Below are positions 1 to 64,000 of a DNA stretch of 64,000 nt, one piece after another. This DNA comes from Candidatus Omnitrophota bacterium (GTDB lineage: Bacteria; Omnitrophota; Omnitrophia; Omnitrophales; JACQQS01): positions 2,393 to 66,392 of the forward strand of contig JACQQS010000017.1 of NCBI GenBank assembly GCA_016206925.1, in the 5' to 3' direction. Positions within the stretch are counted from its first letter, which is position 1. The number at the start of each line of letters is the position of its first letter. Below the pieces are notes generated by a model, which made no database searches, was not told where the DNA came from, and saw only the letters and a program-made list of their open reading frames with translations. The translations under genes and the position numbers were made by a program.

Positions 1-14
1 GTTCTCTACTGGCA

Positions 15-1667
15 TTGTCCGCATTGCTGCCGTTGCTTATTGGAGCAACGGAAACAACTTTCCTGCCGGGTTCATGGCAAGCTGTTCATACGGGTCTTGG
101 GGACAGCGGCTTTCACACCGTGAGCATCAGCAAAACCGATCCCGATCTTTTCCTCATGGCTTCAGAGGAGAACCTTTACCGCTCTCTGGATGGAGGAAAG
201 AGCTGGCAGCAGATTTTTCACGTTGCGGAAAGCAGGACCATCATTCGCCATATCGAACCGCATCCACTTAATGTAAACAGATTTTACTTGCTCACCTCCG
301 ACGGCATCTACATCAGTTCAGACCAAGGCCAACATTGGTTACCTTCTCATATCGGTATCCATTCCGAAAGTAGAAATGTGCAAGCCATTGCTTTCCATCC
401 GCGTGACCGCTCGCAAATTCTTTTGGGAACGACCGCAGGCCTCTACCTCAGCGAAAATGGAGGAGAATCGTGGAATAGCATTGTGCCGGAACTTTCCGAA
501 AAAGCGATCGTCGACGTCGAGTATCAAGCACGCTCCAAGGGCTTGGCTTATGCCGTTACGGAAAACGAAATATATCGAGTGAATCTGACCTTGCAATATG
601 CGGAAAAGGTCTTTGAATTTTCCGGACAAAAAATTGAAGAAATTACAAACAGCCCGGCACAATTTCAGGAGGAGTCTGATTCCGGGGCCGATCGGCCGTT
701 AAAGCACATTGCTTCGGACGATGCCGGTTATTCAATATTTGCAGCTGGCGATGAAGGGCTAATTCAAAGCGTGGACAAAGGAGCAACATGGACCATTAAC
801 GATCATCCTGACGGTATAAATGATCTTCTCATATCGCCTTTTGATGACACATTGTACCTGGCATCGCGAAAAGGAGTATTTGCTCTCTTCTCAGGCGATC
901 GAACGGCACGCGAATTGTACAAAGGCCTGCCGACAAGTCGCGTGCATGCCCTTGCCCTTTCCCTGGATGTGGATGAACATCTCTTCGCATTAACCTCCGA
1001 TGGGCTTTATAGGTTAAGCAGAATTTCAGGATATCAGCCTACCGAAGTAATGCCCGTTCCGGATACAAAGGAAATTTTCGCTACATTTTCCGGCTGGATA
1101 TCTATAGAACCATCCATTGTCGAAGTTCAGCAAATGGCGGTTAAATACGGAAATGTCACCAATGGGAAAACTAAAAACTGGCATCGGCAATCTCGTTTGA
1201 GCGCGCTCCTGCCCGTGTTTTCCATTGACGCCGATTGGTCGACGGACAGCAACGTTGATCTGGATCGCGGCAACACAAATGAAAAGGATGTGTTCATTGT
1301 CGGGCCGGAAGAAATCGCATTTAACTGGGGGCTCGGATTCGATTGGGACTTAAAGCGGTTTATCTGGAGCAGTGACCAGACGTCGATTGACGTGCGCGAA
1401 AAACTCATGGTGGAGCTGCGCGAAAGTTTGCTGCGCGAAGTGACACGACTTTATTTCGAGCGGCGGAGACTGCAAATGGAGATCGTCTCGGCGCAGAACC
1501 CTGATTTCACATCCCGTCTGGACACGTTAAATCGCATAAACGAACTTGCCGCCCAAATCGACGCGCTAACCGGACAATATCTCTCAAACCGCTGGCAGCC
1601 GCCGGAAAATTATCTGCCCGTTTCGGATCATTCGGAAAGCCGCGAAATCCATGTCGACAACCGATAA
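15..1667 (+). CDS. BNR/Asp-box repeat beta-propeller protein (Ycf48/sialidase-like) with an unassigned C-terminal region; the 5' end probably runs off the window
   Basis: Repeated SxDxGxxW boxes (SLDGGKSWQ, SSDQGQHWL, SENGGESWN, SVDKGATWT). The frame stays open upstream of the TTG at 15 to the window edge. The N-terminus resembles a signal peptide. Confidence 0.6.
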   Translation: MSALLPLLIGATETTFLPGSWQAVHTGLGDSGFHTVSISKTDPDLFLMASEENLYRSLDGGKSWQQIFHVAESRTIIRHIEPHPLNVNRFYLLTSDGIYISSDQGQHWLPSHIGIHSESRNVQAIAFHPRDRSQILLGTTAGLYLSENGGESWNSIVPELSEKAIVDVEYQARSKGLAYAVTENEIYRVNLTLQYAEKVFEFSGQKIEEITNSPAQFQEESDSGADRPLKHIASDDAGYSIFAAGDEGLIQSVDKGATWTINDHPDGINDLLISPFDDTLYLASRKGVFALFSGDRTARELYKGLPTSRVHALALSLDVDEHLFALTSDGLYRLSRISGYQPTEVMPVPDTKEIFATFSGWISIEPSIVEVQQMAVKYGNVTNGKTKNWHRQSRLSALLPVFSIDADWSTDSNVDLDRGNTNEKDVFIVGPEEIAFNWGLGFDWDLKRFIWSSDQTSIDVREKLMVELRESLLREVTRLYFERRRLQMEIVSAQNPDFTSRLDTLNRINELAAQIDALTGQYLSNRWQPPENYLPVSDHSESREIHVDNR

Positions 1668-1685
1668 CGGAATAAAGGAAATCGT

Positions 1686-2195
1686 ATGAAAGCTCTCATC
1701 TCAGAACAAAGTCTTGAGTCAAGAATTCATCTGACCCGTGGACACAAGGTCATGTTAAGCCATGATCTTGCAAAATTGTACGGCGTGGAAGTGCGCAGTT
1801 TGCTTCAAGCGGTCAAACGAAACAAGGAGAGATTCCCGGCTGATTTCATGTTCCAGCTCACATGGGAAGAAGCGGAAAACTCAAGATCACAATTTGTGAT
1901 CTTGAAACATGGCAAAAATATCAAATATCGGCCCTACGCGTTTACTGAACAAGGGGTGGCCATGCTTTCAAGCGTGCTCCGCAGCAAGAAAGCCGTGCAA
2001 GTCAATATAGCCATCATGAGAGCTTTTGTGAAAATACGACATATTCTCTCAACCCACAAAGAACTGGCCTCTAAACTGGAGCGTCTCGAAAGAAAGAGCG
2101 AAAAACACGACGGTGAAATTCGCACAATATTTGAAGCCATAAGGCAACTGATGCGAGTGCCTGAAAAGCCAAAGAGGCGGATAGGATTCATCTAA
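1686..2195 (+). CDS. ORF6N (KilA-N-like) DNA-binding domain protein
   Basis: The N-terminal segment RGHKVMLSHDLAKLYGVEVRSLLQAVKRNKERFPADFMFQLT is typical of ORF6N domain proteins. The C-terminus is a coiled coil. Confidence 0.65.
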   Translation: MKALISEQSLESRIHLTRGHKVMLSHDLAKLYGVEVRSLLQAVKRNKERFPADFMFQLTWEEAENSRSQFVILKHGKNIKYRPYAFTEQGVAMLSSVLRSKKAVQVNIAIMRAFVKIRHILSTHKELASKLERLERKSEKHDGEIRTIFEAIRQLMRVPEKPKRRIGFI

Positions 2196-2207
2196 TGCAG
2201 GAATAAA

Positions 2208-3026
2208 TCAGACGCGGAGTTTGTAGCCGATTTTGAAAAGATAAACGGCGAAAGAGAAAAGTACGGCAAACACGACAAGAACCATGCCGAAGCTGATCCA
2301 AAGCGGTGCTGAGTGAATTCCCAAAACGGCATAGCGAAGCCCGTCTACCATGTAATAGATGGGGTTACAAACGGTGATAAATCGGAGCGCCTCCGGCATC
2401 ATGGCAACGGAATGAAACACACCTCCAAGAAAAATGAGCGGCGTAATCACAAAAGTTGAAACAATGGAAAGATGTTCCCATTCTTCCGCAAAAAGCCCCG
2501 CGAGGATACCGATCGTTGAAAAAATGGCGCTGACCATCAACAGCATATAAAAGAACACGATAGGATGCGCGATAGGCGTCTGAACGAATATGAGAGAAAC
2601 AAGATATACTCCGAAACTCACCACCACACCGCGCATAAGACCGCCGATCAAAATGGCCGTGACCATTTCAAGGTATGAAAGCGGGGTCACCAAAATTTCC
2701 TGGATGCTGTTATGCCAGCGGGAAATATAAAGCGAGCTGGAAGTATTAATGTACGAGCCTTCAATCGTATACATCATGATCAGCCCGGGAATGAGAAATT
2801 TCATGTAGCTCATCCCCTCTACTTGATCAATGTGCCGTCCGAGCGAGAGCCCGAAAATAAATATGTAGAGAAATGATGAAACCACCGGCGGCACAATTGT
2901 CTGTTTAAATACAGAAAAGAAACGAAACACTTCCCGCCTCACGAAGGTAAGGAAACCAATAACGCTCGGTCTGCGCGCAACCGTGCTAGGATCTTTTATG
3001 GGTGAGAGAGATGAAGACGTCTTCAA
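2208..3026 (-). CDS. ABC-2 type transporter permease
   Basis: About six hydrophobic helices. It lies immediately downstream of, and overlaps, an ABC ATPase gene. Size is typical of the ABC-2 family. Confidence 0.7.
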   Translation of the reverse strand: MKTSSSLSPIKDPSTVARRPSVIGFLTFVRREVFRFFSVFKQTIVPPVVSSFLYIFIFGLSLGRHIDQVEGMSYMKFLIPGLIMMYTIEGSYINTSSSLYISRWHNSIQEILVTPLSYLEMVTAILIGGLMRGVVVSFGVYLVSLIFVQTPIAHPIVFFYMLLMVSAIFSTIGILAGLFAEEWEHLSIVSTFVITPLIFLGGVFHSVAMMPEALRFITVCNPIYYMVDGLRYAVLGIHSAPLWISFGMVLVVFAVLFSFAVYLFKIGYKLRV

Positions 3027-3909
3027 GCGTCGTTTTCTTGACGTCGATAGCCTCGACCGTCAAGCCTCCGTTAAAAATTTCATGCAGCACTTCGTTCAAC
3101 CGGGAACGGTCTTCCCGAAACGAAAGCACCCGTCCGTGATTCGCCAGTTCCGCGTGAAGAATTTTTAACCGTTCCGGCACAGCCGAAAGCGTTTCTTTAA
3201 TTCTTACTTCAATACGGTCCGCCCGCATGCCTCGGATCAATTCGGAACGGTCGGAGAACGATACAAGCTTGCCCTCATGGATAACGCCGATTTTGTTGCA
3301 GAGCCGCTCGGCTTCTTCAATGTAATGCGTGGTAAGAAATATGGTCGTGCCGAGCTGATTTAATTCGGTCAAAAACCGCCAGAACTCGTGGCGAAGTTCC
3401 ACATCAATACCCGCCGTAGGTTCATCGAGAATGAGGATCTTCGGCTGATGGATTAACGCGCGCGCTATCATGAGCCGCCTTTTCTGTCCTCCCGACAGGC
3501 GGCGGTAACTCACCTTGCGCCTATCCAAAAGATCAAACATCTCAAGCAATTCATCCGTACGGGCGCGGGCAAGCTTGGGACGAAGCCCAAAATACCCCGC
3601 TTCGTAAAAGAGAATTTGCTCGGCGGAAAGAAAAGGGTCGAAATTAAAATCCTGCGGGGCAAGCCCGATCAACCGGCGCGTAATGCGGTAATCGGCAACA
3701 ACATCGTATCCAAAAACGCGGACTTCTCCGGCTTTAAAATTGGCCAAACCCGTAATGACACTGATGGTGGTTGTCTTTCCCGCGCCATTTGGACCGAGAA
3801 AGCCGAAAAAGTCACCTTCACGTATTTCAAACGAAATATCGTCAACGGCTTTAAGGGCTTTGTAGTATTTGGTGAGATTTCGGACGGAAATAGCGGGAAT
3901 TTTTGCGCT
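2986..3909 (-). CDS. ABC transporter ATP-binding protein; true N-terminus lies upstream of the ORF-track TTG at 3747
   Basis: Hand translation of 3748-3909 gives SAKIPAISVRNLTKYYKALKAVDDISFEIREGDFFGFLGPNGAGKTTTISVITG, which contains Walker A. The signature LSGGQKRRL and Walker B ILILDEPT lie downstream. No ATG/GTG/TTG occurs between the fabF stop and Walker A. Confidence 0.8.
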   Translation of the reverse strand, partial: SAKIPAISVRNLTKYYKALKAVDDISFEIREGDFFGFLGPNGAGKTTTISVITGLANFKAGEVRVFGYDVVADYRITRRLIGLAPQDFNFDPFLSAEQILFYEAGYFGLRPKLARARTDELLEMFDLLDRRKVSYRRLSGGQKRRLMIARALIHQPKILILDEPTAGIDVELRHEFWRFLTELNQLGTTIFLTTHYIEEAERLCNKIGVIHEGKLVSFSDRSELIRGMRADRIEVRIKETLSAVPERLKILHAELANHGRVLSFREDRSRLNEVLHEIFNGGLTVEAIDVKKTTLEDVFISLTHKRS

Positions 3910-5145
3910 CTACACTTTTCTTACAATTAAAATAGAATTTTTTCCGCCGAACCCAAATGAATTTTTCATGGCCGTGCGTATTTGCTTCTTTCGTGAGGTA
4001 TTGGGAACGTAATCCAGATCGCATTCCGGATCCGGATTATCGTAATTGATCGTCGGCGGCATTTCGTTATGCTCCATCGCAAGAAGCATTGCAATCAGCT
4101 CCACACTGCCCGCAGCGCCAATGAGGTGGCCAACCATTGATTTCGTCGCACTGATCGGAATTTTCTTGGCGTGTGCGCCGAATACTTCTTTAATAATCCT
4201 TGTCTCATTCACATCGTTTAAAGGTGTGGATGTACCGTGCGCATTAATGTAATCAATTTCTTCCGGCCGGATGCCGGCGCCCTCGAGAGCAATACGCATT
4301 GCGCGCGCCGCCTGCTCACCGCTTGGTTCGGGCGCAGTCATATGATAGGCATCGGTAGTCATCCCGTGACTCAAAATTTCTGCGTATATGCGCGCGCCGC
4401 GCTTCTGTGCCTTTTTGTAATCTTCCAAAATTAAAATTCCAGCGCCTTCGCCCAAAACAAATCCGTCCCGGTCGATCGTGAACGGACGACACGCTTTCTT
4501 CGGTTCATCATTTCTGCGCGACATGGCGCGCGTGATAGAGAAAGCGGCAATGGCTTCCGGAAATAGCGTCGCCTCCGCACCGCCCACCACAGCCGCATCC
4601 ATCCAGCCGCGTTTAATACCTTGGTAGGCCACACCGATCGCATCAAGCGCGGAAGAACAGGCCGTCGCAACTTGAAAACTTGGGCCTTGAATACCCAATT
4701 CGATGGAAATCTGGCTGCAACATGCATCTGGAAATGATGCGAGAGCCGTGTTGGGATTTATCTTCATAGGACCTTTGTCACGAAATGCGTCGTGCTGCTC
4801 GGTGATATAGGCTTGCCCAGCCATGGCTGTACCGATTAAAACGCCGGCTGATTCCTTGTAGCCGTTACATAACTCGATGTCCGCATCCTGCACGGCCATC
4901 TTCGCAGCTGCAACGGCAAATTGAGAAGTACGGTCCATCCGTTTGATCTTCTTCTTATCCATATATTGCTCGGGGTCGAAATCGCGGACTTCGCCAGCCA
5001 TCTGGGTGGGAAACGGGGAGGGATCAAAGCTTTGTATCCGGGCGATGCCCGTACGCCCGCTCTTGAGAGACTCCCAGAATCCCTGCTTACCTATACCATT
5101 ACAGGCAATAACACCGACACCGGTAATCACCACTCGTTTACTCAT
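3910..5145 (-). CDS. fabF: 3-oxoacyl-ACP synthase II
   Basis: Starts MSKRVVITGVGV. Active-site Cys in VATACSSALDAIG. His motifs HMTAPEP and NAHGTSTPLND. The ORF-track extension to 5391 is non-homologous leader sequence. Confidence 0.9.
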   Translation of the reverse strand: MSKRVVITGVGVIACNGIGKQGFWESLKSGRTGIARIQSFDPSPFPTQMAGEVRDFDPEQYMDKKKIKRMDRTSQFAVAAAKMAVQDADIELCNGYKESAGVLIGTAMAGQAYITEQHDAFRDKGPMKINPNTALASFPDACCSQISIELGIQGPSFQVATACSSALDAIGVAYQGIKRGWMDAAVVGGAEATLFPEAIAAFSITRAMSRRNDEPKKACRPFTIDRDGFVLGEGAGILILEDYKKAQKRGARIYAEILSHGMTTDAYHMTAPEPSGEQAARAMRIALEGAGIRPEEIDYINAHGTSTPLNDVNETRIIKEVFGAHAKKIPISATKSMVGHLIGAAGSVELIAMLLAMEHNEMPPTINYDNPDPECDLDYVPNTSRKKQIRTAMKNSFGFGGKNSILIVRKV

Positions 5146-5366
5146 AACGCTCTCTTGTTTCCTCTCTGAGCATCGAAAAGAAGTTAAGTATTTTATAGAA
5201 GCAAAACCCAGCGGGCAATATATATTACCCCAATTATTTGAAAACCTCACGCATGTTCTTGTCGGATAGTGTGTTCTGTCATTCTTAATCGGCCTTAATC
5301 GGCTAAAATACATCGGGGCTAAATAATTTGTTCGCCGCGAAGACCCGCTGTTATATAATTCCGCAC

Positions 5367-6230
5367 ATGTCAAAAATTCATCCCTCGGCACAAGTCGCTA
5401 AAGGCGCTATCCTCGGCAAGGACAATGAGATAGGACCGGGTGTGATTATTGAAGACAAGGTCACATTAGACAGCAAAAACAAGATCTGGGCAAATGCCTA
5501 TATTTGCCGCGGGACGACGATCGGTTCCAATAATCAAATTCACATGGGAGCAATCATCGGTCACGAACCGCAGGACCTGGCTTATAAAGGCCAGGAAACA
5601 TTTACAAAGATCGGCGACCGGAACATTATCCGCGAATACGTCACCATTCATCGCGGCACAAAGGAAGGTACTTCAACCGTAATCGGCGACGACAATTTTT
5701 TAATGGCCAATGCGCACGTTGCGCATAATTGCGTCATCGAAAACAAAGTGATCATGGTGAATCTGGCATCACTCACAGGTTATTGTGTGGCCGAAAGCGG
5801 CGCATTTCTTTCCGGCATGACCGGTTTCCATCAATTCACGCGAATCGGAAGACTCGCCATCGTCAGCGCACTCTCGGTTACAAACCGCGACATACCGCCC
5901 TATGCGATTTGCGGCGGGAGGCCGAGTTATGTACTGGGGATAAATGTCGTGGGTCTCCGCCGTGCCGGCGTGCCCTCCGGAGAGCGCGACAATATTAAGC
6001 GCGCATTTAAATTACTCTACCGTTCCGGATTAAACGTGAGTCAAGCTCTTGAGTCGATCGAGAACGAACTGGACGGACCTTACGTCGCACATCTCATTCA
6101 ATTTATCCGCTCCGCCAAACGTGGAATCTGCAACTACAAGGGCGAAGTAGAAGAAACGCTGCTTCCCAAAAACCCCACAGGCTTCAAGCAAGATAATAGC
6201 GAAAAAAGCGAGAGTGGATATTCGCTCTGA
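5367..6230 (+). CDS. lpxA: acyl-ACP--UDP-N-acetylglucosamine O-acyltransferase
   Basis: Left-handed beta-helix hexapeptide repeats followed by the helical C-terminal domain (GINVVGLRRAG...IKRAFKLLYRSGL). ATG at 5367 (MSKIHPSAQV). There is about 30 aa of extra C-terminal tail. Confidence 0.85.
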   Translation: MSKIHPSAQVAKGAILGKDNEIGPGVIIEDKVTLDSKNKIWANAYICRGTTIGSNNQIHMGAIIGHEPQDLAYKGQETFTKIGDRNIIREYVTIHRGTKEGTSTVIGDDNFLMANAHVAHNCVIENKVIMVNLASLTGYCVAESGAFLSGMTGFHQFTRIGRLAIVSALSVTNRDIPPYAICGGRPSYVLGINVVGLRRAGVPSGERDNIKRAFKLLYRSGLNVSQALESIENELDGPYVAHLIQFIRSAKRGICNYKGEVEETLLPKNPTGFKQDNSEKSESGYSL

Positions 6231-6270
6231 ATTAGCGGACAGCCTATAGGATAAATGAGCATTGAGGCGT

Positions 6271-6295
6271 CCTGAAATAAGCACCCTGAAATAAG
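6271..6295 (+). promoter_or_regulatory. Perfect 11-nt direct repeat CCTGAAATAAG x2 (14-nt period) abutting the atp -35 box
   Basis: Read directly: cctgaaataag cac cctgaaataag followed by ttgaca. Confidence 0.5.
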
Positions 6296-6324
6296 TTGAC
6301 ATCGATCAGACTCTACCCAATAAT
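6296..6324 (+). promoter_or_regulatory. sigma70-type promoter candidate for the atp operon
   Basis: TTGACA (6296-6301), 17-nt spacer, AATAAT (6319-6324). It lies about 50 nt upstream of atpH. Confidence 0.5.
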
Positions 6325-6376
6325 ACAAAGCTTAAAAATTTTTCGCCCCTAAGCGCTAAACCTACTTATTAAACTC

Positions 6377-6733
6377 ATGCAAGCACACGGACATAAGGAA
6401 CAAAAAGAGTCGGCTTCTTTAATTCCGCTCATCGTAAAGAAAGAGCGGGAACTTGAAACCGCCCTCGAACAGGCCGAAGCCAGAGCTAGAAACATCCTCG
6501 CAAAGGCTCAGAACGATTCGAAGCACATCCTTGAAGAGGCTAGAACAAAGGCCGCTGCCGAAGCGGAAACTTTGCTCGTGCGGGGCGAGAAGGAAATCGA
6601 GCAGGAAGTAAATCGAATCCTCGCGGCCGGCAAGGAAGAGGCACAAAAACTCAAAGCTTCCCTTTCCTCAAAAATCACGGAGGCTGCAGCAGTCGTATCG
6701 GAATTCATTTTGCCCAACGGGAAATCATCATGA
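6377..6733 (+). CDS. atpH: A/V-type ATPase peripheral-stalk subunit H/G
   Basis: Small Ala/Glu/Lys-rich coiled-coil protein. First gene of an H-I-K-E-C-F-A-B-D ordered operon. ATGA overlap with atpI. Confidence 0.7.
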   Translation: MQAHGHKEQKESASLIPLIVKKERELETALEQAEARARNILAKAQNDSKHILEEARTKAAAEAETLLVRGEKEIEQEVNRILAAGKEEAQKLKASLSSKITEAAAVVSEFILPNGKSS

Positions 6734-8601
6734 TTATTTCGATGACACATTTGGAAATCACCGGGCTTAGAGAGATTCTGCACGACGCTGTCCAGGCGCT
6801 TCAGGGGTTGGGCGTCACGCATATCGAAGAGAGCAACCCCCGCGAGCGTAAAGGCGGAAAGAGTTTAAAAACGGTCGCGCTTGAAGAAAAAAAGGCGGCC
6901 GAACGCCGCGATCTCGAAGCCATTGAGAATATGATCAAGGAAATGGTTCCTCTAGTACGCTCCTCCAACATTTCCGCAGACAAGAAAGAATATCTCACCG
7001 ATCCGCAGGAATTTGATTCCATCCTTACTAAATTAAAATTTGACCGCGACAAGCTGATCGGCCTCTCTAAGGAAAAAACCGAGATGAGCGCCCAGCTAGA
7101 AATGGCCAAAAAATACCGCGAAGTACTTAAGATTCTCCCGGCTGTCCTCAGCGGTTCGCAGGCCACACAAGCAGTTAACTATTTTGCGATATCCATTGAA
7201 AAAAGCGCTCTCCCGGATTTAAAAAATGCGTTCAGGCACGAAATCAACGGCACCGTTTCAATCCGCACGGTTAGATGGAAAGGTACCCAGCTGATCGGCG
7301 TCGTATCTTTCCCCGCCGCTTTGGCCGAGGACGTAAAAGACGTCGCTTGGAAACAGGGGGCCACCGAGATTATCCTTCCCAGTGAATTTCGCGGTAAACC
7401 GGTTAAGGAAAGTCTTGTGGAAATCGAACGGAGACTTTCGGCGCTGCCCCGAAAGATCGGTCAGATCGATCTGGAAATATCCTTGTATCTAAAGGAAAAC
7501 GCACCAAGAATTTTACGCATTCATCAGGAAACGGAGGACGGCCTGGATCGTTTCCGTATCCTCGGCAGTGTTGCCGAATCCAAATATTTATTTGTTCTTT
7601 CGGTTTGGGTCCCGACTGAAAAAGCTCAAGCCGCCATGTCCGCCCTTAAAAACCGTTTCCGCGATTTAATTTCAATCAACGAAATCGAGATTGAAGAATG
7701 GCATAAGGAAGAAATTCCAGTCACGCTCAAAAATCCAGGATTTCTGAAGCCGTTTGAACTTCTTCTCTCTTTCTTCCCCCCGCCCATTTATGGAACGCTG
7801 GATGCAACGTTTCTTCTCTTCCTCACTTTTCCTGTTTTTTTCGGGCTGATTTTGGGCGACATCGGCTACGGCACCATCATGCTGGCTATTATGCTGTGGG
7901 TTCGCGGGAAAGCAGGTGCAAGCGAACAGCTCAAAGCTGTTTCTGCTGTCGGTTTGTGGTGTGCGGGATGGTCGATTCTTTTTGGATTTGTTTTCGGCGA
8001 AGCATTCGGAAATTTGCTGCACGGAACCTTAAAACCGCTCTGGAATGACCGCATGCTGATTACAACGGAATACCTGATCCTTTCCATCATCATCGGTATA
8101 TGCCACATTTATCTCGGGCTCTTTCTTGGTTTCTACCTCGGCATAAAAGAAGGCCACGGCAAGCATGCCTGGGAAAAACTCGGATTTATTCTTTTCCTCA
8201 CCGGATCGCTATTAGCCCTTTCTTCACAGATGTTCGCGCCGGGAATCTTTTTGAAAGTGGGATTGGTCATGATCGGCGCTTCTATTCTTCTTCTGGGATG
8301 GGCGGCGGGCGTGGCCGGATTAATTGAAATTTTTTCCGTGATCAGCAACGTGCTTTCTTACGCCCGTATCATGGCCATCGGCGTTGCCTCCGTAGCGCTG
8401 GCTGAAGTAGCCAATGAGTTTGGCGGCGCCGGCGGATTTTTTGCCATTGTGATAGCCGTGCTTGTTCACGGAATCAACATGCTTCTTGGAATGTTTGATC
8501 CCACCATACAGGGCCTTCGGTTGCATTATGTTGAATTTTTTACGAAGTTCTACCAGTCTGGCGGCCGTGAGTTCCAGCCGCTTCAAAAACGAGGAGGATG
8601 A
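6730..8601 (+). CDS. atpI: A/V-type ATPase subunit I (a-subunit, proton/sodium channel)
   Basis: 623 aa. Soluble N-terminal half plus a polytopic C-terminal half with the conserved SYARIMAIGVAS arginine motif. Confidence 0.9.
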   Translation: MIISMTHLEITGLREILHDAVQALQGLGVTHIEESNPRERKGGKSLKTVALEEKKAAERRDLEAIENMIKEMVPLVRSSNISADKKEYLTDPQEFDSILTKLKFDRDKLIGLSKEKTEMSAQLEMAKKYREVLKILPAVLSGSQATQAVNYFAISIEKSALPDLKNAFRHEINGTVSIRTVRWKGTQLIGVVSFPAALAEDVKDVAWKQGATEIILPSEFRGKPVKESLVEIERRLSALPRKIGQIDLEISLYLKENAPRILRIHQETEDGLDRFRILGSVAESKYLFVLSVWVPTEKAQAAMSALKNRFRDLISINEIEIEEWHKEEIPVTLKNPGFLKPFELLLSFFPPPIYGTLDATFLLFLTFPVFFGLILGDIGYGTIMLAIMLWVRGKAGASEQLKAVSAVGLWCAGWSILFGFVFGEAFGNLLHGTLKPLWNDRMLITTEYLILSIIIGICHIYLGLFLGFYLGIKEGHGKHAWEKLGFILFLTGSLLALSSQMFAPGIFLKVGLVMIGASILLLGWAAGVAGLIEIFSVISNVLSYARIMAIGVASVALAEVANEFGGAGGFFAIVIAVLVHGINMLLGMFDPTIQGLRLHYVEFFTKFYQSGGREFQPLQKRGG

Positions 8602-8602
8602 A

Positions 8603-8950
8603 ATGTTAGGTAAAGGAAGAAAGATTTTAGCATTAGGACTTCTAATCATAGTGGGTTCGCTCTTGGCGGCGCCATTCGCGCTTGCCGTGGAAGGCGCGGC
8701 CGAATCGCATGGCCCCGCTTCTGTCGGGGACGGTCTTAAAGCCATCGGCGCCGGATTGGGTGTCGGTCTGGCCGTCGGGCTTGCCGGGCTCGGAACCGGA
8801 ATTGCGCAATCCAGAATCGGCGCGGCCGGTGCAGGCACCATTGCGGAAAATCCCAAGCTATTCATTTTGATGCTGATTCTAGTCGCGCTTCCCGAAACAG
8901 TCATCATTTTGGGATTCGTCATCAGCTTTTTAGCGCTAGGAAAATTTTAG
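8603..8950 (+). CDS. atpK: A/V-type ATPase proteolipid subunit K (c-ring)
   Basis: ATG sits 1 nt after the atpI stop. Gly-rich helix GAGLGVGLAVGLAGLGTGIAQSRIG and ion-binding helix LVALPETVIILGF. Extra N-terminal hydrophobic segment. Confidence 0.85.
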   Translation: MLGKGRKILALGLLIIVGSLLAAPFALAVEGAAESHGPASVGDGLKAIGAGLGVGLAVGLAGLGTGIAQSRIGAAGAGTIAENPKLFILMLILVALPETVIILGFVISFLALGKF

Positions 8951-9061
8951 TAACAGGTAACGAGAAACGAGTAACGGAAAAATCATATTTGAAAAATAAA
9001 AAATGCTGTTTGAAGACATGATTGCATTATCCCGTTTCTCGTTACCTGTTTCACGTTACAC
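8950..9061. repeat. Intergenic inverted-repeat hairpin (18-bp perfect stem, 63-nt loop) starting at the atpK stop codon
   Basis: AACAGGTAACGAGAAACG (8952-8969) is the exact reverse complement of CGTTTCTCGTTACCTGTT (9033-9050). The arms are made of GTAAC(A/G)G-like words. Confidence 0.8.
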
Positions 9062-9076
9062 TCAACTTGGGGTCCC

Positions 9077-9667
9077 ATGCAGCAAGAAGCAGACGTATTG
9101 ATTTGTTTGGAAGAGCAGATCCGCGAAAAATGCGAGGCTACTGTGCAGAAGGCTGAAAGCGAAGCCGCTGCGATGCGGAAAAAGGCACAATCGGATGCTG
9201 CTCAAATTGTTGCCGACGCACGCGCCAGAGCGGAAGCAAAGTTCACGCAAATCCGTCTGCGCTGTAAGTCGCAGGCCGCCCTCGAAGCAGGCCAGCTTCT
9301 AACGCGCGTAAAGGCGGAAGCCGTCAGCGAATCTATTAAGCTGGCCGGTTCCCGACTCGAGAATGTGCAAACCTCGCCGCGATATAAGTTCGCGCTTGCG
9401 AAGTTTCTCTCGGAAGCTTTGGAAGCTTTAAAGCCCTCGAGCGGCCCGTTTCGTATTATCGCACGGCGGGAAGACGAAAGTACATTAAAGGATTTGCTTT
9501 CCCACCAACGGGTTAATGCATCGATCGACCCCAGCGGAATTTTTTCCGGCGGTCTTGAAATTGTGGATGAGAAAGGTCATATGCGCGTCGTGAACACGTT
9601 CGAATCCCGTCTACGCCAGGGCTTCGAAGCGATCAGCGATCGCGTCCGGAAGGTCCTGCATGTCTGA
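9077..9667 (+). CDS. atpE: A/V-type ATPase subunit E
   Basis: N-terminal Ala/Glu-rich coiled coil plus C-terminal globular domain (GGLEIVDEKGHMRVVNTFESRL). Operon position fits. Confidence 0.8.
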   Translation: MQQEADVLICLEEQIREKCEATVQKAESEAAAMRKKAQSDAAQIVADARARAEAKFTQIRLRCKSQAALEAGQLLTRVKAEAVSESIKLAGSRLENVQTSPRYKFALAKFLSEALEALKPSSGPFRIIARREDESTLKDLLSHQRVNASIDPSGIFSGGLEIVDEKGHMRVVNTFESRLRQGFEAISDRVRKVLHV

Positions 9668-10703
9668 TTTTAATTATCTGAATGCCCGCATACGTTCTTC
9701 AAAAAAGATGCTGTTATCGCAAACCGATTTCGAACAGCTACTCGGTTCCGATTCAATTACCCAGATCAAGAACTGGCTCCTGGATTCCCCGCGCGGCGCT
9801 GACGTGCAGGAAGGCATTGCTGTCCACGAAGGGTTTGAAGGTCTTGAAAGCGGGCTTTCCAAGCACATGGAGCGTACTTACCGGAAACTGCTTGACTGGG
9901 CCGGTGACGATGCCCAAGCGCTGATTCAGGCCATTCTCCGCCGCTGGGACGTGCACAATTTAAAGACGCTGATCCGCGGAAAATATGCCGGGGTACGCGA
10001 GGAAGAACTGCTGTCGGCATGCATGCCGGCCTGTGATTTCACCTGGGACGAACTTGCGGAATTGGCCAGACAGCCGACGGTGCGGGATCTGGTCAACTTA
10101 CTCCTTACGTGGAACACCAGCTTGAAACGGCCGATTCTGAAACATCAGGAGTTTATTGCCAGCGGTCAGCGTGAAGCACTCACGGCGCTCGAATTTGCGT
10201 TGGACAATTATTACTACGAACTGGGCATAACGCACGCGGAAGAGTTGGCAGCCGATGCCGAACCCGTCATTTACCTGCTCAATATGGAAGCGGATATCGC
10301 GAACATACTCACGGTTTTGCGTTTGCTCGCCATCGAGGATCGCGAGAAAATCAAGTCCTTTTTGATTAACGGCGGGCATCTGGGGCTTGGCACCATACAT
10401 GGTCTTATTTACGCACCGACGCGGGGAGACGTTCTTGAAAAGCTCCGGTTGAGCTATCTTGGCCGCGCCGTTTCAAAACTGGAAATGGCCCAGCCGGAAA
10501 TTTCCAACATTGAGAAAGTTTTTCGCGCTGTCGTCAATGATTTTGCGTTAAAAAGCGGAAAGGACGATCCGCTTTCCATCGGTGTGGCGATTAACTTCAT
10601 CTGGAGAAAACAGACCGAGTTTACAAATTTGCGGCTGATTATTAAATCAAAAACTTTCGGTTTCTCCCGGAACCAGGTCGAGCAGGAGTTGGTGCATGGG
10701 TAA
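9660..10703 (+). CDS. atpC: A/V-type ATPase subunit C (eukaryotic d homolog)
   Basis: 347 aa all-helical protein, starts YLNARIR. Operon position between E and F. Confidence 0.8.
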   Translation: MSDFNYLNARIRSSKKMLLSQTDFEQLLGSDSITQIKNWLLDSPRGADVQEGIAVHEGFEGLESGLSKHMERTYRKLLDWAGDDAQALIQAILRRWDVHNLKTLIRGKYAGVREEELLSACMPACDFTWDELAELARQPTVRDLVNLLLTWNTSLKRPILKHQEFIASGQREALTALEFALDNYYYELGITHAEELAADAEPVIYLLNMEADIANILTVLRLLAIEDREKIKSFLINGGHLGLGTIHGLIYAPTRGDVLEKLRLSYLGRAVSKLEMAQPEISNIEKVFRAVVNDFALKSGKDDPLSIGVAINFIWRKQTEFTNLRLIIKSKTFGFSRNQVEQELVHG

Positions 10704-11016
10704 GATTTTGGCTTTGTCTCTTCCTGAGCTAGCCGGCGGCTTCCGCCTGGCCGGACTTGACACCGTCAGCGTCCGTTCCGATGAAGAAACGTACCGCGCT
10801 CTGATTCAGACAACGCATGACCGGAGTTATGAAATTATTGTACTTCCCCAGGAGCACTTGACGAATTTGGACGAAAGGAAGCGCAAGGAAATTGACCATT
10901 TAACGGAACAGGTTGTCGTACCGATTCCCATGACCAATCTTGAAAACCAGCCGTCGCCGAAAGGTTTTGTTTCAGAACTGGTTCGCCGGGCGATCGGGTT
11001 TCAAGTCAAAGTCTGA
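10696..11016 (+). CDS. atpF: A/V-type ATPase subunit F
   Basis: 106 aa. GFRLAGLD motif. Operon position fits. Confidence 0.8.
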
Positions 11017-11036
11017 GATTAAACAGGAGAACACAA

Positions 11037-12836
11037 ATGTCCACGGTTAAAGGAAAAATCATCAAAATCTCGGGCCCTGCCGTCATTGCAGACAGTATGA
11101 CCGGCGCGCGGATGTATGACATCTGCCGTGTCGGAAAAGCCGGCCTAATCGGTGAAATTATCCGCTTAAACGGCGACACGGCTTTTCTGCAGGTTTACGA
11201 AGACACTTCGGGGCTCTATCTGGGCGAGCCCGTTGAAAGCGAAGGTATTCCGCTTTCTGTGGAGCTGGGGCCCGGATTGCTCAGCGGCGTTTTTGACGGA
11301 ATCCTCCGCCCCCTCGAAAACATAGCCCAAGCCAGCGGTGATTTCATCGCGCGCGGCATTCGAACACCCGCATTGAATCGCGAAAAAAAATGGTCCTTTA
11401 AACCCGCTCTGAAAAAAGGCGATAAGGTCGGACCGGGCGATATTCTTGGCGAAGTCCAGGAGACAAAAAGTTTGGTGCACCGAATCCTGGTTCCTCCCGC
11501 GACAAAACCCGGCGTGATCAAGCGAATTGAAGCCGGCAGCTTTACCGTAACAGAGCCAGTGGCCGAGCTCGAAGACGGCACGAAGCTTCAGCTCATGCAT
11601 TATTGGGGCGTAAAATCTCCGCGGCCGGTCAAGAGAAAGTTTGAACCCACAAAACCGTTTATCACGGGCCAGAGAATATTTGATGTGCTTTTCCCTATCG
11701 CGCTTGGTGGCAACGCGGCCATTCCGGGTCCGTTCGGTTCCGGAAAAACCGTAGCCGAACAAACACTCGCAAAATTCTCCGAAGCCGACATTATTATTTA
11801 CGTCGGATGCGGCGAGCGCGGCAATGAAATGACCGATGTTCTCGCGGAATTTCCGGAGCTCACCGATCCAAAGACCGGCGGCCCGCTTATGGACCGTACG
11901 GTACTTGTAGTCAATACATCGAATATGCCAGTGGCCGCGCGCGAAGCTTCCATTTACACGGGTATCACGCTGGCGGAATATTATCGCGATATGGGTTACA
12001 CCGTAGCGCTTATGGCGGATTCCACATCGCGTTGGGCCGAAGCGCTGCGCGAAATTTCATCGCGGCTTGAAGAAATGCCCGGCGAAGAGGGTTATCCGAC
12101 CTACTTAGCCACGCGCCTTGCCAATTTCTATGAACGCTCGGGGCTCGTAGAAACGCTCGGCGGCGGGGCGCGACAGGGTTCGGTAACAATTGTCGGCGCT
12201 GTTTCGCCGCCCGGAGGGGATTTTTCCGAACCGGTTACGCAGGCAACGCAGAGGATCGTCGGCGGATTCTGGGCGCTCGATGCACAACTTGCCTACCGCC
12301 GCCATTTCCCTTCCGTGAACTGGAACAAGAGTTACACCTTGTACTACGGGCTTCTTCAAAAATGGTATGAAAAAGAAGTCGACCCGGCTTGGACGCGCCA
12401 GCGCGAACGGATGTTCAATCTGATCGGAAAAGATGCGTCCCTCCAGGAAATTGTGCAACTCGTCGGCCCCGATGCTTTGCAGGATTCCGAACGCCTCATT
12501 CTCGAATTCGGCCGCATGATCCGTGAGGACTTCCTGCAGCAGAATGCCTTTCACGAAGTTGACTGTACTTGCCCGCTTAAAAAGGCGCATGCAATGCTTT
12601 CCATGATTTTGAAATTCTACGATCTAGGCGTGCACGCAGTCGAATCCAAAGTTCCGATTGATGAGATCAGCAAAATGCCCGTTAAGGAAGAAGTGGGCCG
12701 CTTGAAGGAAGTTCCCGCCGCTGATTTCGAACGCGCCATTAAAGATTTGAGCCGCCGGCTTGAAATTGATTTTTCAGCACTCGCGCGTAAAACTCATGAG
12801 GCGTTAGCTCCGAAAGAAACAGCGCCCGTTTCTTAA
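11037..12836 (+). CDS. atpA: A/V-type ATPase catalytic subunit A
   Basis: Walker [10 protein letters not shown]. The non-homologous insert region typical of A subunits is present. [19 protein letters not shown]. Confidence 0.95.
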
Positions 12837-12856
12837 ACATTAGAGGAGTTTTTGCC

Positions 12857-14269
12857 ATGTCACTTGCAACTCAAGAATTTAAAACCGTAAAGTACGTATC
12901 AGGGCCGCTCATTTTTGTCGAACAGGGCGAGCGTTTTCCCTACGGCGCCATTCTGGATATTTTGCTTCCCAATGGCAGCATTCGAACCGGACAGGTGCTG
13001 GAAATTTCGAAAACGCATGCTGCCGTTCAAGTACTCGAGCAAACGGCCGGCATCGATGTCAAGGATACCGCAGTCCGCCTCCGCGCCGAAGTTGCAAAAA
13101 TAGGCGTGTCTAAAGATATGGTCGGCCGCACATTCAACGGTGCGGGAAAACCCATCGACGGGCTCCCGGACATTCTGCCGGAAACACAGCTTCCCATCAT
13201 TGGTCAGCCTATCAATCCGGTCCGCCGCGACAAACCCAACGATTTTGTGCAGACAGGTATTTCTTCCATTGATGGATTTAACACATTGGTCCGCGGACAG
13301 AAACTTCCCATTTTTTCCGGCTCCGGTCTGCCCGCCAATGAAATTGCTGCCCAGATTTTGGCGCAGGCGAAAGTACGCGGCGAAGCGGAACAATTCGTCG
13401 TTGTATTTGCCGCCATGGGTATTACACAGCGTGAGGCCGCGTTCTTTCTCGAAAGCTTCGAGGAAACTGGCGCAAAAAGCAACGTCGTGACGTTTTTAAA
13501 TTTGGCCAACGACCCCACCATCGAACGTTTGCTGACACCGCGCACGGCACTTACGGTCGCAGAATTTCTCGCGTTCCATCATGATTACCAGGTTTTAATT
13601 ATCCTCACCGATATGACCAACTACTGCGAAGCGCTTCGTGAGATCGGTACTGCCCGCGAAGAAATTCCAGGCCGCCGCGGCTATCCGGGCTACATGTACA
13701 CCGACTTGGCGCAAATTTACGAACGCGCCGGACGTATCAAAGGCAAGAAAGGCTCGGTCACGCAGATTCCGATCCTTACCATGCCGGACGACGATATTAC
13801 GCACCCTATTGCCGATCTGACCGGTTACATTACGGAAGGGCAAATCGTTTTGTCGCGCCAGCTTCACAGGCAGGGTATTTATCCGCCGATCGATATTCTT
13901 CCCAGCCTCAGCCGTCTTATGAATAATGGCATCGGTGAAGGCAAGACCAGGGCTGATCACCGCGAAGTCGCGAATCAGCTTTACGCGTGTTACGCCAACG
14001 GCCGCGATATCCGTAAACTGGTGGCCATTATCGGGGAAGATGCTTTGTCGGAATTGGACAAGAAATATTTGAAATTTGCAGAGCGCTTCGAAGCGGAAGT
14101 GATCGGGCAAGGCACGATCGACCGCAACATTGAAGACACGCTCCAGCTCGGCTGGCAACTGCTTTCCCTGCTTCCCACTTCGGAACTCAGGCGCGCCAGC
14201 AAAAAAACCATCGCGAAGTATCTGACTCCCATTATGAAAGATGGCGAATCCGCACTACATACCAAGTAG
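12857..14269 (+). CDS. atpB: A/V-type ATPase subunit B
   Basis: 470 aa. Motifs [27 protein letters not shown] and PDDDITHPI. Confidence 0.95.
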
Positions 14270-14617
14270 CAAGTAGCGAAGTAGCAAGGAAAATACAAGA
14301 GAAATTGACTATGATCGAAACTGTTGAGCAAGAGAATTTACAAAAAGGATTTAGAGGTTTAAAAGCCTGGCAAGAATCTTATCAACTCGCTTTGGAGGTA
14401 TACAAAGCAACAGAAGCTTTCCCAATGCAAGAGCGATTTAGCCTCACTTTGCAAATCAGAAAAGCAGCCTTGTCGGTAAGCAGTAATATTGCAGAAGGGT
14501 ACGAAAGAAGATCACGCAAAGAATTCGCTAAGGGTTTAATGAGGTCTGTATGCGCGTAGCATCTCCGTCCATATTTTTTCCTTTTCCCTTGCTACTTGCT
14601 CCTTCGCTACTTGCTAC
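14266..14617 (+). mobile_element. Inverted-repeat-bounded cassette (IVS-like) carrying a four-helix-bundle ORF, inserted between atpB and atpD
   Basis: The left arm GTAGCAAGTAGCGAAGTAGCAAGGAAAA (14266-14293) overlaps the atpB stop. The right arm TTTTCCCTTGCTACTTGCTCCTTCGCTACTTGCTAC (14583-14617) is its reverse complement apart from a 1-nt and a 7-nt indel. Confidence 0.6.
14311..14559 (+). CDS. four-helix-bundle protein (23S rRNA intervening-sequence protein / Avd family), C-terminally truncated, possible pseudogene
   Basis: LKAWQESYQLALEVYKATEAFPMQERFSLTLQIRKAALSVSSNIAEGYERRSRKEF fits the family pattern. It ends at about 82 aa, where family members as I recall are about 115-125 aa. Confidence 0.65.
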   Translation: MIETVEQENLQKGFRGLKAWQESYQLALEVYKATEAFPMQERFSLTLQIRKAALSVSSNIAEGYERRSRKEFAKGLMRSVCA

Positions 14618-14635
14618 CATCTCCAAAGGTGCTTA

Positions 14636-15253
14636 ATGGAACAAGTCTCTCCTACAAGAATGAATTTGATTCAGCGGAAGCTGCAGATCAAAATGGCCAA
14701 ACAAGGCGTCGATCTGCTCAAGAACAAGAGAGACGCGCTCATCCGTGAATTCTTCGAACTGGTGAAGCCGCTTGTCGCGTTGCGGGAAGAATTAAACGCA
14801 AAGCTTTCGCGCGCAGGTTGGAACCTGTTTCTCGCTTCCTCCTACGAAGGCGAAGAGCGCGTTCGTTCTGCCGGAATGGCCGCCAAGGATAATTTTACCG
14901 TAAAGACCAAAAACCGGAATCTCTGGGGCATACGCATTCGCGATATTGAGCCTACTCCCCGCAAACGAAGTCCGCTTGAACGCGGCTATGCGGTCAGCGG
15001 TGTCGGCGCACGCATCGATCAAGCCGCAGACGCATTTGAGGAACTCATCGATACGGTTCTCAAACTTGCGCCGGTTGAACAGAAATTGAAGAAATTTGGC
15101 GAGGAGACAAAGAAAACAACACGGCGCGTTAATGCTCTTGAACAGGCCTTGATTCCGCGCTTGATCTCCGAACGACGTTACATCCAGCAGGTCCTCGAAG
15201 AACGCGAGCGTGAAGATGTATTTCGCCTAAAACACATCAAGCGAAAGCGGTAG
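14636..15253 (+). CDS. atpD: A/V-type ATPase central-stalk subunit D
   Basis: Starts VSPTRMNLIQRKLQIKMAKQGVDLLKNKRDAL and ends TTRRVNALEQALIPRL, typical of D subunits. Confidence 0.9.
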   Translation: MEQVSPTRMNLIQRKLQIKMAKQGVDLLKNKRDALIREFFELVKPLVALREELNAKLSRAGWNLFLASSYEGEERVRSAGMAAKDNFTVKTKNRNLWGIRIRDIEPTPRKRSPLERGYAVSGVGARIDQAADAFEELIDTVLKLAPVEQKLKKFGEETKKTTRRVNALEQALIPRLISERRYIQQVLEEREREDVFRLKHIKRKR

Positions 15254-15350
15254 CTTGTTAAAGAAGTACTCCATTCCCAAGCCTCGTAAAAAATTCCGTA
15301 ACATAAAGACCGATAAAAGCTTACGTGTGAAATCGACACAAGTCTTTCCG

Positions 15351-15379
15351 TTGACTTTGCGTTGTAGTGCCCGTACAAT
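15351..15379 (+). promoter_or_regulatory. near-consensus sigma70 promoter for nuo operon 1
   Basis: TTGACT (15351-15356), 17-nt spacer, TACAAT (15374-15379). It lies about 28 nt upstream of the nuoA ORF. Confidence 0.6.
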
Positions 15380-15406
15380 TTGCACTTAATCTTTCATGTA
15401 AGTTAA

Positions 15407-15802
15407 ATGTCACCTAGAGGGCTAAATCCAACCATTATGGACTCTTATTATTCGAGTTACCTTTTTATAGCCGTATTTTTCTGCGTGGCGCTCGTTTTTC
15501 CCGTTCTCCCCTTGATTCTCGCCAAGTTTATTGCACCCAAGAAGCCTTCGCCTATCAAACAAGCTACCTACGAATGCGGTGTCGAAGCCACCGGGGACGC
15601 GTGGGCGCAAATTCGCGTTCAGTACTACATATTTGCCCTGATTTTCGTCATATTCGATATTGAAGCTGTTTTCGTTTTCCCCTGGGCCGTTGCCTATCGG
15701 CAACTCGGCCTTTTTGCTTTTGTGGAAATGATGATTTTCCTCGGCATATTAATCGGCGGCTGGGCTTACGCCTGGAAAAAAGGTGCATTGGAATGGGACT
15801 AG
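15407..15802 (+). CDS. nuoA: NADH-quinone oxidoreductase subunit A (copy 1)
   Basis: Three TM helices. YECG motif. Alternative start at 15437 (MDSYY). Confidence 0.85.
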
Positions 15803-16494
15803 CATCCGGCTCCCCCACGGTTGACCAGGGATTAAAGAGCGAATTAGAGAAGGAAGGCGTTGTCCTCACCACGCTTGAACAACTCTACAATTGGGGCAGG
15901 CGCTCATCCATTTGGCCTTTGCAATTCGGTCTTGCCTGCTGCGCGATCGAAATGATCGCCACAGCCTGTGCGCGTTATGATATCGCACGGTTCGGCGCCG
16001 AACTTTTTCGGCCGTCACCCCGTCAAGCCGACCTCATGATTGTAGCCGGAACCGTGACCAAGAAAATGACGCCCCAAGTGGTGCGGCTTTACAATCAGAT
16101 GGCGGAACCAAAATACGTCATCACGATGGGCGCTTGTTCAATCGCAGGAGGACCGTTCAAAGAGGGTTACAACGTACTTCAAGGCATTGACCGGTTTATT
16201 CCGGTTGACGTGCATATTCCGGGCTGCCCCCCAAGACCGGAAGCTCTGCTTGACGGCCTCATGAAACTTCAGAAAAAAATTGACGGCCAATCGATCGAAA
16301 GCGCCGAATGGTACCAGCAAGGCCAGAAACGCGAATTTCCCATTCCTGCTTTCGGCCCGAAGGGTTTGGAACCGCCTTACAATCCAGAAGTCTGGAAGCC
16401 GAGGGAATACGAACAAAAGAAACAAACGGAGGCCGAAGCACGGAAAATTCACGGCACCATTCACGATCCTAAACAATCGGCAGTGTCGCAATGA
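15793..16494 (+). CDS. nuoB: complex I subunit B (copy 1) with a C-terminal extension of about 70 aa
   Basis: N2-cluster motifs [16 protein letters not shown] and PGCPPRPE. A Lys/Glu/Pro-rich tail follows LMKLQKKI. Confidence 0.9.
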
Positions 16495-16958
16495 TTCAGC
16501 TGGAAGAAGTCAAAGCGGAACTTGAGAAGTCACTGGGCGTTCAAACTGAGCTTTCGGGCTCCGGATTGCTTGTTCCTAAAAGCCGGCTCCTCGATGTTTT
16601 TAAGTTTCTGAAAGAGAACGCGAAATATCAGATGGACTATATTTCCAACCTCTGCGCGGTGGACTACCTAAAGCAGAGCCAGATTGAAATTGTTTATCAT
16701 CTTTACTCCATGAGAAATAAAACGGGGCCCATCGGAATAAAAGTCAGAACGGACAGGCAGGATTGCATCGTTCCCTCTGCGACACCGCTCTTCCGAGGAG
16801 CAGAATTTCAAGAGCGAGAAGCATTCGATTTGTACGGAGTGAAATTTGAAGGCCACACCGATTTGCGGAGGATTCTCATGTGGGACGGGTTCGAAGGATT
16901 TCCCATGAGAAAAGATTATGTGCACGAAGACGAGGATAGGTATGTTGAGCACCCTTGA
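16491..16958 (+). CDS. nuoC: complex I subunit C (copy 1)
   Basis: [22 protein letters not shown] motif. Operon position fits. Confidence 0.85.
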
Positions 16959-16968
16959 TAACATTGTA

Positions 16969-17015
16969 GGCGGGGCATCTTGCCCCGCAAATAGCCGGGG
17001 CTAGAAGCCCGGCTA
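16969..17015. repeat. Two tandem GC-rich REP-like hairpins between nuoC and nuoD
   Basis: GCGGGGCA-tct-TGCCCCGC (16970-16988) and TAGCCGGG-gctagaag-CCCGGCTA (16992-17015). Confidence 0.75.
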
Positions 17016-17035
17016 CACAAGTCGAAGGCGATGAA

Positions 17036-18190
17036 ATGACTAATACGATAGAAACACAAACAAGGCCATCTCTCTCAACACAGCAGCTGGAAGTGAGCAT
17101 CGGGCCGCAGCATCCTTCCACGCACGGCGTTTTCAGAATGAACGTCGTCCTAGACGGCGAAACGATCGTCAAGCTGAAACCGGTTATGGGCTATCTTCAT
17201 CGGAATCATGAACAGCTCGCTGAAAATATGAGCTGGCTCGGAAGCATGCCCTATACCGACCGCCTTGATTATTTCTGCTCTATGACAAACAACATAGCTT
17301 ACGCACTCGCCGTTGAAAAACTCATGGGCATCGATGTGCCCGAACGCGCCCAATACATCCGCGTGATCATGGCGGAACTCACCCGGCTCGTTAACCATAC
17401 TGCTCTGGTCGGTTTTCTTCTGAACGATCTCGGCGCATTTTTTACGCCGGTACTTTACGCATTCCGCGAGCGCGAAAAAATTCTGGACTTGTTTGAAAGC
17501 GTTGCCGGCTCGCGAATGATGTGTAACTACATGCGTTTCGGCGGCGTCAAGCTTGATTTGCCCGATGGCTTTGTTGACTGCGCGAAGGCTATCGTGGACA
17601 ATTACCCGCCGTTTCTGGAAGAAATGGAAAGACTTCTCACCAAGAACGAGATCTTGATGGCGCGCTGCCAGAATGTCGGCATTCTTCTCAAGGATCTTGC
17701 TGTCAATGCCAGCGTGACCGGCCCTGTTCTTCGCGCCTCGGGTGTTAACTACGACATTCGAAAAATTGACAAGTACGGCATTTACGACCGGTTCGATTTT
17801 AAAGTCCCGCTGGGCACCGTGGGCGATGTTTACGACCGTTACTATGTCCGCATTCTGGAAATGCGCGAAAGCTTAAAGATCCTGAGGCAGGCCTTTAAGG
17901 AACTGTCTGCTGGCCCGGTGATCAGCCAAAAAGGACTTATTGCCGCAAAGTCACCGAGAAATATGAAAGTGCCTGCCGGTGACGCTTACGGCCGGATCGA
18001 AGCTCCCAAAGGCGAACTGGGTTTTTACATCGTGAGCGAAGGCGGTACCAAGCCGTACAGATATCACGTGCGCGCGCCAAGTTTCATCAACCTGACCATC
18101 CTGGAAGACATGTGCCTCGGCCACAAGGTTGCCGATGCGATCATTATTCTCGGAAGCATCGACATTGTGCTCGGGGAGGTAGATCGATAA
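17036..18190 (+). CDS. nuoD: complex I subunit D (copy 1, short NdhH/FpoD-like form)
   Basis: [21 protein letters not shown], and a C-terminal [16 protein letters not shown]...[11 protein letters not shown]. Confidence 0.9.
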
Positions 18191-18747
18191 TGTGGGGCAC
18201 GGGCGTACTTAAAGGAATGGCCGTAACGATCAAGAATTTTTTCGATACATACACTTCGAAAAACGGAATTTTCACGGTGGAATATCCCGAGAAGCGCCTG
18301 CCTGAAAAAGAACGCTTCCGGAATTTTCCGATACTTGTTTATGATGAAAAACCGGAAGAGCTCCGTTGTGTCGCCTGCGATATCTGCGCCAAAGAATGCC
18401 CACCAAAATGTATTACCATTGTCAAAGCAAAGGATGCCCAGGGCAAACCGCTGAAACAGCCTGAAGTCTTCGACATCGATTTTACCGTTTGCATGAATTG
18501 CGGCATCTGCGAGGAAACCTGCCCCTTTGATGCCATTTACATGGATCATGAATTCGAGCTGGCTGAGTACGACCGCATGGATGCTTTGATTTACAAAAAG
18601 GAGCGGCTTTCCCGCCCTTGGACTCATTTTGAAAAAATCCGCCCCACGGATGCCAAGGAAATCAATGAGAGGCGCGCCAAAGACGCGACAAAAACGGCTG
18701 CAGCTGTTAAACCAGCGCCTCCGCAAGCAAGTAACCAACAAACATAA
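18190..18747 (+). CDS. nuoI: complex I subunit I (copy 1), 2x[4Fe-4S]
   Basis: CVACDICAKECP and CMNCGICEETCP. The ATG at 18190 overlaps the nuoD stop. It sits before nuoH, which is a non-canonical order. Confidence 0.85.
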   Translation: MWGTGVLKGMAVTIKNFFDTYTSKNGIFTVEYPEKRLPEKERFRNFPILVYDEKPEELRCVACDICAKECPPKCITIVKAKDAQGKPLKQPEVFDIDFTVCMNCGICEETCPFDAIYMDHEFELAEYDRMDALIYKKERLSRPWTHFEKIRPTDAKEINERRAKDATKTAAAVKPAPPQASNQQT

Positions 18748-18753
18748 AGGAAT

Positions 18754-18810
18754 GTCATTCCCGCGTAAGCGGGAATCCAGTTGCTAGACCCCCGCTTTCG
18801 CGGGAGTGAC
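18754..18810. repeat. Pair of inverted REP-like units (GTCATTCCCGCGTAAGCGGGAATCCAG type) between nuoI and nuoH
   Basis: ATTCCCGC-gtaa-GCGGGAAT (18757-18776) and CCCGC-tttc-GCGGG (18791-18804). The second unit is an inverted diverged copy of the first. Confidence 0.8.
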
Positions 18811-18822
18811 ATCAAAGAATGC

Positions 18823-19974
18823 ATGGAAAATTTGGATCAAATTTTTGTTCAAGCTAAGAGAACGGTTATGAATCTTGCCGAAAGCGTTCTACCTCAGCCA
18901 CTCGTCCTGCTTGTTTCCATGCTGATAAGCATCGGTGTAATTGCGGCAATCGGACCCGTGATCATGATGTACCTCACATGGCTCGAGCGTAAGGTCGTCG
19001 GCAGAATTCAAAACCGCATAGGCCCAAATCGCGTCGGAAAGTTCGGCTTGCTTCAACCAATCGCGGACGGCATTAAAATGCTGACTAAAGAAGACATCGT
19101 TCCCGAAGGCGCCGACCATATCCTGCATTTTCTGTCCCCCGTCCTGGTTGTAGTCCCGGCACTTCTTGTGCTCGGTCTTCTTCCTTGGGGACGCAATATG
19201 GCCGCGGTAGATTTACAAGTCGGTCTCCTTCTTTTCTTTGCCATTACTTCGACGGGCACGCTTTCCATATTTCTCGGCGCCTGGGGCTCACGCAACAAGT
19301 TCTCTCTCTTGGGCGCGCTCCGAGCGGTAGCTCAGCTAATCTCCTATGAGATTCCCCAGGTTTTCTCTGCAGTCGTCGTGATCATGCATACGCAAACCAT
19401 TTCTATTGTGGAGATTGTAAACGCACAGCCGGGATTTAACTGGTTCGTATTCACCCCATGGGGATTTACGGGACTTGTACTTTTTTACATTGCAAGCGTC
19501 GCGGAATGCAACAGAACACCCTTCGATCTGCCGGAAGCCGAATCCGAAATAGTCGCGGGGTTCCACACCGAGTATAGCGGCATGAAGTTTGCGTTATTCT
19601 ACATGGCGGAATTCCTGCAGGTTTTCTCTTTGTCCGCTCTCGCCGCCGCCCTTTTTCTCGGAGGATGGCAAGGTCCCTTTTTACCCAGCTGGATTTGGTT
19701 TTTCTTAAAAACCTACGGATTGATTTTTATCATGCTTTGGTTTCGCGGCACGTTTCCGCGTCTCCGCGTGGACCAGCTCATGGGGTTTGCCTGGAAATTT
19801 CTCTTGCCCATGAGCATGATCAATATTGTTGTGGTAGGCATCTGGACTTATGCTTCTCCGATCGTTGCTTGGGTGCTCGGTATTCTTATTATCGCGATTT
19901 CATTCGGCGTTCTGGCAAAATTAAATACCCGCTACCACATCGAGCGCAACCGTAAATTCATATTGGCGGAATAA
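18823..19974 (+). CDS. nuoH: complex I subunit H (copy 1)
   Basis: WLERKVVGRIQNRIGPNRVG and the RTPFDLPEAESEIVAGFHTEYSG motif. The start is uncertain (18823 or 18868). The ORF-track start at 18781 translates the REP hairpin. Confidence 0.85.
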   Translation: MENLDQIFVQAKRTVMNLAESVLPQPLVLLVSMLISIGVIAAIGPVIMMYLTWLERKVVGRIQNRIGPNRVGKFGLLQPIADGIKMLTKEDIVPEGADHILHFLSPVLVVVPALLVLGLLPWGRNMAAVDLQVGLLLFFAITSTGTLSIFLGAWGSRNKFSLLGALRAVAQLISYEIPQVFSAVVVIMHTQTISIVEIVNAQPGFNWFVFTPWGFTGLVLFYIASVAECNRTPFDLPEAESEIVAGFHTEYSGMKFALFYMAEFLQVFSLSALAAALFLGGWQGPFLPSWIWFFLKTYGLIFIMLWFRGTFPRLRVDQLMGFAWKFLLPMSMINIVVVGIWTYASPIVAWVLGILIIAISFGVLAKLNTRYHIERNRKFILAE

Positions 19975-19980
19975 AAGCAC

Positions 19981-20484
19981 ATGATCGCTGCATTTTATCT
20001 CATCTCTGTGGTTTTGATCGTCTCAGCGGTCCTTGCGGTTTCTCTACGCAATCTAATCTACTGTACACTGTGCGCATCGGTAGTCTTTATCAGCTCTGCC
20101 GCCCTCTTTTTTCTTCTGAAGGCGGACTTCATAGGCGTCGTTCAAATCCTCATCTACGTCGGCGCCGTTGCGACACTACTTTTATTTGCCGTTATGCTCA
20201 CGAAAAATCTGGTCAGCAGGCAATATTATGTCGGCCAAAAGAGAAAATGGTCTTACGGCATTTTTACGGCTTCGGCTGTACTTTGGGTGCTTATCGGTTC
20301 CATCCGTTCGCAGACAAATCTTGCGGAACTTGTCACAGCCGATCATCAACTTTCCGTCGTTTCGCTCGGAAAAGAAATGCTGACCGCGTTTTTGCTTCCT
20401 TTTGAGGTGGCGTCCCTCCTTTTAACAGCCGCCATGATCGGAGGTATCGTTATCGCCTTGGAGGAGAAAAAGAAGTCGTCATGA
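19981..20484 (+). CDS. nuoJ: complex I subunit J (copy 1)
   Basis: Polytopic, with VQILIYVGAVATLLLF and a C-terminal FEVASLLLTAAMIG. Confidence 0.85.
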   Translation: MIAAFYLISVVLIVSAVLAVSLRNLIYCTLCASVVFISSAALFFLLKADFIGVVQILIYVGAVATLLLFAVMLTKNLVSRQYYVGQKRKWSYGIFTASAVLWVLIGSIRSQTNLAELVTADHQLSVVSLGKEMLTAFLLPFEVASLLLTAAMIGGIVIALEEKKKSS

Positions 20485-20792
20485 CTATTCCGCTTTCGCA
20501 CTATTTGGCCGTAAGCGCGGCGCTCTTCTCGATAGGTCTCTTTGGAGCGCTTACACGCAGAAGCGCAATTATTGTGCTGATTGGAATTGAAATTATGATG
20601 AATGCCGCCAATTTGAATTTAATTGCTTTCTGGCGCTATTCGGACGGCACACGCGCAACCGGACAATTGTTCACGTTTTTCGGCATTACCATTGCGGCAG
20701 CCGAAGTCGCGGTCGGTTTGGCGATCGTTATCTCCGTTTACCGGCTATTTCAGTCTACAAACGTGAATGAAATCAGTGATATGAAGAAATAG
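20481..20792 (+). CDS. nuoK: complex I subunit K (copy 1)
   Basis: 103 aa, 3 TM helices. IGIEIMMNAANL and AAAEVAVGLAIV. Confidence 0.9.
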   Translation: MTIPLSHYLAVSAALFSIGLFGALTRRSAIIVLIGIEIMMNAANLNLIAFWRYSDGTRATGQLFTFFGITIAAAEVAVGLAIVISVYRLFQSTNVNEISDMKK

Positions 20793-20800
20793 GAGTGTGT

Positions 20801-20826
20801 GTCATTCCCACGAAAGCGGGGATGAC
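20801..20826. repeat. REP-like hairpin unit GTCATTCCCACGAAAGCGGGGATGAC between nuoK and nuoL
   Basis: Same unit family as 18754-18810. It is a self-complementary imperfect palindrome. Confidence 0.75.
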
Positions 20827-20836
20827 AAACTTAACC

Positions 20837-22870
20837 ATGATTCTCGATCATCTCTATCTCATACCTTTACTGCCGTTCCTGGCCACGGCATTTACGGCTT
20901 TCCTCAAAAGGCCCCAGCGCTCGCTTTCAAGCGGAACGGTTATTCTAGCCATGTCCGTGTCCTGCGTTCTTGCGCAATGGGCACTCTGGACTACAATCAC
21001 TCAAGCACACCACGGCGAAGTTTTCCGGCACGCAACCAGCTTTGAATGGCTCAGGACAGGAACGCAGGCGCTTCAGCTCGGCCTCGTCCTAGATCCTCTT
21101 TCTGCTTCAATGGTTTCCATGGTCACATTTGTTGGGCTGCTTATCTTTATCTATTCAACGGGCTATATGCACGAGGATAAGAACTACACCCGCTTTTTCT
21201 GCTTTCTGTCTCTTTTCGGAGGATCTATGCTCGGCCTCGTGCTTTCGAATAGTCTTGTTCTCATGTTTATTTTTTGGGAACTGGTGGGGGTCTGCTCCTA
21301 CGCGCTCATCGGATTCTGGTATCACAAACCGTCCGCTGCCGAAGCAGCCAAAAAGGCATTTATCACCACACGCATAGGCGATGTGGGATTCTTCATCGGC
21401 CTTCTTTATCTTTATGCGAAATCGGGAAACCTTATGCTTTTCGATTCCACCGCCGGTCTCGGCGTTCTCGACCAGGCTAATTTGGCGAAGCTGGAGCAAA
21501 TGACGGTCACGCTACCGCTTTTCGGCGTCGCAGCCGTTTCAACCGTAATTGCCCTTTTGCTTTTTTGCGGCGCCATGGGCAAATCGGCTCAGTTCCCGCT
21601 TCACGTTTGGCTGCCGGACGCCATGGAAGGCCCCACTTCCGTTTCTGCGCTCATTCATGCCGCGACCATGGTGGCTGCCGGAGTATTTATGATCGCGCGC
21701 ATGTTTCCCATTTTCGCACTGGGGACGCGTCACGGAGAGATGTCCACCGCAATGACGGTCGTTGCAAGCATCGGAAGTTTCACCGCGCTTTTTGCCGCGC
21801 TCATTGCCGTCGCGCAGAATGACATCAAGCGTGTTCTGGCTTACTCAACAATAAGTCAGTTGGGCTACATGGTTACCGGTCTAGGGCTCGGCAGTGTCGC
21901 TTCGGGATTTTTCCATCTTATCACGCATGCTTTCTTTAAAGCCCTTCTCTTTCTCGGATCGGGCAGTGTTATTCACGGCTGCCACGGTGAACAGGATATG
22001 TTGAAAATGGGAGGACTCAGAAAAACCATGCCGACAACCGCATGGACTTACTTTGTGGGAACGCTCGCGCTCGCTGGAATCTTTCCTTTATCGGGATTCT
22101 GGAGCAAGGATGAGATTCTTCTTTATGCGTACCACCAAAACAAAGCGATTTACTTTATCGGATCGGCTGGCGCATTTCTAACGGCTTTCTATATGTGCCG
22201 GCAGATCGTGCTTGTTTTCTTCGGAAAACAGCGCTCGCATGATTTCCACGCGCACGAAAGTCCTGGTTCCATGCTCTGGCCGCTCAGAATCCTGGCTTTT
22301 TTTGCAATTACACTCGGCATCGTCGGTTGCCCATATTATCGCGGAAATTTGTTCCACCACTTCATTTCACCCGAACATCACGGCTTAGAACCATCCATGA
22401 CGGTCATGCTGAGTTCAACGGTTATTGCTCTATCCGGATTGATTTTGGGATTCCTGGTCTACGGCCGATCCAAAGCCGTTGAAAAAGGAACGGATCCGCT
22501 CAGGAATACGCTTGGCCTCCTTCACATCATTCTCGAAAACAAGTTTTATTTCGACGAGCTTTACCGAAACACGGCTCTTCGTGCTGCAAACTTTCTTGCC
22601 TCATTCTTTCGCGCCTTTGATCAGCTCATCATTGACGGGATTCTCCATACGGTCGGATTCATCGCGCTCACTCTATCTACGTTTAACCAGTGGTGCGATA
22701 ATTTCTTTATTAACGGCGGTTTCGACCGGAGTTGCTCGGGCATTCTGCGGGGCGGCGAAACAATGTCGGCTTTGCAGACGGGCCGCATTCAGGATTACCT
22801 GCGATTCACAGCTTTGGGAACCGTGTTTTTTTATTTGGCGTACATGATAACCTTGATTTTGCAGCCGTGA
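20837..22870 (+). CDS. nuoL: complex I subunit L (copy 1) with a lengthened lateral-helix region
   Basis: MILDHLYLIPLLPF start (alternative ATG at 20822 inside the hairpin). [23 protein letters not shown]-terminal amphipathic region carries a 26-aa tandem duplication. Confidence 0.9.
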   Translation: MILDHLYLIPLLPFLATAFTAFLKRPQRSLSSGTVILAMSVSCVLAQWALWTTITQAHHGEVFRHATSFEWLRTGTQALQLGLVLDPLSASMVSMVTFVGLLIFIYSTGYMHEDKNYTRFFCFLSLFGGSMLGLVLSNSLVLMFIFWELVGVCSYALIGFWYHKPSAAEAAKKAFITTRIGDVGFFIGLLYLYAKSGNLMLFDSTAGLGVLDQANLAKLEQMTVTLPLFGVAAVSTVIALLLFCGAMGKSAQFPLHVWLPDAMEGPTSVSALIHAATMVAAGVFMIARMFPIFALGTRHGEMSTAMTVVASIGSFTALFAALIAVAQNDIKRVLAYSTISQLGYMVTGLGLGSVASGFFHLITHAFFKALLFLGSGSVIHGCHGEQDMLKMGGLRKTMPTTAWTYFVGTLALAGIFPLSGFWSKDEILLYAYHQNKAIYFIGSAGAFLTAFYMCRQIVLVFFGKQRSHDFHAHESPGSMLWPLRILAFFAITLGIVGCPYYRGNLFHHFISPEHHGLEPSMTVMLSSTVIALSGLILGFLVYGRSKAVEKGTDPLRNTLGLLHIILENKFYFDELYRNTALRAANFLASFFRAFDQLIIDGILHTVGFIALTLSTFNQWCDNFFINGGFDRSCSGILRGGETMSALQTGRIQDYLRFTALGTVFFYLAYMITLILQP

Positions 22871-22873
22871 TCT

Positions 22874-24421
22874 ATGGAATTGCCTGCGCTTAGCTTAATT
22901 ACATTTTCCCCGCTTGCCGGCGCATTCTTGCTGATATTTTTATCCGGCAAGGACGAAAAGATCATAAAAGGCGTTTCTTTGGCTGCAAGCTTTCTGCCTT
23001 TGATCATACTGACCAATGTGTGGTCCCGGTTTGACCCGTTGTCGGCATCACTGCAATTGATTGAGCGCGTTCCTTGGATACCGGTAATGGGCGCGGAGTA
23101 TTTTCTCGGCGTGGACGGTCTTGGCATGTTGCTCGTTCTCCTGACGGCCATTATTTCCCCCATCGCTGTCCTTGCATCTTTCGGGATACATGAGCGCCCG
23201 AAAGCATACATGCTTTTATTTCTGATTCTTCTTACAGGAATTTTTGGCGTATTCACGGCGCAAAATTTCTTTCATTTCTTCCTATACTGGGAAATCGGCC
23301 TTGTGCCCATGTTTTTTCTCATCAAGCAATGGGGCGCGGAAAACCGCGATTATGCGGCTTTTAAATTTTTCGTGTTTACGCTTTTTGGAAGTATCGCAAT
23401 GCTTCTTGCGTTCCAAGTCATCTTTCTTGCGACAGGCACGTTTGACTTTGTGAGGCTTTCCGAAATGGGCAGAAGCGGCGAGCTTTCAAAACTTCTCGCA
23501 CAATTCGCATCCAAGGCAGGAATTCCGTGGCAGGCAAGCACACTTTCCCTCATTGGATTTCTGGCCGTTTCTCTGGCATTTACAATCAAGGTGCCCATCT
23601 GGCCGTTCCATACCTGGCTCCCCGACGCACACACGCAGGCGCCAACACCGGCTTCCATAGTGCTGGCCGCTCTTCTGCTTAAAATGGGAACGTACGGTTT
23701 TTTAAGAATCGCCATGCCGCTTTTTCCGGAGACCGCCAAAGCGCTTGCTGAACCTCTGGCTTATTTCGCGCTCGCAAGCATCATATTCGGCGCGTTTGCA
23801 GCCATGGCCCAGCGGGATCTAAAACGCATGATTGCCTACTCCTCGATCAATCACATGGGTTACTGCATGCTTGGAATTTTTGCAATCGCTTCTATGTCTT
23901 CGACGGATGTTGAAGCCAAGGCCGCCGCGTTGGGAGGATCCATTCTTCAAATGTTTAACCATGGAATCACCGCTGCCGCACTTTTCTTCATGGTGGGTGT
24001 GATTTATGACCGCAAGCATACCCGCAATTTAGAGAAATTTGGAGGTCTGCGCGCCATTATGCCGGTCTATGCCGGACTTATGGTCATTTCTACATTTGCC
24101 TCTGTCGGTCTCCCCGGATTGAACGGGTTTGTAAGCGAATTCCTGATTTTCCGCGGGACTTTTGTTGTGTTTCAACCCCTTACCATTCTGGCGACGATCG
24201 GGCTGGTTGTGACGGCTTTGTACTACCTGCGCATGATCCAGCAGATGTTCCTCGGCCCGCTCAATCCGGATTGCGAAGGCCTTCCCGACATGTCAAAAAG
24301 GGAAATATTCGTCGCTTCGCCGCTCATCGCGCTTATGTTTTTGATCGGAATATGGCCGGGACCTATGCTCAAGCTTACGAATGCGGTGGCTCTCAATTTA
24401 ATCGGAGTTTTTCAGCTATGA
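22874..24421 (+). CDS. nuoM: complex I subunit M (operon 1, first copy)
   Basis: WLPDAHTQAPTPASIVLAALLLKMGTYGFLR. 515 aa. Confidence 0.9.
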   Translation: MELPALSLITFSPLAGAFLLIFLSGKDEKIIKGVSLAASFLPLIILTNVWSRFDPLSASLQLIERVPWIPVMGAEYFLGVDGLGMLLVLLTAIISPIAVLASFGIHERPKAYMLLFLILLTGIFGVFTAQNFFHFFLYWEIGLVPMFFLIKQWGAENRDYAAFKFFVFTLFGSIAMLLAFQVIFLATGTFDFVRLSEMGRSGELSKLLAQFASKAGIPWQASTLSLIGFLAVSLAFTIKVPIWPFHTWLPDAHTQAPTPASIVLAALLLKMGTYGFLRIAMPLFPETAKALAEPLAYFALASIIFGAFAAMAQRDLKRMIAYSSINHMGYCMLGIFAIASMSSTDVEAKAAALGGSILQMFNHGITAAALFFMVGVIYDRKHTRNLEKFGGLRAIMPVYAGLMVISTFASVGLPGLNGFVSEFLIFRGTFVVFQPLTILATIGLVVTALYYLRMIQQMFLGPLNPDCEGLPDMSKREIFVASPLIALMFLIGIWPGPMLKLTNAVALNLIGVFQL

Positions 24422-25962
24422 TCCTGTCTTCAACAATTTTCATCCCCCTGGGCGCTGCTACCCTCGTGATGCTTATGAAACCCCAATGGAGACGTGAAAT
24501 CAAAATCATCTCAGCCATGTCCGGGGTGCTCTGTCTCGTCATTTCCGCATACCTCTGTCTTACCTATGACACGGCTAAAGGCGGGCTTCAATTTGTCGAA
24601 ATGCGCCCATGGATTCCGACGCTCGGCGCAAGTTACTACCTCGGCGTGGACGGCATGAACCTCTCTTTAGTACTGCTTACCGCGTTCATCATGCTCACCG
24701 GAGTTTTTATCGCCTGGAATATAGACGACCGGACAAAGGAATTTTTCGCGCTTTTTCTCATTCTCGTCTCCGGCGTTTTCGGCGTGTTCGTCTCTATGGA
24801 TCTTTTTCTGCTTTTTATTTTCTACGAGCTGGCCGTTCTACCTATGTACCTCCTGATCGGCTATTGGGGTTCCACCAGAAAAGAGTACGGCGCCATGAAA
24901 CTGACGCTCTATCTTTTAGCGGGAAGCGCGCTTCTCTTTTTTGGAATGCTTGCCCTTTACTTTAAGGCCAATATCTGGAGTTTCAATCTGACCGAACTGG
25001 CAAAGATCAGCTATCCGGAATCTTTCCAGAAATGGGTTTTCCCTTTTATTTTTGTCGGCTTCGCCGTTCTCGGAGGCCTCTGGCCTTTGCACACCTGGTC
25101 CCCCGTCGGACACGTTGCGGCTCCAACTTCCGTGAGCATGCTGCACGCCGGCGTTCTTATGAAACTCGGAGCTTACGGCTGCCTCCGTGTCGCTATCCTG
25201 ACTTTCCCGCAGGGCGCTCAATTTTGGGCACCTTACATCGCTGCGCTGACGGCAGTGAATATTGTTTACGGCTCCATGGTAGCCATGGTGCAGACGGATA
25301 CAAAATATGTCATTGGATATTCCAGCGTGAGTCATATGGGATTTGTGATACTCGGACTTTGTACGCTGAACGAGGCGGGAATATCGGGCGCCGTGCTTCA
25401 AATGTTTTCGCATGGAATCATGACGGGGCTTTTCTTTGCCGTGGTCGGCCGGTTCATTTACGACCGTACGCACACACGAGAACTGAAGGACTTGGGCGGC
25501 CTTAGAAAACCCCTGCCCTGGGCTAACGTGGCGTTTATTATTGCCGGCCTGGCTTCGATGGGTCTGCCCGGCTTATCCGGCTTTATTGCCGAACTCCATA
25601 TTTTAATCGGCGTTTGGGAACGGTTCCCCCTCATTGCCGCACTCTGCGGAATTGCCATCGTCATCACCGCGGCATATATTTTGAGGGTTATTCACCGCAC
25701 ATTTTACGGAGAGCTGAATCCGAAATTTGCAAGTCTCCCGCCGGAAACCATTCAGGAAAAAGTGAGTGTTGCTATACTTTGCGCAGTGCTCATCGTAGTC
25801 GGTATATATCCCGTCGTTCTCCTTGATACCATCCACTCGGCGGTTGATCCCACGGTTAAGCTGCTTCACCACGTGCAGCCGGCGGTGCCGCTTGAGCAAA
25901 TAACGCCGCCAACAACCTCGGTTCAAGCTGTAACCGGCGCCGTAGCAACGGTGACGGTATGA
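24418..25962 (+). CDS. nuoM: complex I subunit M-like (operon 1, second, more divergent copy)
   Basis: ATGA overlap with the preceding nuoM. HTWSPVGHVAAPTSVSMLHAGVLMKLGAYG. 514 aa. Confidence 0.85.
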   Translation: MILSSTIFIPLGAATLVMLMKPQWRREIKIISAMSGVLCLVISAYLCLTYDTAKGGLQFVEMRPWIPTLGASYYLGVDGMNLSLVLLTAFIMLTGVFIAWNIDDRTKEFFALFLILVSGVFGVFVSMDLFLLFIFYELAVLPMYLLIGYWGSTRKEYGAMKLTLYLLAGSALLFFGMLALYFKANIWSFNLTELAKISYPESFQKWVFPFIFVGFAVLGGLWPLHTWSPVGHVAAPTSVSMLHAGVLMKLGAYGCLRVAILTFPQGAQFWAPYIAALTAVNIVYGSMVAMVQTDTKYVIGYSSVSHMGFVILGLCTLNEAGISGAVLQMFSHGIMTGLFFAVVGRFIYDRTHTRELKDLGGLRKPLPWANVAFIIAGLASMGLPGLSGFIAELHILIGVWERFPLIAALCGIAIVITAAYILRVIHRTFYGELNPKFASLPPETIQEKVSVAILCAVLIVVGIYPVVLLDTIHSAVDPTVKLLHHVQPAVPLEQITPPTTSVQAVTGAVATVTV

Positions 25963-27473
25963 ATTATATGACGGTTCTCTATCATTTAATTCCCGAAACT
26001 ACGATTACTATTCTCATTTTTGTCATTCTGGGCATTGATCTTTTCCTGATTAGAAATAAGCCTTTGACCTTTCGAAATCAATTCATCGGTTTGACTACAG
26101 GAATGGGTCTGGCCTTGATTACCATCTGGATTGTCCTAAAGCAGCTCCCTCTCCAGGAGCCCGTCAGGCTTCTAGGAGATATGCTTGTTTTGGATCCTAT
26201 CGCTATTTTTACGAAGATCATCCTTATGGTCATCACCGTAATCACCGTGCTCTTTGCAATAAGCGGTGACTTCACGAAGCATGTTTCTGAATTTTATGCC
26301 ATGCTTCTCTTTGCTTTGCTCGGCATGATTTTTATGATTCAGGCCGAAGAGCTCATCATGATCTTCGTCGCGCTGGAATTGACCAGCTTGAGTCTCTACA
26401 TCATGACAGCCTTCTCAACCAGACTCCGCGAATCAGCCGAAGCAGCGCTCAAATATTTCCTTTTCGGCTCGCTTTCCTCCGCTTTCATGTATTTCGGCCT
26501 CTCCTACATTTACGGTGTAACTGGGTTTACGGATCTTACCAATATTGCCGCCCATTTGACGCCGCTTCCCCGGCTCATGATTTCAACGGATCATATCCTT
26601 GTAATTGTTGGAATGCTCTTCGTTATGGTCGGATTGGGATTTAAGATCGCCGTCGTTCCTTTCCATCTCTGGGCACCCGAAGCTTATCAGGGCGCGCCGA
26701 CACCCGTAACGGCCTATATTGCGACGGGATCTAAACTGGCAAGCTTTGTAGTTCTCAGTAAAGTTCTTTTTCTGGGCTTCCGGCAGATGGAAGGTAGCAG
26801 TTTCCACTATTTTTGGGAAGCCGGATGGTCACCTTTACTCGTCACCATCAGCATTCTCTCGATGACGCTCGGAAATTTGGCGGCCATGCGGCAGAAAAAT
26901 TTAAAACGCCTTTTGGCCTATTCCAGTATTGCGCACAGCGGATATATCCTGTTGGGAGTTGTCGCGGCAACGCATATCGGTACGGTAGCCATGTTTTACT
27001 ATTTGGTCGCCTACGTGTTCACAAATCTCGGAGCATTTGGATTTATCACAGCCGTTGCCAAACACACCGGGGGCGAAAACCTTGAAAACCTGAAAGGCCT
27101 CGCGAAACGCTCGCCGCTGCTTTCGCTGCTCATGAGCATATTCGTTCTTTCCCTCGCAAGCATTCCGCCGCTCGGGGGATTTTTCGGCAAGTTCTACTTA
27201 TTTCTCTCGGTCGTCGGCCGTGATCAGGAGCGGTTCGGCCTTTTGTGGGTCGCCGGCATCGGAATTATTAACACCATGCTTTCGCTTTACTACTATTTGA
27301 AGATCTTGAAGCAGATGTACATTTTGAAATCAGACAACGAGACAAGAATCGAAATACCGTTTTACATGAGTTCCGCGCTTGCGCTTTGCGCCGTCATCGT
27401 CCTTTTGACAGGCATCTTTCCCCAGCCGCTCGTAACCATCCTCAGCCGCTCCATCACATTTTTTACCGTTTAG
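25959..27473 (+). CDS. nuoN: complex I subunit N (copy 1)
   Basis: HLWAPEAYQGAPTPVTAYIATGSKLA and LLAYSSIAHSGY. Confidence 0.9.
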   Translation: MNYMTVLYHLIPETTITILIFVILGIDLFLIRNKPLTFRNQFIGLTTGMGLALITIWIVLKQLPLQEPVRLLGDMLVLDPIAIFTKIILMVITVITVLFAISGDFTKHVSEFYAMLLFALLGMIFMIQAEELIMIFVALELTSLSLYIMTAFSTRLRESAEAALKYFLFGSLSSAFMYFGLSYIYGVTGFTDLTNIAAHLTPLPRLMISTDHILVIVGMLFVMVGLGFKIAVVPFHLWAPEAYQGAPTPVTAYIATGSKLASFVVLSKVLFLGFRQMEGSSFHYFWEAGWSPLLVTISILSMTLGNLAAMRQKNLKRLLAYSSIAHSGYILLGVVAATHIGTVAMFYYLVAYVFTNLGAFGFITAVAKHTGGENLENLKGLAKRSPLLSLLMSIFVLSLASIPPLGGFFGKFYLFLSVVGRDQERFGLLWVAGIGIINTMLSLYYYLKILKQMYILKSDNETRIEIPFYMSSALALCAVIVLLTGIFPQPLVTILSRSITFFTV

Positions 27474-27503
27474 TCTGGTTGCCATTACAGAGGCAAATCT
27501 GAG

Positions 27504-27531
27504 TTGACTTTAATTCTTATATAAGTATACT
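27504..27531 (+). promoter_or_regulatory. sigma70-type promoter candidate for nuoJKLMN cluster 2
   Basis: TTGACT (27504-27509), 16-nt spacer, TATACT (27526-27531). Confidence 0.5.
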
Positions 27532-27614
27532 TAGCGGCTTAAGCCACTTTTGTGTCTCTTTCTCCTAAGTTAACGCATTCATTGAATTAATGGATTTGAG
27601 CAGTTAGGTTTGCA

Positions 27615-28121
27615 GTGATTACTTTCTTATCTTTTATTTTCACCCTCGTCGGACTCACAACAGCCATTCTTGTGGTAACGAGCAAGGTTCCGATGAACGC
27701 CGCGCTGTTTCTCGTTGTGACTCTCTTCACCGTTGCGGCAAATTACGTTCTCCTCGGCGCTGAATTCCTGGCCGCTGTTCAGGTCATTGTCTACGCCGGC
27801 GCCATCATGGTGCTGATTATTTTTGTCATACAGCTTGTGGGTTTTCAACCTTCCAAGGACGGTTCCGTTCAGAAGCAAACCCCTATCGCCATCGTTGCCG
27901 CAGGCCTCCTATTCGTACAAATCGCTTTTTACACAGTCCGTTCGTTGACTCAACTAAACGGAATCCAGAAACCCGTCCAAGCCGCAGTCGACCACACGGC
28001 ATCCTTCAGCCAAACTCTATTCACGAAGTACCTGCTGCCTTTCGAAACGGCCTCGATACTTCTGCTCGTCGCCATTGTCGGAACGGTCCTGCTGGCACAA
28101 CACAAAGGCATCCGCGAATGA
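27615..28121 (+). CDS. nuoJ: complex I subunit J (copy 2)
   Basis: GTG start. [16 protein letters not shown] and [14 protein letters not shown]. Confidence 0.85.
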
Positions 28122-28420
28122 ACCTGGATACCATAACGCTCATATTTGGGACGGGCCTTTTTTTCATAGGTATAACAGGCGTTCTCATCCGGAGAAACGC
28201 CATTGTCGTCTTAATGTGTATCGAACTCATCCTGAACGGCGTCAACTTAACTTTCATCACATTCAGCCACATACATGGAAACCTGGCCGGCCAGGTTGCG
28301 GCTATTTTTGTTATTGTAGTTGCGGCAGCCGAAGCAGCTGTCGGGCTTGCTATTGTCATTGCTGTATTCCGCCGTCATCCTTCCATTAACATCGATGAAT
28401 TTAACGTGCTTAAATGGTAG
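28118..28420 (+). CDS. nuoK: complex I subunit K (copy 2)
   Basis: [12 protein letters not shown] and [12 protein letters not shown]. Confidence 0.9.
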
Positions 28421-30408
28421 CGCTTATTCCTTTACTTCCCGCTTTGGGTGCGGCCGTCAATGGCCTGTTCGGGCGAAGATACATCAAGGAAAACGCCCAT
28501 TGGGTTGCCGTTGGCGCCTGCGGTCTTTCTTTTCTGGCAGCTGTTTTTACTTTCACAAGCTTTCTACGCGAGCCGCAGAGCTACGAAGTGCGGATGTTTG
28601 AGTGGATTGCTGTAGATCCCTTGCGCATCGAACTGGCGTTCCTCGTTGATCCTCTAAGCATGCTTATGGCCATGGTTGTTACGGGAGTGGGTTTTCTCAT
28701 TCATATCTATTCGATCGGTTACATGCACGGCGACGGCGGATATCACCGCTATTTTGCTTACCTCAATCTTTTCATGACGGCCATGCTTCTTCTGGTCTTG
28801 GCCAACAATTATCTTTTGATGTTTCTCGGCTGGGAGGGCGTTGGGCTTTGTTCATACCTGCTCATTGGATTTTGGTTTCATAAAGATTCTGCCGCCAATG
28901 CCGCAAAGAAAGCTTTCCTCGTAAACCGGATCGGAGACGCCGGATTCATTTTGGCCCTTTTCCTAATTTATGGGCAATGCAAAAGCCTGGTCTTTCATGA
29001 TGTCATGTCCCAGGCACATGCTTTCTCAACCGGCTTGGCCACGGCTATTGGAATTCTCTTATTTGTCGGAGCCATGGGGAAATCGGCCCAGATTCCACTT
29101 TACGTATGGCTGCCGGACGCTATGGAAGGACCTACTTCTGTCTCCGCATTGATTCATGCGGCAACCATGGTCACGGCCGGTGTCTATATGGTGGCTAGAA
29201 ATTCGGCCATCTATGCGCTGGCACCGGCTGCACTTAATTTCATGGCTTCTGTCGGCGCAATTACCGCACTTTTTGCGGCAAGCATTGCCCTGGTTCAAAG
29301 GGACATAAAGAAGGTACTTGCTTATTCGACGGTAAGCCAGCTCGGTTACATGTTTCTCAGCTGCGGTGTGGGCGCTTATGTAAGCGGCATGTTTCATTTA
29401 ATGACACACGCATTCTTCAAAGGCCTTCTTTTCCTCGGATCCGGAAGCGTGATTCACGCGCTCGGCGGCGAACAAGACATGCAGCACATGGGTGGTTTAA
29501 GAAAACATATGCCCATTACCGCAGCAACGTTTACCATCGCAACCCTCGCCATCGCCGGAATTCCGCCGCTTGCCGGCTTCTGGAGCAAGGATGAAATCCT
29601 GGCGGAAACCTTCAAGAACGGGCATAAACTCCTCTGGGGAATCGGTGCATTAACGGCGCTCATGACATCCTTCTACATGTTCCGCCTGCTTTTCCTGACC
29701 TTCTACGGAAAGTCGCGCGTTCACCATGACAAGGAACATCATCTTCATGAATCGCCCCGGACCATTACGATTCCTCTTTCGATACTTGCCTTTCTTTCGA
29801 TTTTTGGCGGCGTCCTGCCCGGCTTCCCTCCCGAACGAGGCTGGATCCACGGTTTTCTTTCTCCGGCGATCTCAAGCGTTCACCATGCGAAGGAAATCCT
29901 GCATGGCGCAGCCGAACACGGCGCGCATGCCCTGTCATTGCTGGACTTGACATTGATGGCTGTTTCTATCGGCGCGGCGCTGATGGGTTTGGCTGCCGCG
30001 TGGTACTTTTATCTCATCCGGCCGGCGCTTCCCGGACAATGGGCTTCCCGATTGAAATCAATTCACACACTCCTATTCAATAAATATTGGGTGGATGAAA
30101 TATATCTCAGTGTATTTGTGCGTCCCCTGCTTAAGCTCTGTAACCGCCTGTGGGATTTTGATCTGCAGGGCATTGATGGAATCGTAAACGGAGCATCACG
30201 CGTTGCCGTAAAAAGCGCTGAAGAGTCGGGCAGATTTGATCTCAAATTTATCGATGGCGTTATAAACGATATCGGAAAACTTTTCGACAAGTGGCACGAC
30301 ATCTTAAGACGGTGGCAAACGGGTTTCGTACAGAATTATGCGCTCGTCATGGTCATCGGTGTATTGGTTCTGGCAACCAGCATGTTTTTCATCCCATATC
30401 ACTTTTGA
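28414..30408 (+). CDS. nuoL: complex I subunit L (copy 2) with a lengthened lateral-helix region
   Basis: [23 protein letters not shown]-terminal [11 protein letters not shown].../[11 protein letters not shown]... 26-aa tandem repeat. Confidence 0.9.
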
Positions 30409-30416
30409 AAAATTTA

Positions 30417-30516
30417 AAATTAAAAGTGAAAAATGTAAAAGAAAAAACTAAAGAAATTTATTAAAGCAAAAAAGTTCAAAAAGCTCTTTATCTTTTTACT
30501 TTTTCATTTTTAATTT
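30417..30516. repeat. AT-rich imperfect inverted repeat (about 26-bp arms, 48-nt loop) between nuoL2 and nuoM
   Basis: AAATTAAAAGTGAAAAATGTAAAAGA (30417-30442) versus the reverse complement of TCTTTTTACTTTTTCATTTTTAATTT (30491-30516). One mismatch and two 1-nt indels. Confidence 0.65.
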
Positions 30517-30530
30517 CTAAGAGGATTTTT

Positions 30531-32102
30531 ATGACACATATCTTTGGCACTCCCATTCTCACGCTTTTATGCTTCTTGCCCCTCATCGGAACGCTGGCTA
30601 TCGTGATTTTCACGCGTAAAGATGAGGAGAAAAAAATCAAAAACATCGCGCTGTGGTTCTCGGTGGCGGCTTTTCTCATCTCGCTTTTGATCCTTCCCCG
30701 TTTTCGAACTGACACGGCGGAAATGCAGTTTGTAGAACGAGCCGAATGGATTCCCGCTATCGGGGCAGAATATCTCCTGGGCATCGACGGTATCAGCATT
30801 CTGCTTATCCTGCTGACCACACTTCTAACCGTCATCGCTGTTTTATCTTCATCTACAGCCATTACTGATCGGCTAAAAGAATACTATGGCTCGCTGCTTT
30901 TGCTTGAAACGGGGATGCTCGGAGTATTCATGGCTCTTGATTTCGTTCTCTTTTACGTTTTCTGGGAAGTCATGCTGGTGCCCATGTATTTTCTGATCGG
31001 AATTTGGGGTGGACCCAACCGGCTTTACGCGGCCATCAAATTTTTTCTCTATACGCTCTTCGGGAGCGTTTTGATGCTCCTCGGAATTCTGGCGCTTTAT
31101 TTCCTGAATGCAGATCCGGCATTCGGCAGCGGGGAGCATACATTCAATATGATTACACTTTTTAATGTCCAGCTGCCTTTCCATTTTCAATGCTGGATAT
31201 TTGCCGCGTTCTTTATCGGATTTGCCATCAAGGTCCCTGTCTTCCCGTTTCACACATGGCTGCCGGACGCCCACGTCGAAGCGCCCACCGCGGGAAGCGT
31301 CATCCTCGCCGGCGTTCTGCTAAAAATGGGTACGTACGGCTTCATTCGCGTATGCCTTCCGATGCTGCCCCAGGCATCGGAATTTTTTGCGCCTTTTGTC
31401 GCTGTGTTGGCCATGATCGGCATAGTTTACGGCGCCTTAGTGGCCATGGCGCAAACCGATATCAAAAAATTGGTGGCCTACTCAAGCGTGAGCCATCTTG
31501 GTTTTGTAATGCTCGGGCTTTTTGCCATGAATTCCCAGGGGATAACGGGCGGCGTGCTTCAGATGATCAATCACGGCATATCGACAGGGGCGCTCTTCTT
31601 GCTGGTGGGCATTATTTACGAAAGAAGGCATACGCGGAAAATACAGGAATTCGGCGGCCTAGCGCATGTCATGCCCGTTTATGCGGCGCTCTTTGCCGTC
31701 ACCCTATTCTCATCCATCGGCCTCCCGGGTTTGAACGGATTTGTCGGTGAGTTCCTTATTTTGCTCGGCGCGTTTCAAAAGGAACTCTGGTACGCCGCTG
31801 TGGCTGTTTCCGGAATTGTGCTCGGCGCCGGATATATGCTGTGGCTTTATCAAAGAGTCATGTTTGGAACGGTCACGCATCCCGAAAACAAAATGTTAAA
31901 GGATTGCTCGAGGCGCGAGGTTCTCTACATGGCACCTCTCATCATACTCATGTTGTGGATCGGGATTTACCCGAAACCTTACCTCCGCTTGATTGAATCA
32001 AGCGTTATGGGCACGATTCAATCTCTAAAGCGCCCAAGCGCCGGCCCAGATTTGATGGCTATGGCTTCGCAGACGCCGCCGGAAACTGCGGCACTTATCT
32101 AA
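30531..32102 (+). CDS. nuoM: complex I subunit M (cluster 2)
   Basis: WLPDAHVEAPTAGSVILAGVLLKMGTYGFIR. Strong RBS AAGAGGA. Confidence 0.9.
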   Translation: MTHIFGTPILTLLCFLPLIGTLAIVIFTRKDEEKKIKNIALWFSVAAFLISLLILPRFRTDTAEMQFVERAEWIPAIGAEYLLGIDGISILLILLTTLLTVIAVLSSSTAITDRLKEYYGSLLLLETGMLGVFMALDFVLFYVFWEVMLVPMYFLIGIWGGPNRLYAAIKFFLYTLFGSVLMLLGILALYFLNADPAFGSGEHTFNMITLFNVQLPFHFQCWIFAAFFIGFAIKVPVFPFHTWLPDAHVEAPTAGSVILAGVLLKMGTYGFIRVCLPMLPQASEFFAPFVAVLAMIGIVYGALVAMAQTDIKKLVAYSSVSHLGFVMLGLFAMNSQGITGGVLQMINHGISTGALFLLVGIIYERRHTRKIQEFGGLAHVMPVYAALFAVTLFSSIGLPGLNGFVGEFLILLGAFQKELWYAAVAVSGIVLGAGYMLWLYQRVMFGTVTHPENKMLKDCSRREVLYMAPLIILMLWIGIYPKPYLRLIESSVMGTIQSLKRPSAGPDLMAMASQTPPETAALI

Positions 32103-32105
32103 CTC

Positions 32106-33578
32106 ATGAACCAGACGCTTCCGAATTTTCCGTTGTCCATCCTGTATCCCGAAATGATCTTAACCATTTCGGCATGCGTGCTCATTTTTCTGGCACGCGC
32201 TTTTGCGCGGGCGCATAAACACACGCTCAGCAGCATTGCCTTTTTTTCCGTTATAGCTGCGATGGGCTGCGCGGGAAGTCTTTGGAATTTCCCGAGGTGG
32301 GAGAATTTGATCGAATTCTTTCTGATCGACCGATATGCCATTTTCTTCAAACTGGTGCTTCTGGTCATATGTGCGCTGACTATCCTCATTTCCAAACGGT
32401 TTTTGTCGGATACCGACACGGAGCGCGGCGAGTATTACGGCCTGATTCTACTCGCGACCATCGGTATGATGATCATGGTTTCCGGGGCAGATCTCATCAC
32501 GATTTACCTGGGCCTCGAGACTATGGCCATCGCAAGCTACATTCTCGCCGCGTATTTCCGATCGGACGAACGGTCATCCGAAGCCGGTTTGAAATATTTT
32601 CTTCTGGGTGCGTTCAATTCGGGGATTATCCTCTACGGCATGGCCTTGCTTTACGGCGCAACGGGTACGTTTAACCTGGCCGAAATGCACCGGATCGTAT
32701 CGGGTTTATCCGGACCCGCCGAACTTCGTCTTCTCTATTTTTCATTAATACTTCTCGTAGCGGGATTTGGTTTCAAAATAGCGGCGGTACCTTTTCATAT
32801 GTGGGCTCCCGATGTCTATGAAGGAGCCCCGACGCCTGTCGCGGCATTTCTGTCCGCGGGTTCGAAAACTGCGAGCCTGGCTGTCCTCATCCGGGTCTTC
32901 ACCGTTGCTTTCGGTTTATTTACTGAGCTTTGGCAGCTATGGATTGCCTATATTTCCGGTCTCACGATGCTATTCGGTAATATCGCGGCACTAAGACAAA
33001 CCAACGTTAAAAGAATGCTGGCCTATTCAAGCATCGCGCACGTGGGCTACATGCTCCTTGGCCTGGCCAGCGGAATCGAGATGGGATCTTCCGCCGTTTT
33101 AATGTATGCGTTCGTTTATCTGTTCGCAAATATCGGCCTCTTTGCTTCTCTTATTCTTCTTACCCGGAATGGCGTCCCCAAAGAATCGACCGCTGATTTC
33201 TCGGGTCTTTCGAGAAGACACCCTCTGATTGCATTTGCCGTCACCATATTTCTCTTATCCCTCACGGGTATTCCCCCTACCGCCGGTTTTATCGGAAAAT
33301 TTTATCTTTTCATGGCAGCCGTCAAATCCGGTTACATAAAGCTCGCCGTGGTGGGCGTTCTCGCAAGCGTCATTTCTCTCTTCTATTACATGCGGATTGT
33401 CATGGCCATGTACATGGAAAAACCGGCGGACACCGATGCTGCGGCGCTTCAGCCTTCAACAAGTTTAGGATACGCTTTCTCCATCATGGTCTTTGTCATT
33501 TTGGCTGTAGGAATTTATCCCGGCCCCCTGCTCGATCTTGCACGTGAGTCCCTATCTTCGATAAAGATTTTGAGTTAA
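32106..33578 (+). CDS. nuoN: complex I subunit N (copy 2)
   Basis: HMWAPDVYEGAPTPVAAFLSAGSKTA and MLAYSSIAHVGY. Confidence 0.9.
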   Translation: MNQTLPNFPLSILYPEMILTISACVLIFLARAFARAHKHTLSSIAFFSVIAAMGCAGSLWNFPRWENLIEFFLIDRYAIFFKLVLLVICALTILISKRFLSDTDTERGEYYGLILLATIGMMIMVSGADLITIYLGLETMAIASYILAAYFRSDERSSEAGLKYFLLGAFNSGIILYGMALLYGATGTFNLAEMHRIVSGLSGPAELRLLYFSLILLVAGFGFKIAAVPFHMWAPDVYEGAPTPVAAFLSAGSKTASLAVLIRVFTVAFGLFTELWQLWIAYISGLTMLFGNIAALRQTNVKRMLAYSSIAHVGYMLLGLASGIEMGSSAVLMYAFVYLFANIGLFASLILLTRNGVPKESTADFSGLSRRHPLIAFAVTIFLLSLTGIPPTAGFIGKFYLFMAAVKSGYIKLAVVGVLASVISLFYYMRIVMAMYMEKPADTDAAALQPSTSLGYAFSIMVFVILAVGIYPGPLLDLARESLSSIKILS

Positions 33579-33720
33579 GTTTACAACTTTGTTATATTTT
33601 CAACTGAATTGTCGCTTCGAACTTTTTTGGTTTTAGAATCGCCATCCGATCTCTTCATTTTACTTTGCTTAACCATTTTTGATATAAAGCTTTAGATTGT
33701 TTTCCATAATGGTATTTACC

Positions 33721-33736
33721 TGGCACAAAGGTTGCT
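33721..33736 (+). promoter_or_regulatory. sigma54 (-24/-12) promoter candidate upstream of the porin gene
   Basis: TGGCAC-aaagg-TTGCTT matches TGGCAC-N5-TTGCW exactly. It lies 110 nt upstream of the ATG. An extended -10 TGcTATAAT (33765-33773) also lies downstream. Confidence 0.5.
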
Positions 33737-33845
33737 TAAGCTTCTATTGAATTACAGCTAATAATGCTATAATCCCGGCAAGTTTGTGCTATGAAGTAAT
33801 AATGAAAATAGGGATAGAAAACGGAAAAAAACAAGGAGAGTTCCG

Positions 33846-35126
33846 ATGAGAAGAAATAGTGCGGCGCTGTTACCAATCCTATTAATGGCCGGTTTGATAT
33901 GTACGCCTATGGCTTTCGCGGATGAGGGCCCGGATGATTTAAAGGCTGAGATTAACGCTCTTAAGAATCGTATAAATCAATTGGAAACTAAACTTGCTAC
34001 CGTTCAACCCGCCGCGCAAATTCCAGGCGGACATGTCGGATTGGAGGCAGCAGCACCTTCTTTAGAAGTTCCCAGCCTTGTGCGGGGAATAGGCATTTCT
34101 GGCTACGTAGATACCATGTACACGCATAATTTTAACACGCCGGATTCCATTACCAATGTCGGAAGAGTTTTTGATCGGACCGCAAACGGTTTCAACATGA
34201 ATGCCGCTGAGGTCGTTATCCAAAAACCCGTTTCGGCGGACAGCCGTGCCGGTTTCCGTGCCGATATATTTACGGGTAATGATGCGGAAGTAATCGGATC
34301 GGCAGGACTAGGCCTCGGGACCAATGAATTTGAGATTCAACAAGCGTTCGTGGAACTCCTTGTACCCACCGGCAACCTTGCCTCCTGGATGAACGATATT
34401 GACCTAAAAGCGGGTAGGTATGTCACCATGAACGGCGCCGAAGTGATTGAAAGCAAGGACAATTGGAATACCTCACGCGGTCTTTTATTTGGATACGCCA
34501 TCCCTTTCACACACACCGGTATCCGAAGCACGTACACGTTTGATAACGGGTGGGACATATGTCTCGGCGTTAATAACGGCTGGGATGTTACTGACGATAC
34601 CAATAACGGAAGGACCATTGAGTCACACATTGGCTTAAATAGCATTGAGCTGCCTTGGGATTCTTCCATTACCGTCGGCTATCAGTACTACGGCGGCCCT
34701 GAACGTGCAGCGCAAGATACCGATTGGCGTCACCTACACGATATCGTGGCCATATTGAAGACACCTTGGGAGCCCCTGACGTTAATGTACAACTTGGACT
34801 ACGCTTTTGAGGCAAACCTGATTGGCGATAATGCCAAAGGCGATTGGTGGGGGCATGCCGTTTATGCCAGATATCAGTTCACGGATAAGTGGGCAGCTTC
34901 CGTCCGTGCTGAAGTTCTTAACGATGAGGATGGTGTCCGTGTTGTCGCCGGCACACAAGCCGAGTGGTATGAAATTACCGGTACGTTAGAATATAAGCCG
35001 TGGGAAAACACCATTACCCGTCTTGAATTACGTTCTGATCATGCCGACAAAGATGTGTTTACTGGAAACAACCAGGTGAATGATAACCAGACATCGCTCA
35101 GCAGCGAAATAATGTATCTATTCTAG
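33846..35126 (+). CDS. outer-membrane beta-barrel porin-like protein
   Basis: Signal peptide, short coiled coil (LKAEINALKNRINQLETKL), alternating amphipathic beta-strand pattern rich in Tyr/Gly/Asp/Asn, and a C-terminal aromatic residue (MYLF). Confidence 0.65.
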   Translation: MRRNSAALLPILLMAGLICTPMAFADEGPDDLKAEINALKNRINQLETKLATVQPAAQIPGGHVGLEAAAPSLEVPSLVRGIGISGYVDTMYTHNFNTPDSITNVGRVFDRTANGFNMNAAEVVIQKPVSADSRAGFRADIFTGNDAEVIGSAGLGLGTNEFEIQQAFVELLVPTGNLASWMNDIDLKAGRYVTMNGAEVIESKDNWNTSRGLLFGYAIPFTHTGIRSTYTFDNGWDICLGVNNGWDVTDDTNNGRTIESHIGLNSIELPWDSSITVGYQYYGGPERAAQDTDWRHLHDIVAILKTPWEPLTLMYNLDYAFEANLIGDNAKGDWWGHAVYARYQFTDKWAASVRAEVLNDEDGVRVVAGTQAEWYEITGTLEYKPWENTITRLELRSDHADKDVFTGNNQVNDNQTSLSSEIMYLF

Positions 35127-35248
35127 ATGGGTGAACAACGGCGGCTTGTTATTTTACAGTTAAATTACGTTTGTGAACCGTTTTACGCGATCCTAGGGAC
35201 TTCCCCCTCCCGCAAAAATGTTCGCAGCCGGTAAGAGAAAATCTTTTG

Positions 35249-35285
35249 GCGAGGCAGGCTGCGGGTGTTTCGGATCGCGTAAAAC
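35249..35285. repeat. 37-nt direct repeat, copy A (downstream of orf178)
   Basis: GCGAGGCAGGCTGCGGGTGTTTCGGATCGCGTAAAAC is identical to 35832-35868 except for one T/C difference. Confidence 0.9.
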
Positions 35286-35821
35286 TACTTGCGTAACTGG
35301 CTTTTTACCAGCACATAGGTGTCCGGTCTTTCAGGAATGCGCTTAAGACAAATTCTGTAACGTCTGTCTTTGGGTGCCGCAGATTCAATTCCAAACGTCT
35401 TAAACGGATCCGAAACCGCGATATTCAGCCAGCCTTTTGGTGCAGTTTTTTCCGGGTCTTCAAAATTCAGCGTGGCCACTTTAAGTATGTCTTTATCCTG
35501 AAGGGCCTGCTGGAATTGTTCGAGTTTTGATGGGCCTCCTCTCTTCAGCAGCGTAAACTCACCGAGGATCACCCTGTTTATCTTAAAGAGAACAACTGCT
35601 GCGGGCTTTCCCGACGTTTCAAGCTCTTGTTCAATAGCGTCAACGGTTTCTCCGCTCTCGATGGGTTTCACATAAATCGGCGTTGCGTCCAATACAACAT
35701 CATATTCGCGCATAAACCACGAAGCTTCTGAGATTCCCAAAGAGAATAGAGTTCCACAGGTCAAGAGGGTTATAACTTCAAGGAACGTTAAGCGGTTGAT
35801 AAAATGAAATCTTAATTTCAT
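35285..35821 (-). CDS. membrane-anchored hypothetical protein, last gene of the minus-strand nuo operon
   Basis: 178 aa with an N-terminal hydrophobic anchor. The ATG sits 5 nt after the nuoI stop. No recognisable motif. Bracketed by the 37-nt repeat. Confidence 0.5.
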   Translation of the reverse strand: MKLRFHFINRLTFLEVITLLTCGTLFSLGISEASWFMREYDVVLDATPIYVKPIESGETVDAIEQELETSGKPAAVVLFKINRVILGEFTLLKRGGPSKLEQFQQALQDKDILKVATLNFEDPEKTAPKGWLNIAVSDPFKTFGIESAAPKDRRYRICLKRIPERPDTYVLVKSQLRK

Positions 35822-35826
35822 GGAAA

Positions 35827-36399
35827 TTACTGCGAGGCAGGCTGCGGGCGTTTCGGATCGCGTAAAACGATAGCGCCGTGGTTTTCCGGATTCAGCAGAT
35901 CATCCATCGTCAGATACATTCCCTCACGGCTGTAGGCGGCTATATCCAAGATCTGCGTATCCATTCGAATCGCGTCTTCCGGACAGGCTTCCACGCAAAA
36001 TCCGCAATACACACATATCCCCAAATCAATGTCAAAACGCTTTGGGCGCTTCTCGATGTTCGGATCCGGATGTTCATCAGCAACAATATAAATACAATGC
36101 GCCGGGCAAACCGTTTCGCACATCATACAAGCCACGCAACGGGGAGAGCCGTTACTCCTCTTCGTCAGGCGATGGCGGGATCTAAGCCGCGGAGCAAGGG
36201 GCCGCTTTTCCTCCGGATATTGATAAGTCACGGCGGCGGGAACATCCTTAAACAGGTCAAATTTGTGAAGAATATGCAATGTCAGATTTCTGAAAAAATG
36301 CCAGCCCGTAAGCGCCAAGCCCTGAAAAATGGCGGGAAAATAAATCCTGACCATGAACGACATGTTGGGCTGTTTCACTACTTTCGTTGTGACCGGCAT
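35827..36399 (-). CDS. nuoI: complex I subunit I (copy 2)
   Basis: CVACMMCETVCP and CVYCGFCVEACP. Confidence 0.9.
   Translation of the reverse strand: MPVTTKVVKQPNMSFMVRIYFPAIFQGLALTGWHFFRNLTLHILHKFDLFKDVPAAVTYQYPEEKRPLAPRLRSRHRLTKRSNGSPRCVACMMCETVCPAHCIYIVADEHPDPNIEKRPKRFDIDLGICVYCGFCVEACPEDAIRMDTQILDIAAYSREGMYLTMDDLLNPENHGAIVLRDPKRPQPASQ
35832..35868. repeat. 37-nt direct repeat, copy B (the 3' coding end of nuoI copy 2)
   Basis: GCGAGGCAGGCTGCGGGCGTTTCGGATCGCGTAAAAC encodes the nuoI C-terminus ...VLRDPKRPQPAS. Confidence 0.9.
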
Positions 36400-36401
36400 A
36401 G

Positions 36402-37487
36402 TTAATTTCCTACCATGACCAAAATCACCGCTGTTGCCAGGAGATTCGCTAGAGAAAGCGGCAGCATCATTTTCCAGCCCACTTTCATAAGCTGGTCATA
36501 ACGAAACCGCGGGAGCGTCCATCGAATGAGCATGAAAAACCAGCAGAAAGCCAGAACTTTTGCGGTAAACGACCCAATCTGCATCAGAGTAACCAAAAGA
36601 TGCGGCAAGCCCAAAACAAGCGTGCCTCCCCAATGGAAACCGCCCGATCTCAGGAACGGAACCTGCCAACCGCCAAAAAAAAGCGCTGTAGACATGCACG
36701 CCAAGAGGATCGTCTCCACATAATCCGTGAAGAAATACATGCCGAACTTCATGCCGCTATATTCCGTAAAGTAGCCGATGATTTCCGACTCGGCTTCCGG
36801 AATATCGTAGGGAATGCGTTTTGTTTCTGCGATTCCGGCCGCCAAAAAGAGCAAAAATCCGAGCGGCTGCATGAACACGCCCCAGGCAGGCAGGAAGCCA
36901 AATAAAAGCCGGCCCTGCCACCGGATCATTTCCTGCAGATTCAAAGTGCCGTAGATCATCACCAATCCCATAATGGTAAGCCCGAGAGTAACTTCGTAAG
37001 AAATCATCTGTGCTGAAGCACGGAGGCCGCCGAGGAAAGCGTAATTGTTGTTGGACGAATAACCCGCCAATACGACACCGTAGACAACCATGGAAAGCAT
37101 GGCCAATATGTAAAGCACGCCTATATTCAAATTGGCCGGCTGAAGCCCGATTTCCATGTCGCCAATGCGCAGCACGTCACCAAAGGGAATGGCAGCGAAT
37201 GTAATGAGCGCAAAAACCATGGACAGGAATGGCGCTAATGTATGAAGCACGCGGTGTCCGGAAGGCGGAACAAAGTCTTCCTTAAAAAACATCTTGATGG
37301 CATCCGCCAAAGGATGGAATAGCCCCAATAATCGAAACGGACCGATATGGGCCCTATTCGCCCCGATGCGGTCCTGCATCACAGCGCTCTGCTTTCGTTC
37401 AAGCCAGGTGTGAAGCGCGGCAAGATTAATCACATTAAAGATCATGATGCCGGAGAGTATCGTCGAGCTGATCACATGTTCTAACAT
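36402..37487 (-). CDS. nuoH: complex I subunit H (copy 2)
   Basis: WLERKQSAVMQDRIGANR and KRIPYDIPEAESEIIGYFTEYSG. Confidence 0.9.
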   Translation of the reverse strand: MLEHVISSTILSGIMIFNVINLAALHTWLERKQSAVMQDRIGANRAHIGPFRLLGLFHPLADAIKMFFKEDFVPPSGHRVLHTLAPFLSMVFALITFAAIPFGDVLRIGDMEIGLQPANLNIGVLYILAMLSMVVYGVVLAGYSSNNNYAFLGGLRASAQMISYEVTLGLTIMGLVMIYGTLNLQEMIRWQGRLLFGFLPAWGVFMQPLGFLLFLAAGIAETKRIPYDIPEAESEIIGYFTEYSGMKFGMYFFTDYVETILLACMSTALFFGGWQVPFLRSGGFHWGGTLVLGLPHLLVTLMQIGSFTAKVLAFCWFFMLIRWTLPRFRYDQLMKVGWKMMLPLSLANLLATAVILVMVGN

Positions 37488-39061
37488 AAAGCGGCTTTCT
37501 CCTGAGCCATGCGGCCCAGGCGATCAAAATTCATCCCTTTAAAAGCGTGCGCCTTTTCAGCCATGCGTGCGAAGATCTCCCGAGCCTTGGGGCCGGGACA
37601 CTTTATGCCCAGTTTTACAGCCAAGTCATGCAAAATTTGAATGCCCTCCCTGGCTTCCGGAAGCGGCGCAAAAGCCGGCGTAAACCGCTGGAGAATGCCG
37701 TCACAATTCGTGAAAGTTCCTTCCTGTTCGGCATAAACAGCAGCCGGCAGCGTCATGGAACAAAGCGGCGCGGTCTCATTCCGATTACTGCCTTGGTAAA
37801 CGACAAACTCAAGCTGTTTAAGCAGCTTCCTGGCATCATCCCCAAATAGAGAAACGATGTCCTGCCCGAAAATATACAAAGCTTTTAGCTTCCCCTTCTC
37901 CGCTTCGCCGGAAAGCAAGTCCACGATATTTTCCGCATAAGAAAAACCGAGGGCGCGTGCGCCCGCCGTATTCGGATTCTTGTCGGCTTTGATTAAAAAC
38001 GCGTCTTGATAACCCAGCGCGTTCGGGCGAACCAAAAACAAACGGCTCCTATCAAATAACTGTGCAAAAATCTGTTCCGCCAAAAAGAGCTCTTCGTTTG
38101 ATTGCTGCGGGCTCAGCAGAAATGCCGCGGATTGAGGCGAAAGCGCAGCCAAATTCTTCAGCTTGGATGCGAGCGTTTTCACAGCCGACGGCCAATCTTC
38201 AGCACCTTTGACTAGTAAAATCCTGTTGTCGTCAATAAATTTATAATTGTACCGGCCCTCGTCGCAAATCCACCATTTGTTGATCTCCTCGTTAAACCTG
38301 GGCTTAAGACGCATCACACGTTTCGGCTCAACGCGATGAGATTTTCGGTCATTGTGGTGAATCTCAATGCTGCAACCGCGGCTGCAGCCCGGACAAACCG
38401 ACGGTGAATTCTCTAAATACCAAACACGGCATTTAAACCTGAAATCGCGGTCTGTCAAAGCTCCTACAGGACAAATGTCGGCAACATTTCCAGAATAGGG
38501 ATTGACAAATTCCTTGCTCACGACAACTTCGGAGTGATCGCCCCGGTTGACGATGCCAAACTCGTGTGACTTGGTGATCTCATCGGTAAAACGAACACAG
38601 CGCGAGCACAAAATACAGCGCTCCTGATCCAGCATAATGGTCGGGCCGATGGGAAACGCCTTTTTCTGCTTCTTGACTTTGTTCTCGTTAAACTTCGGAT
38701 CGTAAAGCCCGAACTTCATGTAATAATCCTGGAGATAGCATTCTCCCGCTTGATCGCAAACCGGGCAGTCAAGAGGATGGTTTACGAGTAGAAACTCAAG
38801 AATGTGGGAACGGACCTGCTTTACCTGTTCGGTGTCTGTCCTGACCACCATTCCTTCGGTCGAGAGTGTTTGGCAGGAAATCGCAGGCTTCGGAGCTTTT
38901 TCTATTTCCACCATGCAAATGCGGCAATTGCCCGCAATAGAAAGTCCAGGGTGATAGCAATAGCGCGGAACGTCTATCTTTAGCTTCTCGCAGGCCTGAA
39001 GAACCGTTGTTCCATCTGCTACAGTAATTTTTTTCCCGTCTATGGTCAGTGTAGGCATCAA
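37481..39061 (-). CDS. nuoG: complex I subunit G (short form, 526 aa)
   Basis: N-terminal 2Fe-2S (CYHPGLSIAGNCRICMVE), HPLDCPVCDQAGEC and CILCSRCVRF. The C-terminal molybdopterin-like domain looks abbreviated. Confidence 0.85.
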   Translation of the reverse strand: MMPTLTIDGKKITVADGTTVLQACEKLKIDVPRYCYHPGLSIAGNCRICMVEIEKAPKPAISCQTLSTEGMVVRTDTEQVKQVRSHILEFLLVNHPLDCPVCDQAGECYLQDYYMKFGLYDPKFNENKVKKQKKAFPIGPTIMLDQERCILCSRCVRFTDEITKSHEFGIVNRGDHSEVVVSKEFVNPYSGNVADICPVGALTDRDFRFKCRVWYLENSPSVCPGCSRGCSIEIHHNDRKSHRVEPKRVMRLKPRFNEEINKWWICDEGRYNYKFIDDNRILLVKGAEDWPSAVKTLASKLKNLAALSPQSAAFLLSPQQSNEELFLAEQIFAQLFDRSRLFLVRPNALGYQDAFLIKADKNPNTAGARALGFSYAENIVDLLSGEAEKGKLKALYIFGQDIVSLFGDDARKLLKQLEFVVYQGSNRNETAPLCSMTLPAAVYAEQEGTFTNCDGILQRFTPAFAPLPEAREGIQILHDLAVKLGIKCPGPKAREIFARMAEKAHAFKGMNFDRLGRMAQEKAALC

Positions 39062-39112
39062 TCAACCTCAAAATTCAAACGTCACCTTTTTCTTTTTTCC
39101 TTTCTACTTTAC

Positions 39113-40393
39113 TCAAGTTACAAGTTCCGGCTTTAAATCACAAGCGCCGTGCCGTACGTGATGTTCGAATTCAGAATAAAACTTTTCCACATAGCTGCCG
39201 AGCGGCATGGCAGCACCGTCTGCGAGCGCGCAAATGGTCGTACCGGTCAGATATTTCGCTGTTTCCGCAATCGATTTCAAATCTTCTGTCCGGCCCTTTC
39301 CGGCAAGCACACGGCCCACAACCTTTTCCATCCATCCCGTTCCCTCACGGCAGGGCGAACATTGACCGCAGGATTCATGCGCAAAGAAACGCATCGTAAT
39401 GTAAAGTGCGCGGACCATGCACACAGTTTCATCCATGACCATAACTCCGGCTGAGCCAAGCATGCTCCCTTTTACCTTAAGAGAATCAAAATCCATGGGA
39501 ATATCAATTTCATCCGCCGTCAATACTGCCGCAGAAAGCCCGCCGGGAACAACGGCCTTGAGCCTATTCCCATTCCTGATCCCGCCGGCAGAATCATAAA
39601 TAATACTGCGAAGCGGCGTTCCCAACGGGAGTTCATAAAGGCCGGGTTTTTTGACATGCCCGCTCACGCCGAATAATCTGAGCCCCCCGTTTTTTGCCGA
39701 GCCAAGAGCAGCAAACCACGCCCCTCCTTTTAAAATGATGCTCGGCAAATACGACAGGGTTTCCACATTATTAATCACGGTCGGACAGCCCCAGAGACCC
39801 GAAACCGCCGGAAAAGGCGGCTTTAGCCGGGGAAAACCTTTCTTGCCTTCAAGCGATTCGAGAAGCGCCGTTTCTTCGCCGCAAATATAGGCCCCGGCCC
39901 CGCGATGAATTACGATATCCAGATCAAACGGTTTTCCGAAAATTTGCGTTCCAAGAAAACCTTTTTCACGCGCTTCAAAAATGGCCTTTTCCAGCCGTTC
40001 AATCGACTTATCGTATTCCCCCCGAACATAAATGTAAGCTCGGTGGCAGCCGACCGCATAACAGCAAATGATCATGCCCTCGAGCATTAAATGCGGAACG
40101 CGCTCCATAATATAGCGGTCTTTAAATGTGCCAGGCTCGCCTTCATCTGCATTTACCGCAAGGTAAACCGGCTTGCCGGAGTTCTTCGGAATAAATCCCC
40201 ACTTCATTCCCGTTCCAAATCCGGCGCCGCCCAGACCGCGCAAGTCGGATTGCTTCACTTCTTGAACAATCCGGTCGGGCGTCATCGAAATCACGACTTT
40301 GCGTGCGGCTTCGTACCCGCCATTCGCCAGGTAACGATCGATCGAGAGCGCGTTCTCATTTTCAATAAATTTCGAAAGAATGCTTTCAGCCAT
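39113..40393 (-). CDS. nuoF: complex I subunit F (NADH/FMN-binding)
   Basis: GAGAYICGEETALLESLEGK and ESCGQCSPCREG. Confidence 0.95.
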   Translation of the reverse strand: MAESILSKFIENENALSIDRYLANGGYEAARKVVISMTPDRIVQEVKQSDLRGLGGAGFGTGMKWGFIPKNSGKPVYLAVNADEGEPGTFKDRYIMERVPHLMLEGMIICCYAVGCHRAYIYVRGEYDKSIERLEKAIFEAREKGFLGTQIFGKPFDLDIVIHRGAGAYICGEETALLESLEGKKGFPRLKPPFPAVSGLWGCPTVINNVETLSYLPSIILKGGAWFAALGSAKNGGLRLFGVSGHVKKPGLYELPLGTPLRSIIYDSAGGIRNGNRLKAVVPGGLSAAVLTADEIDIPMDFDSLKVKGSMLGSAGVMVMDETVCMVRALYITMRFFAHESCGQCSPCREGTGWMEKVVGRVLAGKGRTEDLKSIAETAKYLTGTTICALADGAAMPLGSYVEKFYSEFEHHVRHGACDLKPELVT

Positions 40394-40868
40394 GCAATTT
40401 TTCCTGAATCAGATGATCAACTTTCGCCTCATCCAACGGCCCGACATATTTTTTATCTACGCGCAGCATGGGCGCGATTTCACAGGCGCCGAGGCATTCA
40501 ACCATTTCATACGAGAATTGGCCGTCCGGCGTAACTTCTCCCGGCTTGATGCCGCATTTCTTTCCGAAATATTCCCCCAGCGACTCGCCGCCAAGAAGCG
40601 AGCAGGTCAAAGTCCGGCAGAATTGAAAATGCCTCTTTCCAAGCGGTTTTTGCGCATAAAGTGTGTAAAAACTTAAAACTTCCCGGACTTTGATCAACGG
40701 CACCGATAGAAATTCGGAAACGATTTCCTGGACTTCGTCCTTAATGCAGCCGTCCCTGTTTTGAAATAAGTGTAAAATCGGAAGTAAAGCAGCCTGCCTG
40801 GCCGGATAATTTTTCAGTATTTTTTCGGCACTCGGCAGGAGATCGGTCGGAAACGTTTTCGCGCTCAT
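40386..40868 (-). CDS. nuoE: complex I subunit E (2Fe-2S)
   Basis: FCRTLTCSL and ECLGACEIAPM cysteine motifs. Confidence 0.9.
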   Translation of the reverse strand: MSAKTFPTDLLPSAEKILKNYPARQAALLPILHLFQNRDGCIKDEVQEIVSEFLSVPLIKVREVLSFYTLYAQKPLGKRHFQFCRTLTCSLLGGESLGEYFGKKCGIKPGEVTPDGQFSYEMVECLGACEIAPMLRVDKKYVGPLDEAKVDHLIQEKLHG

Positions 40869-42250
40869 CGGTCCAGCTCACCGCCGATCATGTTCACAGA
40901 CCCAAACGTGGGAATAATGTCGGAGACGGTCCAACCGATACAGGTTAACGGAAATGCGGCCAAAATGGTAAAACATGGGGGACGGACGCGGACCCGATAA
41001 GGCCGGTCGGTGCCGTCACTCACGATATAGAAACCTAATTCCCCATTAGCGCCTTCGACCGCCTGATACGTATCGCCTTTAGGGGGTCGGATGCCGTGGC
41101 CGTACATGACCAATTTAAAATGCTGCATGAGCCCTTCAATATTTCCGTAGGTATCCTCTTTCGGAGGCAGGATAGCCCTCTTTTCTTCCGTCTGAACGGC
41201 ATTAAAGTTTGCTCTAGTTCCGCCTTCAAGCGTCGGATCGACAACCGCTTGGACCTCCAGAAGCCCGCCTGTTCTGCCCATCTTGGCTTCGTCGACCATG
41301 AACTCTGCGGGAATAGCGCGCCCCTCCATGTCCACAGCAACGGGTCCCTTGGGCATCTGATCGAGGCATTGCTCAACGATGCGGATGCTTTGCTCCATTT
41401 CTTCCATGCGGACAAGATAACGGTCGAAATTGTCGCCGTATTCTCCGACAGGAACGTCAAAGTCGAGACGGTTATATATCAGGTACGGGTTGTCCTTGCG
41501 TACATCGTAATCAACGCCCGTCGCGCGCAGGAATGGTCCCGTAACGCTGTAGGCGACGGCGTCCTCCTGGCTGATGGTGCCGATTCCTTTCATGCGGTCA
41601 ATAAAGATACGATTCTTGGTGAGCAATGTGTGGACTTCTTGATTAACTTTCCGCACTTCTTTAAGCCGTGTTCTGCACTTTTCAGCGAAACCGGCTGGCA
41701 AATCGGATTTAAGCCCGCCCACCCGCGTATATGAAATGGTTAGACGTGCTCCCGTAACCTCTTCAATCAGCTCCCACAAATACTCGCGCGCCTTGATCAT
41801 GTAGAGAAATACGGTGAACGCGCCGACCTCCATTGCAGAAGCGCCGACACAAGTTAAATGATCGGTAATCCGGGAAAGTTCGCTCATGATAACCCGTATG
41901 TAATCGCAGCGCTCCGTGGTCTTGATACCGAACAGTTTCTCCACGGCCATGCAATATCCGACGTTATTGATAAGCGGAGAGACATAATTCAGGCGGTCGG
42001 TGTACGGAATGACTTGAAGATATCCGCCTTCCTCGCACATTTTTTCAAATGCGCGGTGCAAATAACCTATGTGTACTTCGCAATCTTTCACCACCTCGCC
42101 GTCAAGCTTAAGGATAAGGCGGATAATGCCGTGCATGGCCGGATGTGACGGACCCATGTTCAGCATCATTTCTTTAGTCTCAAGCGCGTCAGCCTCGCGC
42201 GTGGCGGTGTCGCGCACGCCTTCGGTTTTGTTTAATTCCGTGATATCCAT
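40865..42250 (-). CDS. nuoD: complex I subunit D (copy 2) with an internal insertion of about 50 aa
   Basis: GPSHPAMHGIIRL, RLNYVSPL and [16 protein letters not shown]...SVNMIGGELDR. An extra segment lies between GPV and LPPKE. Confidence 0.9.
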   Translation of the reverse strand: MDITELNKTEGVRDTATREADALETKEMMLNMGPSHPAMHGIIRLILKLDGEVVKDCEVHIGYLHRAFEKMCEEGGYLQVIPYTDRLNYVSPLINNVGYCMAVEKLFGIKTTERCDYIRVIMSELSRITDHLTCVGASAMEVGAFTVFLYMIKAREYLWELIEEVTGARLTISYTRVGGLKSDLPAGFAEKCRTRLKEVRKVNQEVHTLLTKNRIFIDRMKGIGTISQEDAVAYSVTGPFLRATGVDYDVRKDNPYLIYNRLDFDVPVGEYGDNFDRYLVRMEEMEQSIRIVEQCLDQMPKGPVAVDMEGRAIPAEFMVDEAKMGRTGGLLEVQAVVDPTLEGGTRANFNAVQTEEKRAILPPKEDTYGNIEGLMQHFKLVMYGHGIRPPKGDTYQAVEGANGELGFYIVSDGTDRPYRVRVRPPCFTILAAFPLTCIGWTVSDIIPTFGSVNMIGGELDR

Positions 42251-42259
42251 CTTTAGAAA

Positions 42260-42805
42260 TCAGTTCCGCGGCCCAATAAGCGGCTGCCTATAGTTTACGG
42301 GGTAATCTTTTCTGAGCGGATGCCCCTGGAATCCTTCATACATCAGAATTCTCTTTAGATCCGGATGCCCCGTGAACCGGATTCCAAACATATCCCAAAC
42401 TTCCCTTTCAAACCAGTTCGCAATCGGCCACACATCGACCAAGCTGGGTACTGCCGGATCTTCCTCGGAAACATTCGTCTTCACACGCAAACGGTGTTTC
42501 AGCTTTATGGAATACAGGTGATATACAACGTAAAATCTCGGGACTAGACCCATCTTGAGTCCGTCGACGGCGGAAAGGTCGGCCAACATCTTGAAATCCG
42601 TGCGCTTATCGTCCCTCAAAAAACGCATGATCTCCGGCACAGATCCTTTAGCCACCGACGCCTCCCAATCTCCCAAATTTACGCAGACACTAAGCACCTT
42701 TCCGGAAAACTGGGATTCAAGCAACGTCAAAACTTCCGGAAGTAACTCGCTTTGGCTGACCGCCCCAAGCTTATCGAGCGGCGAGGATGGCGGCGTGGAG
42801 CTCAT
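42260..42805 (-). CDS. nuoC: complex I subunit C (copy 2)
   Basis: EREVWDMFGIRFTGHPDLKRILM. Confidence 0.9.
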   Translation of the reverse strand: MSSTPPSSPLDKLGAVSQSELLPEVLTLLESQFSGKVLSVCVNLGDWEASVAKGSVPEIMRFLRDDKRTDFKMLADLSAVDGLKMGLVPRFYVVYHLYSIKLKHRLRVKTNVSEEDPAVPSLVDVWPIANWFEREVWDMFGIRFTGHPDLKRILMYEGFQGHPLRKDYPVNYRQPLIGPRN

Positions 42806-43278
42806 GCGATTTCTTGACGCTGGTGCTGGATTTTTTCTTGAAGTTTAATGAGACCGTCCAGAACCGTTTCAGGACGCGGGGGACAGCCCGGGATGTACAC
42901 ATCAACGGGCAGGATGGTGTCGATGCCCATTACGGTAGCGTAGTTATCATAGAATCCACCAGTGCAGGTGCAAACGCCAAAAGCCACAACCCATTTTGGA
43001 TCGCACATCTGATCGTAAATTCTGCGAAGCACTGGCGCAATTTTATGGCTGACCGTGCCGACCACAAAAAGCACATCCGCCTGGCGAGGAGAAAATCTCG
43101 GAAGGCCTGCGCCAAATCGGTCTACGTCATAGTGAGAACACGCAGTGGCCATATATTCCATGCCGCAGCATGCGGTCACAAACGGATATTGAAATATGGA
43201 ATACTTGCGTGCCCAGCCGATGGCGGCATCAAGCTTCGTGGTAAGAAAAGAAGGAAGGCCGGAATTTCCAAAGGCCAT
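42802..43278 (-). CDS. nuoB: complex I subunit B (copy 2)
   Basis: ATG at 43278, 2 nt after the nuoA stop. ACCGMEYM, GVCTCTGGFY and PGCPPRPE. Confidence 0.9.
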   Translation of the reverse strand: MAFGNSGLPSFLTTKLDAAIGWARKYSIFQYPFVTACCGMEYMATACSHYDVDRFGAGLPRFSPRQADVLFVVGTVSHKIAPVLRRIYDQMCDPKWVVAFGVCTCTGGFYDNYATVMGIDTILPVDVYIPGCPPRPETVLDGLIKLQEKIQHQRQEIA

Positions 43279-43280
43279 GA

Positions 43281-43655
43281 TCAATAATCCGATCGGTGCC
43301 AGTCCAACACACCTTGTTTCCAGACATAAGCCAGACCGACGATCAGCACGAGCGCAAAAGGCAGAAATTCCATCAGGCCGAACAGCCCGAGTTTCCGGAA
43401 AACAACGGCCCAAGGAAAAAGAAAGATCAACTCCACGTCAAATATAATAAACAGCATGGCCACCAGATAAAATTTAACCGGTAACCGGCCTACCGGGAGC
43501 ATGAATGGCTTCTCCCCGCACTCGAAAGGTTCACTCTTGACCGGGTTCGGCCGTTTCGGCCCCAGGACCGAAGAAAGCCAGATAAATAAGCCGCCCAGTG
43601 TCGCAGCCATTAAACTAATTGCAACCACCCCAACATATTCCTTCATGTCGTCCAT
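43281..43655 (-). CDS. nuoA: complex I subunit A (copy 2)
   Basis: FECGEKP motif, three TM helices. Confidence 0.85.
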   Translation of the reverse strand: MDDMKEYVGVVAISLMAATLGGLFIWLSSVLGPKRPNPVKSEPFECGEKPFMLPVGRLPVKFYLVAMLFIIFDVELIFLFPWAVVFRKLGLFGLMEFLPFALVLIVGLAYVWKQGVLDWHRSDY

Positions 43656-43661
43656 ATCCTC

Positions 43662-43970
43662 TTACGATGCGGAAACCAAAATATCGCTGCCTTCCACCTT
43701 CACTTTAAAAGCATCCACCGACGCATTCGGATTGAAAGTGCAAGAACCGTTCTTCACGTTAAAGGTCCACCCGTGCCAGGGGCAAGTGACTTCCTCGCCA
43801 TCCAGCATGCCTTCACCGAGCGGTCCGCCTTGATGTGCGCAAACATTGTCAATTGCGAAAAACTGGCCGTTGACGTTAAAAAGTGCGATCTCCCTGCCGC
43901 AGGCTTGAACCACTTTTCCTTCACCTTCTTTGACATCGGTCACTGATGCTACTTTCTCAAATTGGCTCAC
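43662..43970 (-). CDS. Rieske [2Fe-2S] ferredoxin (NirD-like small Rieske protein)
   Basis: CAHQGGPL ... CPWHGWTF. GTG start with strong RBS AGGAGGAGGGG. It ends 6 nt before nuoA. Confidence 0.85.
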   Translation of the reverse strand: MSQFEKVASVTDVKEGEGKVVQACGREIALFNVNGQFFAIDNVCAHQGGPLGEGMLDGEEVTCPWHGWTFNVKNGSCTFNPNASVDAFKVKVEGSDILVSAS

Positions 43971-44021
43971 GATAACCCCTCCTCCTAAAATACAAACACT
44001 GACCCACGTTAAAGTTGGATA

Positions 44022-44345
44022 TTATACTGAAAATGATTCTCCGCATCCGCAGGTGTTTTTCGCATTCGGATTGATAAATTTGAATCCCTTTTCCTCGAGG
44101 CTATCTACATAATCAAGCATGATCCCGTTCAAATAGAGAAAGCTTTTTGGATCCACAAATACGCGGAATGATCCCATCTCCAAAATGTTGTCGCCGCCGC
44201 GGGATTTATCAAAATTAAGCTTGTAGGAGAGCCCCGAACATCCGCCGCCCTGAACGCCAAGTCTCAGGCCCAGATCCTGCTGATTTTCCCTGTCCAAAAG
44301 CCGCTTCACTTCGATTTTTGCCGCATCCGTCAGATCAATTCCCAT
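44022..44345 (-). CDS. iscA: A-type Fe-S cluster carrier (IscA/HesB/ErpA family)
   Basis: 107 aa. GGGCSG and C-terminal CGCGESFSV. Confidence 0.85.
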   Translation of the reverse strand: MGIDLTDAAKIEVKRLLDRENQQDLGLRLGVQGGGCSGLSYKLNFDKSRGGDNILEMGSFRVFVDPKSFLYLNGIMLDYVDSLEEKGFKFINPNAKNTCGCGESFSV

Positions 44346-44359
44346 AAATATTCTCCCGA

Positions 44360-45595
44360 TTACGCCGCCCCAAGTTTCCGGTCGGCATCGCTTTGCCTCT
44401 CCGTATCCAGTTTGGTTTCCATCTCATACAACGGAGAAATCGCACGCAACATCTTAACTGCTTTCGTCACACGTTCCACCACGTAATCAACTTCCTCTTC
44501 CGTATTAAACCGGCCCAAACCGAAGCGAAGCGACGCATGCGCTATCTCTTCGCCGCCGCCCAACGCCTTAAGCACGTGGGAAGGCTCAAGCGCTGCGGAT
44601 GAGCAGGCCGAACCCGAGGAGACCGCGATTTCCTCTCCGAGCTCCATCAGGAGCGACTCGCTTTCCACATATTCGAAGCCCATATTCAAATTATTTGGTA
44701 GCCGGTGTTCCATGCTCCCGTTGACGTGAATAAAACCCAGACGGTTCCTAAGACCGATGAATAGCCTGTCGCGAAGTGCGCTCATCCTTTTCGATTCTTC
44801 ATCCATCAGTTCTGCGGCTAACTCACACGCAGCACCCAGTCCGACAATCCCCGTCACATTTAATGTGCCGGACCGCAAACCATTCTCATGACCGCCGCCG
44901 ACTAAAATGGGTTCGATTCTCACACGCGGTTTCTCTTTCCGAATGTAAAGGGCGCCTGAACCTTTCGGGCCGTAAATTTTATGCGCAGAAAGACAGGCCA
45001 AATCAATTTGCATCTTGTTGACATCAAAAGGAATCCTGCCGACGGACTGCGTCGCATCACAGAAAAAAAGTATGCCCTTCTCGCGTGTTATCTTTCCAAT
45101 CTCCTCAATGGGATGGATGGCGCCGATTTCATTATTGGCGTGCATGATTACGACAAGAATAGTGGAATTTTTAATAGCACTGCGTAGAACGGCCGGGCTT
45201 AAGCGCCCGTCGGGCTCGACCGGTAAATACGTTATTTCGAACCCTTCGCGCTCAAGGGCCCGGCATGTGTCTAAGACCGCGCGATGCTCGGTTACACACG
45301 TGACAATGTGCCGGCCTTTTTCCGCATACATCCGGGCCGCGCCTTTAATGGCCAGGTTGATCGACTCCGTAGCGCCGCTCGTAAAAATAATTTCTTCCGG
45401 CTGAGCATTGATTAATTCCGCCGCTAGGCCGCGTGCCCGGTCCACCGCCCGTTTTGCGTTCCAGCCAAATACATGGCTGCGGCTCGATGCATTTCCGTAT
45501 TCATCCTTTAAAGTCGGAAGCATCGCTTCGAGCACCCTGGCATCAACAGGTGTAGTTGAATGATGATCGAAAAATATGGGCAACTTAACGCTCAT
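44360..45595 (-). CDS. nifS: cysteine desulfurase (NifS/IscS class)
   Basis: PLP lysine in [10 protein letters not shown] and active-site loop [11 protein letters not shown] at 45595 ([18 protein letters not shown]). Confidence 0.9.
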
Positions 45596-45741
45596 TTTAC
45601 TCAAAGGCAGCACTGGTTGAGGCCCGGCCAAGGCAGGCTCTATTGCTTGGTTATTACTAGAAAACTAAGGAGGCCTAATTGCAGCTTTGACTTAATACTA
45701 AACTAAAGCCCCACACTGACTTACATTTGAAACCGCTGCCA

Positions 45742-45770
45742 ATATTACAATAACAGAGTGCTTTAGTCAA
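45742..45770 (-). promoter_or_regulatory. near-consensus sigma70 promoter on the minus strand, upstream of nifS-iscA-Rieske-nuoA-I
   Basis: The minus strand reads TTGACT (45770-45765), 17-nt spacer, TAATAT (45747-45742). Confidence 0.55.
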
Positions 45771-45816
45771 CTTTACGGTTCTAGCGGTAAGTTTTTTTGG
45801 ATTCATGACTTAAGTT

Positions 45817-45846
45817 CGTAGGGGAAATTCATGAATTTCCCCTACG
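45817..45846. repeat. 30-nt perfect palindrome, 1 nt from the gph stop
   Basis: CGTAGGGGAAATTCATGAATTTCCCCTACG. Confidence 0.85.
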
Positions 45847-45847
45847 G

Positions 45848-46519
45848 TCAACGAATGGCGGCAAGCAGACCGGTTAGCTCTTTGAGATGTGAAATAAAAA
45901 AGTCGGGCTTTTCGGCTTCGAGATCTTCCTTTGCGCCGTATCCGTATCCGACAGCGCATGTCCGAATCCCCGCCGCCTTGCCCATTTGAATATCCATGGG
46001 GCTATCGCCTGTTATCAAGAGTTTCGTGGGTACAGCTCTGAATTTTTTCAAGAGAATATATATGGGCTCTGGAGAAGGTTTCTTCCTGGGCACTTCATCG
46101 CCGCCCAGAACCATATCAAAGTAGCCGGAAATTCCAAGCCCTTTAAGAATAGTCTCGGTGAAAACACCGGGTTTATTCGTTACGATAGCTTTTTTTAGTC
46201 CATCAAGCGATTCCAACATTTCCTCCGCTCCCGGATAAAGTCTGGTCCGATCCAGGCAGTGCTCGCCATAATGACGGCGGAACACTTTTAAAGCAGAATC
46301 AAACTTTGCATGGGCCTTGGCGCCGAGCGACTGCATGAGCAAATTTTTGACTCCCTTGCCTATGAACGAAGCTACCGTTTCCACCGGCAAAGGCTTTAAA
46401 CCCATCGTCTCAAGCGTGTAATTGACCGAATCGGCAATATCCCATTTTGAATCGATCAGCGTCCCGTCCAAATCAAAAACAATGAGTTCAAGAAGCTGTG
46501 ATATTCCGGCGGTCTTCAT
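45848..46519 (-). CDS. gph: HAD-superfamily phosphatase (phosphoglycolate phosphatase-like)
   Basis: VFDLDGTLIDS, IVTNK and ITGDSPMDIQMGKAAG motifs. Confidence 0.75.
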   Translation of the reverse strand: MKTAGISQLLELIVFDLDGTLIDSKWDIADSVNYTLETMGLKPLPVETVASFIGKGVKNLLMQSLGAKAHAKFDSALKVFRRHYGEHCLDRTRLYPGAEEMLESLDGLKKAIVTNKPGVFTETILKGLGISGYFDMVLGGDEVPRKKPSPEPIYILLKKFRAVPTKLLITGDSPMDIQMGKAAGIRTCAVGYGYGAKEDLEAEKPDFFISHLKELTGLLAAIR

Positions 46520-46953
46520 CGAAACAATGCGTCAGGTATTTCAAGCTTGAATGACGAAGAGTTAACCAGTTCATTGATCACAGAAACATCGGCCGGAGGA
46601 AACGAATAGCTTTCCAAATCGCTATGACGAATCCACCGTATGGCCGAACAGCCGATCGGCCTGGGAACGCCTCCACGAATGGCGCAGAGGAAGAAATGGA
46701 GCGTGACGTTCCGATCGGGGTATTTGTAATTGACCTTTCTCCAAAACTGCGGCTTCGAGACTAAAATACCGATCTCTTCGGTCAGTTCCCTTGCCAAAGC
46801 GGCTTCGAGAGATTCGCCTCTTTCCCTTTTTCCTCCGGGGAATTCCCAAAATCCGCCGTAATAGGAACCGGCCGGTCTCTGAGTGATAAGAATGCGGTTG
46901 CGCCTGAAAATGACTGCGCAAACGACCTCAAAGGTAGGGGTTTTTGAAGTCAT
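46516..46953 (-). CDS. mutT: Nudix hydrolase (MutT/8-oxo-dGTP diphosphatase-like)
   Basis: Nudix box GGKRERGESLEAALARELTEEIG. Confidence 0.8.
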   Translation of the reverse strand: MTSKTPTFEVVCAVIFRRNRILITQRPAGSYYGGFWEFPGGKRERGESLEAALARELTEEIGILVSKPQFWRKVNYKYPDRNVTLHFFLCAIRGGVPRPIGCSAIRWIRHSDLESYSFPPADVSVINELVNSSSFKLEIPDALFR

Positions 46954-47054
46954 GTGACTTGCCGCCGGTTCTTTGCCGAATATTTTATGGATTGATGACG
47001 ACTACCCGGGTACAATAACGATGCTTTTTACACAACTTCAGCTGAAGCAAATTT

Positions 47055-47531
47055 ATGAGCCAAGCAAAAGAAAAATCAACAAACCTCTACCCGGCAGGTA
47101 TCACTTCCCGAATGGGCACAAACGCTGAATTCAGCATCAAACGGCAGGTATTTTTCTGTTACGGCCACCGCCTTCGCGACTACGCCGGGCCGTGCAAAAA
47201 TCTGCACGGTCATAATGCCAAAGTAGAAATTGAGCTGGCCAGCAAGCAGCTTGACCGTAAGGGCATGGTCGCTGACTTTATAGACGTCGGCCGAATTATG
47301 AAAAACTGGATCGACAAAACATTCGATCACAAACTTCTGCTGCGTCAAGACGACCCGCTCATCCCCATTCTTAAAGAGCAGGGCGAACCCCTATTCATCA
47401 TGGAGCAGAACCCTACCGCCGAGCATATTGCTCAGCTCATTTTTGAGTACGCAACCACTCAGGGACTGCCTGTCGTATCCGTGACGTTCTGGGAAACAGA
47501 ACACGCCGCCGCCACGTATTCGAATCCCTAA
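47055..47531 (+). CDS. queD: 6-carboxy-tetrahydropterin synthase / 6-pyruvoyl-tetrahydropterin synthase family
   Basis: CKNLHGHNAKVEIEL and FDHKLLL motifs. The start may be the M at 47112. Confidence 0.75.
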   Translation: MSQAKEKSTNLYPAGITSRMGTNAEFSIKRQVFFCYGHRLRDYAGPCKNLHGHNAKVEIELASKQLDRKGMVADFIDVGRIMKNWIDKTFDHKLLLRQDDPLIPILKEQGEPLFIMEQNPTAEHIAQLIFEYATTQGLPVVSVTFWETEHAAATYSNP

Positions 47532-47571
47532 CAAACCTGCGTTTTACAGTAAGTATCGAGTATCCGGCAGG

Positions 47572-48681
47572 TTATCCAAACATCAATGAATAAACTTCGC
47601 TGTCGGCGGATAAAAAACTGATCTCTACCGTGTATTCGTCATAGACATCCCGGGTATCCACCAATTCATAAAGGCGCGGATAGTCTATCTCCACATAGCT
47701 TCTGCCATCCCTGAACCAAACGTCCTTTCCATAATTCAGCGTTGTGAGCGGCTCGCCGTCCAGCCGTACTTCTGCACGCAGACGTGAGTTATGGAGCGAG
47801 CCCAAAACCGCATATACCCGGCTGGCTTCGAACCGCAGCAAGAGCTTCCCTCCCCGGCCCCGGAGCAGCGCTCTTTCCTTTTGAATTTCCCAATCGCCCA
47901 CTAAATAGAAATGATTGATCTGGAGCGTCACATCCGCCGAATAGGCCTGAACGGCACCCGTCAAAACAGGCTCCGGACTGCCGAAGTGGCTCAGTTCGTC
48001 AAAGCCGGTTAAAATTTGCGGTGTTCCGATACGTGAAAAATCGACTTCAGGCTGAAGGGGTTCTAACGCAGCGGGGACAACCGCCCCGGTTTCGATGAGA
48101 AGATCTTGCAGGCGTACTTCTATCTGGTCGTAATCAACTTCCCCCACAAAAATTTCCCGGATAATACCCCGATGATCAACCAAATAAAATGTGGGCCAAG
48201 CCCTGTTCCGATACGCCGTCCATATCCGAAAATCATTATCCAGAACTACCGGATGGAGAATGACCTGTGTAGAAATTGCGGTTTCAACCCGCTGAGCATC
48301 CTTTTCAAACGTAAACTGCGGGGCATGGACCCCGATCACCTCAAGCCCCAGCAGCGAATACTTCTGATACCAGCGGTTAACAATTTTCAGTGCGCGGATA
48401 GCATTTATCGAAGAAGATGACCAGAAATAAAGTAAGGTTGGTTTCCTTTCGAATACCGATCCCGGCGGCACATTGATCCACACCGCATCCGGCGCAAAGC
48501 GGGGGGCAGGCGTACCTACCAGAGAGAGTTCGCTCGTCTCCTTGGACTCAAGCCGGCAGGAGATACATAAAATAGAAAGGACAACAAGCAAAAATACTGA
48601 CTTTGAAATATTTATTCGCACAACCGTATTAGAAAAGACTGGTTGGAAACTGGGAAGCTGCCGATTTTTCTTTAGGAACAA
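47572..48681 (-). CDS. lipoprotein with a DipZ-C-terminal-like thioredoxin fold that lacks the CxxC cysteines, plus a C-terminal beta-rich domain
   Basis: LLYFWSSSSINAIRALKIVNRWYQKYSLLGLEVIGVHAPQFTFEKD matches the FW(T/A)YSCINC...GVHTPEF family pattern, with Ser/Ala where the Cys residues should be. Lipobox LCISC. Confidence 0.65.
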   Translation of the reverse strand: MFLKKNRQLPSFQPVFSNTVVRINISKSVFLLVVLSILCISCRLESKETSELSLVGTPAPRFAPDAVWINVPPGSVFERKPTLLYFWSSSSINAIRALKIVNRWYQKYSLLGLEVIGVHAPQFTFEKDAQRVETAISTQVILHPVVLDNDFRIWTAYRNRAWPTFYLVDHRGIIREIFVGEVDYDQIEVRLQDLLIETGAVVPAALEPLQPEVDFSRIGTPQILTGFDELSHFGSPEPVLTGAVQAYSADVTLQINHFYLVGDWEIQKERALLRGRGGKLLLRFEASRVYAVLGSLHNSRLRAEVRLDGEPLTTLNYGKDVWFRDGRSYVEIDYPRLYELVDTRDVYDEYTVEISFLSADSEVYSLMFG

Positions 48682-49234
48682 CGCCGCCCCAGCTCACGGG
48701 AACTTCATGAATTTGAAAATCCTTTATCGAGCGGAAAAACACCCTTCCATGCTCCGATCCATAGTCATATATGTCTTTCGTCAAACGCACATCATTCCTG
48801 CAGTACTCAATTAAATCCTGCATCTTACCTTCCCGAAAAAGGCGCACGGCATCCAATCCGTGGCCTGTCTTACGTTCGTTGAATGTCGCTTCCGCAATGC
48901 TTTGAAGAGTTACGCGATGGCCGCGCACACGTTCAATTTCCTCCAACAAATCCAAAATGGGAAATTGATCAGCCGGGGTAAATAAATAATTTTGCAGAAC
49001 CGCAAAATCAAAGGAACGAATATTGAATCCGACGATTAGCCCCGCTGCTCGAAGCGCCTCCTCCAGCTGAAACATCTCATGCTCGAGGAAAGAGGTGTAT
49101 CCGCCCGTACCATAGTTATAGATACAGACAACGGAGACGCACAGACGCCCGAGATTTCGTTTTCCGCCTACATCCGCAAAGGTATTTTGCGTTTCAAGAT
49201 CTAGAACGAGCGTAGGTCCTGGGCGATCGACCAT
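48629..49234 (-). CDS. RNase H-like / DEDD-type 3'-5' exonuclease domain protein
   Basis: LVLDLETQN (Exo I), GFNIRSFDFAVL (Exo II) and YCRNDVRLTKDIY (Exo III). Confidence 0.65.
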   Translation of the reverse strand: MVDRPGPTLVLDLETQNTFADVGGKRNLGRLCVSVVCIYNYGTGGYTSFLEHEMFQLEEALRAAGLIVGFNIRSFDFAVLQNYLFTPADQFPILDLLEEIERVRGHRVTLQSIAEATFNERKTGHGLDAVRLFREGKMQDLIEYCRNDVRLTKDIYDYGSEHGRVFFRSIKDFQIHEVPVSWGGVVPKEKSAASQFPTSLF

Positions 49235-49434
49235 TAGCGCTGCTTTTGAAGCTGGGTATGCTTGGCTGTCAGAAAAACGATTGATACGGTTTCGATAATG
49301 GCAAGCGAGAAAGGATCCTTAAGCATTTTTCCCTTGCAAAAAAGGAAGTCGATGACCAAACACGGCCCCCAAACCAGCCCATGGGAAACCGCCAAAAGCC
49401 AAAGCCAGTAATAAATTCGTTCGAATCCGCTCAA
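49234..49434 (-). CDS. small two-helix membrane protein (hypothetical)
   Basis: 66 aa and hydrophobic. Its stop overlaps the exonuclease start codon. Support is weak. Confidence 0.35.
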   Translation of the reverse strand: MSGFERIYYWLWLLAVSHGLVWGPCLVIDFLFCKGKMLKDPFSLAIIETVSIVFLTAKHTQLQKQR

Positions 49435-49564
49435 GGTAGAATTTACTGTAACATGAATCAGGTCAAGTATCTATAGAAAATAATTTTAAAATCACTAAAA
49501 TAAGTCGCCCGAATTTGCCGCAACGCACTGCCCATGTTAAGCTTATCTTTAGGAGGAAAAAACC

Positions 49565-50542
49565 ATGGAGTCTCGTGGTGTGCTCATTTCGATTCTTTGC
49601 GGAGTACTCCTTTTTACCTCCGGTTGTGCGGACAAGAAATCCCGTCTCCTCAGCACTAATATCCCACTAAACATGTATGACCTCGAAGAAATCCGTTCCG
49701 GCGCCGACTCACACAAAGAATTAATAAAAACACAAAAACTGATAGACCACGCGGAAATAAACGCTTACATCTCGGATGTCGGCCGCAAGCTCGCCTCGGT
49801 AAGTGAACGGCCGCATATGCCCTGGCAATTTTTTCTGATCGATAACGACAGTACTTGCGAAGCATACGCCCTCCCCGGCGGATATATCTATTTGTCTTCA
49901 GGACTTTTCCGTTTTATACAATCAGAAGCCGAACTGGCCGCCGTCCTCGCGCACGAAGTCGGGCATACCAGCGCATACCGTTATCAAAAACGGGAAGAAT
50001 CCAAAAAAGTAAGGTTTGGCCGGCTGGCAAAAATGGGAGCAGGTGCGGCGGGCGGTGCTATCGGGGGACCGGCGGGAGGTGCGGCGAGCAGTATTCTTTC
50101 GGGTATTGAAATGAGTTCGCCCTACATCAAACAACAGTTCAGCAAAAATGCCGAAGCCGAAGCCGACGGCCGCGCCATGCAATATTTGCAGCATCTCGGT
50201 TATCCGTCCGGAGCTGTGGTGAGCTACAACAAAAGACTTGCTTCAATACCCATTGATTCTCTGCCCGTCTTTATCCACTTCTTCAACGCTCATCCGCCGT
50301 CCGACTATCGGGTTCAAAAAGCAGTCGAAAATCTCGAAGAGATTTCCAAGAGCACTGATGCTTCGGTCGCCCCCTACACTACAGACCGTCATTATGAGAT
50401 GGTTCAAGAATTGGTCAAGATGAAGGGGGAATCGGGAAAGAAAAGTTTGATCGATAAGATATTAAGCCCGCCCGAGGATAAACCAAATGAAACAGCAGGA
50501 TCTGTGATAAATATTCCCAACCCTGCCGTACTAAAGAACTGA
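49565..50542 (+). CDS. M48 family zinc metallopeptidase lipoprotein
   Basis: Lipobox LFTSGC. HEVGH zinc motif with downstream EAEAD. Gly-rich linker. Confidence 0.8.
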   Translation: MESRGVLISILCGVLLFTSGCADKKSRLLSTNIPLNMYDLEEIRSGADSHKELIKTQKLIDHAEINAYISDVGRKLASVSERPHMPWQFFLIDNDSTCEAYALPGGYIYLSSGLFRFIQSEAELAAVLAHEVGHTSAYRYQKREESKKVRFGRLAKMGAGAAGGAIGGPAGGAASSILSGIEMSSPYIKQQFSKNAEAEADGRAMQYLQHLGYPSGAVVSYNKRLASIPIDSLPVFIHFFNAHPPSDYRVQKAVENLEEISKSTDASVAPYTTDRHYEMVQELVKMKGESGKKSLIDKILSPPEDKPNETAGSVINIPNPAVLKN

Positions 50543-50556
50543 ATTTCTTCCGGATT

Positions 50557-50856
50557 TTAATGAGGTTTGCGGGGAGTCTCTTTTGGATCTCGAGGCGTAA
50601 CTTTAGGATTATTCTTAAACTGGGCCGACAACTCCGCATTGATCTTACCCCATTCCGATCCTTCTTCCCCTGTGGGCAAAATAGCATCAACAGGGCACTC
50701 GGGCTGGCACAGGCCGCAATCGATGCACACTTCCGGATCGATTATCATGAAAGCCTCGCCTTTATAATTTCCGGGATGAATGCAATCTACCGGACAGACG
50801 TCAACACAGGACGCGTATTGTTCGCCCAAACATTTCTCTCCAATAATGTATGCCAT
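50557..50856 (-). CDS. ferredoxin (FdxA-like 7Fe/8Fe type)
   Basis: CLGEQYASCVDVCPVDCI and CIDCGLCQPECP. Confidence 0.85.
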   Translation of the reverse strand: MAYIIGEKCLGEQYASCVDVCPVDCIHPGNYKGEAFMIIDPEVCIDCGLCQPECPVDAILPTGEEGSEWGKINAELSAQFKNNPKVTPRDPKETPRKPH

Positions 50857-51043
50857 TTATGAATCTCCCCTATAGAATTCGTATCGTAGTAATCACAACA
50901 AGGCGGTATTATAGCAAAATTCCTTGATCATCAAAGTGAAATATTACCGCCAAAAATTGCTATTGCCATTCCTTTGTATTGGGCTATACTAAAATTTCTT
51001 TTTCGGCAAACTATCTTCCCAAGTTACAAAAAAGGAGCTTACC

Positions 51044-51850
51044 GTGGAACAGACGACTCAAAATAAATGGGCGCTCATCCTCGGAGCGTCTAGTGGATTT
51101 GGAGCAGCTGTATCGAGAGAGCTGGCTAGAAACGGCTTTAACATTCTCGGTATTCATCTTGACCGCAAAAATACGCTGCCTCTGGCTGAACAGGTAAAGC
51201 AGGATGTAATGAAATCGGGAAGAGAAGCCCTTTTTATCAACATGAATGCTTCGGACGAAGAGAAGAGAAAAGAAGCGCTCGACAGTTTTGAAGCGCACGT
51301 AGGTTCAGGGGAAAAGGATACCTGCGTTAAGCTTGTTTTACATTCCCTGGCTTTTGGCACACTCAAACCCTTTATCGCCGAAAACCCCGCGGACTGCGTC
51401 ACAAAAGCGCAAATGGACATGACGCTGGACGTCATGGCCAACAGTTTGGTCTACTGGGTGCAGGACCTAGCGCTCCGTAGGCTAATCGGCAGAGGTTCGC
51501 GCGTATTTGCCATGACCAGCGCCGGGAGCCAGCGTGTGTGGAAAACGTACGGAGCCGTGTCCGCAGCCAAGGCGGCGCTGGAATCCCACATTCGCCAGCT
51601 TGCTTTAGAATTGGCGCCACTCGGTGTAACTTGTAACGCTATTTTGGCAGGCGTGACCGATACACCGGCCCTCCGCAAGATCCCGGGCTATGAGATTATG
51701 ATCAAAACGGCGGCTGAAAGAAATCCGTTTAAGCGCCTCACGACGCCCGAAGATATCGCGAAAGCTCTTGTTGCCTTTTCCAATTCGTCAACCGAGTGGA
51801 TGACGGCAAATACGATTCGTATCGACGGCGGAGAAACGGTCGTCGATTAA
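51044..51850 (+). CDS. short-chain dehydrogenase/reductase (enoyl-ACP reductase-like)
   Basis: GTG start with RBS AAAAGGAG. Nucleotide-binding GASSGFG and catalytic YGAVSAAK. Confidence 0.7.
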   Translation: MEQTTQNKWALILGASSGFGAAVSRELARNGFNILGIHLDRKNTLPLAEQVKQDVMKSGREALFINMNASDEEKRKEALDSFEAHVGSGEKDTCVKLVLHSLAFGTLKPFIAENPADCVTKAQMDMTLDVMANSLVYWVQDLALRRLIGRGSRVFAMTSAGSQRVWKTYGAVSAAKAALESHIRQLALELAPLGVTCNAILAGVTDTPALRKIPGYEIMIKTAAERNPFKRLTTPEDIAKALVAFSNSSTEWMTANTIRIDGGETVVD

Positions 51851-51927
51851 TCAATAGAAAACCCCGCTCCGATAAAATAAAATCGGAACGGGGTTTTGTA
51901 TATTTTCGGAAAATATGTTCCGTGTTA

Positions 51928-52314
51928 TTAGGCTGTCCCGCCACCGCCCGCCGGTTTTCCAAGTGACATGCCCGTTAAAGGACAGGGTTTGTAGTTGGCA
52001 AAGCCGTTAAACTTGGGGAAAATAGAACCGCCCACATCAAACGCGGCTCTCCCGAGACGATCAAGGCCGTCTTGAAAACCACGAAGCAGGCCCGTTACCG
52101 GTATCGCCCAGGAAGGGTTGTCCTGATATTCCTTAACAGGTCCCATCAATACATCGAACGGCGAAACAACGGCATTCGCAGTGCCGCGAATAATCATTCC
52201 CGGCACTTTTTCGATATAGCTGTCCGAATTTGCCCAGTCCGACATAACGTCACCTGCCAGCGCAGGAGCGGCAAGAAATACCACAACCAACAAACCTATG
52301 GTAAAAGCTTTCAA
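51928..52314 (-). CDS. small secreted protein of unknown function
   Basis: Signal peptide MKAFTIGLLVVVFLAAPALA. Two RG/G-rich repeats. C-terminal Gly-rich tail. Confidence 0.5.
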   Translation of the reverse strand: MKAFTIGLLVVVFLAAPALAGDVMSDWANSDSYIEKVPGMIIRGTANAVVSPFDVLMGPVKEYQDNPSWAIPVTGLLRGFQDGLDRLGRAAFDVGGSIFPKFNGFANYKPCPLTGMSLGKPAGGGGTA

Positions 52315-52442
52315 ACTACACCTCCCCCTTAATTTGTATATAAGTTTTAGTCTGACATCGTTACCATCGGCATAGGGCTTACCATACTTTAGCCGGTCTA
52401 TTTTTGAAATTTTATGAGGGAGGAAGGGGTCGAAAAGCGAAA

Positions 52443-53684
52443 CTAAGCTGCTAAACAGCTGAAAACTTCAGCCGGAGAATAGCCCCGGAGTTCAAGAAAC
52501 CGCAACATCACTTCTTCCAGAACGCGGTTGGGTGTGGAGGCGCCGGAAGTAACGCCTAAGGAAACGGGCTCTTTCGTCATCCAATTCTGATCGATACTTG
52601 GATTCTGACCCAGCGGTTTATGTCTGATCTGTTCCTTCGAAATGAGGTCCGTAGCATCCTGAACATGATAAGCAGGACACTTCTCGATCGCCATTTCAAG
52701 AAGGTGGGAAGTATTGCTGCTATTGTAACCACCGATAACCAAAAATAAGCTGATGTTTTCTTGAGCTCTCAGGCGGAGTAATGCGTCCTGACGATCTTGG
52801 GTAGCGCGGCAAATGGTATCAAATGAGCGGAACCGTTCGCCGGCCCTATCCTCGCCATACCGCTTCACGATGGCATTCTGAAGCATTTCAGCAATTTCCA
52901 TGGATTCCGAAGCAAGCATGGTCGTCTGATTTGCAACACCGATCTGTTCTAGGTCCTTGTCCGGATCAAAACCCCGGCTCATAGCGCCGTCAAACTCCTG
53001 AAGAAATTCCGAACTTTTACCACCTGTTGCAATATACTTGCAGACCAATTCCGCTTGTCCTTTATCACGAACGATCACGTATTTTGCTCCGGGTGCGATC
53101 AGCACACGGGAACTTGTCGCGCGTGTTTCTTCATGATTGAATTTACCGTGAATAACGGCGGTAAAACCTTCCTCGGCATACTTCTCAACACGTTTCCATA
53201 CATGAACGACTGAACCGCAGGTGGTATCGACCAGGACGCAACCCCGGTCACGCAGCCTTTTCTCAAGAACCGTGGTAGTTCCAAAAGCGGGAATAATGAC
53301 AACATCTTCAGGATTCAAATCATCGATAGCTACCTTTCCGGCATAGGCGCCTGAAAGAAACTGGATTCCGATCTCCATCAGCTCATGATTAACACGGGGA
53401 TTGTGAATAATCTCATCGGTTAGAAAAATCCGCCGGTCAGGAAAATGCTTCCGGGTCTCATAAGCGAAATCAATGGCCTTGTCCACGCCGTAGCAAAATC
53501 CGAATTCTTCCGCCAAATAAATCCGCACATCTCCGATAGTGAGCGTGTTTCCGTGGCTGCGTAAATGCGCCACCATACGGCTATCGTTATAGCGGCGATT
53601 AAGCTCTTCGGCGACATCCTTCTTTAAGCCAAAACCGTGCTTATAGACCTGTGCTGCCGCTGGATTTGCAGGGGGGTTAGACAT
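52443..53684 (-). CDS. ispH: 4-hydroxy-3-methylbut-2-enyl diphosphate reductase (long form)
   Basis: FGFCYGVDKAI, DTTCGSVVHVWK and VIGGYNSSNTSHL. An alternative TTG start lies at 53720. Confidence 0.9.
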   Translation of the reverse strand: MSNPPANPAAAQVYKHGFGLKKDVAEELNRRYNDSRMVAHLRSHGNTLTIGDVRIYLAEEFGFCYGVDKAIDFAYETRKHFPDRRIFLTDEIIHNPRVNHELMEIGIQFLSGAYAGKVAIDDLNPEDVVIIPAFGTTTVLEKRLRDRGCVLVDTTCGSVVHVWKRVEKYAEEGFTAVIHGKFNHEETRATSSRVLIAPGAKYVIVRDKGQAELVCKYIATGGKSSEFLQEFDGAMSRGFDPDKDLEQIGVANQTTMLASESMEIAEMLQNAIVKRYGEDRAGERFRSFDTICRATQDRQDALLRLRAQENISLFLVIGGYNSSNTSHLLEMAIEKCPAYHVQDATDLISKEQIRHKPLGQNPSIDQNWMTKEPVSLGVTSGASTPNRVLEEVMLRFLELRGYSPAEVFSCLAA

Positions 53685-53820
53685 GGCGCCTATATTACTG
53701 GGAAAGTTAAGGGGCGTCAATTACTAGACTTAAGCCAAATTCTCTTAAAATGCCCGGACAATTTCCTGTTGTCTCGTGGCAAAGCTTTTCTCTATAATGT
53801 GCCTGCTTTGAGGAGAGCCG

Positions 53821-54249
53821 GTGAACAAAAACATTCTCGGAAAAATAGCGACATTTTTTGACGACCTCAAGTACTTTTTATATGTAAATTCAGCGCGGTC
53901 TTTACCGGCTTTCTTTGTATTCGTAGGCACGCCCGCCAGAAAGGAAGAAACGCCCCCTATTCGCGAACTTTCTTTGTCAGAACAATGGTTTGGGCTCAAG
54001 GCTTACACGCTGAGCTCAACCCCTTTTGTCCGCCTCCTCGGCTGGGCGGCGGTAACCACACTTTCGCTAGCTATATTTCTTGTTGTCTGCCTGACGGTCT
54101 CAAGGTTAAGCACCCTATGGGATCTTTGGTTTGAGGCCATCAGACGCCCGGACACGGAATCTGCTGTCCAGCGTTTTCTGCGCATATTGTCCTTCTGGCT
54201 TATCGTGGCAGGAATCGCAGCGTGGCTTCTCTGTAAAATCATAACTTAG
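53821..54249 (+). CDS. hypothetical membrane protein
   Basis: GTG start with RBS GGAGAG. Two to three hydrophobic helices. No recognisable motif. Confidence 0.4.
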   Translation: MNKNILGKIATFFDDLKYFLYVNSARSLPAFFVFVGTPARKEETPPIRELSLSEQWFGLKAYTLSSTPFVRLLGWAAVTTLSLAIFLVVCLTVSRLSTLWDLWFEAIRRPDTESAVQRFLRILSFWLIVAGIAAWLLCKIIT

Positions 54250-54272
54250 CAATTTGACTCCCCCCGGGGAGG

Positions 54273-54647
54273 TTATTCCTTGGAATCGGGACTGTCGTTC
54301 CGCTCCAAATAGCGGAATATGAGCTGCTGGGCATAAGGTGATTGTTCTTTGGGAACCACGATTCCTAGGCCCGGTGGAGTCGTGCCGGCGATATTTTTCT
54401 TGGCCTGCTCAAAAACGGTCACAGCGATGTTTTCCTCTTCGAGCCTCATCTGCAGAAACATGGCTTCTTCGCGTGAAGCGGTCTCGAAAATCTGAACCCA
54501 GATCTCGCCCGGCTTTAGCTTTTTCTTTTTCCATGACCGTACCGGTGAAACCGGGGCGCCGGAGCTTGGAAGGCGGCTCCTGCTCATCCAACGAAAAAGA
54601 TAAGCGAGCAACAAAAAGCTTATGGCTAAAGCGGCAAGTCTGGTCAT
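54273..54647 (-). CDS. membrane-anchored DUF2007-like small protein
   Basis: N-terminal TM helix, then IWVQIFETASREEAMFLQMRLEEENIAV, which resembles the DUF2007 fold signature. Confidence 0.45.
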   Translation of the reverse strand: MTRLAALAISFLLLAYLFRWMSRSRLPSSGAPVSPVRSWKKKKLKPGEIWVQIFETASREEAMFLQMRLEEENIAVTVFEQAKKNIAGTTPPGLGIVVPKEQSPYAQQLIFRYLERNDSPDSKE

Positions 54648-55477
54648 GGCGTTAAGGTCAGAATTTCCTCCTCCGAACCGGTATCCTCCAAAGTACTTAA
54701 TTCTCTCAGTTTCTCATACGAAGTGCGGTGAATAGGAGTCGTTCCATACATTTTAAGCGCTTCCCAATGCGCTTCCGTTCCATATCCTTTATGCCTGGCA
54801 AAACCGTATTCAGGATAAGCTTCGCCATATTCTTCCATCAAGCCATCGCGATGAACTTTTGCCACAATAGAGCCCGCCGCGATAGAGAAATCAAGCGCGT
54901 CACCCTTGACGAAATAATTATGCGGAATCTCCAGGTTCGGAACCGGACGTCCGTCTAATAATACATGCTCGGGAACAACTGTCAAGTTTGAAACGGCCCG
55001 CCGCATGGCTTCCTGCCCCGCACGAAAAATATTTAATCGGGCAATTTCATCGACATCCACCGATCCGATACCCACCGCAAGCGCTTCACCGCGAATTCGC
55101 TCATTCAACACGTATCTTTTCACCGCGGTCAGTTTTTTCGAATCATTCAAACCCATAAGTTTTTTAATATCCACATCGGGCGGAAAGACAACCGCAGCCG
55201 CCACCACCGGCCCGGCCAATGCACCCAAACCAACTTCATCAGCTCCGGCAATATACTTGACGCCCCTTGCCCATAAAATCTGTTCAAAATAAAGCAATTT
55301 GGAAAGTCTAAGGACTTCAGATCTTGCCGAGCGTCTTCCGAGAAGCAGCTTTTGAAATGCGCGATCTCCCAGCGTCCCGCAAATGCCGCGCTCACCTTGA
55401 AAGAGCATCGGGGGTGGGCAGTGAGGATTGGTCATTTTTTCCGATCTTTTCAATTCGCGGATTTTACGCTTTTTCAT
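54644..55477 (-). CDS. rnhB: ribonuclease HII
   Basis: AGADEVGLGALAGPVV and NDSKKL motifs. ATG at 55477 (alternative 55435). The ORF-track start at 55642 overlaps the upstream gene. Confidence 0.85.
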   Translation of the reverse strand: MKKRKIRELKRSEKMTNPHCPPPMLFQGERGICGTLGDRAFQKLLLGRRSARSEVLRLSKLLYFEQILWARGVKYIAGADEVGLGALAGPVVAAAVVFPPDVDIKKLMGLNDSKKLTAVKRYVLNERIRGEALAVGIGSVDVDEIARLNIFRAGQEAMRRAVSNLTVVPEHVLLDGRPVPNLEIPHNYFVKGDALDFSIAAGSIVAKVHRDGLMEEYGEAYPEYGFARHKGYGTEAHWEALKMYGTTPIHRTSYEKLRELSTLEDTGSEEEILTLTP

Positions 55478-56750
55478 GTGTTGCCATTGCGCGATTTGAA
55501 AACGGTGATTTTTGCCATCCAAACATCGTGGAATGGAGGCTTCCGAACTCCGCAACGCGTATGATTCTCTTATTTCTCCAGCGCTCTGAACGATCCGCGT
55601 TCGTAAGGGCCAACCCCTGAAAAACCCCCTGATGCTGATCAAATAAATTCTCCAGCTCGGTTACATTCGAAAACGGCCGAACCGTAACCAGACGGCCGGC
55701 GAGAGGCTCATCAATATTTAGTCCCGGTTCAAAGAGAATCGTGTAACGGCCGCGCAAATCCGACTCTTGAAATACATCCTCGCCCAACAATTCTTTAATC
55801 AGCCATTTGTTGCGCCTTGAACGGGTCATACCGCCCTCCTTGGCTGTCAGCCTCCCCAAGGGATACTGATCTTCAAACTCCCTAAGCGCCTTAGCCAAAG
55901 CGCAAGCAAATTCTTTGGGAGAAAACTCGCCGCCTTCTTCCACAAATATCGTTTGAAGGCTCAGGCACCCGCGCTGGTCATAAATGGATACATCCAAAGC
56001 GGCTTTCCACGCCAGCGCGGTGAGATCTTTTTGCTTCGCCCATTCCTTTTCAATAACGCCGACCGAAAAGCCCGGCCCATACACATCCAGCGTCACATGG
56101 CGCGGCGCAAGCAACTTTATCCGCCCCGCCGTTTCCTGCGTGCCGTAAACAATAAGCCGGTCGACGCCTGAAACCAGCGCATCTTCGAGCCCGCTTTCGC
56201 CGCCCTTCCAGCACACAAGCGACACATACTGACGAAAGCGGTGATCCACATCACCCAGCGTTTCCACAACGAGCAGCGGGAACACCGGACTCCTTGACGA
56301 AGCCTTAACAATGCTGACATTGCCCACGATTATTTCAAAAAGCAGGCTCTCCACGCTTGCCGCCAGGACATTGCTCGGCAAAATATGTCCGACCAGCTGG
56401 GAATTTTCGCCGGAATATCTTTCCTGGAGATCTCTAAGCGCGTCTCTTTTTATGGAACGGAAAAAGAGATCGAGACACATTTCGATCATGGGCATAGATA
56501 AGGAAACACTTTCGGACAAAAGGAGTCTTGCCTTTTTCCGCCAAGGCGAATGGGGATTCCGCCATCTGAGGGCCCAGTCGGAAATAAGCCTGTTTCTTTC
56601 GGCGGGAGGAATTAAATCCCCGGCATGGATGGCAATTCTTCTGCCTTCCGCAGCCAATTCACGCAAAAATTCCGGAGAGATCGAGCCCTCACCTGTCGAG
56701 AACTTAACGCAGGGCCATATGTGCTTTTGAAATATAGATGCCTTAAACAT
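55464..56750 (-). CDS. LuxC-like acyl-CoA (acyl-protein) reductase
   Basis: 428 aa with an aldehyde-dehydrogenase-like fold signature. Size and adjacency to a LuxE-like gene fit. The call is by family resemblance only. Confidence 0.55.
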   Translation of the reverse strand: MFKASIFQKHIWPCVKFSTGEGSISPEFLRELAAEGRRIAIHAGDLIPPAERNRLISDWALRWRNPHSPWRKKARLLLSESVSLSMPMIEMCLDLFFRSIKRDALRDLQERYSGENSQLVGHILPSNVLAASVESLLFEIIVGNVSIVKASSRSPVFPLLVVETLGDVDHRFRQYVSLVCWKGGESGLEDALVSGVDRLIVYGTQETAGRIKLLAPRHVTLDVYGPGFSVGVIEKEWAKQKDLTALAWKAALDVSIYDQRGCLSLQTIFVEEGGEFSPKEFACALAKALREFEDQYPLGRLTAKEGGMTRSRRNKWLIKELLGEDVFQESDLRGRYTILFEPGLNIDEPLAGRLVTVRPFSNVTELENLFDQHQGVFQGLALTNADRSERWRNKRIIRVAEFGSLHSTMFGWQKSPFSNRAMATHEKA

Positions 56751-56795
56751 AGTCAGGACGATCTACGTGACTTGTTCCATTACATGTCATGCAAA

Positions 56796-57887
56796 TCATG
56801 CAAAAATTCTTTCTTCATCCGCAAGAGAACAGCCCCTGGACTCGCCGGCCGGTATGCGATCGATAATTTCAAACCCTCTCTGCATACGAATTCCCAAATC
56901 TTCGGTTTCAAGGGCCAACGCCGAGCCGATATTGGACAGGTCAATGTGGCAAAGAATTCCTTCGCAGCCAACCTCGACATCGCTTCCCGTCATAGGATCA
57001 ATCACCCGCGTCCGCGCCCAGGGAGGCCCGAGTTTCTCCACTTCGCCATCATGGCCAAATAACTGGTCGCGCAGCGTAGAATCATAAAATTGCGAGCCCA
57101 TTTCGGTCATTCCGTACTCATTTATGCAATATACAGGGTTAACGCCCAACGTTGATTCAAATTGCCTGTACAAATCCGCCTTTGAAATCCTGCGCCTTTT
57201 CCCTTTCGAACCGCCCGTTTCCATAATCCGGCTTCTTCTGGGCAAATTAAATCGCATCTTTTTTCTGCCACAATAATCGAGAAAATCCAAGAAACCCAAC
57301 GTCGTACCGAAAAGCATGACCGGCTCCGCCTTCTGAGCGGCTTTTCGCAGAAATTCGGATAAGCCCGCCCAATCGGGCTTCGCTCCTTCAAAAAACCATG
57401 CGGATTGCGGAGTACCATATGCGGAAAATACTGTCGAAATCATGCACGATAGGGACGAGTCGGCCGCGCATGAAAAAGAGGGAATAAGAGAAGCCATGGT
57501 CACTTTCCCAAGATCGGGCAGACAAAAGTACTTGAATGCTTTAGACACGGATAATTCGTAAACAGCAAGACTGTCGAGAAACAATTCGCCCTTTCGCGAT
57601 TCGGTTGTCCCGCTCGTTCTAAAAACATAGCGCGCCTTTTCTTTAGGAAAACTTGCCACATAGGCCGATTTAAATGCTATGACAGGAAGAAAGGGGACGG
57701 CGCGCCAGGTTTTAACTTGATCCAGCGTCCTTTTCTCATGCTCGGCAAACTTCCGATAGAACGCACTATTCTCGAACTGAAATTGAAAAAGTTCTCTGGC
57801 GAGATAATCGAAGCGCGCATCGTTCTTATCGTCACATCCCTCTCCGATAAAGGCGCGAATCTCGCCCTCAATTTGAGAACGGTTCAT
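56796..57887 (-). CDS. LuxE-like acyl-protein synthetase (adenylate-forming)
   Basis: FRTSGTTESRKG adenylation-type motif. About 363 aa from the ATG at 57887. It overlaps the upstream aminotransferase by 20 nt. Confidence 0.55.
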   Translation of the reverse strand: MNRSQIEGEIRAFIGEGCDDKNDARFDYLARELFQFQFENSAFYRKFAEHEKRTLDQVKTWRAVPFLPVIAFKSAYVASFPKEKARYVFRTSGTTESRKGELFLDSLAVYELSVSKAFKYFCLPDLGKVTMASLIPSFSCAADSSLSCMISTVFSAYGTPQSAWFFEGAKPDWAGLSEFLRKAAQKAEPVMLFGTTLGFLDFLDYCGRKKMRFNLPRRSRIMETGGSKGKRRRISKADLYRQFESTLGVNPVYCINEYGMTEMGSQFYDSTLRDQLFGHDGEVEKLGPPWARTRVIDPMTGSDVEVGCEGILCHIDLSNIGSALALETEDLGIRMQRGFEIIDRIPAGESRGCSLADEERIFA

Positions 57888-59247
57888 GTGTAAGCTCCGG
57901 CATTCTTTCGCCAAGCCGCCTGTCCAGGCAGCCGATGGCATAATCAACTTGCTCCTCGGTAATTACAAACGGCGGGGTTATGCTCAATACATTATGTCCC
58001 GGCCCGCAAGGCAGTACGATGATTCCGTCCGCAAGAAGCTCTTCTATGAGCTGAGTTGTTTCTTCTGCGCCCGGTTCTTTTGAATTTCTGTCCCGGACAA
58101 TCTCAACCCCAATCATGAGTCCTTTTCCTCTTACATCGCCGATCATTGAGTGTTTCTTCGAAAGCAATCTAAGTTTCCCGATGAGTTTTTCCCCGAGCTG
58201 CTCGGACCGTCGAATTAAGTTTTCATCTTCCAGAACCCGTATGGTTTCTAATGCAGCGGCGGCTCCGAGGGGCGAACCCAAAAATGTGCTTGTGTGAATC
58301 GATTCGCCGCCGGAAGTGCCCCACGCAGACATGATTTGCTCAGAGCCGATGCAGGCCGAGATGGGGAATCCGCCCGTCATTCCTTTTCCTGCGACAAGAA
58401 GATCGGGAACAACATTTTCATGTTCACAGGCAAACCAGGCTCCCGTTCTTCCGAATCCCGTCATGATTTCATCCAGAATCAGCAATACGCCGTTTGCTTC
58501 ACAAAGCACTTTAAGCGCGGATAGAAACCCGTCCGGAGGCACAGCAACGCCTCCCCTGCCCTGAATCGGTTCCAATAAAACTGCTCCGACAGGCTCCTCC
58601 CAACGTGATTTGATCCGCTTGTCGACTTGAACAAGGATCTCATCAAACCCCGATTTGCTTGTTGAGGGGGAATGATATGAATCCGGAAAAGGCACGTGCG
58701 TTACAAAGCGGCCGATCTGTTTTAGAAAAGGCTCTTTAAAATCTAACCGGTGCGTTGCCGCGAGCGTTCCGTAGGTCAATCCATGGTAGGCGTCCTCAAA
58801 GGCAATGACGCCGGCTTTCTTGGTGTACATACAGGCTGTCTTAAGCGCCGACTCGACAGCTTCCGCCCCGGAACTTGAAAAGATGACTTGAGAGAGGTCT
58901 CCAGGCGTAATATCCCGCAGTTTCTCCGCCAATCGGATTTTAAGTTCGGTCGGATGCACATCCCCCATTCCGTGAATCAGTTTCTCCGATTGCTCCTGAA
59001 TGATCCGAACAATCCGCGGATGGGTATGGCCGATTCCTTGGACGCCGAATGCCGATCCGAAATCGACGAAGATGTTGCCGTCTTCATCGCAAACATTGGC
59101 ACCCAAAGCAGACTTCCAGAACACGGGGAATCGGTCGCTGATATAGGTGATTTGCGAGCATTCTACCGCACGGAGGCGCTTAGCCAACTCTTTGGAATGA
59201 GGGCCGGGAATGGCGGTTTGAAATTTGGGCAGGTCTCGTCCAGTCAT
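57868..59247 (-). CDS. class III PLP-dependent aminotransferase
   Basis: LILDEIMTGFGRTG, AGKGMTGGFP (PLP Lys) and SGAEAVESALK. Confidence 0.85.
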   Translation of the reverse strand: MTGRDLPKFQTAIPGPHSKELAKRLRAVECSQITYISDRFPVFWKSALGANVCDEDGNIFVDFGSAFGVQGIGHTHPRIVRIIQEQSEKLIHGMGDVHPTELKIRLAEKLRDITPGDLSQVIFSSSGAEAVESALKTACMYTKKAGVIAFEDAYHGLTYGTLAATHRLDFKEPFLKQIGRFVTHVPFPDSYHSPSTSKSGFDEILVQVDKRIKSRWEEPVGAVLLEPIQGRGGVAVPPDGFLSALKVLCEANGVLLILDEIMTGFGRTGAWFACEHENVVPDLLVAGKGMTGGFPISACIGSEQIMSAWGTSGGESIHTSTFLGSPLGAAAALETIRVLEDENLIRRSEQLGEKLIGKLRLLSKKHSMIGDVRGKGLMIGVEIVRDRNSKEPGAEETTQLIEELLADGIIVLPCGPGHNVLSITPPFVITEEQVDYAIGCLDRRLGERMPELTHEPFSN

Positions 59248-59266
59248 AAGCCGGTGAAATATTTAT

Positions 59267-59416
59267 GTGATTCGTGAAACGTGAAGCGAAAAACGAAAAG
59301 CTAAAAACTAAGAGCGGAAAGAAAAAAATTCTTAAGTGTTTTAAGTTTTTGGTTGTGCACTTTTTGTTCTACGCTTTTTGCTCACGTTTCACGCTTCACG
59401 ATTCACGCTTCACGAG
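59267..59416. repeat. Inverted repeat with heptamer-word arms (GTGAANC) between a DsbA-like gene and the aminotransferase
   Basis: The minus strand after the TAA stop reads CTC GTGAAGC GTGAATC GTGAAGC GTGAAAC GTGAGCA. The partner arm GTGATTCGTGAAACGTGAAGCGAAAAACG lies at 59267-59295. Confidence 0.7.
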
Positions 59417-60430
59417 TTAGCTGTGCAATGCTTCGTCTACAATGGCCTTCACTTCTTCGTAAGGACGGGCTCCGGAAAGCATACGGCCGTTTAAAAAGGA
59501 GGTCGGCGTGCCATCAGCCCCGACGGAGCGGGCATATTCCACGTCGTCTTCCAATTTCCCATCGATGGATGCGTCGGCCATGCACGCGTCGTATTCGGCC
59601 AGATTCATGCCCACCGATTCCGCATAGCTCCGCAGTTCCGAAGGGCCCAGCGCATTTTGATGATCAAACAAAACATTCCTGTATTCCCAAAATTTGCCCA
59701 ATCTGTGGGCGCAAACGGCGGCATGATGCGCCTTCATGGCATGGCTATGCATAGGCAAGGGATTATGCCGGAAAACATGCCGGATATCGTTCGGATATTC
59801 CGATACAATCCGATCAACGGTACTTTTAAAGCGGCCGCAATAAGGGCATTGAAAATCCGAAAATTCGATGAGCGTAATTTTGGCGCCCTCAGGCCCTCTT
59901 GACGGAGCTCCCGCCGTATCGATTTTGAACTCAGGTTCATTAAGGTACGTCTCGACAGGATATTTTACCTTTAGTGAAGTGATGACCTGCCGTTCCTTTT
60001 CTTTCAGCCTGTCCAGGATTATTCTTTCCCGGATGGGAGCTTTCATGCCTTCAAGAGGCTTATTCTGAAAGTAATAACTGTTGTCCTGATAATACTTCAA
60101 AATATCGTCTTCGCTTACGGCGATAGCGTCTTTATTGAGCAGGCCCTTTTTATATTCAGCGGCGGTCGTGTTTAACGACTTTGCCTCCAATTCAAATAAA
60201 ATCTCCGCTACCATTTGATCCAGAGACTGCTTTCGCGCCTGATAAATTTCCGCTTGCAGGGGAATAAGCGCGGATTTGGCAGAATCATCCAATTCGGAAA
60301 AAGTAATGATTTTATCTCCTACTTTCGCCGCAACATCACCTTTGGTTTCGGCGCCGGCAAAAGCCTGGAAGTGCTGGACTAAAAAACATGAAAAAAATAC
60401 GACGCAAACAACTTTTAAATACCTGTGCAT
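59417..60430 (-). CDS. DsbA-family thiol:disulfide oxidoreductase with a SurA-N-like chaperone domain
   Basis: Signal peptide, helical N-domain, and thioredoxin fold with FQCPYCGRF. Confidence 0.75.
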   Translation of the reverse strand: MHRYLKVVCVVFFSCFLVQHFQAFAGAETKGDVAAKVGDKIITFSELDDSAKSALIPLQAEIYQARKQSLDQMVAEILFELEAKSLNTTAAEYKKGLLNKDAIAVSEDDILKYYQDNSYYFQNKPLEGMKAPIRERIILDRLKEKERQVITSLKVKYPVETYLNEPEFKIDTAGAPSRGPEGAKITLIEFSDFQCPYCGRFKSTVDRIVSEYPNDIRHVFRHNPLPMHSHAMKAHHAAVCAHRLGKFWEYRNVLFDHQNALGPSELRSYAESVGMNLAEYDACMADASIDGKLEDDVEYARSVGADGTPTSFLNGRMLSGARPYEEVKAIVDEALHS

Positions 60431-60527
60431 GGGAGATCCTTTCTTGGAAACTAAGGAAAACGGGAATCGGCTTATTTCATTGTACTACAACCGTTTAAGT
60501 AAGGCCACATCCCTTTTCGCAGGGGCG

Positions 60528-61421
60528 CTACTCTTTCGCAACGGTCTTGAAGAAATTTCTTAGTCCCCTGACCGCTTCACCAGCAGCCTGATTGGCGTCG
60601 TCGAACATCTTATCGGTATTAGCCTCCGCTTCATCCAGAAATTTCTGAGCTTCGAGAACATCCTTCTTGGCCATCAAATATCCAAAGCCCTGCCGCGCCA
60701 GAATTTCTGAATTGGCCAGCGCCGACTCGACCTGACGCTGAAGCCCATCGAAGTTAATACCCAGATTTCCAATCGTGGTGTGGTAAGCGATCTGAAGCAC
60801 GATGGTACCGACAATCGCGGCTGGATTGGTAATATTTTTCATGACTTTGTCGTTGATTTTCATGTCAAAGCTGTATGTCTTCGGCGCGGCGCCCTGAACG
60901 CTGTGATCCACGTAATTGACATTACGCATCGTTAAATGCAATTCGTCGATCAAGAACGTGATTTTCTCTTGGCGTGCTCTTTCTTTTTCGGTGTGCACCG
61001 TTTCTTTTTGGGATGAAACGGAAGTTAAAATGCTAAGATTGGTTTTGCCCTCCGCATTTCTGATGACCGTAACTTCATCTAAATTCAAGCGAACCATCTC
61101 CAGATGAACCAATCTCCTCGTTAGAAAATCCGAAATTTTGGCATCGACTTCAACTTCCGGCAGGTTAAGAAAAATCCCCGAATTAAACTCCGGGGGATTG
61201 TAAAGACGAAGATTCTTGATGGAAACGATGCCGAAAAACGGGTTGATATCGAAATGTCCCAATTCAACTTTGAAATCGGCTGCCTGCCCGACGATCAAAC
61301 GTGCAGCATAGGTGAGAATTGCTTTCCGCAAGAAGAAAAATAGAGAAACAACAACCACCGTAATAACGATCAAAACCACGAGCCGTCGGGGCGGTGTCTT
61401 TTTGGATTCTTTATCTGTCAT
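60528..61421 (-). CDS. membrane-anchored hypothetical protein
   Basis: N-terminal TM helix (LVVLIVITVVVVSLFFFL), a beta-rich middle region and a helical C-terminus. No motif recognised. Confidence 0.45.
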   Translation of the reverse strand: MTDKESKKTPPRRLVVLIVITVVVVSLFFFLRKAILTYAARLIVGQAADFKVELGHFDINPFFGIVSIKNLRLYNPPEFNSGIFLNLPEVEVDAKISDFLTRRLVHLEMVRLNLDEVTVIRNAEGKTNLSILTSVSSQKETVHTEKERARQEKITFLIDELHLTMRNVNYVDHSVQGAAPKTYSFDMKINDKVMKNITNPAAIVGTIVLQIAYHTTIGNLGINFDGLQRQVESALANSEILARQGFGYLMAKKDVLEAQKFLDEAEANTDKMFDDANQAAGEAVRGLRNFFKTVAKE

Positions 61422-61423
61422 AA

Positions 61424-62452
61424 CTATTTTTGTGGGGATCCCTGCGGCACCATCAATTGTCTCAACACAACACCGGCTTCCACAAGCAGCCGTTTGGCAA
61501 TGTCCGCAAGCGGATAATCCTGATTAAACACAACTTCTTTGATGCCGGCATTAATGATCATTTTGGTGCACATGAGGCAGGGAGAAAAAGTGGTGTAAAT
61601 GGTGGAATCCTTTATGCTCACGCCGTGATACGATGCCTGCGTAATTGCATTTTCCTCGGCATGCGAACAAAGACATTCGGCGAGCTGCGTTCCCGAAGGC
61701 GCGAAACTGCTGCACCGCGGACAGCCGCCTTCGTTGCAATTCTTCGTTCCGCGAGGTGTGCCGTTATATCCCGTTGAAATAATCCGCCTGTCCTTCACAA
61801 CCACTGCCGCTACTTTACGCTTCACGCAATTCGACCGCCGGGCCGCCACTTCCGCAATAGCCATAAAATATTCATCCCAGCCCGGGCGTCCCAATTCGGA
61901 GGCTAGTTCCATAATGAGATTTTTCACTTTCTGGTGCAATTCGGCAATAGGCCCGTCATTTTTTATTTCCTTCTTTGCCAATTCTTCCGTTGCAATAAGC
62001 TGTTGATCCGCCTCGATCTCACTCCGGGCTTCCCGGTCTTCCACAGCAATGAAATCCCGAAGGCTGCTTGGATCTCCTTCCCTCCTCCGTGCACGCACTC
62101 TCTGAAAGCGAACTTCCTGAGGCGCCGTAACGCGGAGGAGGGCAAAGTCCCTTCTCTTCATTAACGCTGCCGCCTCTTCCGGATGGCGAATGGAATCAAT
62201 CACATACCGCTTGTTCGGCTCAAGCTTGGCGAGAATGCGATTGGCCAGCACACCCGCGCCATATTCGAGCCGGAGACGATTGCCTTCGGCAATTAAAGAT
62301 TCCCTGGTAATGGGTTCGCCCCGTTCCGTCAGGGATTCGCGGATTTCATCGGAAAGGGAAAAATAGTGGAATCCATGTTCGGTGAGAAAACTGGCGACTT
62401 CCCCTTTACCAGAGCCATTTTTCCCTGTGAGCCCGATAATCATGGGCGGCAT
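61424..62452 (-). CDS. fusion protein: P-loop nucleotide kinase-like domain plus dCMP deaminase (ComEB-type)
   Basis: N-terminal GLTGKNGSGKG P-loop. C-terminal zinc motifs CSHAEENAI and PCLMCTKMI. Confidence 0.75.
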   Translation of the reverse strand: MPPMIIGLTGKNGSGKGEVASFLTEHGFHYFSLSDEIRESLTERGEPITRESLIAEGNRLRLEYGAGVLANRILAKLEPNKRYVIDSIRHPEEAAALMKRRDFALLRVTAPQEVRFQRVRARRREGDPSSLRDFIAVEDREARSEIEADQQLIATEELAKKEIKNDGPIAELHQKVKNLIMELASELGRPGWDEYFMAIAEVAARRSNCVKRKVAAVVVKDRRIISTGYNGTPRGTKNCNEGGCPRCSSFAPSGTQLAECLCSHAEENAITQASYHGVSIKDSTIYTTFSPCLMCTKMIINAGIKEVVFNQDYPLADIAKRLLVEAGVVLRQLMVPQGSPQK

Positions 62453-62509
62453 TATAACATGCCCCCGCTATTTCCAAAAGCAATGCTTTTGTTTATAATG
62501 TGATCCGTC

Positions 62510-63139
62510 ATGAGCAAAAAATATTTCTTCACCGGCTTCGTAATTGTTTTCGTTCTCGTTGCCGCCGTGTTTTCCGCAAGAGCGGCATTTCAAAAAGACA
62601 CTTCGTTCTCCCCGACAGGAAAAGTTACGGGCGATCCCTCTGCGCCCATAAAAATAAGCACTTGGAGTGATTTCCAGTGCCCTAGCTGCGCTGTTGCGCA
62701 TAAGACGGTGCATCATTTTATGGAAACGCATCCCGGCATGGCGCAAATCAAGTTCAATCATTTTCCTCTGAAGGGCCATCAGCACGCGCGCATGGCGCAC
62801 ATCTCCGCGGAATGTGCCTACCGCCTCGGAAATTTCTGGCCTTACCACGATAAACTCTACGATAACCAGGAAAAGTGGTCGGTTCTCCAAGATCCGACGG
62901 ATACATTTCTGCAATACGCGGAAGAAATCGGATTCTCGAGAAGCGCATTTCAGGCCTGTCTCGCCGATGTGGCCGCGGAAAAAGCAGTGCTTCTTGAAAA
63001 AATGGACGGCACAAAGCTGCAGATTGAGCGCACACCGACCATCTTCGTTAATAACGAACGCCTGGTCGGCGGGAAAGATCTGGAGGCCAAGCTAAACAGC
63101 CTCCTTCCAAAAGAAGAGGAAAAATCCGTTGACGGGTGA
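62510..63139 (+). CDS. DsbA-family thioredoxin-fold protein
   Basis: N-terminal anchor/signal. FQCPSCAVAH active site. Confidence 0.75.
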   Translation: MSKKYFFTGFVIVFVLVAAVFSARAAFQKDTSFSPTGKVTGDPSAPIKISTWSDFQCPSCAVAHKTVHHFMETHPGMAQIKFNHFPLKGHQHARMAHISAECAYRLGNFWPYHDKLYDNQEKWSVLQDPTDTFLQYAEEIGFSRSAFQACLADVAAEKAVLLEKMDGTKLQIERTPTIFVNNERLVGGKDLEAKLNSLLPKEEEKSVDG

Positions 63140-63599
63140 GAAGAAATTGGCTTGGGTAGATTTCGTTTGGTTTGCGCTGCGAGTGGCTATCGGTTTTACG
63201 TTTGCTTACGCAGGTTTTATGAAACTGATTGAGCCAATTGAAAACTTCGAGTCCGTTGTTTCGGATTACGATCTTTTCTCAAGAGACCTGGTCCCCGTAA
63301 TTGCCCGGACCGTGCCGTGGATCGAGTTAATCGGCGGCACATTTCTGCTTTTGGGCTATGCGCCAAAATTCAGTTCCGCAACGATCGGCGCTCTGGCGCT
63401 GGCATTTTCAATGCTGCTTGGCGCTTCCATCCTTGCGGGCAAAGGAGAAAAGAGCTGCGGCTGTTTCGGAGAAAGCGGTATCAAACTTTCCGCGAACCAC
63501 ATGTTCGTTCTCGACTTGCTTGTCTGCATTTCTTCCGCTCGAATGTATCTATTCGAGTCCTTCCCTTTAAGCCTTCACGCCTGGCTTATCCGCCGATAA
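63129..63599 (+). CDS. MauE/DoxX-family redox-associated membrane protein
   Basis: Four TM helices and a SCGCFG motif. It overlaps the DsbA-like gene by 11 nt. Confidence 0.65.
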   Translation: MTGEKKLAWVDFVWFALRVAIGFTFAYAGFMKLIEPIENFESVVSDYDLFSRDLVPVIARTVPWIELIGGTFLLLGYAPKFSSATIGALALAFSMLLGASILAGKGEKSCGCFGESGIKLSANHMFVLDLLVCISSARMYLFESFPLSLHAWLIRR

Positions 63600-64000
63600 T
63601 CATATTATTTTAGCACTTAAAAAAAGATGATGTTCGTTAGAAAAGTTACGTAATACGTTTTAAATAAATGGATTATGATTATTCGTGCCGGACTTGACTA
63701 GGCGCTGGCTATAATGTTTACTTTCATGTAGGGAAAGAAATGCGGCGGGCTGATTTCTGAAGAAGTTCGGTAACTGAAAAAATTAACCGAAAGTTCTAAC
63801 GAAATGGCGGCTCGTCGTGCGATGTTTTGTTTGCCAACATGAAAGTCTGACGAATTCTTCGAAAAAGTCAGAAAACTCAGGAAGAGGATCAATTCGCTTC
63901 AAGATGGATCGGGGCGATTATTTTTTATTTTTAAATTCTGAAACATTAGAAAAGCTTTTTCAAATAGTTTTAGCGATCCATGTTTGCCCGGACCAAAGAT

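Follow-up and report, generated by a model that had tools for sequence, protein, structure and literature searches.

An ORF-less hairpin with seven-base word arms between atpK and atpE of an Omnitrophica V/A-ATPase operon, probably a member of the 23S-IVS-type palindrome family

The hairpin in the atpK-atpE spacer

The window analysed here, a 64,000-nucleotide stretch of DNA from a Candidatus Omnitrophica MAG, carries a V/A-type ATPase operon with the gene order G-I-K-E-C-F-A-B-D, in which the K-E and B-D spacers are each occupied by a palindromic element. The features that frame the first of these elements are as follows.

6296-6324, + strand: sigma-70-like site TTGACA-17-AATAAT, the sole strong one upstream of the atp genes
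8591-8597, + strand: strong Shine-Dalgarno sequence of atpK, GAGGAGG, read from the sequence
8603-8950, + strand: atpK, c/K proteolipid subunit of 115 aa (Pfam PF00137, 69.8 bits)
8948-8950, + strand: atpK stop codon TAG (TAA in every relative compared)
8950-8977, + strand: 5' word array GTAACAG GTAACGAG AAACGA GTAACGG, read from the sequence
8952-8969, + strand: left arm of the stem, AACAGGTAACGAGAAACG (inverted-repeat search and folding)
8970-9032, + strand: loop of 63 nt, A-rich, 27% G+C, with a weak internal hairpin (folding)
9033-9050, + strand: right arm of the stem, CGTTTCTCGTTACCTGTT, pyrimidine-rich and without stop triplets (inverted-repeat search and folding)
9053-9060, + strand: extra 3' word CACGTTAC, complement of GTAACG in a shifted register
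9069-9079, + strand: weak Shine-Dalgarno-like GGGG followed by the atpE ATG (9077), outside the stem
9077-9667, + strand: atpE (PF01991)

The gene call for atpK concurs in contig L001, whose sequence is identical. As a site scan of the + strand found neither a promoter-like nor a terminator-like site at the K-E spacer, the hairpin appears to be internal to the atp transcript. Its two arms are each 18 nt long, 100% complementary and separated by 63 nt, and the stem extends to approximately 20 bp when one mismatch is allowed. This perfect stem and its loop were first noticed in a sequence-only reading of the DNA and are borne out by the inverted-repeat search and by direct reading. The four arm words listed in that reading are all located at 8950-8977, but only 8952-8969 lies within the perfect stem, and the arm's proposed start at the atpK TAG holds in the sense that the array shares the G of the stop codon, with the stem beginning 2 nt downstream.

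The word array has a period of 7, with a self-match of 0.76 that equals the median of the PF05635 class described below (0.76); it is 75% purine and holds three TAA triplets, and its first G doubles as the last base of the atpK stop codon. The fourth word, GTAACGG, is unpaired, its complement CGTTAC being register-shifted to 9055-9060, beyond the right arm, and the extra 3' word in which that complement falls is probably the leftover of a longer arm. With the left arm beginning 2 nt past the atpK stop and the last word ending 15 nt ahead of the atpE ATG, the element takes up the spacer between the atpK stop codon and a point approximately 15-26 nt ahead of the atpE start. The arm pattern, searched with up to three mismatches, occurs at just these two sites in the window against an expectation of 0.05. 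RNA folding gave an MFE of -36.5 kcal/mol (z = -3.9) that none of 200 dinucleotide shuffles equalled, and a separate second fold gave z = -5.0.

Related palindromes in the window and at other PF05635 loci

The atpK-atpE hairpin is one of four such elements in the window, the other three being located as follows.

14264-14617, + strand: atpB-atpD element with arms at 14264-14293 and 14575-14617 and arm words AAGTAGC AAGTAGCG AAGTAGC and so on
14311-14559, + strand: truncated PF05635 ORF within the atpB-atpD element, 82 aa against 118-126 aa at full length
30417-30516, + strand: ORF-less word hairpin, 16% G+C, between nuoL (28414-30408) and nuoM (30531-32102)
59267-59413, - strand: ORF-less word hairpin, MFE -52.5, z = -8.4, flanked by a class-III aminotransferase gene (57868-59247) and a DsbA-like gene (59417-60430)

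The atpB-atpD element is a cassette whose arms show period 7/8, whose left arm contains the TAG stop codon of atpB (14267-14269), and whose truncated ORF is the sole IVP (PF05635) ORF of the window, which holds no intact IVP gene. The hairpin next to the DsbA-like gene reads GTGAAGC GTGAATC GTGAAGC GTGAAAC on its sense strand. A scan for inverted repeats with 7/8-nt-periodic arms returned the three ORF-less hairpins in the window, placing the third at 59273-59407, and nothing in ten shuffled windows, and this density, three periodic inverted repeats plus one cassette in 64 kb, compares with three such repeats in 1.0 Mb of unrelated loci. The elements are AT-rich, with G+C of 0.16-0.41 against 0.49 for the window. 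The arm words of the four copies are unlike one another, and common descent therefore rests on the design and on shared short words, not on alignment.

The design recurs well beyond this genome. A word index returned just three IVP homologues, and the alignment of these three was used for a metagenome scan that yielded a usable set, in which significant inverted repeats flank 55 of the 71 distinct PF05635 loci, with a period of 7 in 47 of the 55, a period of 8 in six, and a median arm of 32 nt. The PF05635 ORFs are co-oriented with neighbouring genes in 95 of 112 cases, and in the median the 5' arm begins 2 nt past the upstream stop codon, with 11 nt left between the 3' arm and the following ORF, a geometry that the atpK-atpE hairpin matches in reaching from the upstream stop to shortly before the next start. 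Stop triplets number 183 in the 5' arms and 86 in the 3' arms; as 7 = 1 mod 3, a heptamer array would walk one stop triplet through all three frames of the 5' arm. Stem mismatches in 49 cassettes, read on the sense strand, showed no excess of G:U over A:C (58 versus 73), and selection on the RNA rather than on the DNA palindrome is accordingly not demonstrated by this measure.

Several observations tie the ORF-less form to the cassettes. In the 1.3 Mb compared, the 12-mer GTAACAGGTAAC occurs only in the atpK-atpE hairpin and in the arms of four IVP cassettes (L132, L135, L137 and L163). The IVP loci, 282 kb in total, contain another 18 periodic inverted repeats, of which 13 enclose loops no longer than 151 nt, and in one locus (L158) a 39-bp ORF-less hairpin has words in common with the cassette of the adjoining spacer. 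Arm polarity is not consistent among the ORF-less hairpins outside the window. The resemblance to the atpB-atpD cassette that had been proposed is thus well founded as far as design goes, in the period-7 word arms, the shared words and the paired forms of L158, and similar hairpins were found both in the window and in other IVP loci. A literature search on PF05635 cassettes outside rRNA and on heptamer-armed hairpins returned nothing besides a study of the Coxiella IVS.

The proposal that the hairpin derives from an atpB-atpD-type cassette by loss of its ORF was not upheld, as the loop holds no detectable ORF remnant. A profile of 68 IVP proteins scored -1.3 bits against the loop in six frames, with 167 of 200 shuffles scoring as well, tblastn with the IVP ORF of the window found no match, and the loop DNA showed no similarity to cassette inner flanks; these homology tests have low power at 63 nt, and within that power they reveal no residual homology to the four-helix-bundle ORFs of the window or to the IVP profile. 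Without a PF05635 ORF in its loop, the atpK-atpE hairpin is classed as an ORF-less derivative or relative and not as a full member. From their sequences, the truncated ORF of the atpB-atpD element and the ORF-less copies appear to represent a decay series, though the primitive state may just as well be the one without an ORF.

Related operons and known systems

Relatives of the operon were gathered through AtpE homologues and exact-protein look-ups; in an AtpA scan of GTDB genomes, the best identity among the matches listed was 67%. In the relative L082, whose AtpE is 70% identical, the K-E spacer is 21 nt and the B-D spacer 24 nt long and neither holds a hairpin, which indicates that the atpK-atpE and atpB-atpD elements are lineage-specific insertions. 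Among the six informative relatives (AtpE 52-70% identical), five have a non-homologous hairpin or word arm in the K-E spacer and one has none. The folding energies are -21, -32, -45 and -20 kcal/mol in L085, L086, L088 and L089, respectively, and L087 has a different word arm, its contig ending within such a hairpin. The remaining internal junctions of these operons are at most 24 nt long or overlapping. Across 72 V/A-ATPase operons, a count that takes in the window itself and two of its relatives, the spacer after K is structured in 10 of 72 (14%) as against 13 of 291 spacers elsewhere (4.5%, p = 0.0065), with examples in Thermus, Hydrogenedens and Methanosarcina; in Thermus a GC-rich hairpin after the K gene is followed by a T-run. 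Folding of a fixed 120-nt stretch downstream of the K stop gave an MFE no different from that of other subunits (p = 0.80).

The nearest studied relative is the 23S IVS with an S23p/PF05635 ORF, known from Coxiella burnetii and Leptospira (PMC4990558). In C. burnetii its terminal stem measures 28 bp, the tandem heptamers differ in number among strains, the S23p ORF is decaying, and RNase III cleaves the IVS in mid-stem in vitro (PMC4990558); for the IVSs of Salmonella, Leptospira and alphaproteobacteria, RNase III cleavage is reported in work cited by the same paper. The atpK-atpE hairpin shares with the 23S IVS the terminal inverted-repeat stem, the heptamers in the 5' arm region, an AT-richness relative to the host, the sense orientation in the host transcript, a dispensable and decaying ORF and a sporadic, lineage-specific presence. 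Unlike the 23S IVS, which lies in helix 9, 25 or 45 of 23S rRNA, it occupies an intercistronic mRNA spacer, lacks an ORF, has a stem of 18 bp instead of 28 bp, and is known here from sequence alone. A classical 23S rRNA IVS location was rejected, as the hairpin lies between atpK and atpE and Rfam identifies no rRNA in the window. Rfam at gathering thresholds returned no match of any kind anywhere in the window; relaxed to E <= 10 around the hairpin, it gave only generic miRNA-precursor matches that reached no more than 20.8 bits, where the thresholds are 54 or higher.

Other mobile or repetitive palindromes resemble the hairpin in part. Correia/NEMIS elements of Neisseria and ERIC elements of enterobacteria are short ORF-less intergenic palindromes that are co-transcribed with their neighbours and whose hairpins are cut, by RNase III in Correia and by RNase E in ERIC, with changes in the stability of flanking mRNA. 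The atpK-atpE hairpin is likewise a short ORF-less palindrome between genes, but those elements keep conserved terminal repeats and target-site duplications, whereas here each copy has arm words of its own and the 7-nt periodic design is all that the copies have in common. A Correia-like MITE was rejected, as the arm words differ among the four copies and no duplication is evident at the ends. The STRR sequences of heterocystous cyanobacteria are tandem arrays of heptanucleotides in intergenic DNA and are similar in both respects; they are described as direct arrays, not as inverted arms around a PF05635 ORF, and the papers listed on them employ the arrays for fingerprinting alone.

Two further comparisons concern expression within operons. 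Stabilisers of the kind seen in selective RNA processing and stabilisation (SRPS) include those of Rhodobacter puf and the E. coli malEFG REP. SRPS operons are also described for Clostridium cellulolyticum cip-cel (PMC4423207) and E. coli (PMC10667835). Like such stabilisers, the atpK-atpE hairpin is stable and immediately follows, within a polycistronic operon, the gene whose product is the most abundant subunit, but SRPS stem-loops are gene-specific and conserved with their gene, while this hairpin belongs to a dispersed family also found at junctions without a stoichiometric step. The atp operon of Methanococcus maripaludis has no internal terminator, and adding one is harmful, with the growth rate halved by terminators inserted at atpK-atpE (PMC10450193). 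Like the ioTTS of that study, a structure between atpK and atpE could reduce downstream expression; unlike it, the atpK-atpE hairpin has no U-tract and a long loop.

Interpretation, alternatives and wider meaning

We consider it probable that the atpK-atpE hairpin is a lineage-specific, ORF-less member of the 23S-IVS-type palindrome family and a substrate of RNase III, with any effect on dosage a by-product. This family consists of widespread and scarcely described palindromes whose long terminal inverted repeats are made of seven-base words and in most cases enclose a small PF05635/TIGR02436 four-helix-bundle gene, and it has settled in intercistronic operon spacers of this Omnitrophica genome. 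The hairpin would be co-transcribed in the atp polycistron and fold as a dsRNA stem of approximately 20 bp, which, by analogy with all IVSs tested, RNase III would cut, parting the atpG-I-K from the atpE-C-F-A-B mRNA. The heptamers and the mid-stem RNase III cut of the Coxiella IVS make the same fate most likely for this stem, which, at 18 bp perfect, lies at the short end among good RNase III substrates. If K and E were translationally coupled, the insertion would also break that link. Any influence on the K:E ratio would be a possible by-product or secondary exaptation and not the reason for the element's existence, and, given its membership in a widespread family, a special role in c-ring dosage is possible but unproven. 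The sequence-only reading had cast the hairpin as a 3' stabiliser or processing site that tunes atpK dosage, a view that the enrichment of structure at K junctions favours and the same element between the equimolar nuoL and nuoM disfavours.

An adaptive version of that view, in which an SRPS-type stem-loop blocks 3'-to-5' exonucleases so that atpG-I-K outlives atpE-D and the c-ring subunit is raised, is in our estimate improbable without being far-fetched. SRPS is an established mechanism (PMC4423207 and PMC10667835); the stem-loop is stable and lies directly after atpK, a natural stoichiometric step; the second atp element likewise follows atpB (three copies) and precedes atpD (one copy); and the unrelated hairpins or word arm in the K-E spacers of five relatives, together with the excess of structured K junctions, speak in its favour. 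The element family itself, however, has no preference for stoichiometry steps, since it also lies between nuoL and nuoM and between unrelated genes, and abutting the upstream stop codon is a class-wide habit not particular to atpK. The hairpin is absent from L082, the fixed-window folding sets K apart from no other subunit, and the junction count includes the window and two relatives. In addition, the Shine-Dalgarno sequence of atpK is already strong and that of atpE weak, the base of a stem only 2 nt from the stop codon would be opened by a terminating ribosome, and the halved growth of M. maripaludis shows the cost of a terminator at this very junction. We think it unlikely that the hairpin is a neutral, selfish DNA palindrome, tolerated in spacers, with complementarity that stems from DNA-level processes and without notable consequence for the RNA; heptamer slippage and intrastrand template switching are the processes that may be named here. 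The Watson-Crick symmetry of the stems without G:U bias, the AT-rich composition, the lineage-specific presence and the decaying ORF all fit such an origin, as does the variation in heptamer number among Coxiella strains, whose IVS the authors deem possibly neutral (PMC4990558). Set against this, the strong co-orientation with host genes, the placement precisely from stop codon to ribosome-binding site and the stop-rich 5' arms are strand-specific and therefore point to expression-level constraints, and a perfect 18-bp stem in an essential operon transcript forms in RNA whether selected or not.

Avd binds nucleic acid, and Avd-like IVP proteins encoded by intact cassettes at other places in the genome might bind the hairpin in trans, for putative mobilisation, protection or guided processing, a scenario that we regard as very doubtful. 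It would account for the likeness in design of ORF-less and ORF-bearing copies, which extends to their words in L158, and it draws on the weak similarity of a full-length IVP to Avd, a protein of DGRs (NF033474; 34.6 bits, below the cut-off of 80), and on the toroidal homopentamer of the Xanthomonas S23p structure, as cited in PMC4990558. The variation of arm words within one genome argues against sequence-specific recognition, the window has no intact IVP gene, and S23p is apparently not produced in Coxiella (PMC4990558). We give a negligible chance to the reading of the hairpin as an intrinsic terminator, an attenuator or a fortuitous palindrome: although Thermus (L004) has the post-K hairpin with a T-run described above, here the loop measures 63 nt, no T-run follows the stem (TTCACGTTACACTC) and the terminator scan makes no call, and we reject an intrinsic terminator on these grounds, while the rarity of the arm pattern, the fold relative to shuffles and the periodic-repeat scan of shuffled windows rule out chance.

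The reading as an IVS-type element bears on a broader matter. To our knowledge, the role of IVS elements and of the abundant PF05635/TIGR02436 four-helix-bundle genes has been a question since the early 1990s, studied almost solely in 23S rRNA. Here heptamer-armed palindromes sit sense-oriented between ordinary operon genes, also as ORF-less miniatures, and occupy precisely the gap that separates the upstream stop codon from the following ribosome-binding site. For annotation, such word-arm hairpins break assemblies, as at the contig end of L087, and may provide the stop codon of the upstream gene. It is a tentative and rather doubtful extension that the IVS is no peculiarity of rRNA but the part so far noticed of a large, hitherto undescribed class of palindromes living in operons across bacterial phyla, which either still have an Avd-like four-helix-bundle gene or have lost it, act as RNase III modules that would cut polycistronic mRNAs at gene boundaries, and have in two copies been exapted for V/A-ATPase subunit ratios. 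The two copies in question sit at K to E and at B to D, both stoichiometric steps. At the scale of a single locus, an 18-bp stem between two ATPase genes offers a simple system for the question of RNase III processing and subunit ratio.

The hairpin and its counterparts in the window

The V/A-type ATPase (atp) operon, with genes assigned by Pfam, is followed downstream by the nuo operon and carries inserts in two of its spacers:
6377-6733, G-like gene
6730-8601, I
8603-8950, K (atpK)
8950-9061, hairpin between K and E
9077-9667, E (atpE)
9660-10703, C
10696-11016, F
11037-12836, A
12857-14269, B (atpB)
14264-14617, cassette between B and D
14636-15253, D (atpD)

The encoded AtpE is NCBI HY587_01305 (100% identity), from a MAG annotated as Candidatus Omnitrophica, and a Logan contig matches the window at 100% identity across 6.2 kb. 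The sole strong promoter-like site for the atp genes lies at 6296-6324, upstream of the G-like gene, and a plus-strand scan of the K-E spacer found no promoter-like or terminator-like site, which places the hairpin inside the transcript; on the same scan an intrinsic terminator was rejected.

As the sequence-only reading had described, a perfect 18-bp stem with a 63-nt loop follows atpK, its arms complementary at 18 of 18 positions:
8952-8969, plus strand, left stem arm, AACAGGTAACGAGAAACG
9033-9050, plus strand, right stem arm, CGTTTCTCGTTACCTGTT

The arm words it listed at 8950-8977, GTAACAG GTAACGAG AAACGA GTAACGG, are likewise present. The opening G of the first word doubles as the final base of the atpK TAG (8948-8950), the stem starts 2 nt past the stop codon, and the fourth word falls outside the stem, with its complement CGTTAC at 9055-9060 in a shifted register. 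The arm has a period of 7 (self-match 0.76) and a purine fraction of 0.75, and its sequence has no other match in the window at up to 3 mismatches (0.05 expected). No dinucleotide shuffle out of 200 reached the stability predicted for the region as RNA (-36.5 kcal/mol, z = -3.9), z was -5.0 in a second fold, and Rfam has no matching family.

Four elements of this design lie in the window, at atpK|E, atpB|D, nuoL|nuoM and DsbA-like|aminotransferase, all starting -4 to +8 nt from the upstream stop and ending 14-26 nt before the next start. Those beyond the atpK hairpin are:
14264-14617, atpB|atpD cassette, arms AAGTAGCAAGTAGCGAAGTAGCAAGG / CCTTGCTACTTGCTCCTTCGCTACTTGCTAC surrounding an 82-aa ORF
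30417-30516, ORF-less heptamer-word hairpin between nuoL and nuoM
59267-59413, minus strand, ORF-less heptamer-word hairpin between the DsbA-like and aminotransferase genes

Both ORF-less hairpins in this list extend from a few nucleotides past the preceding stop codon to 14-19 nt short of the following start codon. The elements have a G+C content of 16-41%, compared with 49% for the window, and a dedicated scan returned three periodic inverted repeats in the window, none in shuffled windows and only three in 1.0 Mb of unrelated genomes. A classical MITE was rejected because the arms differ from copy to copy. The atpB|D ORF, the only IVP (four-helix-bundle) ORF in the window, matches PF05635 (23S_rRNA_IVP, 76 bits) and TIGR02436 ("four helix bundle protein") but is truncated, covering only the first 58-61 profile positions (positions 3-61 of 106) with 82 aa compared with 118 and 126 aa in homologues. 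Since the atpB TAG (14267-14269) falls within the left arm, the element may supply the atpB stop codon.

Elsewhere in the window, two minus-strand genes are separated by 216 nt that contain a perfect 15+15 palindrome without spacer at 45817-45846 (CGTAGGGGAAATTCA|TGAATTTCCCCTACG). At 51854-51901, between convergent genes, a GC-rich inverted repeat of 20 nt around an 8-nt loop has the appearance of a bidirectional terminator. Gaps of unusual length (450-590 nt) without ORFs of at least 80 aa occur at 18191-18780, 23740-24270 and 57419-57867, within or close to the nuo cluster and ahead of the aminotransferase gene; an HMM search found no IVP remnant in these three.

A hairpin design shared with PF05635 cassettes

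Using an alignment of the window ORF and its homologues, we fetched 80 PF05635 loci from metagenomes, 71 of them distinct, and found a significant inverted repeat (z >= 5, at least 15 nt) around the ORF in 55 of the 71. The arms have a median length of 32 nt, with a period of 7 in 47 loci and 8 in six, and 84% have a purine-rich 5' arm. The ORF and the genes beside it point the same way in 95 of 112 cases (p = 2.5e-14), with medians of 2 nt from upstream stop to 5' arm and 11 nt from 3' arm to next ORF. The hairpin design is a class property of PF05635 cassettes, and the proposed resemblance between the atpK hairpin and the atpB/atpD cassette is real, resting on shared period 7, purine bias and placement between stop codon and ribosome-binding site. 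In 1.3 Mb of fetched DNA the 12-mer GTAACAGGTAAC occurs only in the atpK hairpin and in the arm regions of four IVP cassettes (L132, L135, L137 and L163), and it is absent from about 1 Mb of V-ATPase loci.

Similar hairpins also exist beyond the window. ORF-less hairpins of heptamer design are common next to cassettes, where 282 kb yielded 18 further periodic inverted repeats, 13 with a loop of at most 151 nt. A close parallel to atpK|E plus atpB|D is metagenome locus L158, a gene array in which one spacer (427-520) is filled by a perfect 39-bp hairpin without ORF (-67.8 kcal/mol) and the adjacent one (about 2430-2875) by an IVP cassette built of identical words, CGTGAAT/CGTAAAT. At another locus, L098, the cassette appears by eye to lie between sequences resembling tRNA genes (about 170-330 and 690-860).

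That the hairpin is a cassette stripped of its ORF, as had been suggested, could not be demonstrated, and no residual homology to four-helix-bundle ORFs was found in the loop. A profile of 68 IVPs scored the hairpin at -1.3 bits, matched by 167 of 200 shuffles (cassette, 92 bits); tblastn of the IVP ORF gave no match; and similarity of the loop to cassette inner flanks (16 versus 13.9 +/- 1.8 in shuffles) showed no excess. A loop of 63 nt gives such tests little power. ORF decay does occur, as the truncated atpB|D ORF shows, and the ORF-less hairpin could equally be the basic form.

Stop triplets may explain the period itself. They are 2.1-fold more frequent in 5' than in 3' cassette arms of the metagenome loci L090-L169 (183 versus 86; sign test, 1e-4), and all three frames are closed in 29 of 55 5' arms, compared with 10 of 55 3' arms and 8.5 +/- 2.6 in composition-matched shuffles. 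Three repeats of a word of 7 (or 8) nt are enough to place its TAA, TAG or TGA in every frame; in the window, the words GTAACAG, GTAGCAA and GTGAAGC each hold a stop triplet, and the 3' arms nearly none. We hypothesize that a three-frame stop explains the period of 7, which fits about half of the cassettes.

The K-E junction and c-ring dosage

AtpE homologues at 52-70% identity led to seven related loci.

K-E spacers in relatives of the window
L082/L084: 21 nt, unstructured; B-D spacer 24 nt
L085: 48 nt, GC-rich hairpin, -21 kcal/mol
L086: 78 nt, two GC hairpins, -32 kcal/mol
L087: contig begins 49 nt before atpE (1-49), within pyrimidine word arm TTAGCTC TCAGCTC TTAGTTC TCAGCTC
L088: 121 nt (181-301), composite hairpin, -45 kcal/mol
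L089: 61 nt, GC hairpin, -20 kcal/mol

None of these structures is homologous to the window hairpin, which by this comparison is an insertion. The atpK stop is TAA in all relatives and TAG followed by TAA in the window, consistent with an element that abuts or supplies the stop codon. The L087 arm has the same heptamer design with different words and, as its contig starts within that arm near atpE, is a second, independent element at the same junction; the arm probably caused the assembly break. The L088 palindrome is built of nested inverted repeats (GCATCTGAC.../AGATTCTTCG...), unlike the window hairpin.

The sequence-only reading suggested that the hairpin uncouples atpK stoichiometry from the genes that follow, as a 3' stabiliser or processing site. 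Selective RNA processing and stabilisation is an established route to operon stoichiometry. Among relatives K-E is the one junction repeatedly enlarged and structured, and in 72 diverse V/A-ATPase operons it has the largest internal median spacer (23.5 nt; others, -4 to 16) and more structured spacers than other internal junctions (10/72 versus 13/291, Fisher p = 0.0065); downstream of the terminal gene D, which served as positive control, 51% of spacers are structured. In unrelated lineages (L004, L057, L013, L052 and L070), strong ordinary hairpins lie directly 3' of the c/K gene: GC hairpins in Thermus, Hydrogenedens and Methanomicrobiales, and a multi-hairpin spacer of ~197 nt in Methanosarcina. 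The Thermus hairpin is followed by a T-run and resembles an internal terminator.

However, the enrichment at K junctions draws in part on the window itself and on two relatives, a cruder test (MFE of 120 nt past the stop) showed no K effect (p = 0.80), one relative lacks any K-E hairpin, and members of the same element family also occupy nuoL|M and the spacer of an unrelated gene pair. Translation alone could set the K:E ratio, given the strong atpK Shine-Dalgarno (GAGGAGG, 5 nt before the ATG) and only GGGG at atpE, and a stem base 2 nt past the stop codon would be melted by the terminating ribosome. In Methanococcus maripaludis, whose atp operon lacks an internal terminator, the growth rate fell by half when one was inserted at atpK-atpE (PMC10450193). 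On balance, an adaptive role of the hairpin that is specific to atpK is unlikely.

Putative processing of the atp transcript

The experimentally studied relatives are all 23S rRNA intervening sequences (IVSs). That of Coxiella burnetii has a terminal stem of 28 bp, which RNase III cuts midway in vitro, a 5' region with two or three tandem GACAGAT heptamers (number strain-dependent) and a decaying S23p ORF; the excised RNA decays fast, the two flanking fragments occur at unequal levels, and RNase III excision is cited for Salmonella, Leptospira and alphaproteobacterial IVSs (PMC4990558). S23p-type IVSs are closest in design to the atpK hairpin, which nevertheless lacks two of their defining features, 23S rRNA location and the ORF. 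In the part of the literature covered, we found no account of mRNA spacers that contain PF05635 cassettes or hairpins with heptamer arms. Sense-strand mismatches in 49 cassette stems showed no G:U excess that would indicate RNA-level selection (G:U 58, A:C 73).

The anatomy of the hairpin, its family relationship and its insertion are shown by the data, and its processing is inferred. An uncut stem would stop 3' exonucleases, and a staggered mid-stem cut would leave the upstream fragment a half-stem of weak protection; any effect on K versus E could go either way. By analogy with the IVSs, the atpK|E stem most likely holds a site for RNase III, at which cleavage would split the atp polycistron between K and E. 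The inserted element also takes the K-E spacer to 126 nt, compared with about 21 nt without it, and would abolish any translational coupling between the two genes.

Follow-up and report, generated by a model that had tools for sequence, protein, structure and literature searches.

A nuoEFG-less 2M complex I operon located downstream of an A/V-type ATPase operon in an Omnitrophota genome

Chadwick et al. (2018, as cited in PMC8004040 and PMC7117926) gave the first description of a variant type of complex I termed 2M complex I, and in the same citations the genes Cagg_1620-1631 of Chloroflexus aggregans are assigned to this type. The Chloroflexus cluster is given as nuoABCDHJKLMMN (PMC8004040). 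A lengthened NuoL, a second NuoM and the lack of N-module genes also characterize CI_1 of N. moscoviensis ("clade 3", PMC6606698). For the 2M enzymes of Nitrospira a link to ferredoxin has been proposed, together with reverse electron transport as a hypothesis (PMC6606698). A 26-aa insertion in the lateral helix (HL) of NuoL has been reported, and in Complex_I_1/2 of Ca. Manganitrophus a NuoL with an HL insertion occurs beside a single NuoM (PMC9040806).

The window analyzed here comprises 64,000 nucleotides of contig JACQQS010000017.1 from a Candidatus Omnitrophota bacterium. Using Pfam and NCBIfam models, all 12 genes of an operon with the order nuoA-B-C-D-I-H-J-K-L-M-M-N (operon 1) were identified at positions 15407-27473 of the forward strand, whereas no NuoE, NuoF or NuoG domains were detected within these limits. 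The original prediction had proposed this gene order and the absence of the electron-input partner from the operon, and every gene was found in its predicted place. The two nuoM genes are joined by an ATGA overlap (24418-24421), as predicted, and a second ATGA overlap connects nuoM and nuoN (25959-25962). Operon 1 is an intact representative of the known 2M type: besides the 11 core subunits of a complex I without NuoEFG, it encodes an additional antiporter-like subunit, the fourth of this kind.

The operon begins with nuoA (15407-15802, 131 aa; PF00507, E=1e-37), nuoB (15793-16494, 233 aa; PF01058) and nuoC (16491-16958, 155 aa; PF00329, E=6e-40). The NuoB of operon 1 (NuoB1) contains the N2-cluster cysteines and scored 357.6 bits against NF011394, an NCBIfam model for a NuoB of 264 aa with a cut-off of 312. 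Its tail behind the GCPP motif comprises 86 aa compared to ~25 aa in most relatives, a C-terminal extension of ~60 aa, whereas the second NuoB of the window has a tail of 24 aa. The tail is kept in the closest relative, L001, and its start is shared with stand-alone NuoB proteins of Chloroflexi. NuoD1 (17036-18190, 384 aa; PF00346, E=9e-96) reached 464 bits with TIGR01962 (cut-off 459). The quinone-site His and Tyr motifs can be read in its sequence, and no NiFe cysteines were found there. Its best solved homologue is Thermus Nqo4, to which it aligns in two pieces that leave out Nqo4 residues 310-336. Both the long C-terminal tail of NuoB and the short form of NuoD had been pointed out before and are borne out by these comparisons. 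The gene nuoI (18190-18747, 185 aa; Fer4_7 and Fer4) starts at the ATG within a TAATG overlap with nuoD and precedes nuoH, which reverses the usual order. NuoI harbors two 4Fe-4S motifs and a C-terminal tail rich in Lys, Ala and Pro; its score with TIGR01971 (102.5 bits) lies under the cut-off of 113, and its best solved homologue is NuoI of E. coli. The nuoH reading frame (18781-19974, 397 aa; PF00146, E=1e-115; NF004741 passed) likely starts at 18823, which would result in a protein of 383 aa as in L001. It is followed by nuoJ (19981-20484, 167 aa; PF00499) and nuoK (20481-20792, 103 aa; PF00420). Judged from these motifs, the Fe-S chain (NuoI and the N2 cysteines of NuoB) and the quinone pocket (the His and Tyr motifs of NuoD together with NuoH) are intact.

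The nuoL reading frame (20795-22870, 691 aa; PF00662 and PF00361; NF005141 passed) likely starts at 20837, which would yield a protein of 676 aa, the length of NCBI protein P0122. Alignment of NuoL tails revealed an insertion of 26 residues in the lateral helix, ALRAANFLASFFRAFDQLIIDGILHT (22574-22651, forward strand), which is a second copy of an FDxxxIDGxxH/N unit and occurs in every 2M locus and in no 1M relative. Behind the FDELY motif the tails have a median length of 75 aa in single-M loci (n=26) and of 103 aa in two-M loci (range 98-131, n=32); the 101 aa found in operon 1 place its NuoL in the 2M class. Together with two intact nuoM genes, this insertion substantiates the earlier assignment to the 2M type. 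In the AF2 model of NuoL (pLDDT 87.5) the lateral helix extends from residue 554 to 639, continuously from 569 to 639, and is followed by TM16 (651-675). Solved NuoL and NdhF structures, with identities of 40-42% at best, deviate from the core of the model by 3.5-4 A rmsd; inclusion of the helix and TM16 raises this value to 10-11 A.

The first nuoM gene, M1a (22874-24421, 515 aa), and the second, M1b (24418-25962, 514 aa), both match PF00361 and TIGR01972, and nuoN (25959-27473, 504 aa) matches PF00361 and TIGR01770. M1b is 100% identical to NCBI MBI4430350.1, and no closely matching PDB chain was found for it. The key residues are canonical in M1a (TM5 Glu, TM7 Lys, TM8 Lys and TM12 Glu), in NuoN and in all antiporter-like subunits apart from M1b. 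The latter keeps TM5 Glu, TM8 Lys and TM12 Glu, carries a Leu where the TM7 Lys is expected and gains a His in TM8, which could stand in for the missing Lys. The replacement of the TM7 Lys is found in all 45 "second" and all 33 "only" NuoM sequences of this type, with Leu in 77 cases and Ile in one. Phylogenetically, M1a-type proteins form a clade of their own (bootstrap 81/100) that is found in 2M loci only and stands beside canonical NuoM sequences of the M2-like type (45/100 for the joint clade). M1b-type proteins are the sole NuoM of related single-M operons without EFG genes, with which they share a clade (98/100). The added subunit is M1a, which is encoded next to nuoL, is canonical in its residues and was acquired from a different lineage of complex I. 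The original prediction had taken the divergent second nuoM for the extra gene, but M1b represents the native type of the clade. Compared to a relative with 85% identity, dN/dS amounts to 0.067 for the first and 0.034 for the second nuoM, so both genes are under strong purifying selection and represent neither pseudogenes nor artefacts of the assembly. The large membrane subunits, four in number, are all intact, and purifying selection acts on each of them.

Operon 1 belongs to a widespread clade that includes Omnitrophota, Verrucomicrobia and Chloroflexota. The identical order of 12 genes is present in five further Omnitrophota loci (L001, L162, L164, L165 and L168) and in two of Verrucomicrobia (L172 and L173), all of which lack EFG genes and encode a long NuoL helix (tails of 96-101 aa). 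In the five Omnitrophota loci the nuoM genes overlap by 4 nt as in the window. Only the flanking genes differ, and none of these loci has an ATPase operon upstream. Dozens of Chloroflexota possess related 2M operons. These operons share the two adjacent nuoM genes between nuoL and nuoN, the absence of nuoEFG, the NuoL insertion and the start of the NuoB tail, and their orthologues of M1a (44-52% identity) and M1b (49-57%) form sister clades to the proteins of the window. However, they belong to a different phylum, and in most of them nuoB, C, D and I are not part of the cluster or the order is H-I, whereas operon 1 unites all 12 genes and has the order I-H. No EFG genes were found beside the 2M operons of relatives except in L057, and no conserved accessory gene flanks these operons; a futalosine-pathway gene (PF02621) lies nearby in L162 and L164. 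The Nitrospira enzymes resemble operon 1 in architecture and in the role proposed, but constitute a different, independently evolved clade according to the literature, and the window contains no sign of a lithoautotrophic context. Cyanobacterial NDH-1L (PDB 6hum, 6l7o) is likewise built from 11 core subunits without NuoEFG and is ferredoxin-dependent. Its NdhF1 is the best solved match of the window NuoL (E=3e-139, 40-42% identity), but NDH-1L possesses three antiporter-like subunits and a helix of normal length, its ferredoxin-docking subunits NdhS, NdhV and NdhO have no counterpart in operon 1, and NuoB, NuoD and NuoI of the window are no nearer to the cyanobacterial proteins than to those of Thermus or E. 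coli.

Downstream of operon 1, a second nuoJ-K-L-M-N set (27615-33578, forward strand; Pfam) is preceded by a promoter-like site, TTGACT-16-TATACT (27504-27531), and converges with nuoABCDEFGHI (43655-35827, reverse strand) upon a porin gene. The genes of the complete conventional complex I proposed for this region are thus present, but they are split into two sets instead of forming a single operon. Linkage of nuoJKLMN to the 2M operon was found in three genomes: in the window, in L165, where the set begins 3 nt after the 2M operon, and in L001/L174, where both share a contig.

As the overall explanation, we consider it probable that operon 1 encodes a 2M enzyme with the arm order described below, ferredoxin as donor and up to five translocated protons, and that the position of the ATPase genes is incidental. 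Gene order suggests an arm in which NuoL is followed by the extra, canonical M1a, the native-type M1b and NuoN, and the lengthened NuoL helix may clamp the additional subunit. The enzyme would pass electrons from a low-potential carrier in the cytoplasm to (mena)quinone and thereby translocate up to five H+ for every two electrons, or it might operate in reverse. Solved structures of complete 2M enzymes do not exist, so both the subunit order and the proton stoichiometry are predictions. Five protons are not assured, as the Glu/Lys pair that is central to the pumping relay in current models (PMC9271201) is incomplete in M1b, where the TM7 Lys is missing. The consistent loss of this residue in the M1b type (n=78), next to canonical partners, would fit a non-pumping M1b, with the added NuoM restoring four protons per cycle. 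This seems unlikely, as M1b-type proteins serve as the sole NuoM in many operons, are strongly conserved (see dN/dS above) and retain the other key residues along with a His that could substitute. In the preferred 2M reading, the donor would dock straight onto the surface of NuoI, NuoB, NuoC and NuoD and would most likely be reduced ferredoxin, which is favoured on energetic grounds. Based on standard potentials, electron transfer from NADH to menaquinone provides ~47 kJ per two electrons and that from ferredoxin (-420 to -500 mV) 67-82 kJ, and the translocation of five H+ at 150 mV costs ~72 kJ. Sequence similarity gives no hint of ferredoxin: NuoB1 and NuoD1 are nearest to Nqo6 and Nqo4 of the NADH-dependent Thermus enzyme, with cyanobacterial subunits as a close second. 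These matches would also suit an NADH-dependent enzyme that borrows NuoEFG from the neighbouring nuoA-I cluster, so that both sets share one N-module. The only nuoEFG genes of the window lie 8-12 kb from operon 1, and the linkage of both nuo clusters in two or more genomes (the window as well as L001/L174) and the nuoJKLMN half directly behind the 2M operon in L165 are consistent with such sharing. Nevertheless, we regard it as doubtful, since the operons of Verrucomicrobia and other Omnitrophota have no EFG genes within 9-10 kb, NuoD1 lacks the segment matching Nqo4 310-336, a region where the EFG-associated NuoD2 has an enlarged insertion, and five protons are unaffordable with NADH as donor.

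Between the stop of atpD (15253) in the A/V-type ATPase operon and nuoA lies a spacer of 153 nt, in agreement with the ~150 nt originally noted. Joint regulation of both operons as a single dedicated ion-motive module, possibly based on Na+, is highly improbable, although they lie on the same strand, the spacer contains no terminator-like site and V-ATPase genes follow nuoN in the Chloroflexi locus L076. The upstream flank is visible in five relatives (L001, L162, L164, L165 and L168), none of which has an ATPase at this position; the flanks contain a peptidase gene (in L001, which has the same nuo clusters on one contig), ArsB (twice), a GAF-ANTAR regulator and AbiEi. Furthermore, a promoter-like TTGACT-17-TACAAT (15351-15379, forward strand) precedes nuoA by 28 nt. 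With 10 of 12 consensus positions matched, it ranks among the top three sites in 14 kb, but is only suggestive because the total number of such sites does not exceed that in shuffled controls. The proposed Na+ coupling was not upheld: the Gln...Pro-Glu-Thr residues of the c subunit equal those of its best solved homologue, subunit K of Thermus thermophilus, so that the motif is non-discriminating and gives no specific Na+ signal. The Thermus ATPase is proton-coupled, and the antiporter-like nuo subunits carry ordinary H+-pump residues. The position of operon 1 behind the ATPase operon is probably incidental and is peculiar to this genome.

The NuoL of the neighbouring nuoJKLMN set (L2) has a tail of 100 aa with an insertion at the same position as in operon 1, yet only one nuoM follows. 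In this combination of a NuoL helix of 2M length with one nuoM in the cluster, L2, but not operon 1, resembles Ca. Manganitrophus, of which a NuoL (P0251) is 60% identical to L2.

Operon 1 is a 2M (two-nuoM) complex I operon, an Omnitrophota example of a class known since 2018, when it was reportedly described by Chadwick et al. Pfam and NCBIfam assign its twelve closely packed genes at 15407-27473 (+) to nuoA, B, C, D, I, H, J, K, L, M, M and N, and the GC content is uniform over the whole window. Both nuoM genes, here termed M1a (22874-24421, +) and M1b (24418-25962, +), match PF00361/TIGR01972. They are joined by the ATGA overlap that had been predicted, seen at 24418-24421, and the second nuoM overlaps nuoN likewise. 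M1b is 100% identical to NCBI entry MBI4430350.1 from a 'Candidatus Omnitrophica/Omnitrophota' MAG. The operon encodes four antiporter-like subunits (L, M, M and N), and the remaining core subunits (A, B, C, D, H, I, J and K) are encoded in it as well. As read at the junction with nuoD, nuoI starts with the ATG of a TAATG overlap at 18190. The probable starts of nuoH and nuoL are 18823 and 20837, the latter in agreement with the 676-aa NCBI protein. Both the gene content and a helix insertion in NuoL bear out the original prediction of a two-nuoM, NuoEFG-less complex I of the 2M type. Published accounts that cite Chadwick et al. characterize this class by a second nuoM together with a NuoL harboring a lateral-helix insertion of about 26 amino acids; many of the clusters they describe lack N-module genes, and a ferredoxin link with reverse electron transport was proposed (PMC6606698, PMC9040806, PMC7117926, PMC8004040, PMC7419157).

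Pfam and NCBIfam detected no NuoE, NuoF or NuoG domains within operon 1, and the only copies in the window belong to a separate minus-strand nuoA-I cluster. A canonical 14-subunit NADH:quinone oxidoreductase was therefore rejected for this operon. An F420H2 dehydrogenase (Fpo) was rejected as well, as the NCBIfam models for FpoC, D, H, I and L scored far under their cut-offs (FpoD 352 vs 600 bits) and no FpoF-like gene is present. The Fe-S ligands are kept, namely the N2 cysteines in NuoB and two CxxCxxCxxxCP motifs in NuoI. NuoD is short, as predicted: it comprises 384 aa and lacks the stretch equivalent to residues 310-336 of Thermus Nqo4. Its quinone-site His/Tyr motifs ([14 protein letters not shown]) are present and the NiFe cysteines are absent. 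The long C-terminal tail reported for NuoB was also found, with 86 residues past the GCPP motif compared to about 25 in most relatives and 24 in the other NuoB of the window. NuoB passes NCBIfam NF011394, and because this model is itself 264 residues long, the long-tailed protein represents an established subfamily. The initial part of the tail is common to stand-alone NuoB proteins of Chloroflexota.

Five further Omnitrophota-like loci with 60-85% identity (L001, L162, L164, L165, L168) share the 12-gene order, with nuoI ahead of nuoH, and so do Verrucomicrobia (L172, L173). The contig collection lists the L172 NuoL in 61 of its blocks. Among the best 120 homologues of the operon 1 NuoL, 116 were measurable, and all of these except one truncated sequence carry a long tail. 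Related 2M clusters are plentiful in Chloroflexota. The architecture is thus widespread and the window contributes one more member.

The NuoL insertion comprises 26 aa within the C-terminal amphipathic lateral helix (22574-22651) and is present in all 2M relatives but absent from those with a single nuoM (1M). Tail length, counted as NuoL residues beyond the FDELY motif, was compared in 80 species-representative loci retrieved with the second NuoM as query. Its median is 75 in single-M loci (n=26) and 103, with a range of 98-131, in two-M loci (n=32). The window NuoL has 101. Alignment of the tails revealed one added block of 26-28 residues directly past FDELY in every 2M locus; this block, in the window again 22574-22651, is a second copy of an FDxxxIDGxxH/N unit. 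Structures were predicted as single chains for this NuoL and for the NuoL of the second nuo set. The AlphaFold2 model of the operon 1 NuoL (pLDDT 87.5, built on 62 homologues) contains short helices at 554-567 and a continuous helix at 569-639, followed by a C-terminal transmembrane helix, and the 26-aa insertion is helical. Solved NuoL and NdhF chains deviate from the model by 3.5-4 A when the helix is left out of the alignment and by 10-11 A when it is included. A helical stretch of 26 residues would add about 39 A, which is about the width of one antiporter-like subunit. The membrane arm may accommodate a fourth antiporter-like subunit and translocate a fifth proton per cycle. The PDB comparison found no close homologue of the 2M subunits among solved structures. 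Whether NuoL shares its source with the extra NuoM gave no clear signal among all collected NuoL sequences, as its core is 44-51% identical to every single-M type.

Two published accounts disagree on which NuoM copy was added (PMC7117926, PMC8004040). The original prediction recognized an unusual second nuoM, and this gene is indeed present, but the comparisons argue against it being the addition. Related 11-gene EFG-less operons of Planctomycetota, Dehalococcoidia, Gemmatimonadota and others contain a single NuoM, which in the collected loci always matches M1b best (49-55% identity), and M1a-like genes are confined to 2M loci in this collection. In a neighbour-joining tree with 100 bootstraps, the second copies and the sole copies form one clade with a support of 98. 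The first copies form another (81) beside the canonical NuoM of the second nuo set (M2) and its relatives, although the joint clade is weak (45). M1a shares 44% identity with M2, M1b shares 39% with M2, and M1a and M1b share only 35% with each other. Tandem duplication as the source of the extra gene was rejected, as a clade uniting both copies of 2M loci received a support of only 9 and M1a is nearer to M2. Best matches, tree supports and pairwise identities thus identify M1a, the copy adjoining nuoL, as the added gene, recruited from another complex I lineage, and M1b as the native subunit of the EFG-less clade. Purifying selection acts strongly on both copies (dN/dS of 0.067 for M1a and 0.034 for M1b, with synonymous sites near saturation). 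A pseudogene or a misassembly, either of which would have undermined the original prediction, is ruled out for the second nuoM by its intact ORF, its dN/dS of 0.03 and the 4-nt overlap between the two nuoM genes, which is kept in five Omnitrophota relatives.

The two copies also differ in a residue implicated in pumping. In E. coli NuoM, the TM7 lysine K234 is the partner of E144 (PMC9271201). This lysine is replaced in all 78 M1b-type sequences from loci L001-L081 (leucine in 77, isoleucine in one), and the 17 sequences displayed have a histidine four residues ahead of the TM8 lysine (SMLHAGVLMK). M1b retains the TM5 glutamate, the TM8 lysine and the TM12 glutamate. M1a is fully canonical in the key residues, as are all other antiporter-like subunits of the window. 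The native NuoM of the whole EFG-less clade hence lacks a lysine that pumping models place in the relay.

The original prediction placed a complete conventional complex I next to operon 1. A second gene set does exist, but it does not form one operon. According to Pfam, it is split into nuoJKLMN at 27615-33578 (+) and nuoABCDEFGHI plus a 178-aa gene running from 43655 down to 35285 (-), and a gene for an OmpL-like porin (33846-35126) lies between these convergent clusters. A single inversion of 27615-35126 would give back the usual gene order. The closest relative (L174, on the same contig as the 85% identical 2M locus L001) has retained this split, porin-convergent layout. There the second nuoJKLMN follows a giant ORF of 3475 residues, and the porin and convergent nuoI-to-E genes come next, as in the window. 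The distance from the 2M operon to the second nuoJKLMN is 141 nt in the window and 3 nt in the Omnitrophota locus L165. The conserved neighbourhood is therefore that of the 2M operon and the second nuoJKLMN set, which are linked in three genomes.

The lateral-helix insertion of the 2M NuoL recurs in the second NuoL (28414-30408), which has a tail of 100 aa and one nuoM in its set. Its model is helical in the insertion region, with low confidence in the distal helix. Tails of at least 95 aa were found in all 116 measurable sequences among its best 120 homologues, which derive from Tectomicrobia, Nitrospirota, Nitrospinota, Ca. Manganitrophus and Methylomirabilales, among others. In more distant relatives long tails occur with EFG-less single-M clusters, whereas those with EFG-containing clusters are short. 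A long NuoL helix beside a single nuoM was noted earlier for Ca. Manganitrophus (PMC9040806). A helix of 2M length thus recurs in NuoL proteins with just one adjoining nuoM; this feature, the identity of the added NuoM and the missing TM7 lysine each bear on the number of protons moved. One speculative and rather improbable explanation is that the 2M operon and the second nuoJKLMN form the conserved unit and that the NuoEFG complex, too, receives M1a in trans. In that case a shared pool would provide each of the two complexes with four antiporter-like subunits, and the long-helix, single-M NuoL family of Nitrospirota, Nitrospinota, Tectomicrobia and Methylomirabilales would be explained.

Several further features were observed around the second set. 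The 178-aa ORF (35285-35821, -), located directly after nuoI, begins with a hydrophobic segment and is not matched by any Pfam family; L174 harbors a 170-aa gene at this position. The second NuoD (40865-42250, -; 461 aa) has an insertion of about 70 residues ahead of its C-terminal conserved block, and NuoG (37481-39061, -), at just 526 aa, contains only part of a molybdopterin domain. Directly upstream of the second nuoA, 43662-45631 (-) encodes a Rieske-type ferredoxin, a HesB/IscA-type Fe-S assembly protein and a NifS/IscS-type cysteine desulfurase. Giant ORFs without Pfam match adjoin the 2M operon in relatives, with 3475 (L001/L174), 1774 (L166) and 2208 residues (L170), and fit the giant genes reported for Omnitrophota.

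For electron input to the 2M enzyme, ferredoxin is the favoured donor. This is based on the occurrence of the operon without nuoEFG in several phyla, on a menaquinone (futalosine) gene near the operon in two Omnitrophota relatives (L162, L164) and on energetics, as electron transfer from NADH to menaquinone falls short of the cost of five protons. By standard potentials it yields about 47 kJ per two electrons, whereas five protons at 150 mV require about 72 kJ and ferredoxin to menaquinone provides 67-82 kJ. A possible alternative is that the 2M enzyme uses a NuoEFG module shared with the second complex. This would supply the module missing from operon 1 from the nearby minus-strand cluster; the energetic shortfall of NADH and the occurrence of the operon without nuoEFG favour ferredoxin instead. 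Comparisons with PDB sequences did not single out a donor. The best matches of NuoB and NuoD were Thermus subunits, closely followed by cyanobacterial NdhK and NdhH; that of NuoI was from E. coli and that of NuoL was cyanobacterial NdhF1. The NdhH, NdhI and NdhF models of NCBIfam remained under their cut-offs. Operon 1 contains no additional genes, such as those for the ferredoxin-docking subunits NdhS, NdhV or NdhO, and no conserved accessory gene was found beside the 2M operons of relatives. The small ORFs that follow nuoN in these relatives were rejected as accessory subunits, being unrelated toxin-antitoxin-like genes. A ferredoxin-dependent NDH-1 of cyanobacterial type was rejected because of the absence of docking subunits and because the similarity of NuoB, NuoD and NuoI to cyanobacterial proteins does not exceed that to Thermus or E. 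coli. Ferredoxin may nevertheless be the donor of the enzyme.

Upstream of operon 1, nine genes at 6377-15253 (+) constitute an A/V-type ATPase operon (a G/H-like gene, I, K, E, C, F, A, B, D), separated from nuoA by 153 nt. The two operons had been interpreted as a dedicated ion-motive module. This adjacency was found in none of the five relatives with a visible upstream flank, where the 2M operon is preceded by genes for a peptidase (L001), ArsB (L162, L164), a GAF-ANTAR regulator (L165) or AbiEi (L168), and a conserved ATPase-nuo module was rejected for this reason. In the closest relative both nuo clusters share one contig, and its 2M operon is preceded by the peptidase gene, not by an ATPase operon. 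Among about 80 more distant loci, V-ATPase genes were nearby in one (L076). In a promoter scan of 14 kb, two of the top three sites sit in the two intergenic spacers, before nuoA (15351-15379) and before the second nuoJ (27504-27531), but these positions are only a hint, as total counts in the promoter and terminator scan were not above those in shuffled sequence. The proposed Na+ coupling of the ATPase lacks specific support, because the c subunit (8604-8950) is nearest to subunit K of Thermus thermophilus and has the GTG(I/V)AQ and LPET motifs in common with it. The c subunit comprises 115 aa, with a signal-like hydrophobic N-terminal extension followed by a single hairpin.

Two repeat structures lie within the ATPase operon. 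Between atpB and atpD, about 350 nt (14266-14617) are edged by a 23-nt, 96% inverted repeat (14266-14288, 14595-14617) and enclose a truncated 23S-rRNA-intervening-sequence ORF (four-helix-bundle, PF05635) at 14305-14559; this region resembles a small insertion element. At 8952-9050, between the c-subunit gene and atpE, the arms of a perfect inverted repeat of 18 nt enclose a 63-nt loop. By eye, the arms of both repeats look made of short near-repeats. Outside the nuo and ATPase clusters, the window contains housekeeping genes only; at 55464-59247 (-), genes for a LuxC-like acyl-CoA reductase, a LuxE-like acyl-protein synthetase and a class-III aminotransferase are consecutive.

Follow-up and report, generated by a model that had tools for sequence, protein, structure and literature searches.

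A NuoL with one extra 26-residue lateral-helix unit, most likely gained by 78-nt tandem duplication, in an Omnitrophica complex I operon with two nuoM genes

The segment at 22616–22771 (+) of the window (the whole 64,000-nt stretch analysed here) probably specifies the distal lateral helix (HL) of a 2M-type NuoL that carries one extra unit, most likely derived from an in-frame 78-nt tandem duplication. It translates to FDQLIIDGILHTVGFIALTLSTFNQW followed directly by CDNFFINGGFDRSCSGILRGGETMSA, two 26-residue blocks spaced 78 nt apart; a first-pass annotation of this DNA had given the same coordinates, translation and spacing, all correct on re-translation. The two blocks would form the distal half of an amphipathic HL in the protein termed NuoL copy 1 below. 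The gene and its operon comprise the following features.

15407–20792, plus strand: nuoA, B, C, D, I, H, J and K of the first complex I operon (Pfam matches)
20795–22870, plus strand: nuoL copy 1, an ORF from the GTG at 20795
22541–22777, plus strand: predicted lateral helix HL of NuoL copy 1 (P0001 residues 568–646, AF2 model m5ada5f4d385b)
22616–22693, plus strand: HL unit 1, FDQLIIDGILHTVGFIALTLSTFNQW, a recognisable copy of the canonical FD..V(I/V)DG.VN unit
22694–22771, plus strand: HL unit 2, CDNFFINGGFDRSCSGILRGGETMSA, a putative diverged copy with the clade-specific motif D-x-F-F-I-N-G-G-F-D-x-x-C
22784–22861, plus strand: TM16 of NuoL copy 1 (residues 649–674, AF2 helix)
22874–24421, plus strand: first nuoM (515 aa; TIGR01972 NDH_I_M, 519 bits)
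24418–25962, plus strand: second nuoM (514 aa; TIGR01972, 481 bits, match from ORF residue 52)
25959–27473, plus strand: nuoN of operon 1 (TIGR01770 NDH_I_N, 391 bits)

Operon 1 has the 11-subunit layout nuoABCDIHJKL-M-M-N, with nuoH present and nuoE, F and G absent; within the window, Pfam places nuoEFG only in another cluster, on the minus strand. The genes ahead of nuoL match Oxidored_q4, q6, Complex1_30kDa, Complex1_49kDa, Fer4 dicluster, NADHdh, Oxidored_q3 and q2. Four antiporter-like genes are present, including the second nuoM, whose ATG at 24418 overlaps the preceding stop codon (ATGA). The two nuoM copies share 35% identity, and their TIGR01972 scores (519 and 481 bits) bear out the second NuoM that the annotation had proposed. 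The same gene order, including L-M-M-N, recurs in two relatives from the NuoL copy-1 clade, L004 and L005, and an extra nuoM is found in 3/3 operons examined in that clade (this window, L004 and L005).

NuoL copy 1 is 100% identical to a database protein of 676 aa, P0001, from a Candidatus Omnitrophica MAG, which begins 15 codons downstream of the ORF GTG; relatives occur in Verrucomicrobia. The protein matches the NuoL equivalog model NF005141 (NCBIfam, 643.4 bits, cut-off 556), TIGR01974 (612 bits, cut-off 407.5) and the Pfam families Proton_antipo_N and Proton_antipo_M. Counting confirms 70 residues between its DELY and QTG landmarks, against 41 in Escherichia coli NuoL (residues 546–586), 44 in Thermosynechococcus elongatus NdhF1, 46 in Paracoccus denitrificans NuoL and 42–48 (mostly 44–46) in 58 one-unit representatives. 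The annotation had put this spacing at roughly 40–45 residues for E. coli and Thermus NuoL.

Alignment of NdhF1 (6hum_F) to the copy-1 C-terminus comes in two pieces and leaves exactly 26 query residues unmatched. These fall inside the predicted HL of the AF2 model, in which the C-terminal extension is built as TM15, a long lateral helix and TM16 (helices at 520–541, 568–623, 625–646 and 649–674 of P0001). In this numbering, unit 1 spans 593–618 and unit 2 spans 619–644. The model has a mean pLDDT of 88.9, dropping to about 50 across unit 2, and its best Foldseek matches are NdhF1/NuoL chains (TM-score 0.72–0.80). The alignment gap and the modelled helices together uphold the earlier placement of the extra residues in the lateral helix. 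All 120 closest homologues also carry the extension.

The two units of copy 1 differ in how readily they are recognized. Unit 1 aligns with VDYNVVDGVVNLTGFVTMVT of NdhF1, and its columns in the copy-1 family match the generic unit profile in register over positions 1–26 (hhalign, probability 97.6%, P = 4e-12). Unit 2 compares poorly with its neighbour: 4/26 identities in register and a BLOSUM62 score of −12, equalled by 7% of 20,000 shuffles (P = 0.07). At the DNA level, identity is 27/78. Self-comparison of the copy-1 family profile gives no significant offset (z = −0.4), and a unit HMM built from clear repeats matches unit 1, never unit 2, in copy 1 and all its clade. Tandem Repeats Finder (TRF) returns only trivial 9–12-nt arrays in both nuoL genes of the window. 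The likeness within copy 1, from which the annotation had argued, therefore fails as evidence because the units are not significantly similar against shuffles, a result that the annotation had itself counted as refuting.

Copy-1-family unit 2 gives a weak, in-register match to the generic unit profile (score 12.7–13.8, probability 21–32%), above the maximum of 9.6 among 280 background windows, and it matches the L2-family unit 2 across 26 columns (hhalign, P = 2e-5). In the MAFFT alignment, copy-1 unit 2 falls opposite the only unit that E. coli NuoL (K-R-D563-P-L-N) and other one-unit NuoLs have. Unit position 2 is an aspartate in both blocks, at a spacing of 26 residues: D594 does not vary and D620 is at least 90% conserved. 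Conservation in the copy-1 family is higher in unit 2 than in unit 1 (mean 0.65 versus 0.55). Some members of the copy-1 clade retain an intermediate form, FFDRQFVDGGFDKGC, keeping F-D-R-x-F-V-D-G.

A much clearer repeat is found in a second complex I within the same window.

27615–33578, plus strand: partial cluster nuoJ, K, L, M, N with a single nuoM (Pfam and NCBIfam matches)
28414–30408, plus strand: nuoL copy 2
30157–30312, plus strand: HL units 1 and 2 of NuoL copy 2, an unmistakable tandem repeat of 26 aa in the same place as in copy 1
30531–32102, plus strand: nuoM of the second cluster
32106–33578, plus strand: nuoN of the second cluster
35827–43655, minus strand: nuoA, B, C, D, E, F, G, H and I of the second complex I (Pfam)

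The minus-strand nuoABCDEFGHI probably belongs with the nuoJKL2MN cluster, the two giving a 14-subunit, NADH-type complex I. NuoL copy 2 has the same 70-residue DELY-to-QTG segment as copy 1, and its two units share 9/26 identities with a BLOSUM62 score of +38, reached by 0/20,000 shuffles. The copy-2 family profile matches itself best at an offset of 26 (z = 9.2), and unit 1 of that family aligns to unit 2 with P = 3e-12 (hhalign). Residues 651–660 of P. denitrificans NuoL are alignable to both units.

The unit of 26 residues is a repeat family across NuoL relatives. It begins with (aromatic)-D-x-x-(V/F)-(I/V)-(D/N)-G-x-(V/F)-(N/D) and continues for about 15 residues in helical form. In a sample of 171 NuoLs (150 representatives and 21 from earlier searches), 78 have two or three matches to the unit HMM, nearly all spaced exactly 26–27 residues apart. 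DELY-to-QTG lengths fall into discrete classes of 42–48 (n = 58), 70–72 (most of the 89 longer sequences) and, in a few cases, 96–98 and 125; relative to E. coli, MAFFT places clean insertions of +26 and +52. Unit number among relatives runs from one to five, including four- and five-unit forms. Duplications of 78 nt in the HL unit occur repeatedly in nuoL, with period-78 tandem repeats still present in the HL-coding DNA of two relatives, L011 (95% matches, TRF score 308) and L009 (83%, score 249). At least two units are carried by 26/30 nearest relatives outside the copy-1 clade. A neighbour-joining (NJ) tree from BLOSUM distances nests the copy-1 clade among forms with at least two units; with Kimura distances this nesting is absent on the full data and appears in 27/36 bootstrap replicates. 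The nesting depends on the distance measure and is weakly supported by these sequences.

We therefore place the origin of copy-1 unit 2 most likely in a 78-nt duplication, reading it from relatives and not from the copy-1 gene itself: from the repeat in NuoL copy 2, the one-to-five-copy series, the 78-nt DNA repeats and the weak, above-background, in-register profile match of the family's own unit 2. This keeps the annotation's proposal of internal tandem duplication as the best account, on grounds other than the non-significant similarity in copy 1 that it cited. The duplication would be ancient, because similarity at the DNA level and between single protein sequences is gone, and the C-terminal copy may then have diverged in this clade towards the conserved I-N-G-G-F-D-x-x-C motif.

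That the 70-residue spacing is ordinary NuoL length variation with a chance resemblance is scarcely credible. The in-register similarity in copy 1 (P = 0.07) is what such a reading would expect, but the extension common to all 120 homologues and the gap of exactly 26 against NdhF1 speak against it, and the discrete length classes refute it. More serious, though still improbable in our judgement, is an insertion of unrelated origin, its length favoured by selection since one antiporter-like subunit is as wide as 26 helical residues are long, and its D-x-x-x-I-(D/N)-G likeness convergent through shared contact geometry. The non-significant similarity of units 1 and 2 in copy 1 and its family, and the failure of the unit HMM on copy-1 unit 2, fit this reading. 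One relative (P0240) has a second segment, equal in length but different in sequence from the usual unit, though the unit HMM still gives it 16.6 bits. That 2M complexes are reportedly convergent, by the title of Chadwick et al. 2018 and by papers citing it, also makes several independent origins plausible. Against it, the unit 2 profile of the copy-1 family lies exactly in register with the generic unit and above every one of the 280 control windows, conserved aspartates are spaced by 26 residues, intermediates in the clade keep the F-D-R-x-F-V-D-G start, and 78-nt tandem duplication of the HL unit is directly observed in relatives.

At 1.5 Å per residue, 26 helical residues amount to about 39 Å, roughly one antiporter-like subunit. 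This added length would let TM16 anchor beyond the fourth antiporter-like subunit. The annotation's equation of one extra unit with one extra pump holds in the copy-1 clade (3/3 operons) and fails elsewhere. NuoL copy 2 has two units, yet one nuoM; its relatives have the order L-M-N with one nuoM; and downstream of three-unit NuoLs (L006, L007 and L011) and of a five-unit NuoL (L009) there is a single M and a single N. These two-, three- and five-unit NuoLs beside a lone nuoM weaken the functional tie to the second NuoM. Borrowing by copy 2 of a spare antiporter-like gene within the window is ruled out, tblastn giving exactly the expected seven.

It is conceivable, though less probable, that repeat expansion produced a real extension for reasons other than spanning a second NuoM, and that its co-occurrence with two nuoM genes is coincidental or secondary: TM16 could be anchored further towards NuoN/K/J/A, other partners could be bound or copy number could drift near-neutrally. 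Copy 2 and its relatives, the longer single-nuoM forms and the lack of any spare antiporter-like gene in the window all point this way, as do similar insertions in NuoL of three-pump complexes, described in PMC9040806. On the other side stand the extra nuoM in every copy-1-clade operon examined and the higher conservation of the clade-specific unit 2 motif, which a specific contact would predict. The rough match between 39 Å and one antiporter-like subunit also favours spanning, and extra M genes could sit elsewhere in other genomes. Spanning of a second NuoM in the copy-1 clade remains the reading we prefer. A broader and tentative proposal, rather unlikely as it stands, is that HL is a modular tandem-repeat element, a 26-residue kink/contact unit that expands and contracts through 78-nt duplications, from one to at least five copies across bacteria, with a copy number that nuoM number does not match in many lineages, NuoL copy 2 of this window included. 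If so, HL may be a ruler fixing the number of copies of one NuoM that go into the membrane arm; alternatively, the membrane-arm architecture may fit a much longer HL in a manner absent from solved structures.

With operon 1, the published 2M complex I gains a member from Omnitrophica, and in this respect the value of the finding is modest. It also gives grounds for seeing the known 26-residue insertion in the helix as probably duplicated from the adjoining helix unit; the extension would therefore have brought its own subunit-contact motif. The wider pattern holds more interest: the HL unit is variable in copy number (one to five), with some duplications recent enough for detection in DNA, and unit number is often out of step with nuoM number, making it testable whether HL length sets the count of antiporter-like modules.

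The 2M complex I was reportedly introduced by Chadwick, Hemp, Fischer and Orphan (ISME J 12:2668, 2018), as a convergent complex according to the title. A lengthened NuoL with a second NuoM is not new, being published under that name (PMC9040806, PMC6606698), and the 26-residue HL insertion of 2M NuoL is likewise known (PMC9040806); these two papers and PMC7419157 cite Chadwick et al. 2018 for the complex. Operon 1 shares with it the second nuoM beside nuoL, the HL insertion in NuoL and the 11-subunit operon without nuoEFG, and differs in its host lineage, Candidatus Omnitrophica; the assignment is made from gene content and NuoL length. A clade-3 Nitrospira 2M member, as PMC6606698 has it, lacks NuoE, NuoF and NuoH, whereas operon 1 has nuoH and lacks nuoE, F and G. 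In Ca. Manganitrophaceae, the NuoLs of Complex_I_1 and Complex_I_2 carry a 26-residue HL insertion with the standard three pumps only (Yu et al. 2022, PMC9040806). The Manganitrophus NuoL P0130 has the same 70-residue segment and is 60% identical to NuoL copy 2, a likeness that concerns copy 2 and not copy 1. The word 'duplication' has 0 occurrences in PMC9040806, and a full-text literature search, its reach excluding the text of Chadwick et al. 2018, returned nothing relevant on tandem duplication of the lateral helix. Structure searches with sequence and with Foldseek found no solved chain with a two-unit HL.

Canonical NuoL/Nqo12/ND5/NdhF1 chains (3RKO, 4HE8, 8QBY, 8E9G and 6HUM) have the same 14-TM antiporter core, TM15, HL and TM16 as NuoL copy 1, and the same DELY, FD..VIDG.VN unit and QTG landmarks; they carry one HL unit (41–46 residues between landmarks) where copy 1 carries two (70). 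In E. coli NuoL, P564 lies in the HL kink contacting NuoM, with L565/N566 closest to NuoM (Belevich et al. 2011, PMC3274701). By MAFFT, with numbering verified, D563-P564-L565-N566 is the start of the unit, and D563 aligns with the conserved unit aspartate. Engineered insertions of 6–7 residues in the E. coli HL are disruptive at some sites (PMC3274701), whereas the insertion in NuoL copy 1 is natural and adds a whole 26-residue unit.

The lateral amphipathic helix (HL), which lies between TM15 and TM16 of NuoL, is lengthened in copy 1, the NuoL of the first of two complex I gene sets in the window:

15407–27473, + strand: nuoA, B, C, D, I, H, J, K, L, M, M, N, an "11-gene" complex I operon (Pfam, NCBIfam)
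20795–22870, + strand: nuoL copy 1 ORF, 100% identical to P0001, a 676-aa Candidatus Omnitrophica MAG protein
27615–33578, + strand: partial cluster directly downstream of operon 1, with nuoJ, K, L (copy 2, 28414–30408), one nuoM and nuoN
35827–43655, − strand: matching nuoA–I, nuoEFG included

The copy-1 ORF opens with GTG three bases past the end of nuoK (20481–20792; region 20795–20840). The database entry lacks the ORF's first 15 residues, implying a start at an ATT codon beside an ATG at 20837; either position may be the true start. V/A-type ATPase subunits B and D (PF00006/PF22919, PF01813; 12857–15253, + strand) lie immediately upstream of the operon. Its two nuoM genes overlap by ATGA (24418–24421), suggesting translational coupling. 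Their identity is only 35%, marking them as old paralogues, and the first resembles the second-cluster nuoM (44%) more than it does its own neighbour. The second complex I is split, with nuoJKLMN on the + strand and nuoABCDEFGHI ~2 kb beyond on the opposite strand. These halves converge on a β-barrel porin gene (33846–35126, PF07642) and a 178-aa ORF without a Pfam match (35285–35821).

The first-pass annotation read 22616–22771 as two 26-residue blocks (units 1 and 2) lying 78 nt apart in the HL, counted 70 residues between the bounding DELY and QTG landmarks, and gave roughly 40–45 for E. coli and Thermus NuoL. Coordinates, helix length and position are all correct: the translation is exact, the count is confirmed, and an alignment check gives 41 residues for E. 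coli (numbering verified on the fetched sequence: G532, D542, K551, P552, D563, P564, Y590), 44 for T. elongatus NdhF1 and 46 for P. denitrificans NuoL. Against NdhF1 (6hum_F), the copy-1 C-terminus aligns in two pieces, leaving exactly 26 query residues unpaired. In an AlphaFold2 model (mean pLDDT 88.9), TM15 spans 520–541, the lateral helix 568–623 and 625–646, and TM16 649–674. Since units 1 and 2 (residues 593–618 and 619–644) fall within these helical stretches, both are predicted to belong to the HL, at a confidence of only ~50 across unit 2. Foldseek matched the model solely to canonical NuoL/NdhF/ND5 chains.

The similarity claimed between the two copy-1 units lacks statistical support. 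In register they share 4/26 identities (BLOSUM62 −12, matched by 7% of shuffles) and 27/78 nucleotides. Self-comparison of the 104-sequence copy-1 family profile gives no significant offset (z=−0.4), unit HMMs detect unit 1 and miss unit 2, and Tandem Repeats Finder (TRF) shows no such repeat in the window. As the shuffle test had been named beforehand as the refuting comparison and was non-significant, the in-sequence evidence for a copy-1 repeat fails. The segment before unit 1 (22553–22615; E. coli NuoL 541–563) likewise opens F-D (FDELY) and spans 21–22 residues, with 21 from D542 to D563 in E. coli; by eye, this stretch could be another degenerate copy of the unit.

The copy-2 HL segment is also 70 residues long, and its 26-aa tandem repeat is much clearer than that of copy 1. 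Its units (30157–30312, + strand) share 9/26 identities (score +38, reached by 0/20,000 shuffles), with a family-profile self-match at offset 26 (z=9.2) and an hhalign P of 3e-12 for unit 1 against unit 2; P. denitrificans NuoL has a lone VIDGTINGVA motif, which aligns with both. Across a NuoL sample (150 representatives from an exhaustive copy-1 search plus 21 proteins from earlier searches), landmark distances cluster around 44–46, 70–72, 96–98 and 125. Unit HMMs match twice in 73 proteins and three times in 5, nearly always spaced exactly 26–27 residues apart, and in a MAFFT alignment the insertions stand out cleanly as +26 and +52 against E. coli NuoL. Chloroflexi NuoLs carry 3, 4 or 5 units (P0246, P0391–P0406, P0419, P0454, P0455, P0459), some neighbouring copies being nearly identical; no description of these was found in the searchable literature. 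Two of their loci, L011 (three units) and L009 (five), still carry period-78 arrays in the stretch of nuoL DNA that encodes the HL:

L011, 11735–11902: 78-nt tandem repeat (TRF, 95% matches, score 308)
L009, 11986–12169: 78-nt tandem repeat (TRF, 83% matches, score 249)

Copy-1 unit 2 itself bears a weak resemblance to the unit family, above background. Sliding 26-column windows of the copy-1 family over the whole protein, each scored against a generic unit profile, gave 38.3 for unit 1 and 12.7–13.8 for unit-2 windows in the correct register; the 280 windows outside the HL score ≤9.6 (mean 5.5, sd 1.4). Copy-1 clade members keep FFDRQFVDGGFDKGC, a form midway from the canonical FD..(V/F)VDG to the clade's own D-N-F-F-I-N-G-G-F-D, and the family retains Asp at unit position 2, 26 residues apart (D594 invariant, D620 ≥90%). 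The clade may nest among forms with at least two units, a placement weakly supported because it varies with the distance measure; of the 30 closest relatives outside the clade, 26 carry at least two units. Duplication is the best explanation of the extra copy-1 unit and a fairly probable one, as the first-pass annotation proposed, through copy 2, the relatives' copy series and DNA repeats, and the profile match rather than through the internal similarity it cited. The word "duplication" is absent from PMC9040806, and further full-text literature searches, covering sources other than the original 2M complex I description, gave nothing.

The accompanying idea, one extra unit per extra antiporter, fits the copy-1 operon and is not general: the unit–pump link is clade-specific at best. 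Copy 2 has two units yet one nuoM, in a 14-subunit complex I, and by tblastn the window holds seven antiporter-like genes and no others (L1, two M, N1, L2, M2, N2). Copy-2 relatives (Tectomicrobia and another genome) are likewise L-M-N. The copy-2-type repeat with one nuoM also occurs in relatives from Nitrospinae, Tectomicrobia and Manganitrophus, the same mismatch having been noted in Manganitrophaceae NuoL (PMC9040806). One nuoM and one nuoN follow nuoL in 4/4 Chloroflexi loci with intact gene calls (three-unit L006, L007 and L011; five-unit L009); fragmented L010 has space for only two genes. Further M genes elsewhere in the genome, a single M occupying several positions, or a long helix accommodated differently are each possible explanations.

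In E. coli NuoL, P564 sits in a helix kink contacting NuoM, and L565 and N566 lie closest to NuoM (Belevich et al. 2011, PMC3274701). Because D563-P564-L565-N566 align with the unit start, one unit may represent one kink/contact plus ~20 helical spacer residues, and its duplication would supply another contact motif as well as ~39 Å of length. Conservation within the copy-1 clade is higher for unit 2 (0.65) than for unit 1 (0.55), and unit 2 bears a near-invariant I-N-G-G-F-D-x-x-C motif, which would fit a specific contact.

Neither Pfam nor NCBIfam detects nuoE, F or G within 15407–27473, and the nuoA-L-M-M-N order is common to two copy-1 relatives (Verrucomicrobiia and another genome). A "2M complex I", which lacks the NADH module and combines a longer NuoL with a second NuoM, was reportedly described by Chadwick et al. 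in 2018. On these features and the shared gene order, the copy-1 locus is a further 2M complex I, of an already published kind; the lengthened NuoL and second NuoM are described in PMC6606698, and an extended HL accompanying a second NuoM is already known.

Follow-up and report, generated by a model that had tools for sequence, protein, structure and literature searches.

Does a longer lateral helix in NuoL mean an additional proton pump in complex I? Genome papers have taken an insertion in this helix, HL, as proof of a built-in fourth proton pump, and their authors infer from it a 5 H+/2e- enzyme that would serve nitrite and manganese oxidisers in reverse electron transport. The question is raised here by NuoL2, encoded in the second of two complex I gene clusters in a 64,000-nucleotide stretch of DNA from a Candidatus Omnitrophota bacterium (the window). 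The HL of NuoL2 is lengthened, and its cluster encodes a single NuoM.

A lengthened HL is known from the 2M complex I, which, according to later papers that cite its description (Chadwick et al., 2018, ISME J), has a second nuoM and an insertion of ~26 residues in the HL of NuoL and, in its Nitrospira-type clade, lacks the NuoEFG module. The lengthening in NuoL2 has the same size and position, whereas its cluster has one nuoM together with NuoEFG, so that two of the three defining features of a 2M complex are absent. The puzzle of a long HL with one NuoM is already in print for 'Candidatus Manganitrophaceae', whose Complex_I_1 and Complex_I_2 have the HL insertion but only the usual three antiporter-like genes (Yu et al., 2022, mBio, PMC9040806). 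Below we describe the locus and the duplication within HL, survey how often a long HL is accompanied by an extra nuoM, and discuss models that may explain the combination.

Two Complex I Gene Clusters

The complex I genes of the window, and a promoter-like site between the two clusters, are as follows.

15407..27473, + strand: operon 1, nuoA-B-C-D-I-H-J-K-L1-M1a-M1b-N1, a '2M' complex I without NuoEFG
27504..27531, + strand: promoter-like site TTGACT-16-TATACT in the 141-bp nuoN1/nuoJ2 spacer (10/12 consensus, a consensus match only)
27615-28121, + strand: nuoJ2 (NCBIfam NuoJ match)
28118-28420, + strand: nuoK2 (NCBIfam NuoK match)
28414..30408, + strand: nuoL2, the 664 aa NADH-quinone oxidoreductase subunit L of cluster 2
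30531..32102, + strand: nuoM2, 523 aa, the sole NuoM of cluster 2 (TIGR01972, 648 bits)
32106..33578, + strand: nuoN2, 490 aa (TIGR01770, 461 bits)
35827..43655, - strand: nuoA2-B2-C2-D2-E-F-G-H2-I2, the peripheral-arm and proximal half of the 14-subunit complex, convergent with nuoJ2-N2

Operon 1 (nuoA-D, I, H, J, K, L, M, M, N, no EFG) is a textbook 2M complex I. In cluster 2 the order is J2-K2-L2-M2-N2, with nuoL2 between nuoK and nuoM, and the family matches agree with a first-pass annotation of this DNA in giving the cluster one NuoM and one NuoN. Apart from the L, M, M and N of operon 1, the whole window contains no antiporter-like gene beyond those of cluster 2.

We infer from synteny in two related loci that the nuoA2-I2 unit, with NuoE, F and G, pairs with J2-N2. 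The convergent arrangement, with JKLMN facing nuoI, is also found in the closest relative (L001, 78% identical), and the Manganitrophus homologue (L005) is a contiguous nuoA-N operon with EFG. A Manganitrophus NuoL (P0010) is 60% identical to NuoL2 and falls in the same neighbor-joining (NJ) clade; its operon runs from nuoA to nuoN with EFG, one M and one N. The present system belongs to a different lineage from Manganitrophaceae, the source of the window being labelled 'Candidatus Omnitrophica bacterium' in NCBI. Its 14 genes form two convergent units, of which the J-N unit comes immediately after a 2M operon.

Two other accounts of the arrangement were rejected. Misassembly at the boundary between operon 1 and cluster 2 is contradicted by an independent Logan contig (L090), on which the M1a-M1b-N1-J2-K2-L2 junction recurs. 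Cluster 2 is also not a recent duplicate of operon 1, as the paralogues are only 34-44% identical (L1/L2 43%, N1/N2 34%).

NuoL2 and Its Predicted Fold

NuoL2 is 100% identical to database NuoL P0001, which NCBI labels 'MAG: Candidatus Omnitrophica bacterium', and scores well above the cut-offs of both NCBIfam NF005141 (760 bits, cut-off 556) and TIGR01974 (759 bits, cut-off 407.5). Its AlphaFold2 model (pLDDT 84.5) matched NuoL/ND5/NdhF chains with probability 1.0 and TM-scores of 0.75-0.81. With a helix at residues 509-535 and a long helix at 558-663, the model has the antiporter-like fold with the TM15-HL-TM16 extension that is common to canonical NuoL (E. coli 3RKO/7Z7S, T. thermophilus 4HE8, P. 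denitrificans 8QBY), and the 'VDE.Y', 'IDG.VNG' and 'QTG..Y' motifs are likewise held in common. Superposition on canonical NuoL gives 3.4-4.6 A rmsd for the core, which rises to 10-12 A with HL and TM16 added.

In a 57-sequence alignment (A1), the charged residues E141, K223, H328, H332, K336, K392 and D393 are invariant; by a constant offset, we take these to be the equivalents of the E. coli channel residues E144, K229, H334, H338, K342, K399 and D400. The same alignment shows D561, E562 and Y564 near the start of HL to be invariant, as are G637 and Y642 in the hinge and TM16, where Q635 is conserved in at least 90% of the sequences.

A Tandem Duplication in Helix HL

The features within HL, and the corresponding stretch of NuoL1, are listed here.

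30091..30105, + strand: 'VDEIY' motif, aa 560-564, near the start of HL; upstream landmark for HL length
30157..30234, + strand: HL unit 1, NuoL2 aa 582-607; extra copy relative to canonical NuoL
30235..30312, + strand: HL unit 2, NuoL2 aa 608-633; aligns with the single unit of canonical NuoL
30316..30393, + strand: 'QTG' hinge (aa 635-637) and C-terminal anchor helix TM16
22616..22771, + strand: NuoL1 counterpart stretch, 52 residues, aa 608-659

The first-pass annotation had placed a 26 + 26 duplication in NuoL2, and its placement is exact: residues 582-633 (bases 30157-30312) consist of two adjoining 26-residue units, 78 nt apart. The units are identical at 9/26 positions. Aligned without gaps they score 38 by BLOSUM62; shuffles score -30 +/- 12, and 0/100,000 of them reach 38. 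The best self-offset across the whole of NuoL2 is 26. The repeat is indeed clearer in NuoL2 than in NuoL1: the HL segment of NuoL1 likewise has 74 residues, but the counterpart halves score only -12 (p = 0.07). The DNA of the two NuoL2 units matches at 36/78 bases, with third codon positions at 8/26, that is, at chance, which indicates that the duplication is ancient.

The unit has the consensus FD..[IV]DG.VNG..., and NuoLs in the PDB have one 'IDG.vNG' motif, alignable to either NuoL2 copy. Both copies are under constraint. In alignment A1, D583, D588, V591 and N592 of unit 1 are invariant; in unit 2, N618 is invariant and D609, D614 and G615 are conserved in at least 90% of the sequences. 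Across 72 long-HL NuoLs, unit 1 has a mean information of 2.39 bits and unit 2 a similar content, both equal to that of the flanking HL, and the conservation profiles of the two units are correlated (r = 0.84). Because the same positions are constrained in both units, the extension appears to be functional and not a relic. By its sequence, then, the insertion in HL, the lateral amphipathic helix of NuoL, goes back to an ancient tandem duplication of 26 residues.

The lengthening of the membrane-parallel helix, on which the first-pass annotation had made its reading depend, is borne out by the AlphaFold2 model at low to moderate confidence: helix 558-663 spans both units unbroken, with pLDDT of only 56-80 along HL and <50 at residues 634-642. 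If helical as modelled, the extra unit would add ~39 A to HL, about the width of one antiporter-like subunit. None of the PDB NuoL chains compared has a two-unit HL, and a literature search found no solved structure of a 2M or long-HL complex I.

Length Classes of HL

HL length was measured in residues between two landmarks, the D of 'VDE.Y' and the Q of 'QTG'. In canonical NuoL, which has one unit, these are 48-52 residues apart; NuoL2 has two units and 74 residues, exactly 26 more than canonical NuoL. Among 239 NuoLs the lengths form two sharp peaks, at 48-52 (151 sequences) and 74-78 (75 sequences, 72 of them at 74-76), with few outside (35, 40, 84-86, 100 and 130). All 117 scorable close homologues of NuoL2 have the insertion.

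Three-unit NuoLs also exist (GCA_040960625.1, with a two-unit relative in GCA_023251915.1). Their HL is longer by 52 residues, or ~78 A, and they are accompanied by M, L and N genes only. A three-unit NuoL with only three pump genes indicates that the length of the helix does not follow the number of pump genes. More generally, the number of units differs among close relatives (1, 2 or 3) without matching changes in gene content.

Identity in TM16, the C-terminal anchor, is 0.32-0.33 between long-HL and canonical NuoLs and 0.34-0.37 within a class, a comparison of little power as within-class identity is itself only ~34%. That hinge and TM16 are no more diverged between the classes than within them weakly suggests, at the level of sequence, the same partner, NuoN, and hence a fourth subunit filling the gap.

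Long HL and the Number of nuoM Genes

The first-pass annotation implied a rule by which each extra 26-residue unit comes with an extra nuoM gene. The rule fails in public loci. Of the 93 surveyed, 24 have a long-HL NuoL with just M and N behind it, and only 3 have one with M-M-N. Curated HMMs confirm the combination of a long HL with M and N in Bryobacterales, Aquificota and Vicinamibacteraceae, and in NuoL2's own clade it is found in 7/7 known contexts, with no second nuoM in any cluster. Nitrospinota, Nitrospirota, NC10 and Acidobacteriota are among the groups in which long-HL/one-M complexes are common, and the taxa of the NuoL2 clade include Nitrospinota, Nitrospirota, Manganitrophus and NC10. 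A long HL with a single NuoM typifies a widespread class of complex I and is not peculiar to the present genome. NuoL also has two units in the loci with a fourth pump gene (operon 1, L007, L013 and L093).

The neighborhoods of long-HL loci are of two kinds. About two-thirds have no other antiporter-like gene within +/-10 kb; about one-third adjoin another L-M-N module (L004, L006, L008, L010, L029, L033, L038 and others). The extra NuoM of L007 was used to look for unlinked copies. Among the best 120 matches its type occurs only in Thermodesulfobacteriota, with no sign of an unlinked copy in long-HL/one-M genomes, and on contigs shared with long-HL NuoLs the search returned cluster-linked Ms only, a weak negative. 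One such cluster-linked match, P0389, shares a 20,263-bp contig with P0075.

Trees of the L, M and N subunits, all by NJ only, group the subunits linked to a long HL to different degrees. The linked NuoMs, nuoM2 included, form one clade of 34 members (bootstrap 94%), whose sister is the Ma subunits of L007/L013. The best NuoN tree likewise unites the linked NuoNs in one clade, at 47% bootstrap. In the tree of the NuoL core, the long-HL class falls in two main groups, with low deep bootstraps. Mean NuoM identity is 0.63 in long-HL clusters versus 0.56 in canonical ones, and the extra M of L007/L013 is 53% identical to Ma and branches outside.

Models for a Long HL with a Single NuoM

The first-pass annotation had offered another role for the long helix as one of its possibilities, and this is the reading that we favour, tentatively and at somewhat less than even confidence: a complex with three pumps and a longer HL clamp. 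The cluster 2 complex would hold just its three encoded antiporter-like subunits, and its single nuoM would need no borrowed partner. Unit 1 of the longer clamp would overlie NuoM and unit 2 NuoN, and TM16 would anchor one module nearer the peripheral arm, beside NuoK/J/A, the canonical site being NuoN. Mutagenesis in E. coli favours a clamp over a piston as the role of HL (PMC3274701). The three-pump reading draws on the predominance of M,N-only loci, the uniform contexts of NuoL2's clade, the matched constraint on the two units, the predicted helix through both of them, and the absence of any sign of an unlinked L007-type NuoM in the best 120 matches. The long HL would then be a pre-adaptation from which 2M complexes such as L007/L013 could arise by addition of an M, and the position of their Ma subunits as sister to the long-HL-linked NuoM clade fits this order of events. 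Besides the similarity of TM16 between the classes and the modest pLDDT along HL, three points count against the three-pump reading. The presence of a two-unit NuoL wherever there is a fourth pump gene implies that one unit corresponds to one pump width. A three-unit helix would, by estimated subunit widths, roughly overshoot a three-pump arm. Nitrospinota, Nitrospirota, Manganitrophus and NC10 include lithoautotrophs that use reverse electron transport, and such lineages in the NuoL2 clade would gain from an extra pump.

Other models give the complex a fourth pump position and differ in what fills it. A paralogue from outside the cluster could do so, in the present genome M1a or M1b of operon 1; the long HL would then span L, M and an extra M-like subunit before reaching NuoN as usual. 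We consider this unlikely, but more probable than the other alternatives. The +26 unit does accompany a fourth pump gene in the four loci named above, TM16 and the QTG hinge are unchanged between the classes, operon 1 ends 141 bp upstream of nuoJ2 at a junction confirmed by an independent assembly, and about a third of long-HL loci lie beside another L-M-N module. Unlinked paralogues are also familiar from cyanobacterial NDH-1, which uses NdhD and NdhF paralogues encoded apart. In Nitrospira, copies of nuoM and nuoL are found outside the operons (PMC6606698). As a general answer, the borrowing of an operon 1 NuoM is not supported, though it may apply in the present genome: the closest relative, with the same JKLMN cluster, has no 2M operon within 10 kb, and all clade contexts are single-M. 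Moreover, most long-HL loci have no candidate donor within +/-10 kb, L007-Mb-type NuoM is confined to Thermodesulfobacteriota among the best 120 matches, and an essential subunit would need upkeep away from its cluster in >10 phyla. Alternatively, NuoM of the cluster itself could be present twice and fill the fourth position, giving L-M-M-N from three genes. This would explain why one M is usual in long-HL clusters, why the units, lying on identical surfaces, share their constraints, and why unit number shifts without gene changes; it also fits the single, more conserved clade of long-HL NuoMs. We nevertheless hold it improbable, as we know of no polypeptide in the complex I/Mrp superfamily that occupies two non-equivalent positions, and in L007/L013 the extra M did not arise by recent duplication of Ma. 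In this model HL would act as a molecular ruler, whose units (1, 2 or 3) set the number of copies of the nuoM product stacked head to tail between NuoN and NuoL.

Two further models need no fourth position. Cluster 2 could derive from a 2M complex by loss of a nuoM, the extra unit being a tolerated relic, perhaps looped or kinked. In the trees of M and N, clusters of the L007/L013 2M type do lie near the long-HL/one-M lineage, and an 'evolutionary transition' was raised as a possibility by Yu et al. (PMC9040806). A relic is very improbable in view of the saturated third codon positions, which imply ample time for decay, against which stand the narrow length range of the long class, the conservation of the same positions in both units across many phyla, and an information content equal to that of the flanking HL. 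The remaining possibility, also put forward in the first-pass annotation, is that the membrane arms are exchangeable, with J-K-L-M-N and J-K-L-M-M-N modules fitting either peripheral arm. The two modules are in tandem here, and tandem J-K-L-M-N modules also occur in L004/L008 and L006. Even so, exchange is the least probable of the models: the L and N paralogues are far diverged, cluster 2 has its own promoter-like site, by consensus match, its homologues form self-contained nuoA-N operons (L005), and the long HL would be left unexplained.

Implications for Complex I Stoichiometry

The survey shows the long helix to be far commoner than the extra pump gene. Either there is an unrecognised fourth pump in many 'canonical' complexes of widespread soil and groundwater phyla, or HL length is uninformative on pump number, in which case the published inference needs revision. 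If HL is a true ruler, a complex I of four or five pumps could be built from three genes, and unequal crossing-over in nuoL could tune its H+/e- ratio with no new gene. The long-HL/one-M complexes would then be unrecognised high-stoichiometry enzymes.

Organization of the Two Complex I Gene Sets

Complex I genes of the window fall into operon 1, cluster 2 and a set converging on cluster 2.

Complex I genes and neighboring features of the window
6730-15253, + strand: V/A-type ATPase operon (subunits I, E, C, A, B, D), directly upstream of operon 1
15407-27473, + strand: operon 1, nuoA-B-C-D-I-H-J-K-L1-M1a-M1b-N1
27615-33578, + strand: cluster 2, nuoJ2-K2-L2-M2-N2, beginning 141 bp past operon 1
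33846-35126, + strand: OmpL-like beta-barrel porin gene (Pfam BBP2, E = 3e-74), 3' of cluster 2
35285-35821, - strand: ORF of 178 aa, without a family match, bearing a single hydrophobic segment at its N terminus
43655 down to 35827, - strand: nuoA2-B2-C2-D2-E-F-G-H2-I2, converging on cluster 2
43662-45631, - strand: Rieske [2Fe-2S] protein, IscA-like Fe-S assembly protein and IscS cysteine desulfurase, directly upstream of nuoA2
55464-57947, - strand: LuxC-like acyl-CoA reductase and adjacent LuxE-like acyl-protein synthetase, with a class-III aminotransferase beside them

Operon 1 has two NuoM genes and lacks NuoEFG; its NuoI-like ferredoxin gene (18112-18747) precedes nuoH (18781-19974), the usual order being H-I. 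Cluster 2 holds one nuoM and one nuoN, as the first-pass annotation had it: the antiporter-like (pump) genes of the window are L1, M1a, M1b, N1, L2, M2 and N2, with none beyond these seven, and those outside cluster 2 all belong to operon 1. The porin gene and the 178-aa ORF separate the two convergent halves of a 14-subunit complex I. An NCBI protein assigned to a 'Candidatus Omnitrophica bacterium' MAG is 100% identical to NuoL2. Misassembly does not explain the tandem layout, since the M1a-M1b-N1-J2-K2-L2 junction was recovered on an independently assembled Logan contig.

The nuoL2/nuoM2 spacer (30409-30530, 122 nt) is very AT-rich and contains weak matches to promoters, and a strong ribosome-binding site (AAGAGGA) precedes nuoM2; the spacer of the closest relative, L001, is only 12 nt. 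The match between NuoD2 (40865-42250, - strand; 461 aa) and the NuoD models is split in two, implying that ~75 residues have been inserted past residue ~316. NuoG (37481-39061, - strand), only 526 aa, is short against the 606-position NuoG model.

An Ancient Duplication in the Lateral Helix

The lateral amphipathic helix (HL) segment of NuoL, measured from the D of 'VDE.Y' (after TM15) to the Q of 'QTG' (before the anchor helix TM16), is 74 residues long in NuoL1 as well as in NuoL2. Lengths in 239 NuoLs, taken from public loci and from representatives of 50%-identity clusters, form two sharp peaks, at 48-52 residues (canonical, n = 151) and 74-78 residues (long-HL, n = 75), with nine at 84-86 and one each at 35, 40, 100 and 130. 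The single 'IDG.vNG' motif of solved NuoLs (P. denitrificans, M. smegmatis) aligns to either NuoL2 copy, and in other genomes with both types the paralogous NuoLs have one unit where their long partners have two. The 84-86 class (84 in L056, L061, L080, L081 and L082; 85-86 in L041, L059 and L067), from Korobacteraceae and other Acidobacteriota, is longer by ~36 residues, ~10 of them in a Gly-rich stretch (e.g. 'GDGELRPGLGVNG') additional to the 26, and has a single NuoM.

Residues 582-633 of NuoL2 (30157-30312) comprise two 26-residue halves exactly as first quoted. The halves share 9 identities and score 38 (ungapped BLOSUM62) against -30 +/- 12 for shuffled sequences, none of 100,000 shuffles attaining this score, and the best self-match offset anywhere in NuoL2 is 26. 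The NuoL1 halves score -12 (p = 0.07), not a significant similarity, so the earlier remark that the duplication is clearer in copy 2 was correct. The two DNA copies are identical at 36 of 78 positions, with third codon positions at chance (8/26), and the duplication is therefore old.

In a 57-sequence alignment of NuoL2 relatives, D583, D588, V591 and N592 of unit 1 and N618 of unit 2 are invariant, and D609, D614 and G615 are kept at 90% or more. In a set of 72 long-HL NuoLs that covers many phyla, per-position conservation of the two units is correlated (r = 0.84), and mean information is 2.39 and 2.13 bits in the units and 2.35 bits in flanking HL; the segment is 74-76 residues in 72 of the 75 long-HL sequences. 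Such invariant residues, matched profiles and tightly held length are unlike a neutral relic, and it is improbable that the extension is one. The duplication in HL is both ancient and functional.

An AlphaFold2 model of NuoL2, run with 57 homologues (mean pLDDT 84.5), predicts one helix through both units (residues 558-663), with confidence declining from ~80 to 56 along HL and below 50 at the HL/TM16 hinge. Modeling thus agrees with the suggestion that the extension lengthens the membrane-parallel helix. Foldseek groups the model with NuoL/ND5/NdhF, superposing the core at 3.4-4.6 A, and at 10-12 A once the target includes HL and TM16. HL in NuoL2 is longer and probably helical; if helical as modeled, the extra 26 residues would add ~39 A (1.5 A per residue).

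Long Helices with a Single nuoM

The long segment is present in all 117 scorable sequences among the best 120 homologues, at 74 residues in 115 and at 76 in 2; these homologues come from Nitrospinota, Nitrospirota, Manganitrophus, Tectomicrobia/Entotheonellia, Methylomirabilales and Omnitrophica MAGs. In the window and 86 public loci (L001-L086; 80 from GTDB species genomes), all ORFs of 250 aa or longer were called as L, M or N. A long-HL NuoL (74-78) is followed by M and N alone in 24 cases and by M-M-N in three: operon 1 and two Thermodesulfobacteriota-type MAGs (L007, L013). Four more main-peak long-HL NuoLs are listed with partial sets (M alone or N-M), and six 84-86 variants lie outside the landmark-pattern bins. 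Canonical NuoLs are followed by M-N 41 times; two that seemed to precede M-M-N have frameshifted single M genes. NCBIfam models confirm one NuoM and one NuoN after the long-HL NuoL in one locus each from Bryobacterales, Aquificota and Vicinamibacteraceae, and M, M, N in L007.

The neighbor-joining (NJ) clade of NuoL2 (21 sequences, bootstrap 61%) has M,N in 7/7 known contexts. L001 (78% identical) has a J-K-L-M-N unit converging on nuoI, as in the window, and the Manganitrophus homologue belongs to an unbroken nuoA-N operon, EFG included. These counts and contexts make the mismatch first noticed here, a long-HL NuoL with one nuoM, the normal state of a large class and no genome-specific anomaly. 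The kind is already known: Chadwick et al. (2018) reportedly described the HL insertion, and its presence in complexes with one M has been noted for Ca. Manganitrophaceae, where NuoL of Complex_I_1 and Complex_I_2 carries the 26-residue insertion (Yu et al., 2022, PMC9040806).

Two complete J-K-L-M-N modules stand in tandem in unrelated MAGs (L004:1-15133, L008, L006:3010-15133, window 19981-33578), pairing a module whose NuoL is canonical (634-639 aa) with one whose NuoL is long-HL (670-673 aa). In Acidobacteriota/Verrucomicrobiota the long-HL cluster is often convergent to a canonical one (L010, L029, L033, L038, L074, L085).

Divergence between the paralogues of the window is too deep for cluster 2 to have been copied recently from operon 1 (identity L1/L2 43%, M1a/M2 44%, M1b/M2 39%, M1a/M1b 35%, N1/N2 34%). 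In NJ trees, the NuoMs of single-M clusters with a long-HL NuoL (n = 34) group together (94% bootstrap), with the first M of L007/L013 as sister (61%) and the second branching outside. The best tree likewise unites the NuoNs of long-HL clusters, L007/L013 included (47%); with the NuoL core by itself, long-HL sequences do not fall into one clade. The class may well have arisen once.

Three-Unit NuoLs

Six NuoLs (P0184, P0391, P0394, P0395, P0398, P0401) carry three 26-residue units (+52).

Three-unit NuoL loci
L091:10001-12010 (GCA_040960625.1)
L092:10001-16

Both clusters read nuoB-C-D-[GltD-like FAD/Fe-S protein]-A-H-J-K-M-L(3 units)-N, with three antiporter-like ORFs only (M, L, N) and no further one within 10 kb. 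Their syntenic relative L093 (6653-13409) has four such genes in the order J-K-L'-M-L-N, L' (614 aa) having its own HL and TM16 and L (647 aa) two units; compared with L093, loss of L' accompanies gain of one HL unit in L. Thus, unit number is labile, probably through unequal crossing-over, and unmatched by pump-gene number.

In the 480-500-aa protein between nuoD and nuoA (L091:4849-6315, L092:4876-6324, L093:2948-4447), GltD/SudA-like FAD/NAD(P)-binding domains (Fer4_20, Pyr_redox_2) are joined to a 2x[4Fe-4S] NuoI-like domain. This protein may be an alternative electron-input module, because NuoEFG and a separate NuoI are absent from these three clusters.

Possible Longer Clamp or Fourth Pump

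The reading that we tentatively favor, while giving it somewhat less than even odds, takes gene content at face value: the complex would assemble with the three encoded pumps, the rule in the long-HL class, and the longer HL would be a longer clamp, anchoring TM16 one module closer to the peripheral arm. Such a helix would offer a ready platform for repeated origin of complexes with a second nuoM (2M). The clamp reading agrees with E. coli mutagenesis, in which most substitutions and insertions in the helix give a near wild-type phenotype, arguing against a piston role, though 6-7-residue insertions between NuoL and NuoM did reduce pumping (PMC3274701).

A fourth pump position is suggested by exactly the same two NuoL units wherever a fourth pump gene exists, and by the QTG hinge and TM16, which diverge no further between classes than within a class (identity 0.32-0.33 vs. 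0.34-0.37 at matched core identity). Another L-M-N module also adjoins about one-third of long-HL loci. That a borrowed paralogue, unlinked or neighboring, fills the position is nevertheless rather unlikely: L001 has a 3618-aa gene upstream of its J-K-L-M-N unit and no neighboring 2M operon within 10 kb, and the L007-type extra M is restricted to Thermodesulfobacteriota among the best matches listed. A second copy of NuoM in that position is a still less probable answer. A three-unit helix (~190 A) would, by rough estimate from subunit widths, be too long for an arm of three pumps, which strains the clamp reading and keeps alive the idea that HL unit number sets how many copies of the single nuoM product stack between NuoN and NuoL. 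Exchange of membrane arms, also proposed at first, we consider very improbable.

What makes the finding interesting is the wider pattern: in many phyla, the length of the helix is uncoupled from the number of pump genes, and this uncoupling undermines the widely used genomic inference from the HL insertion.
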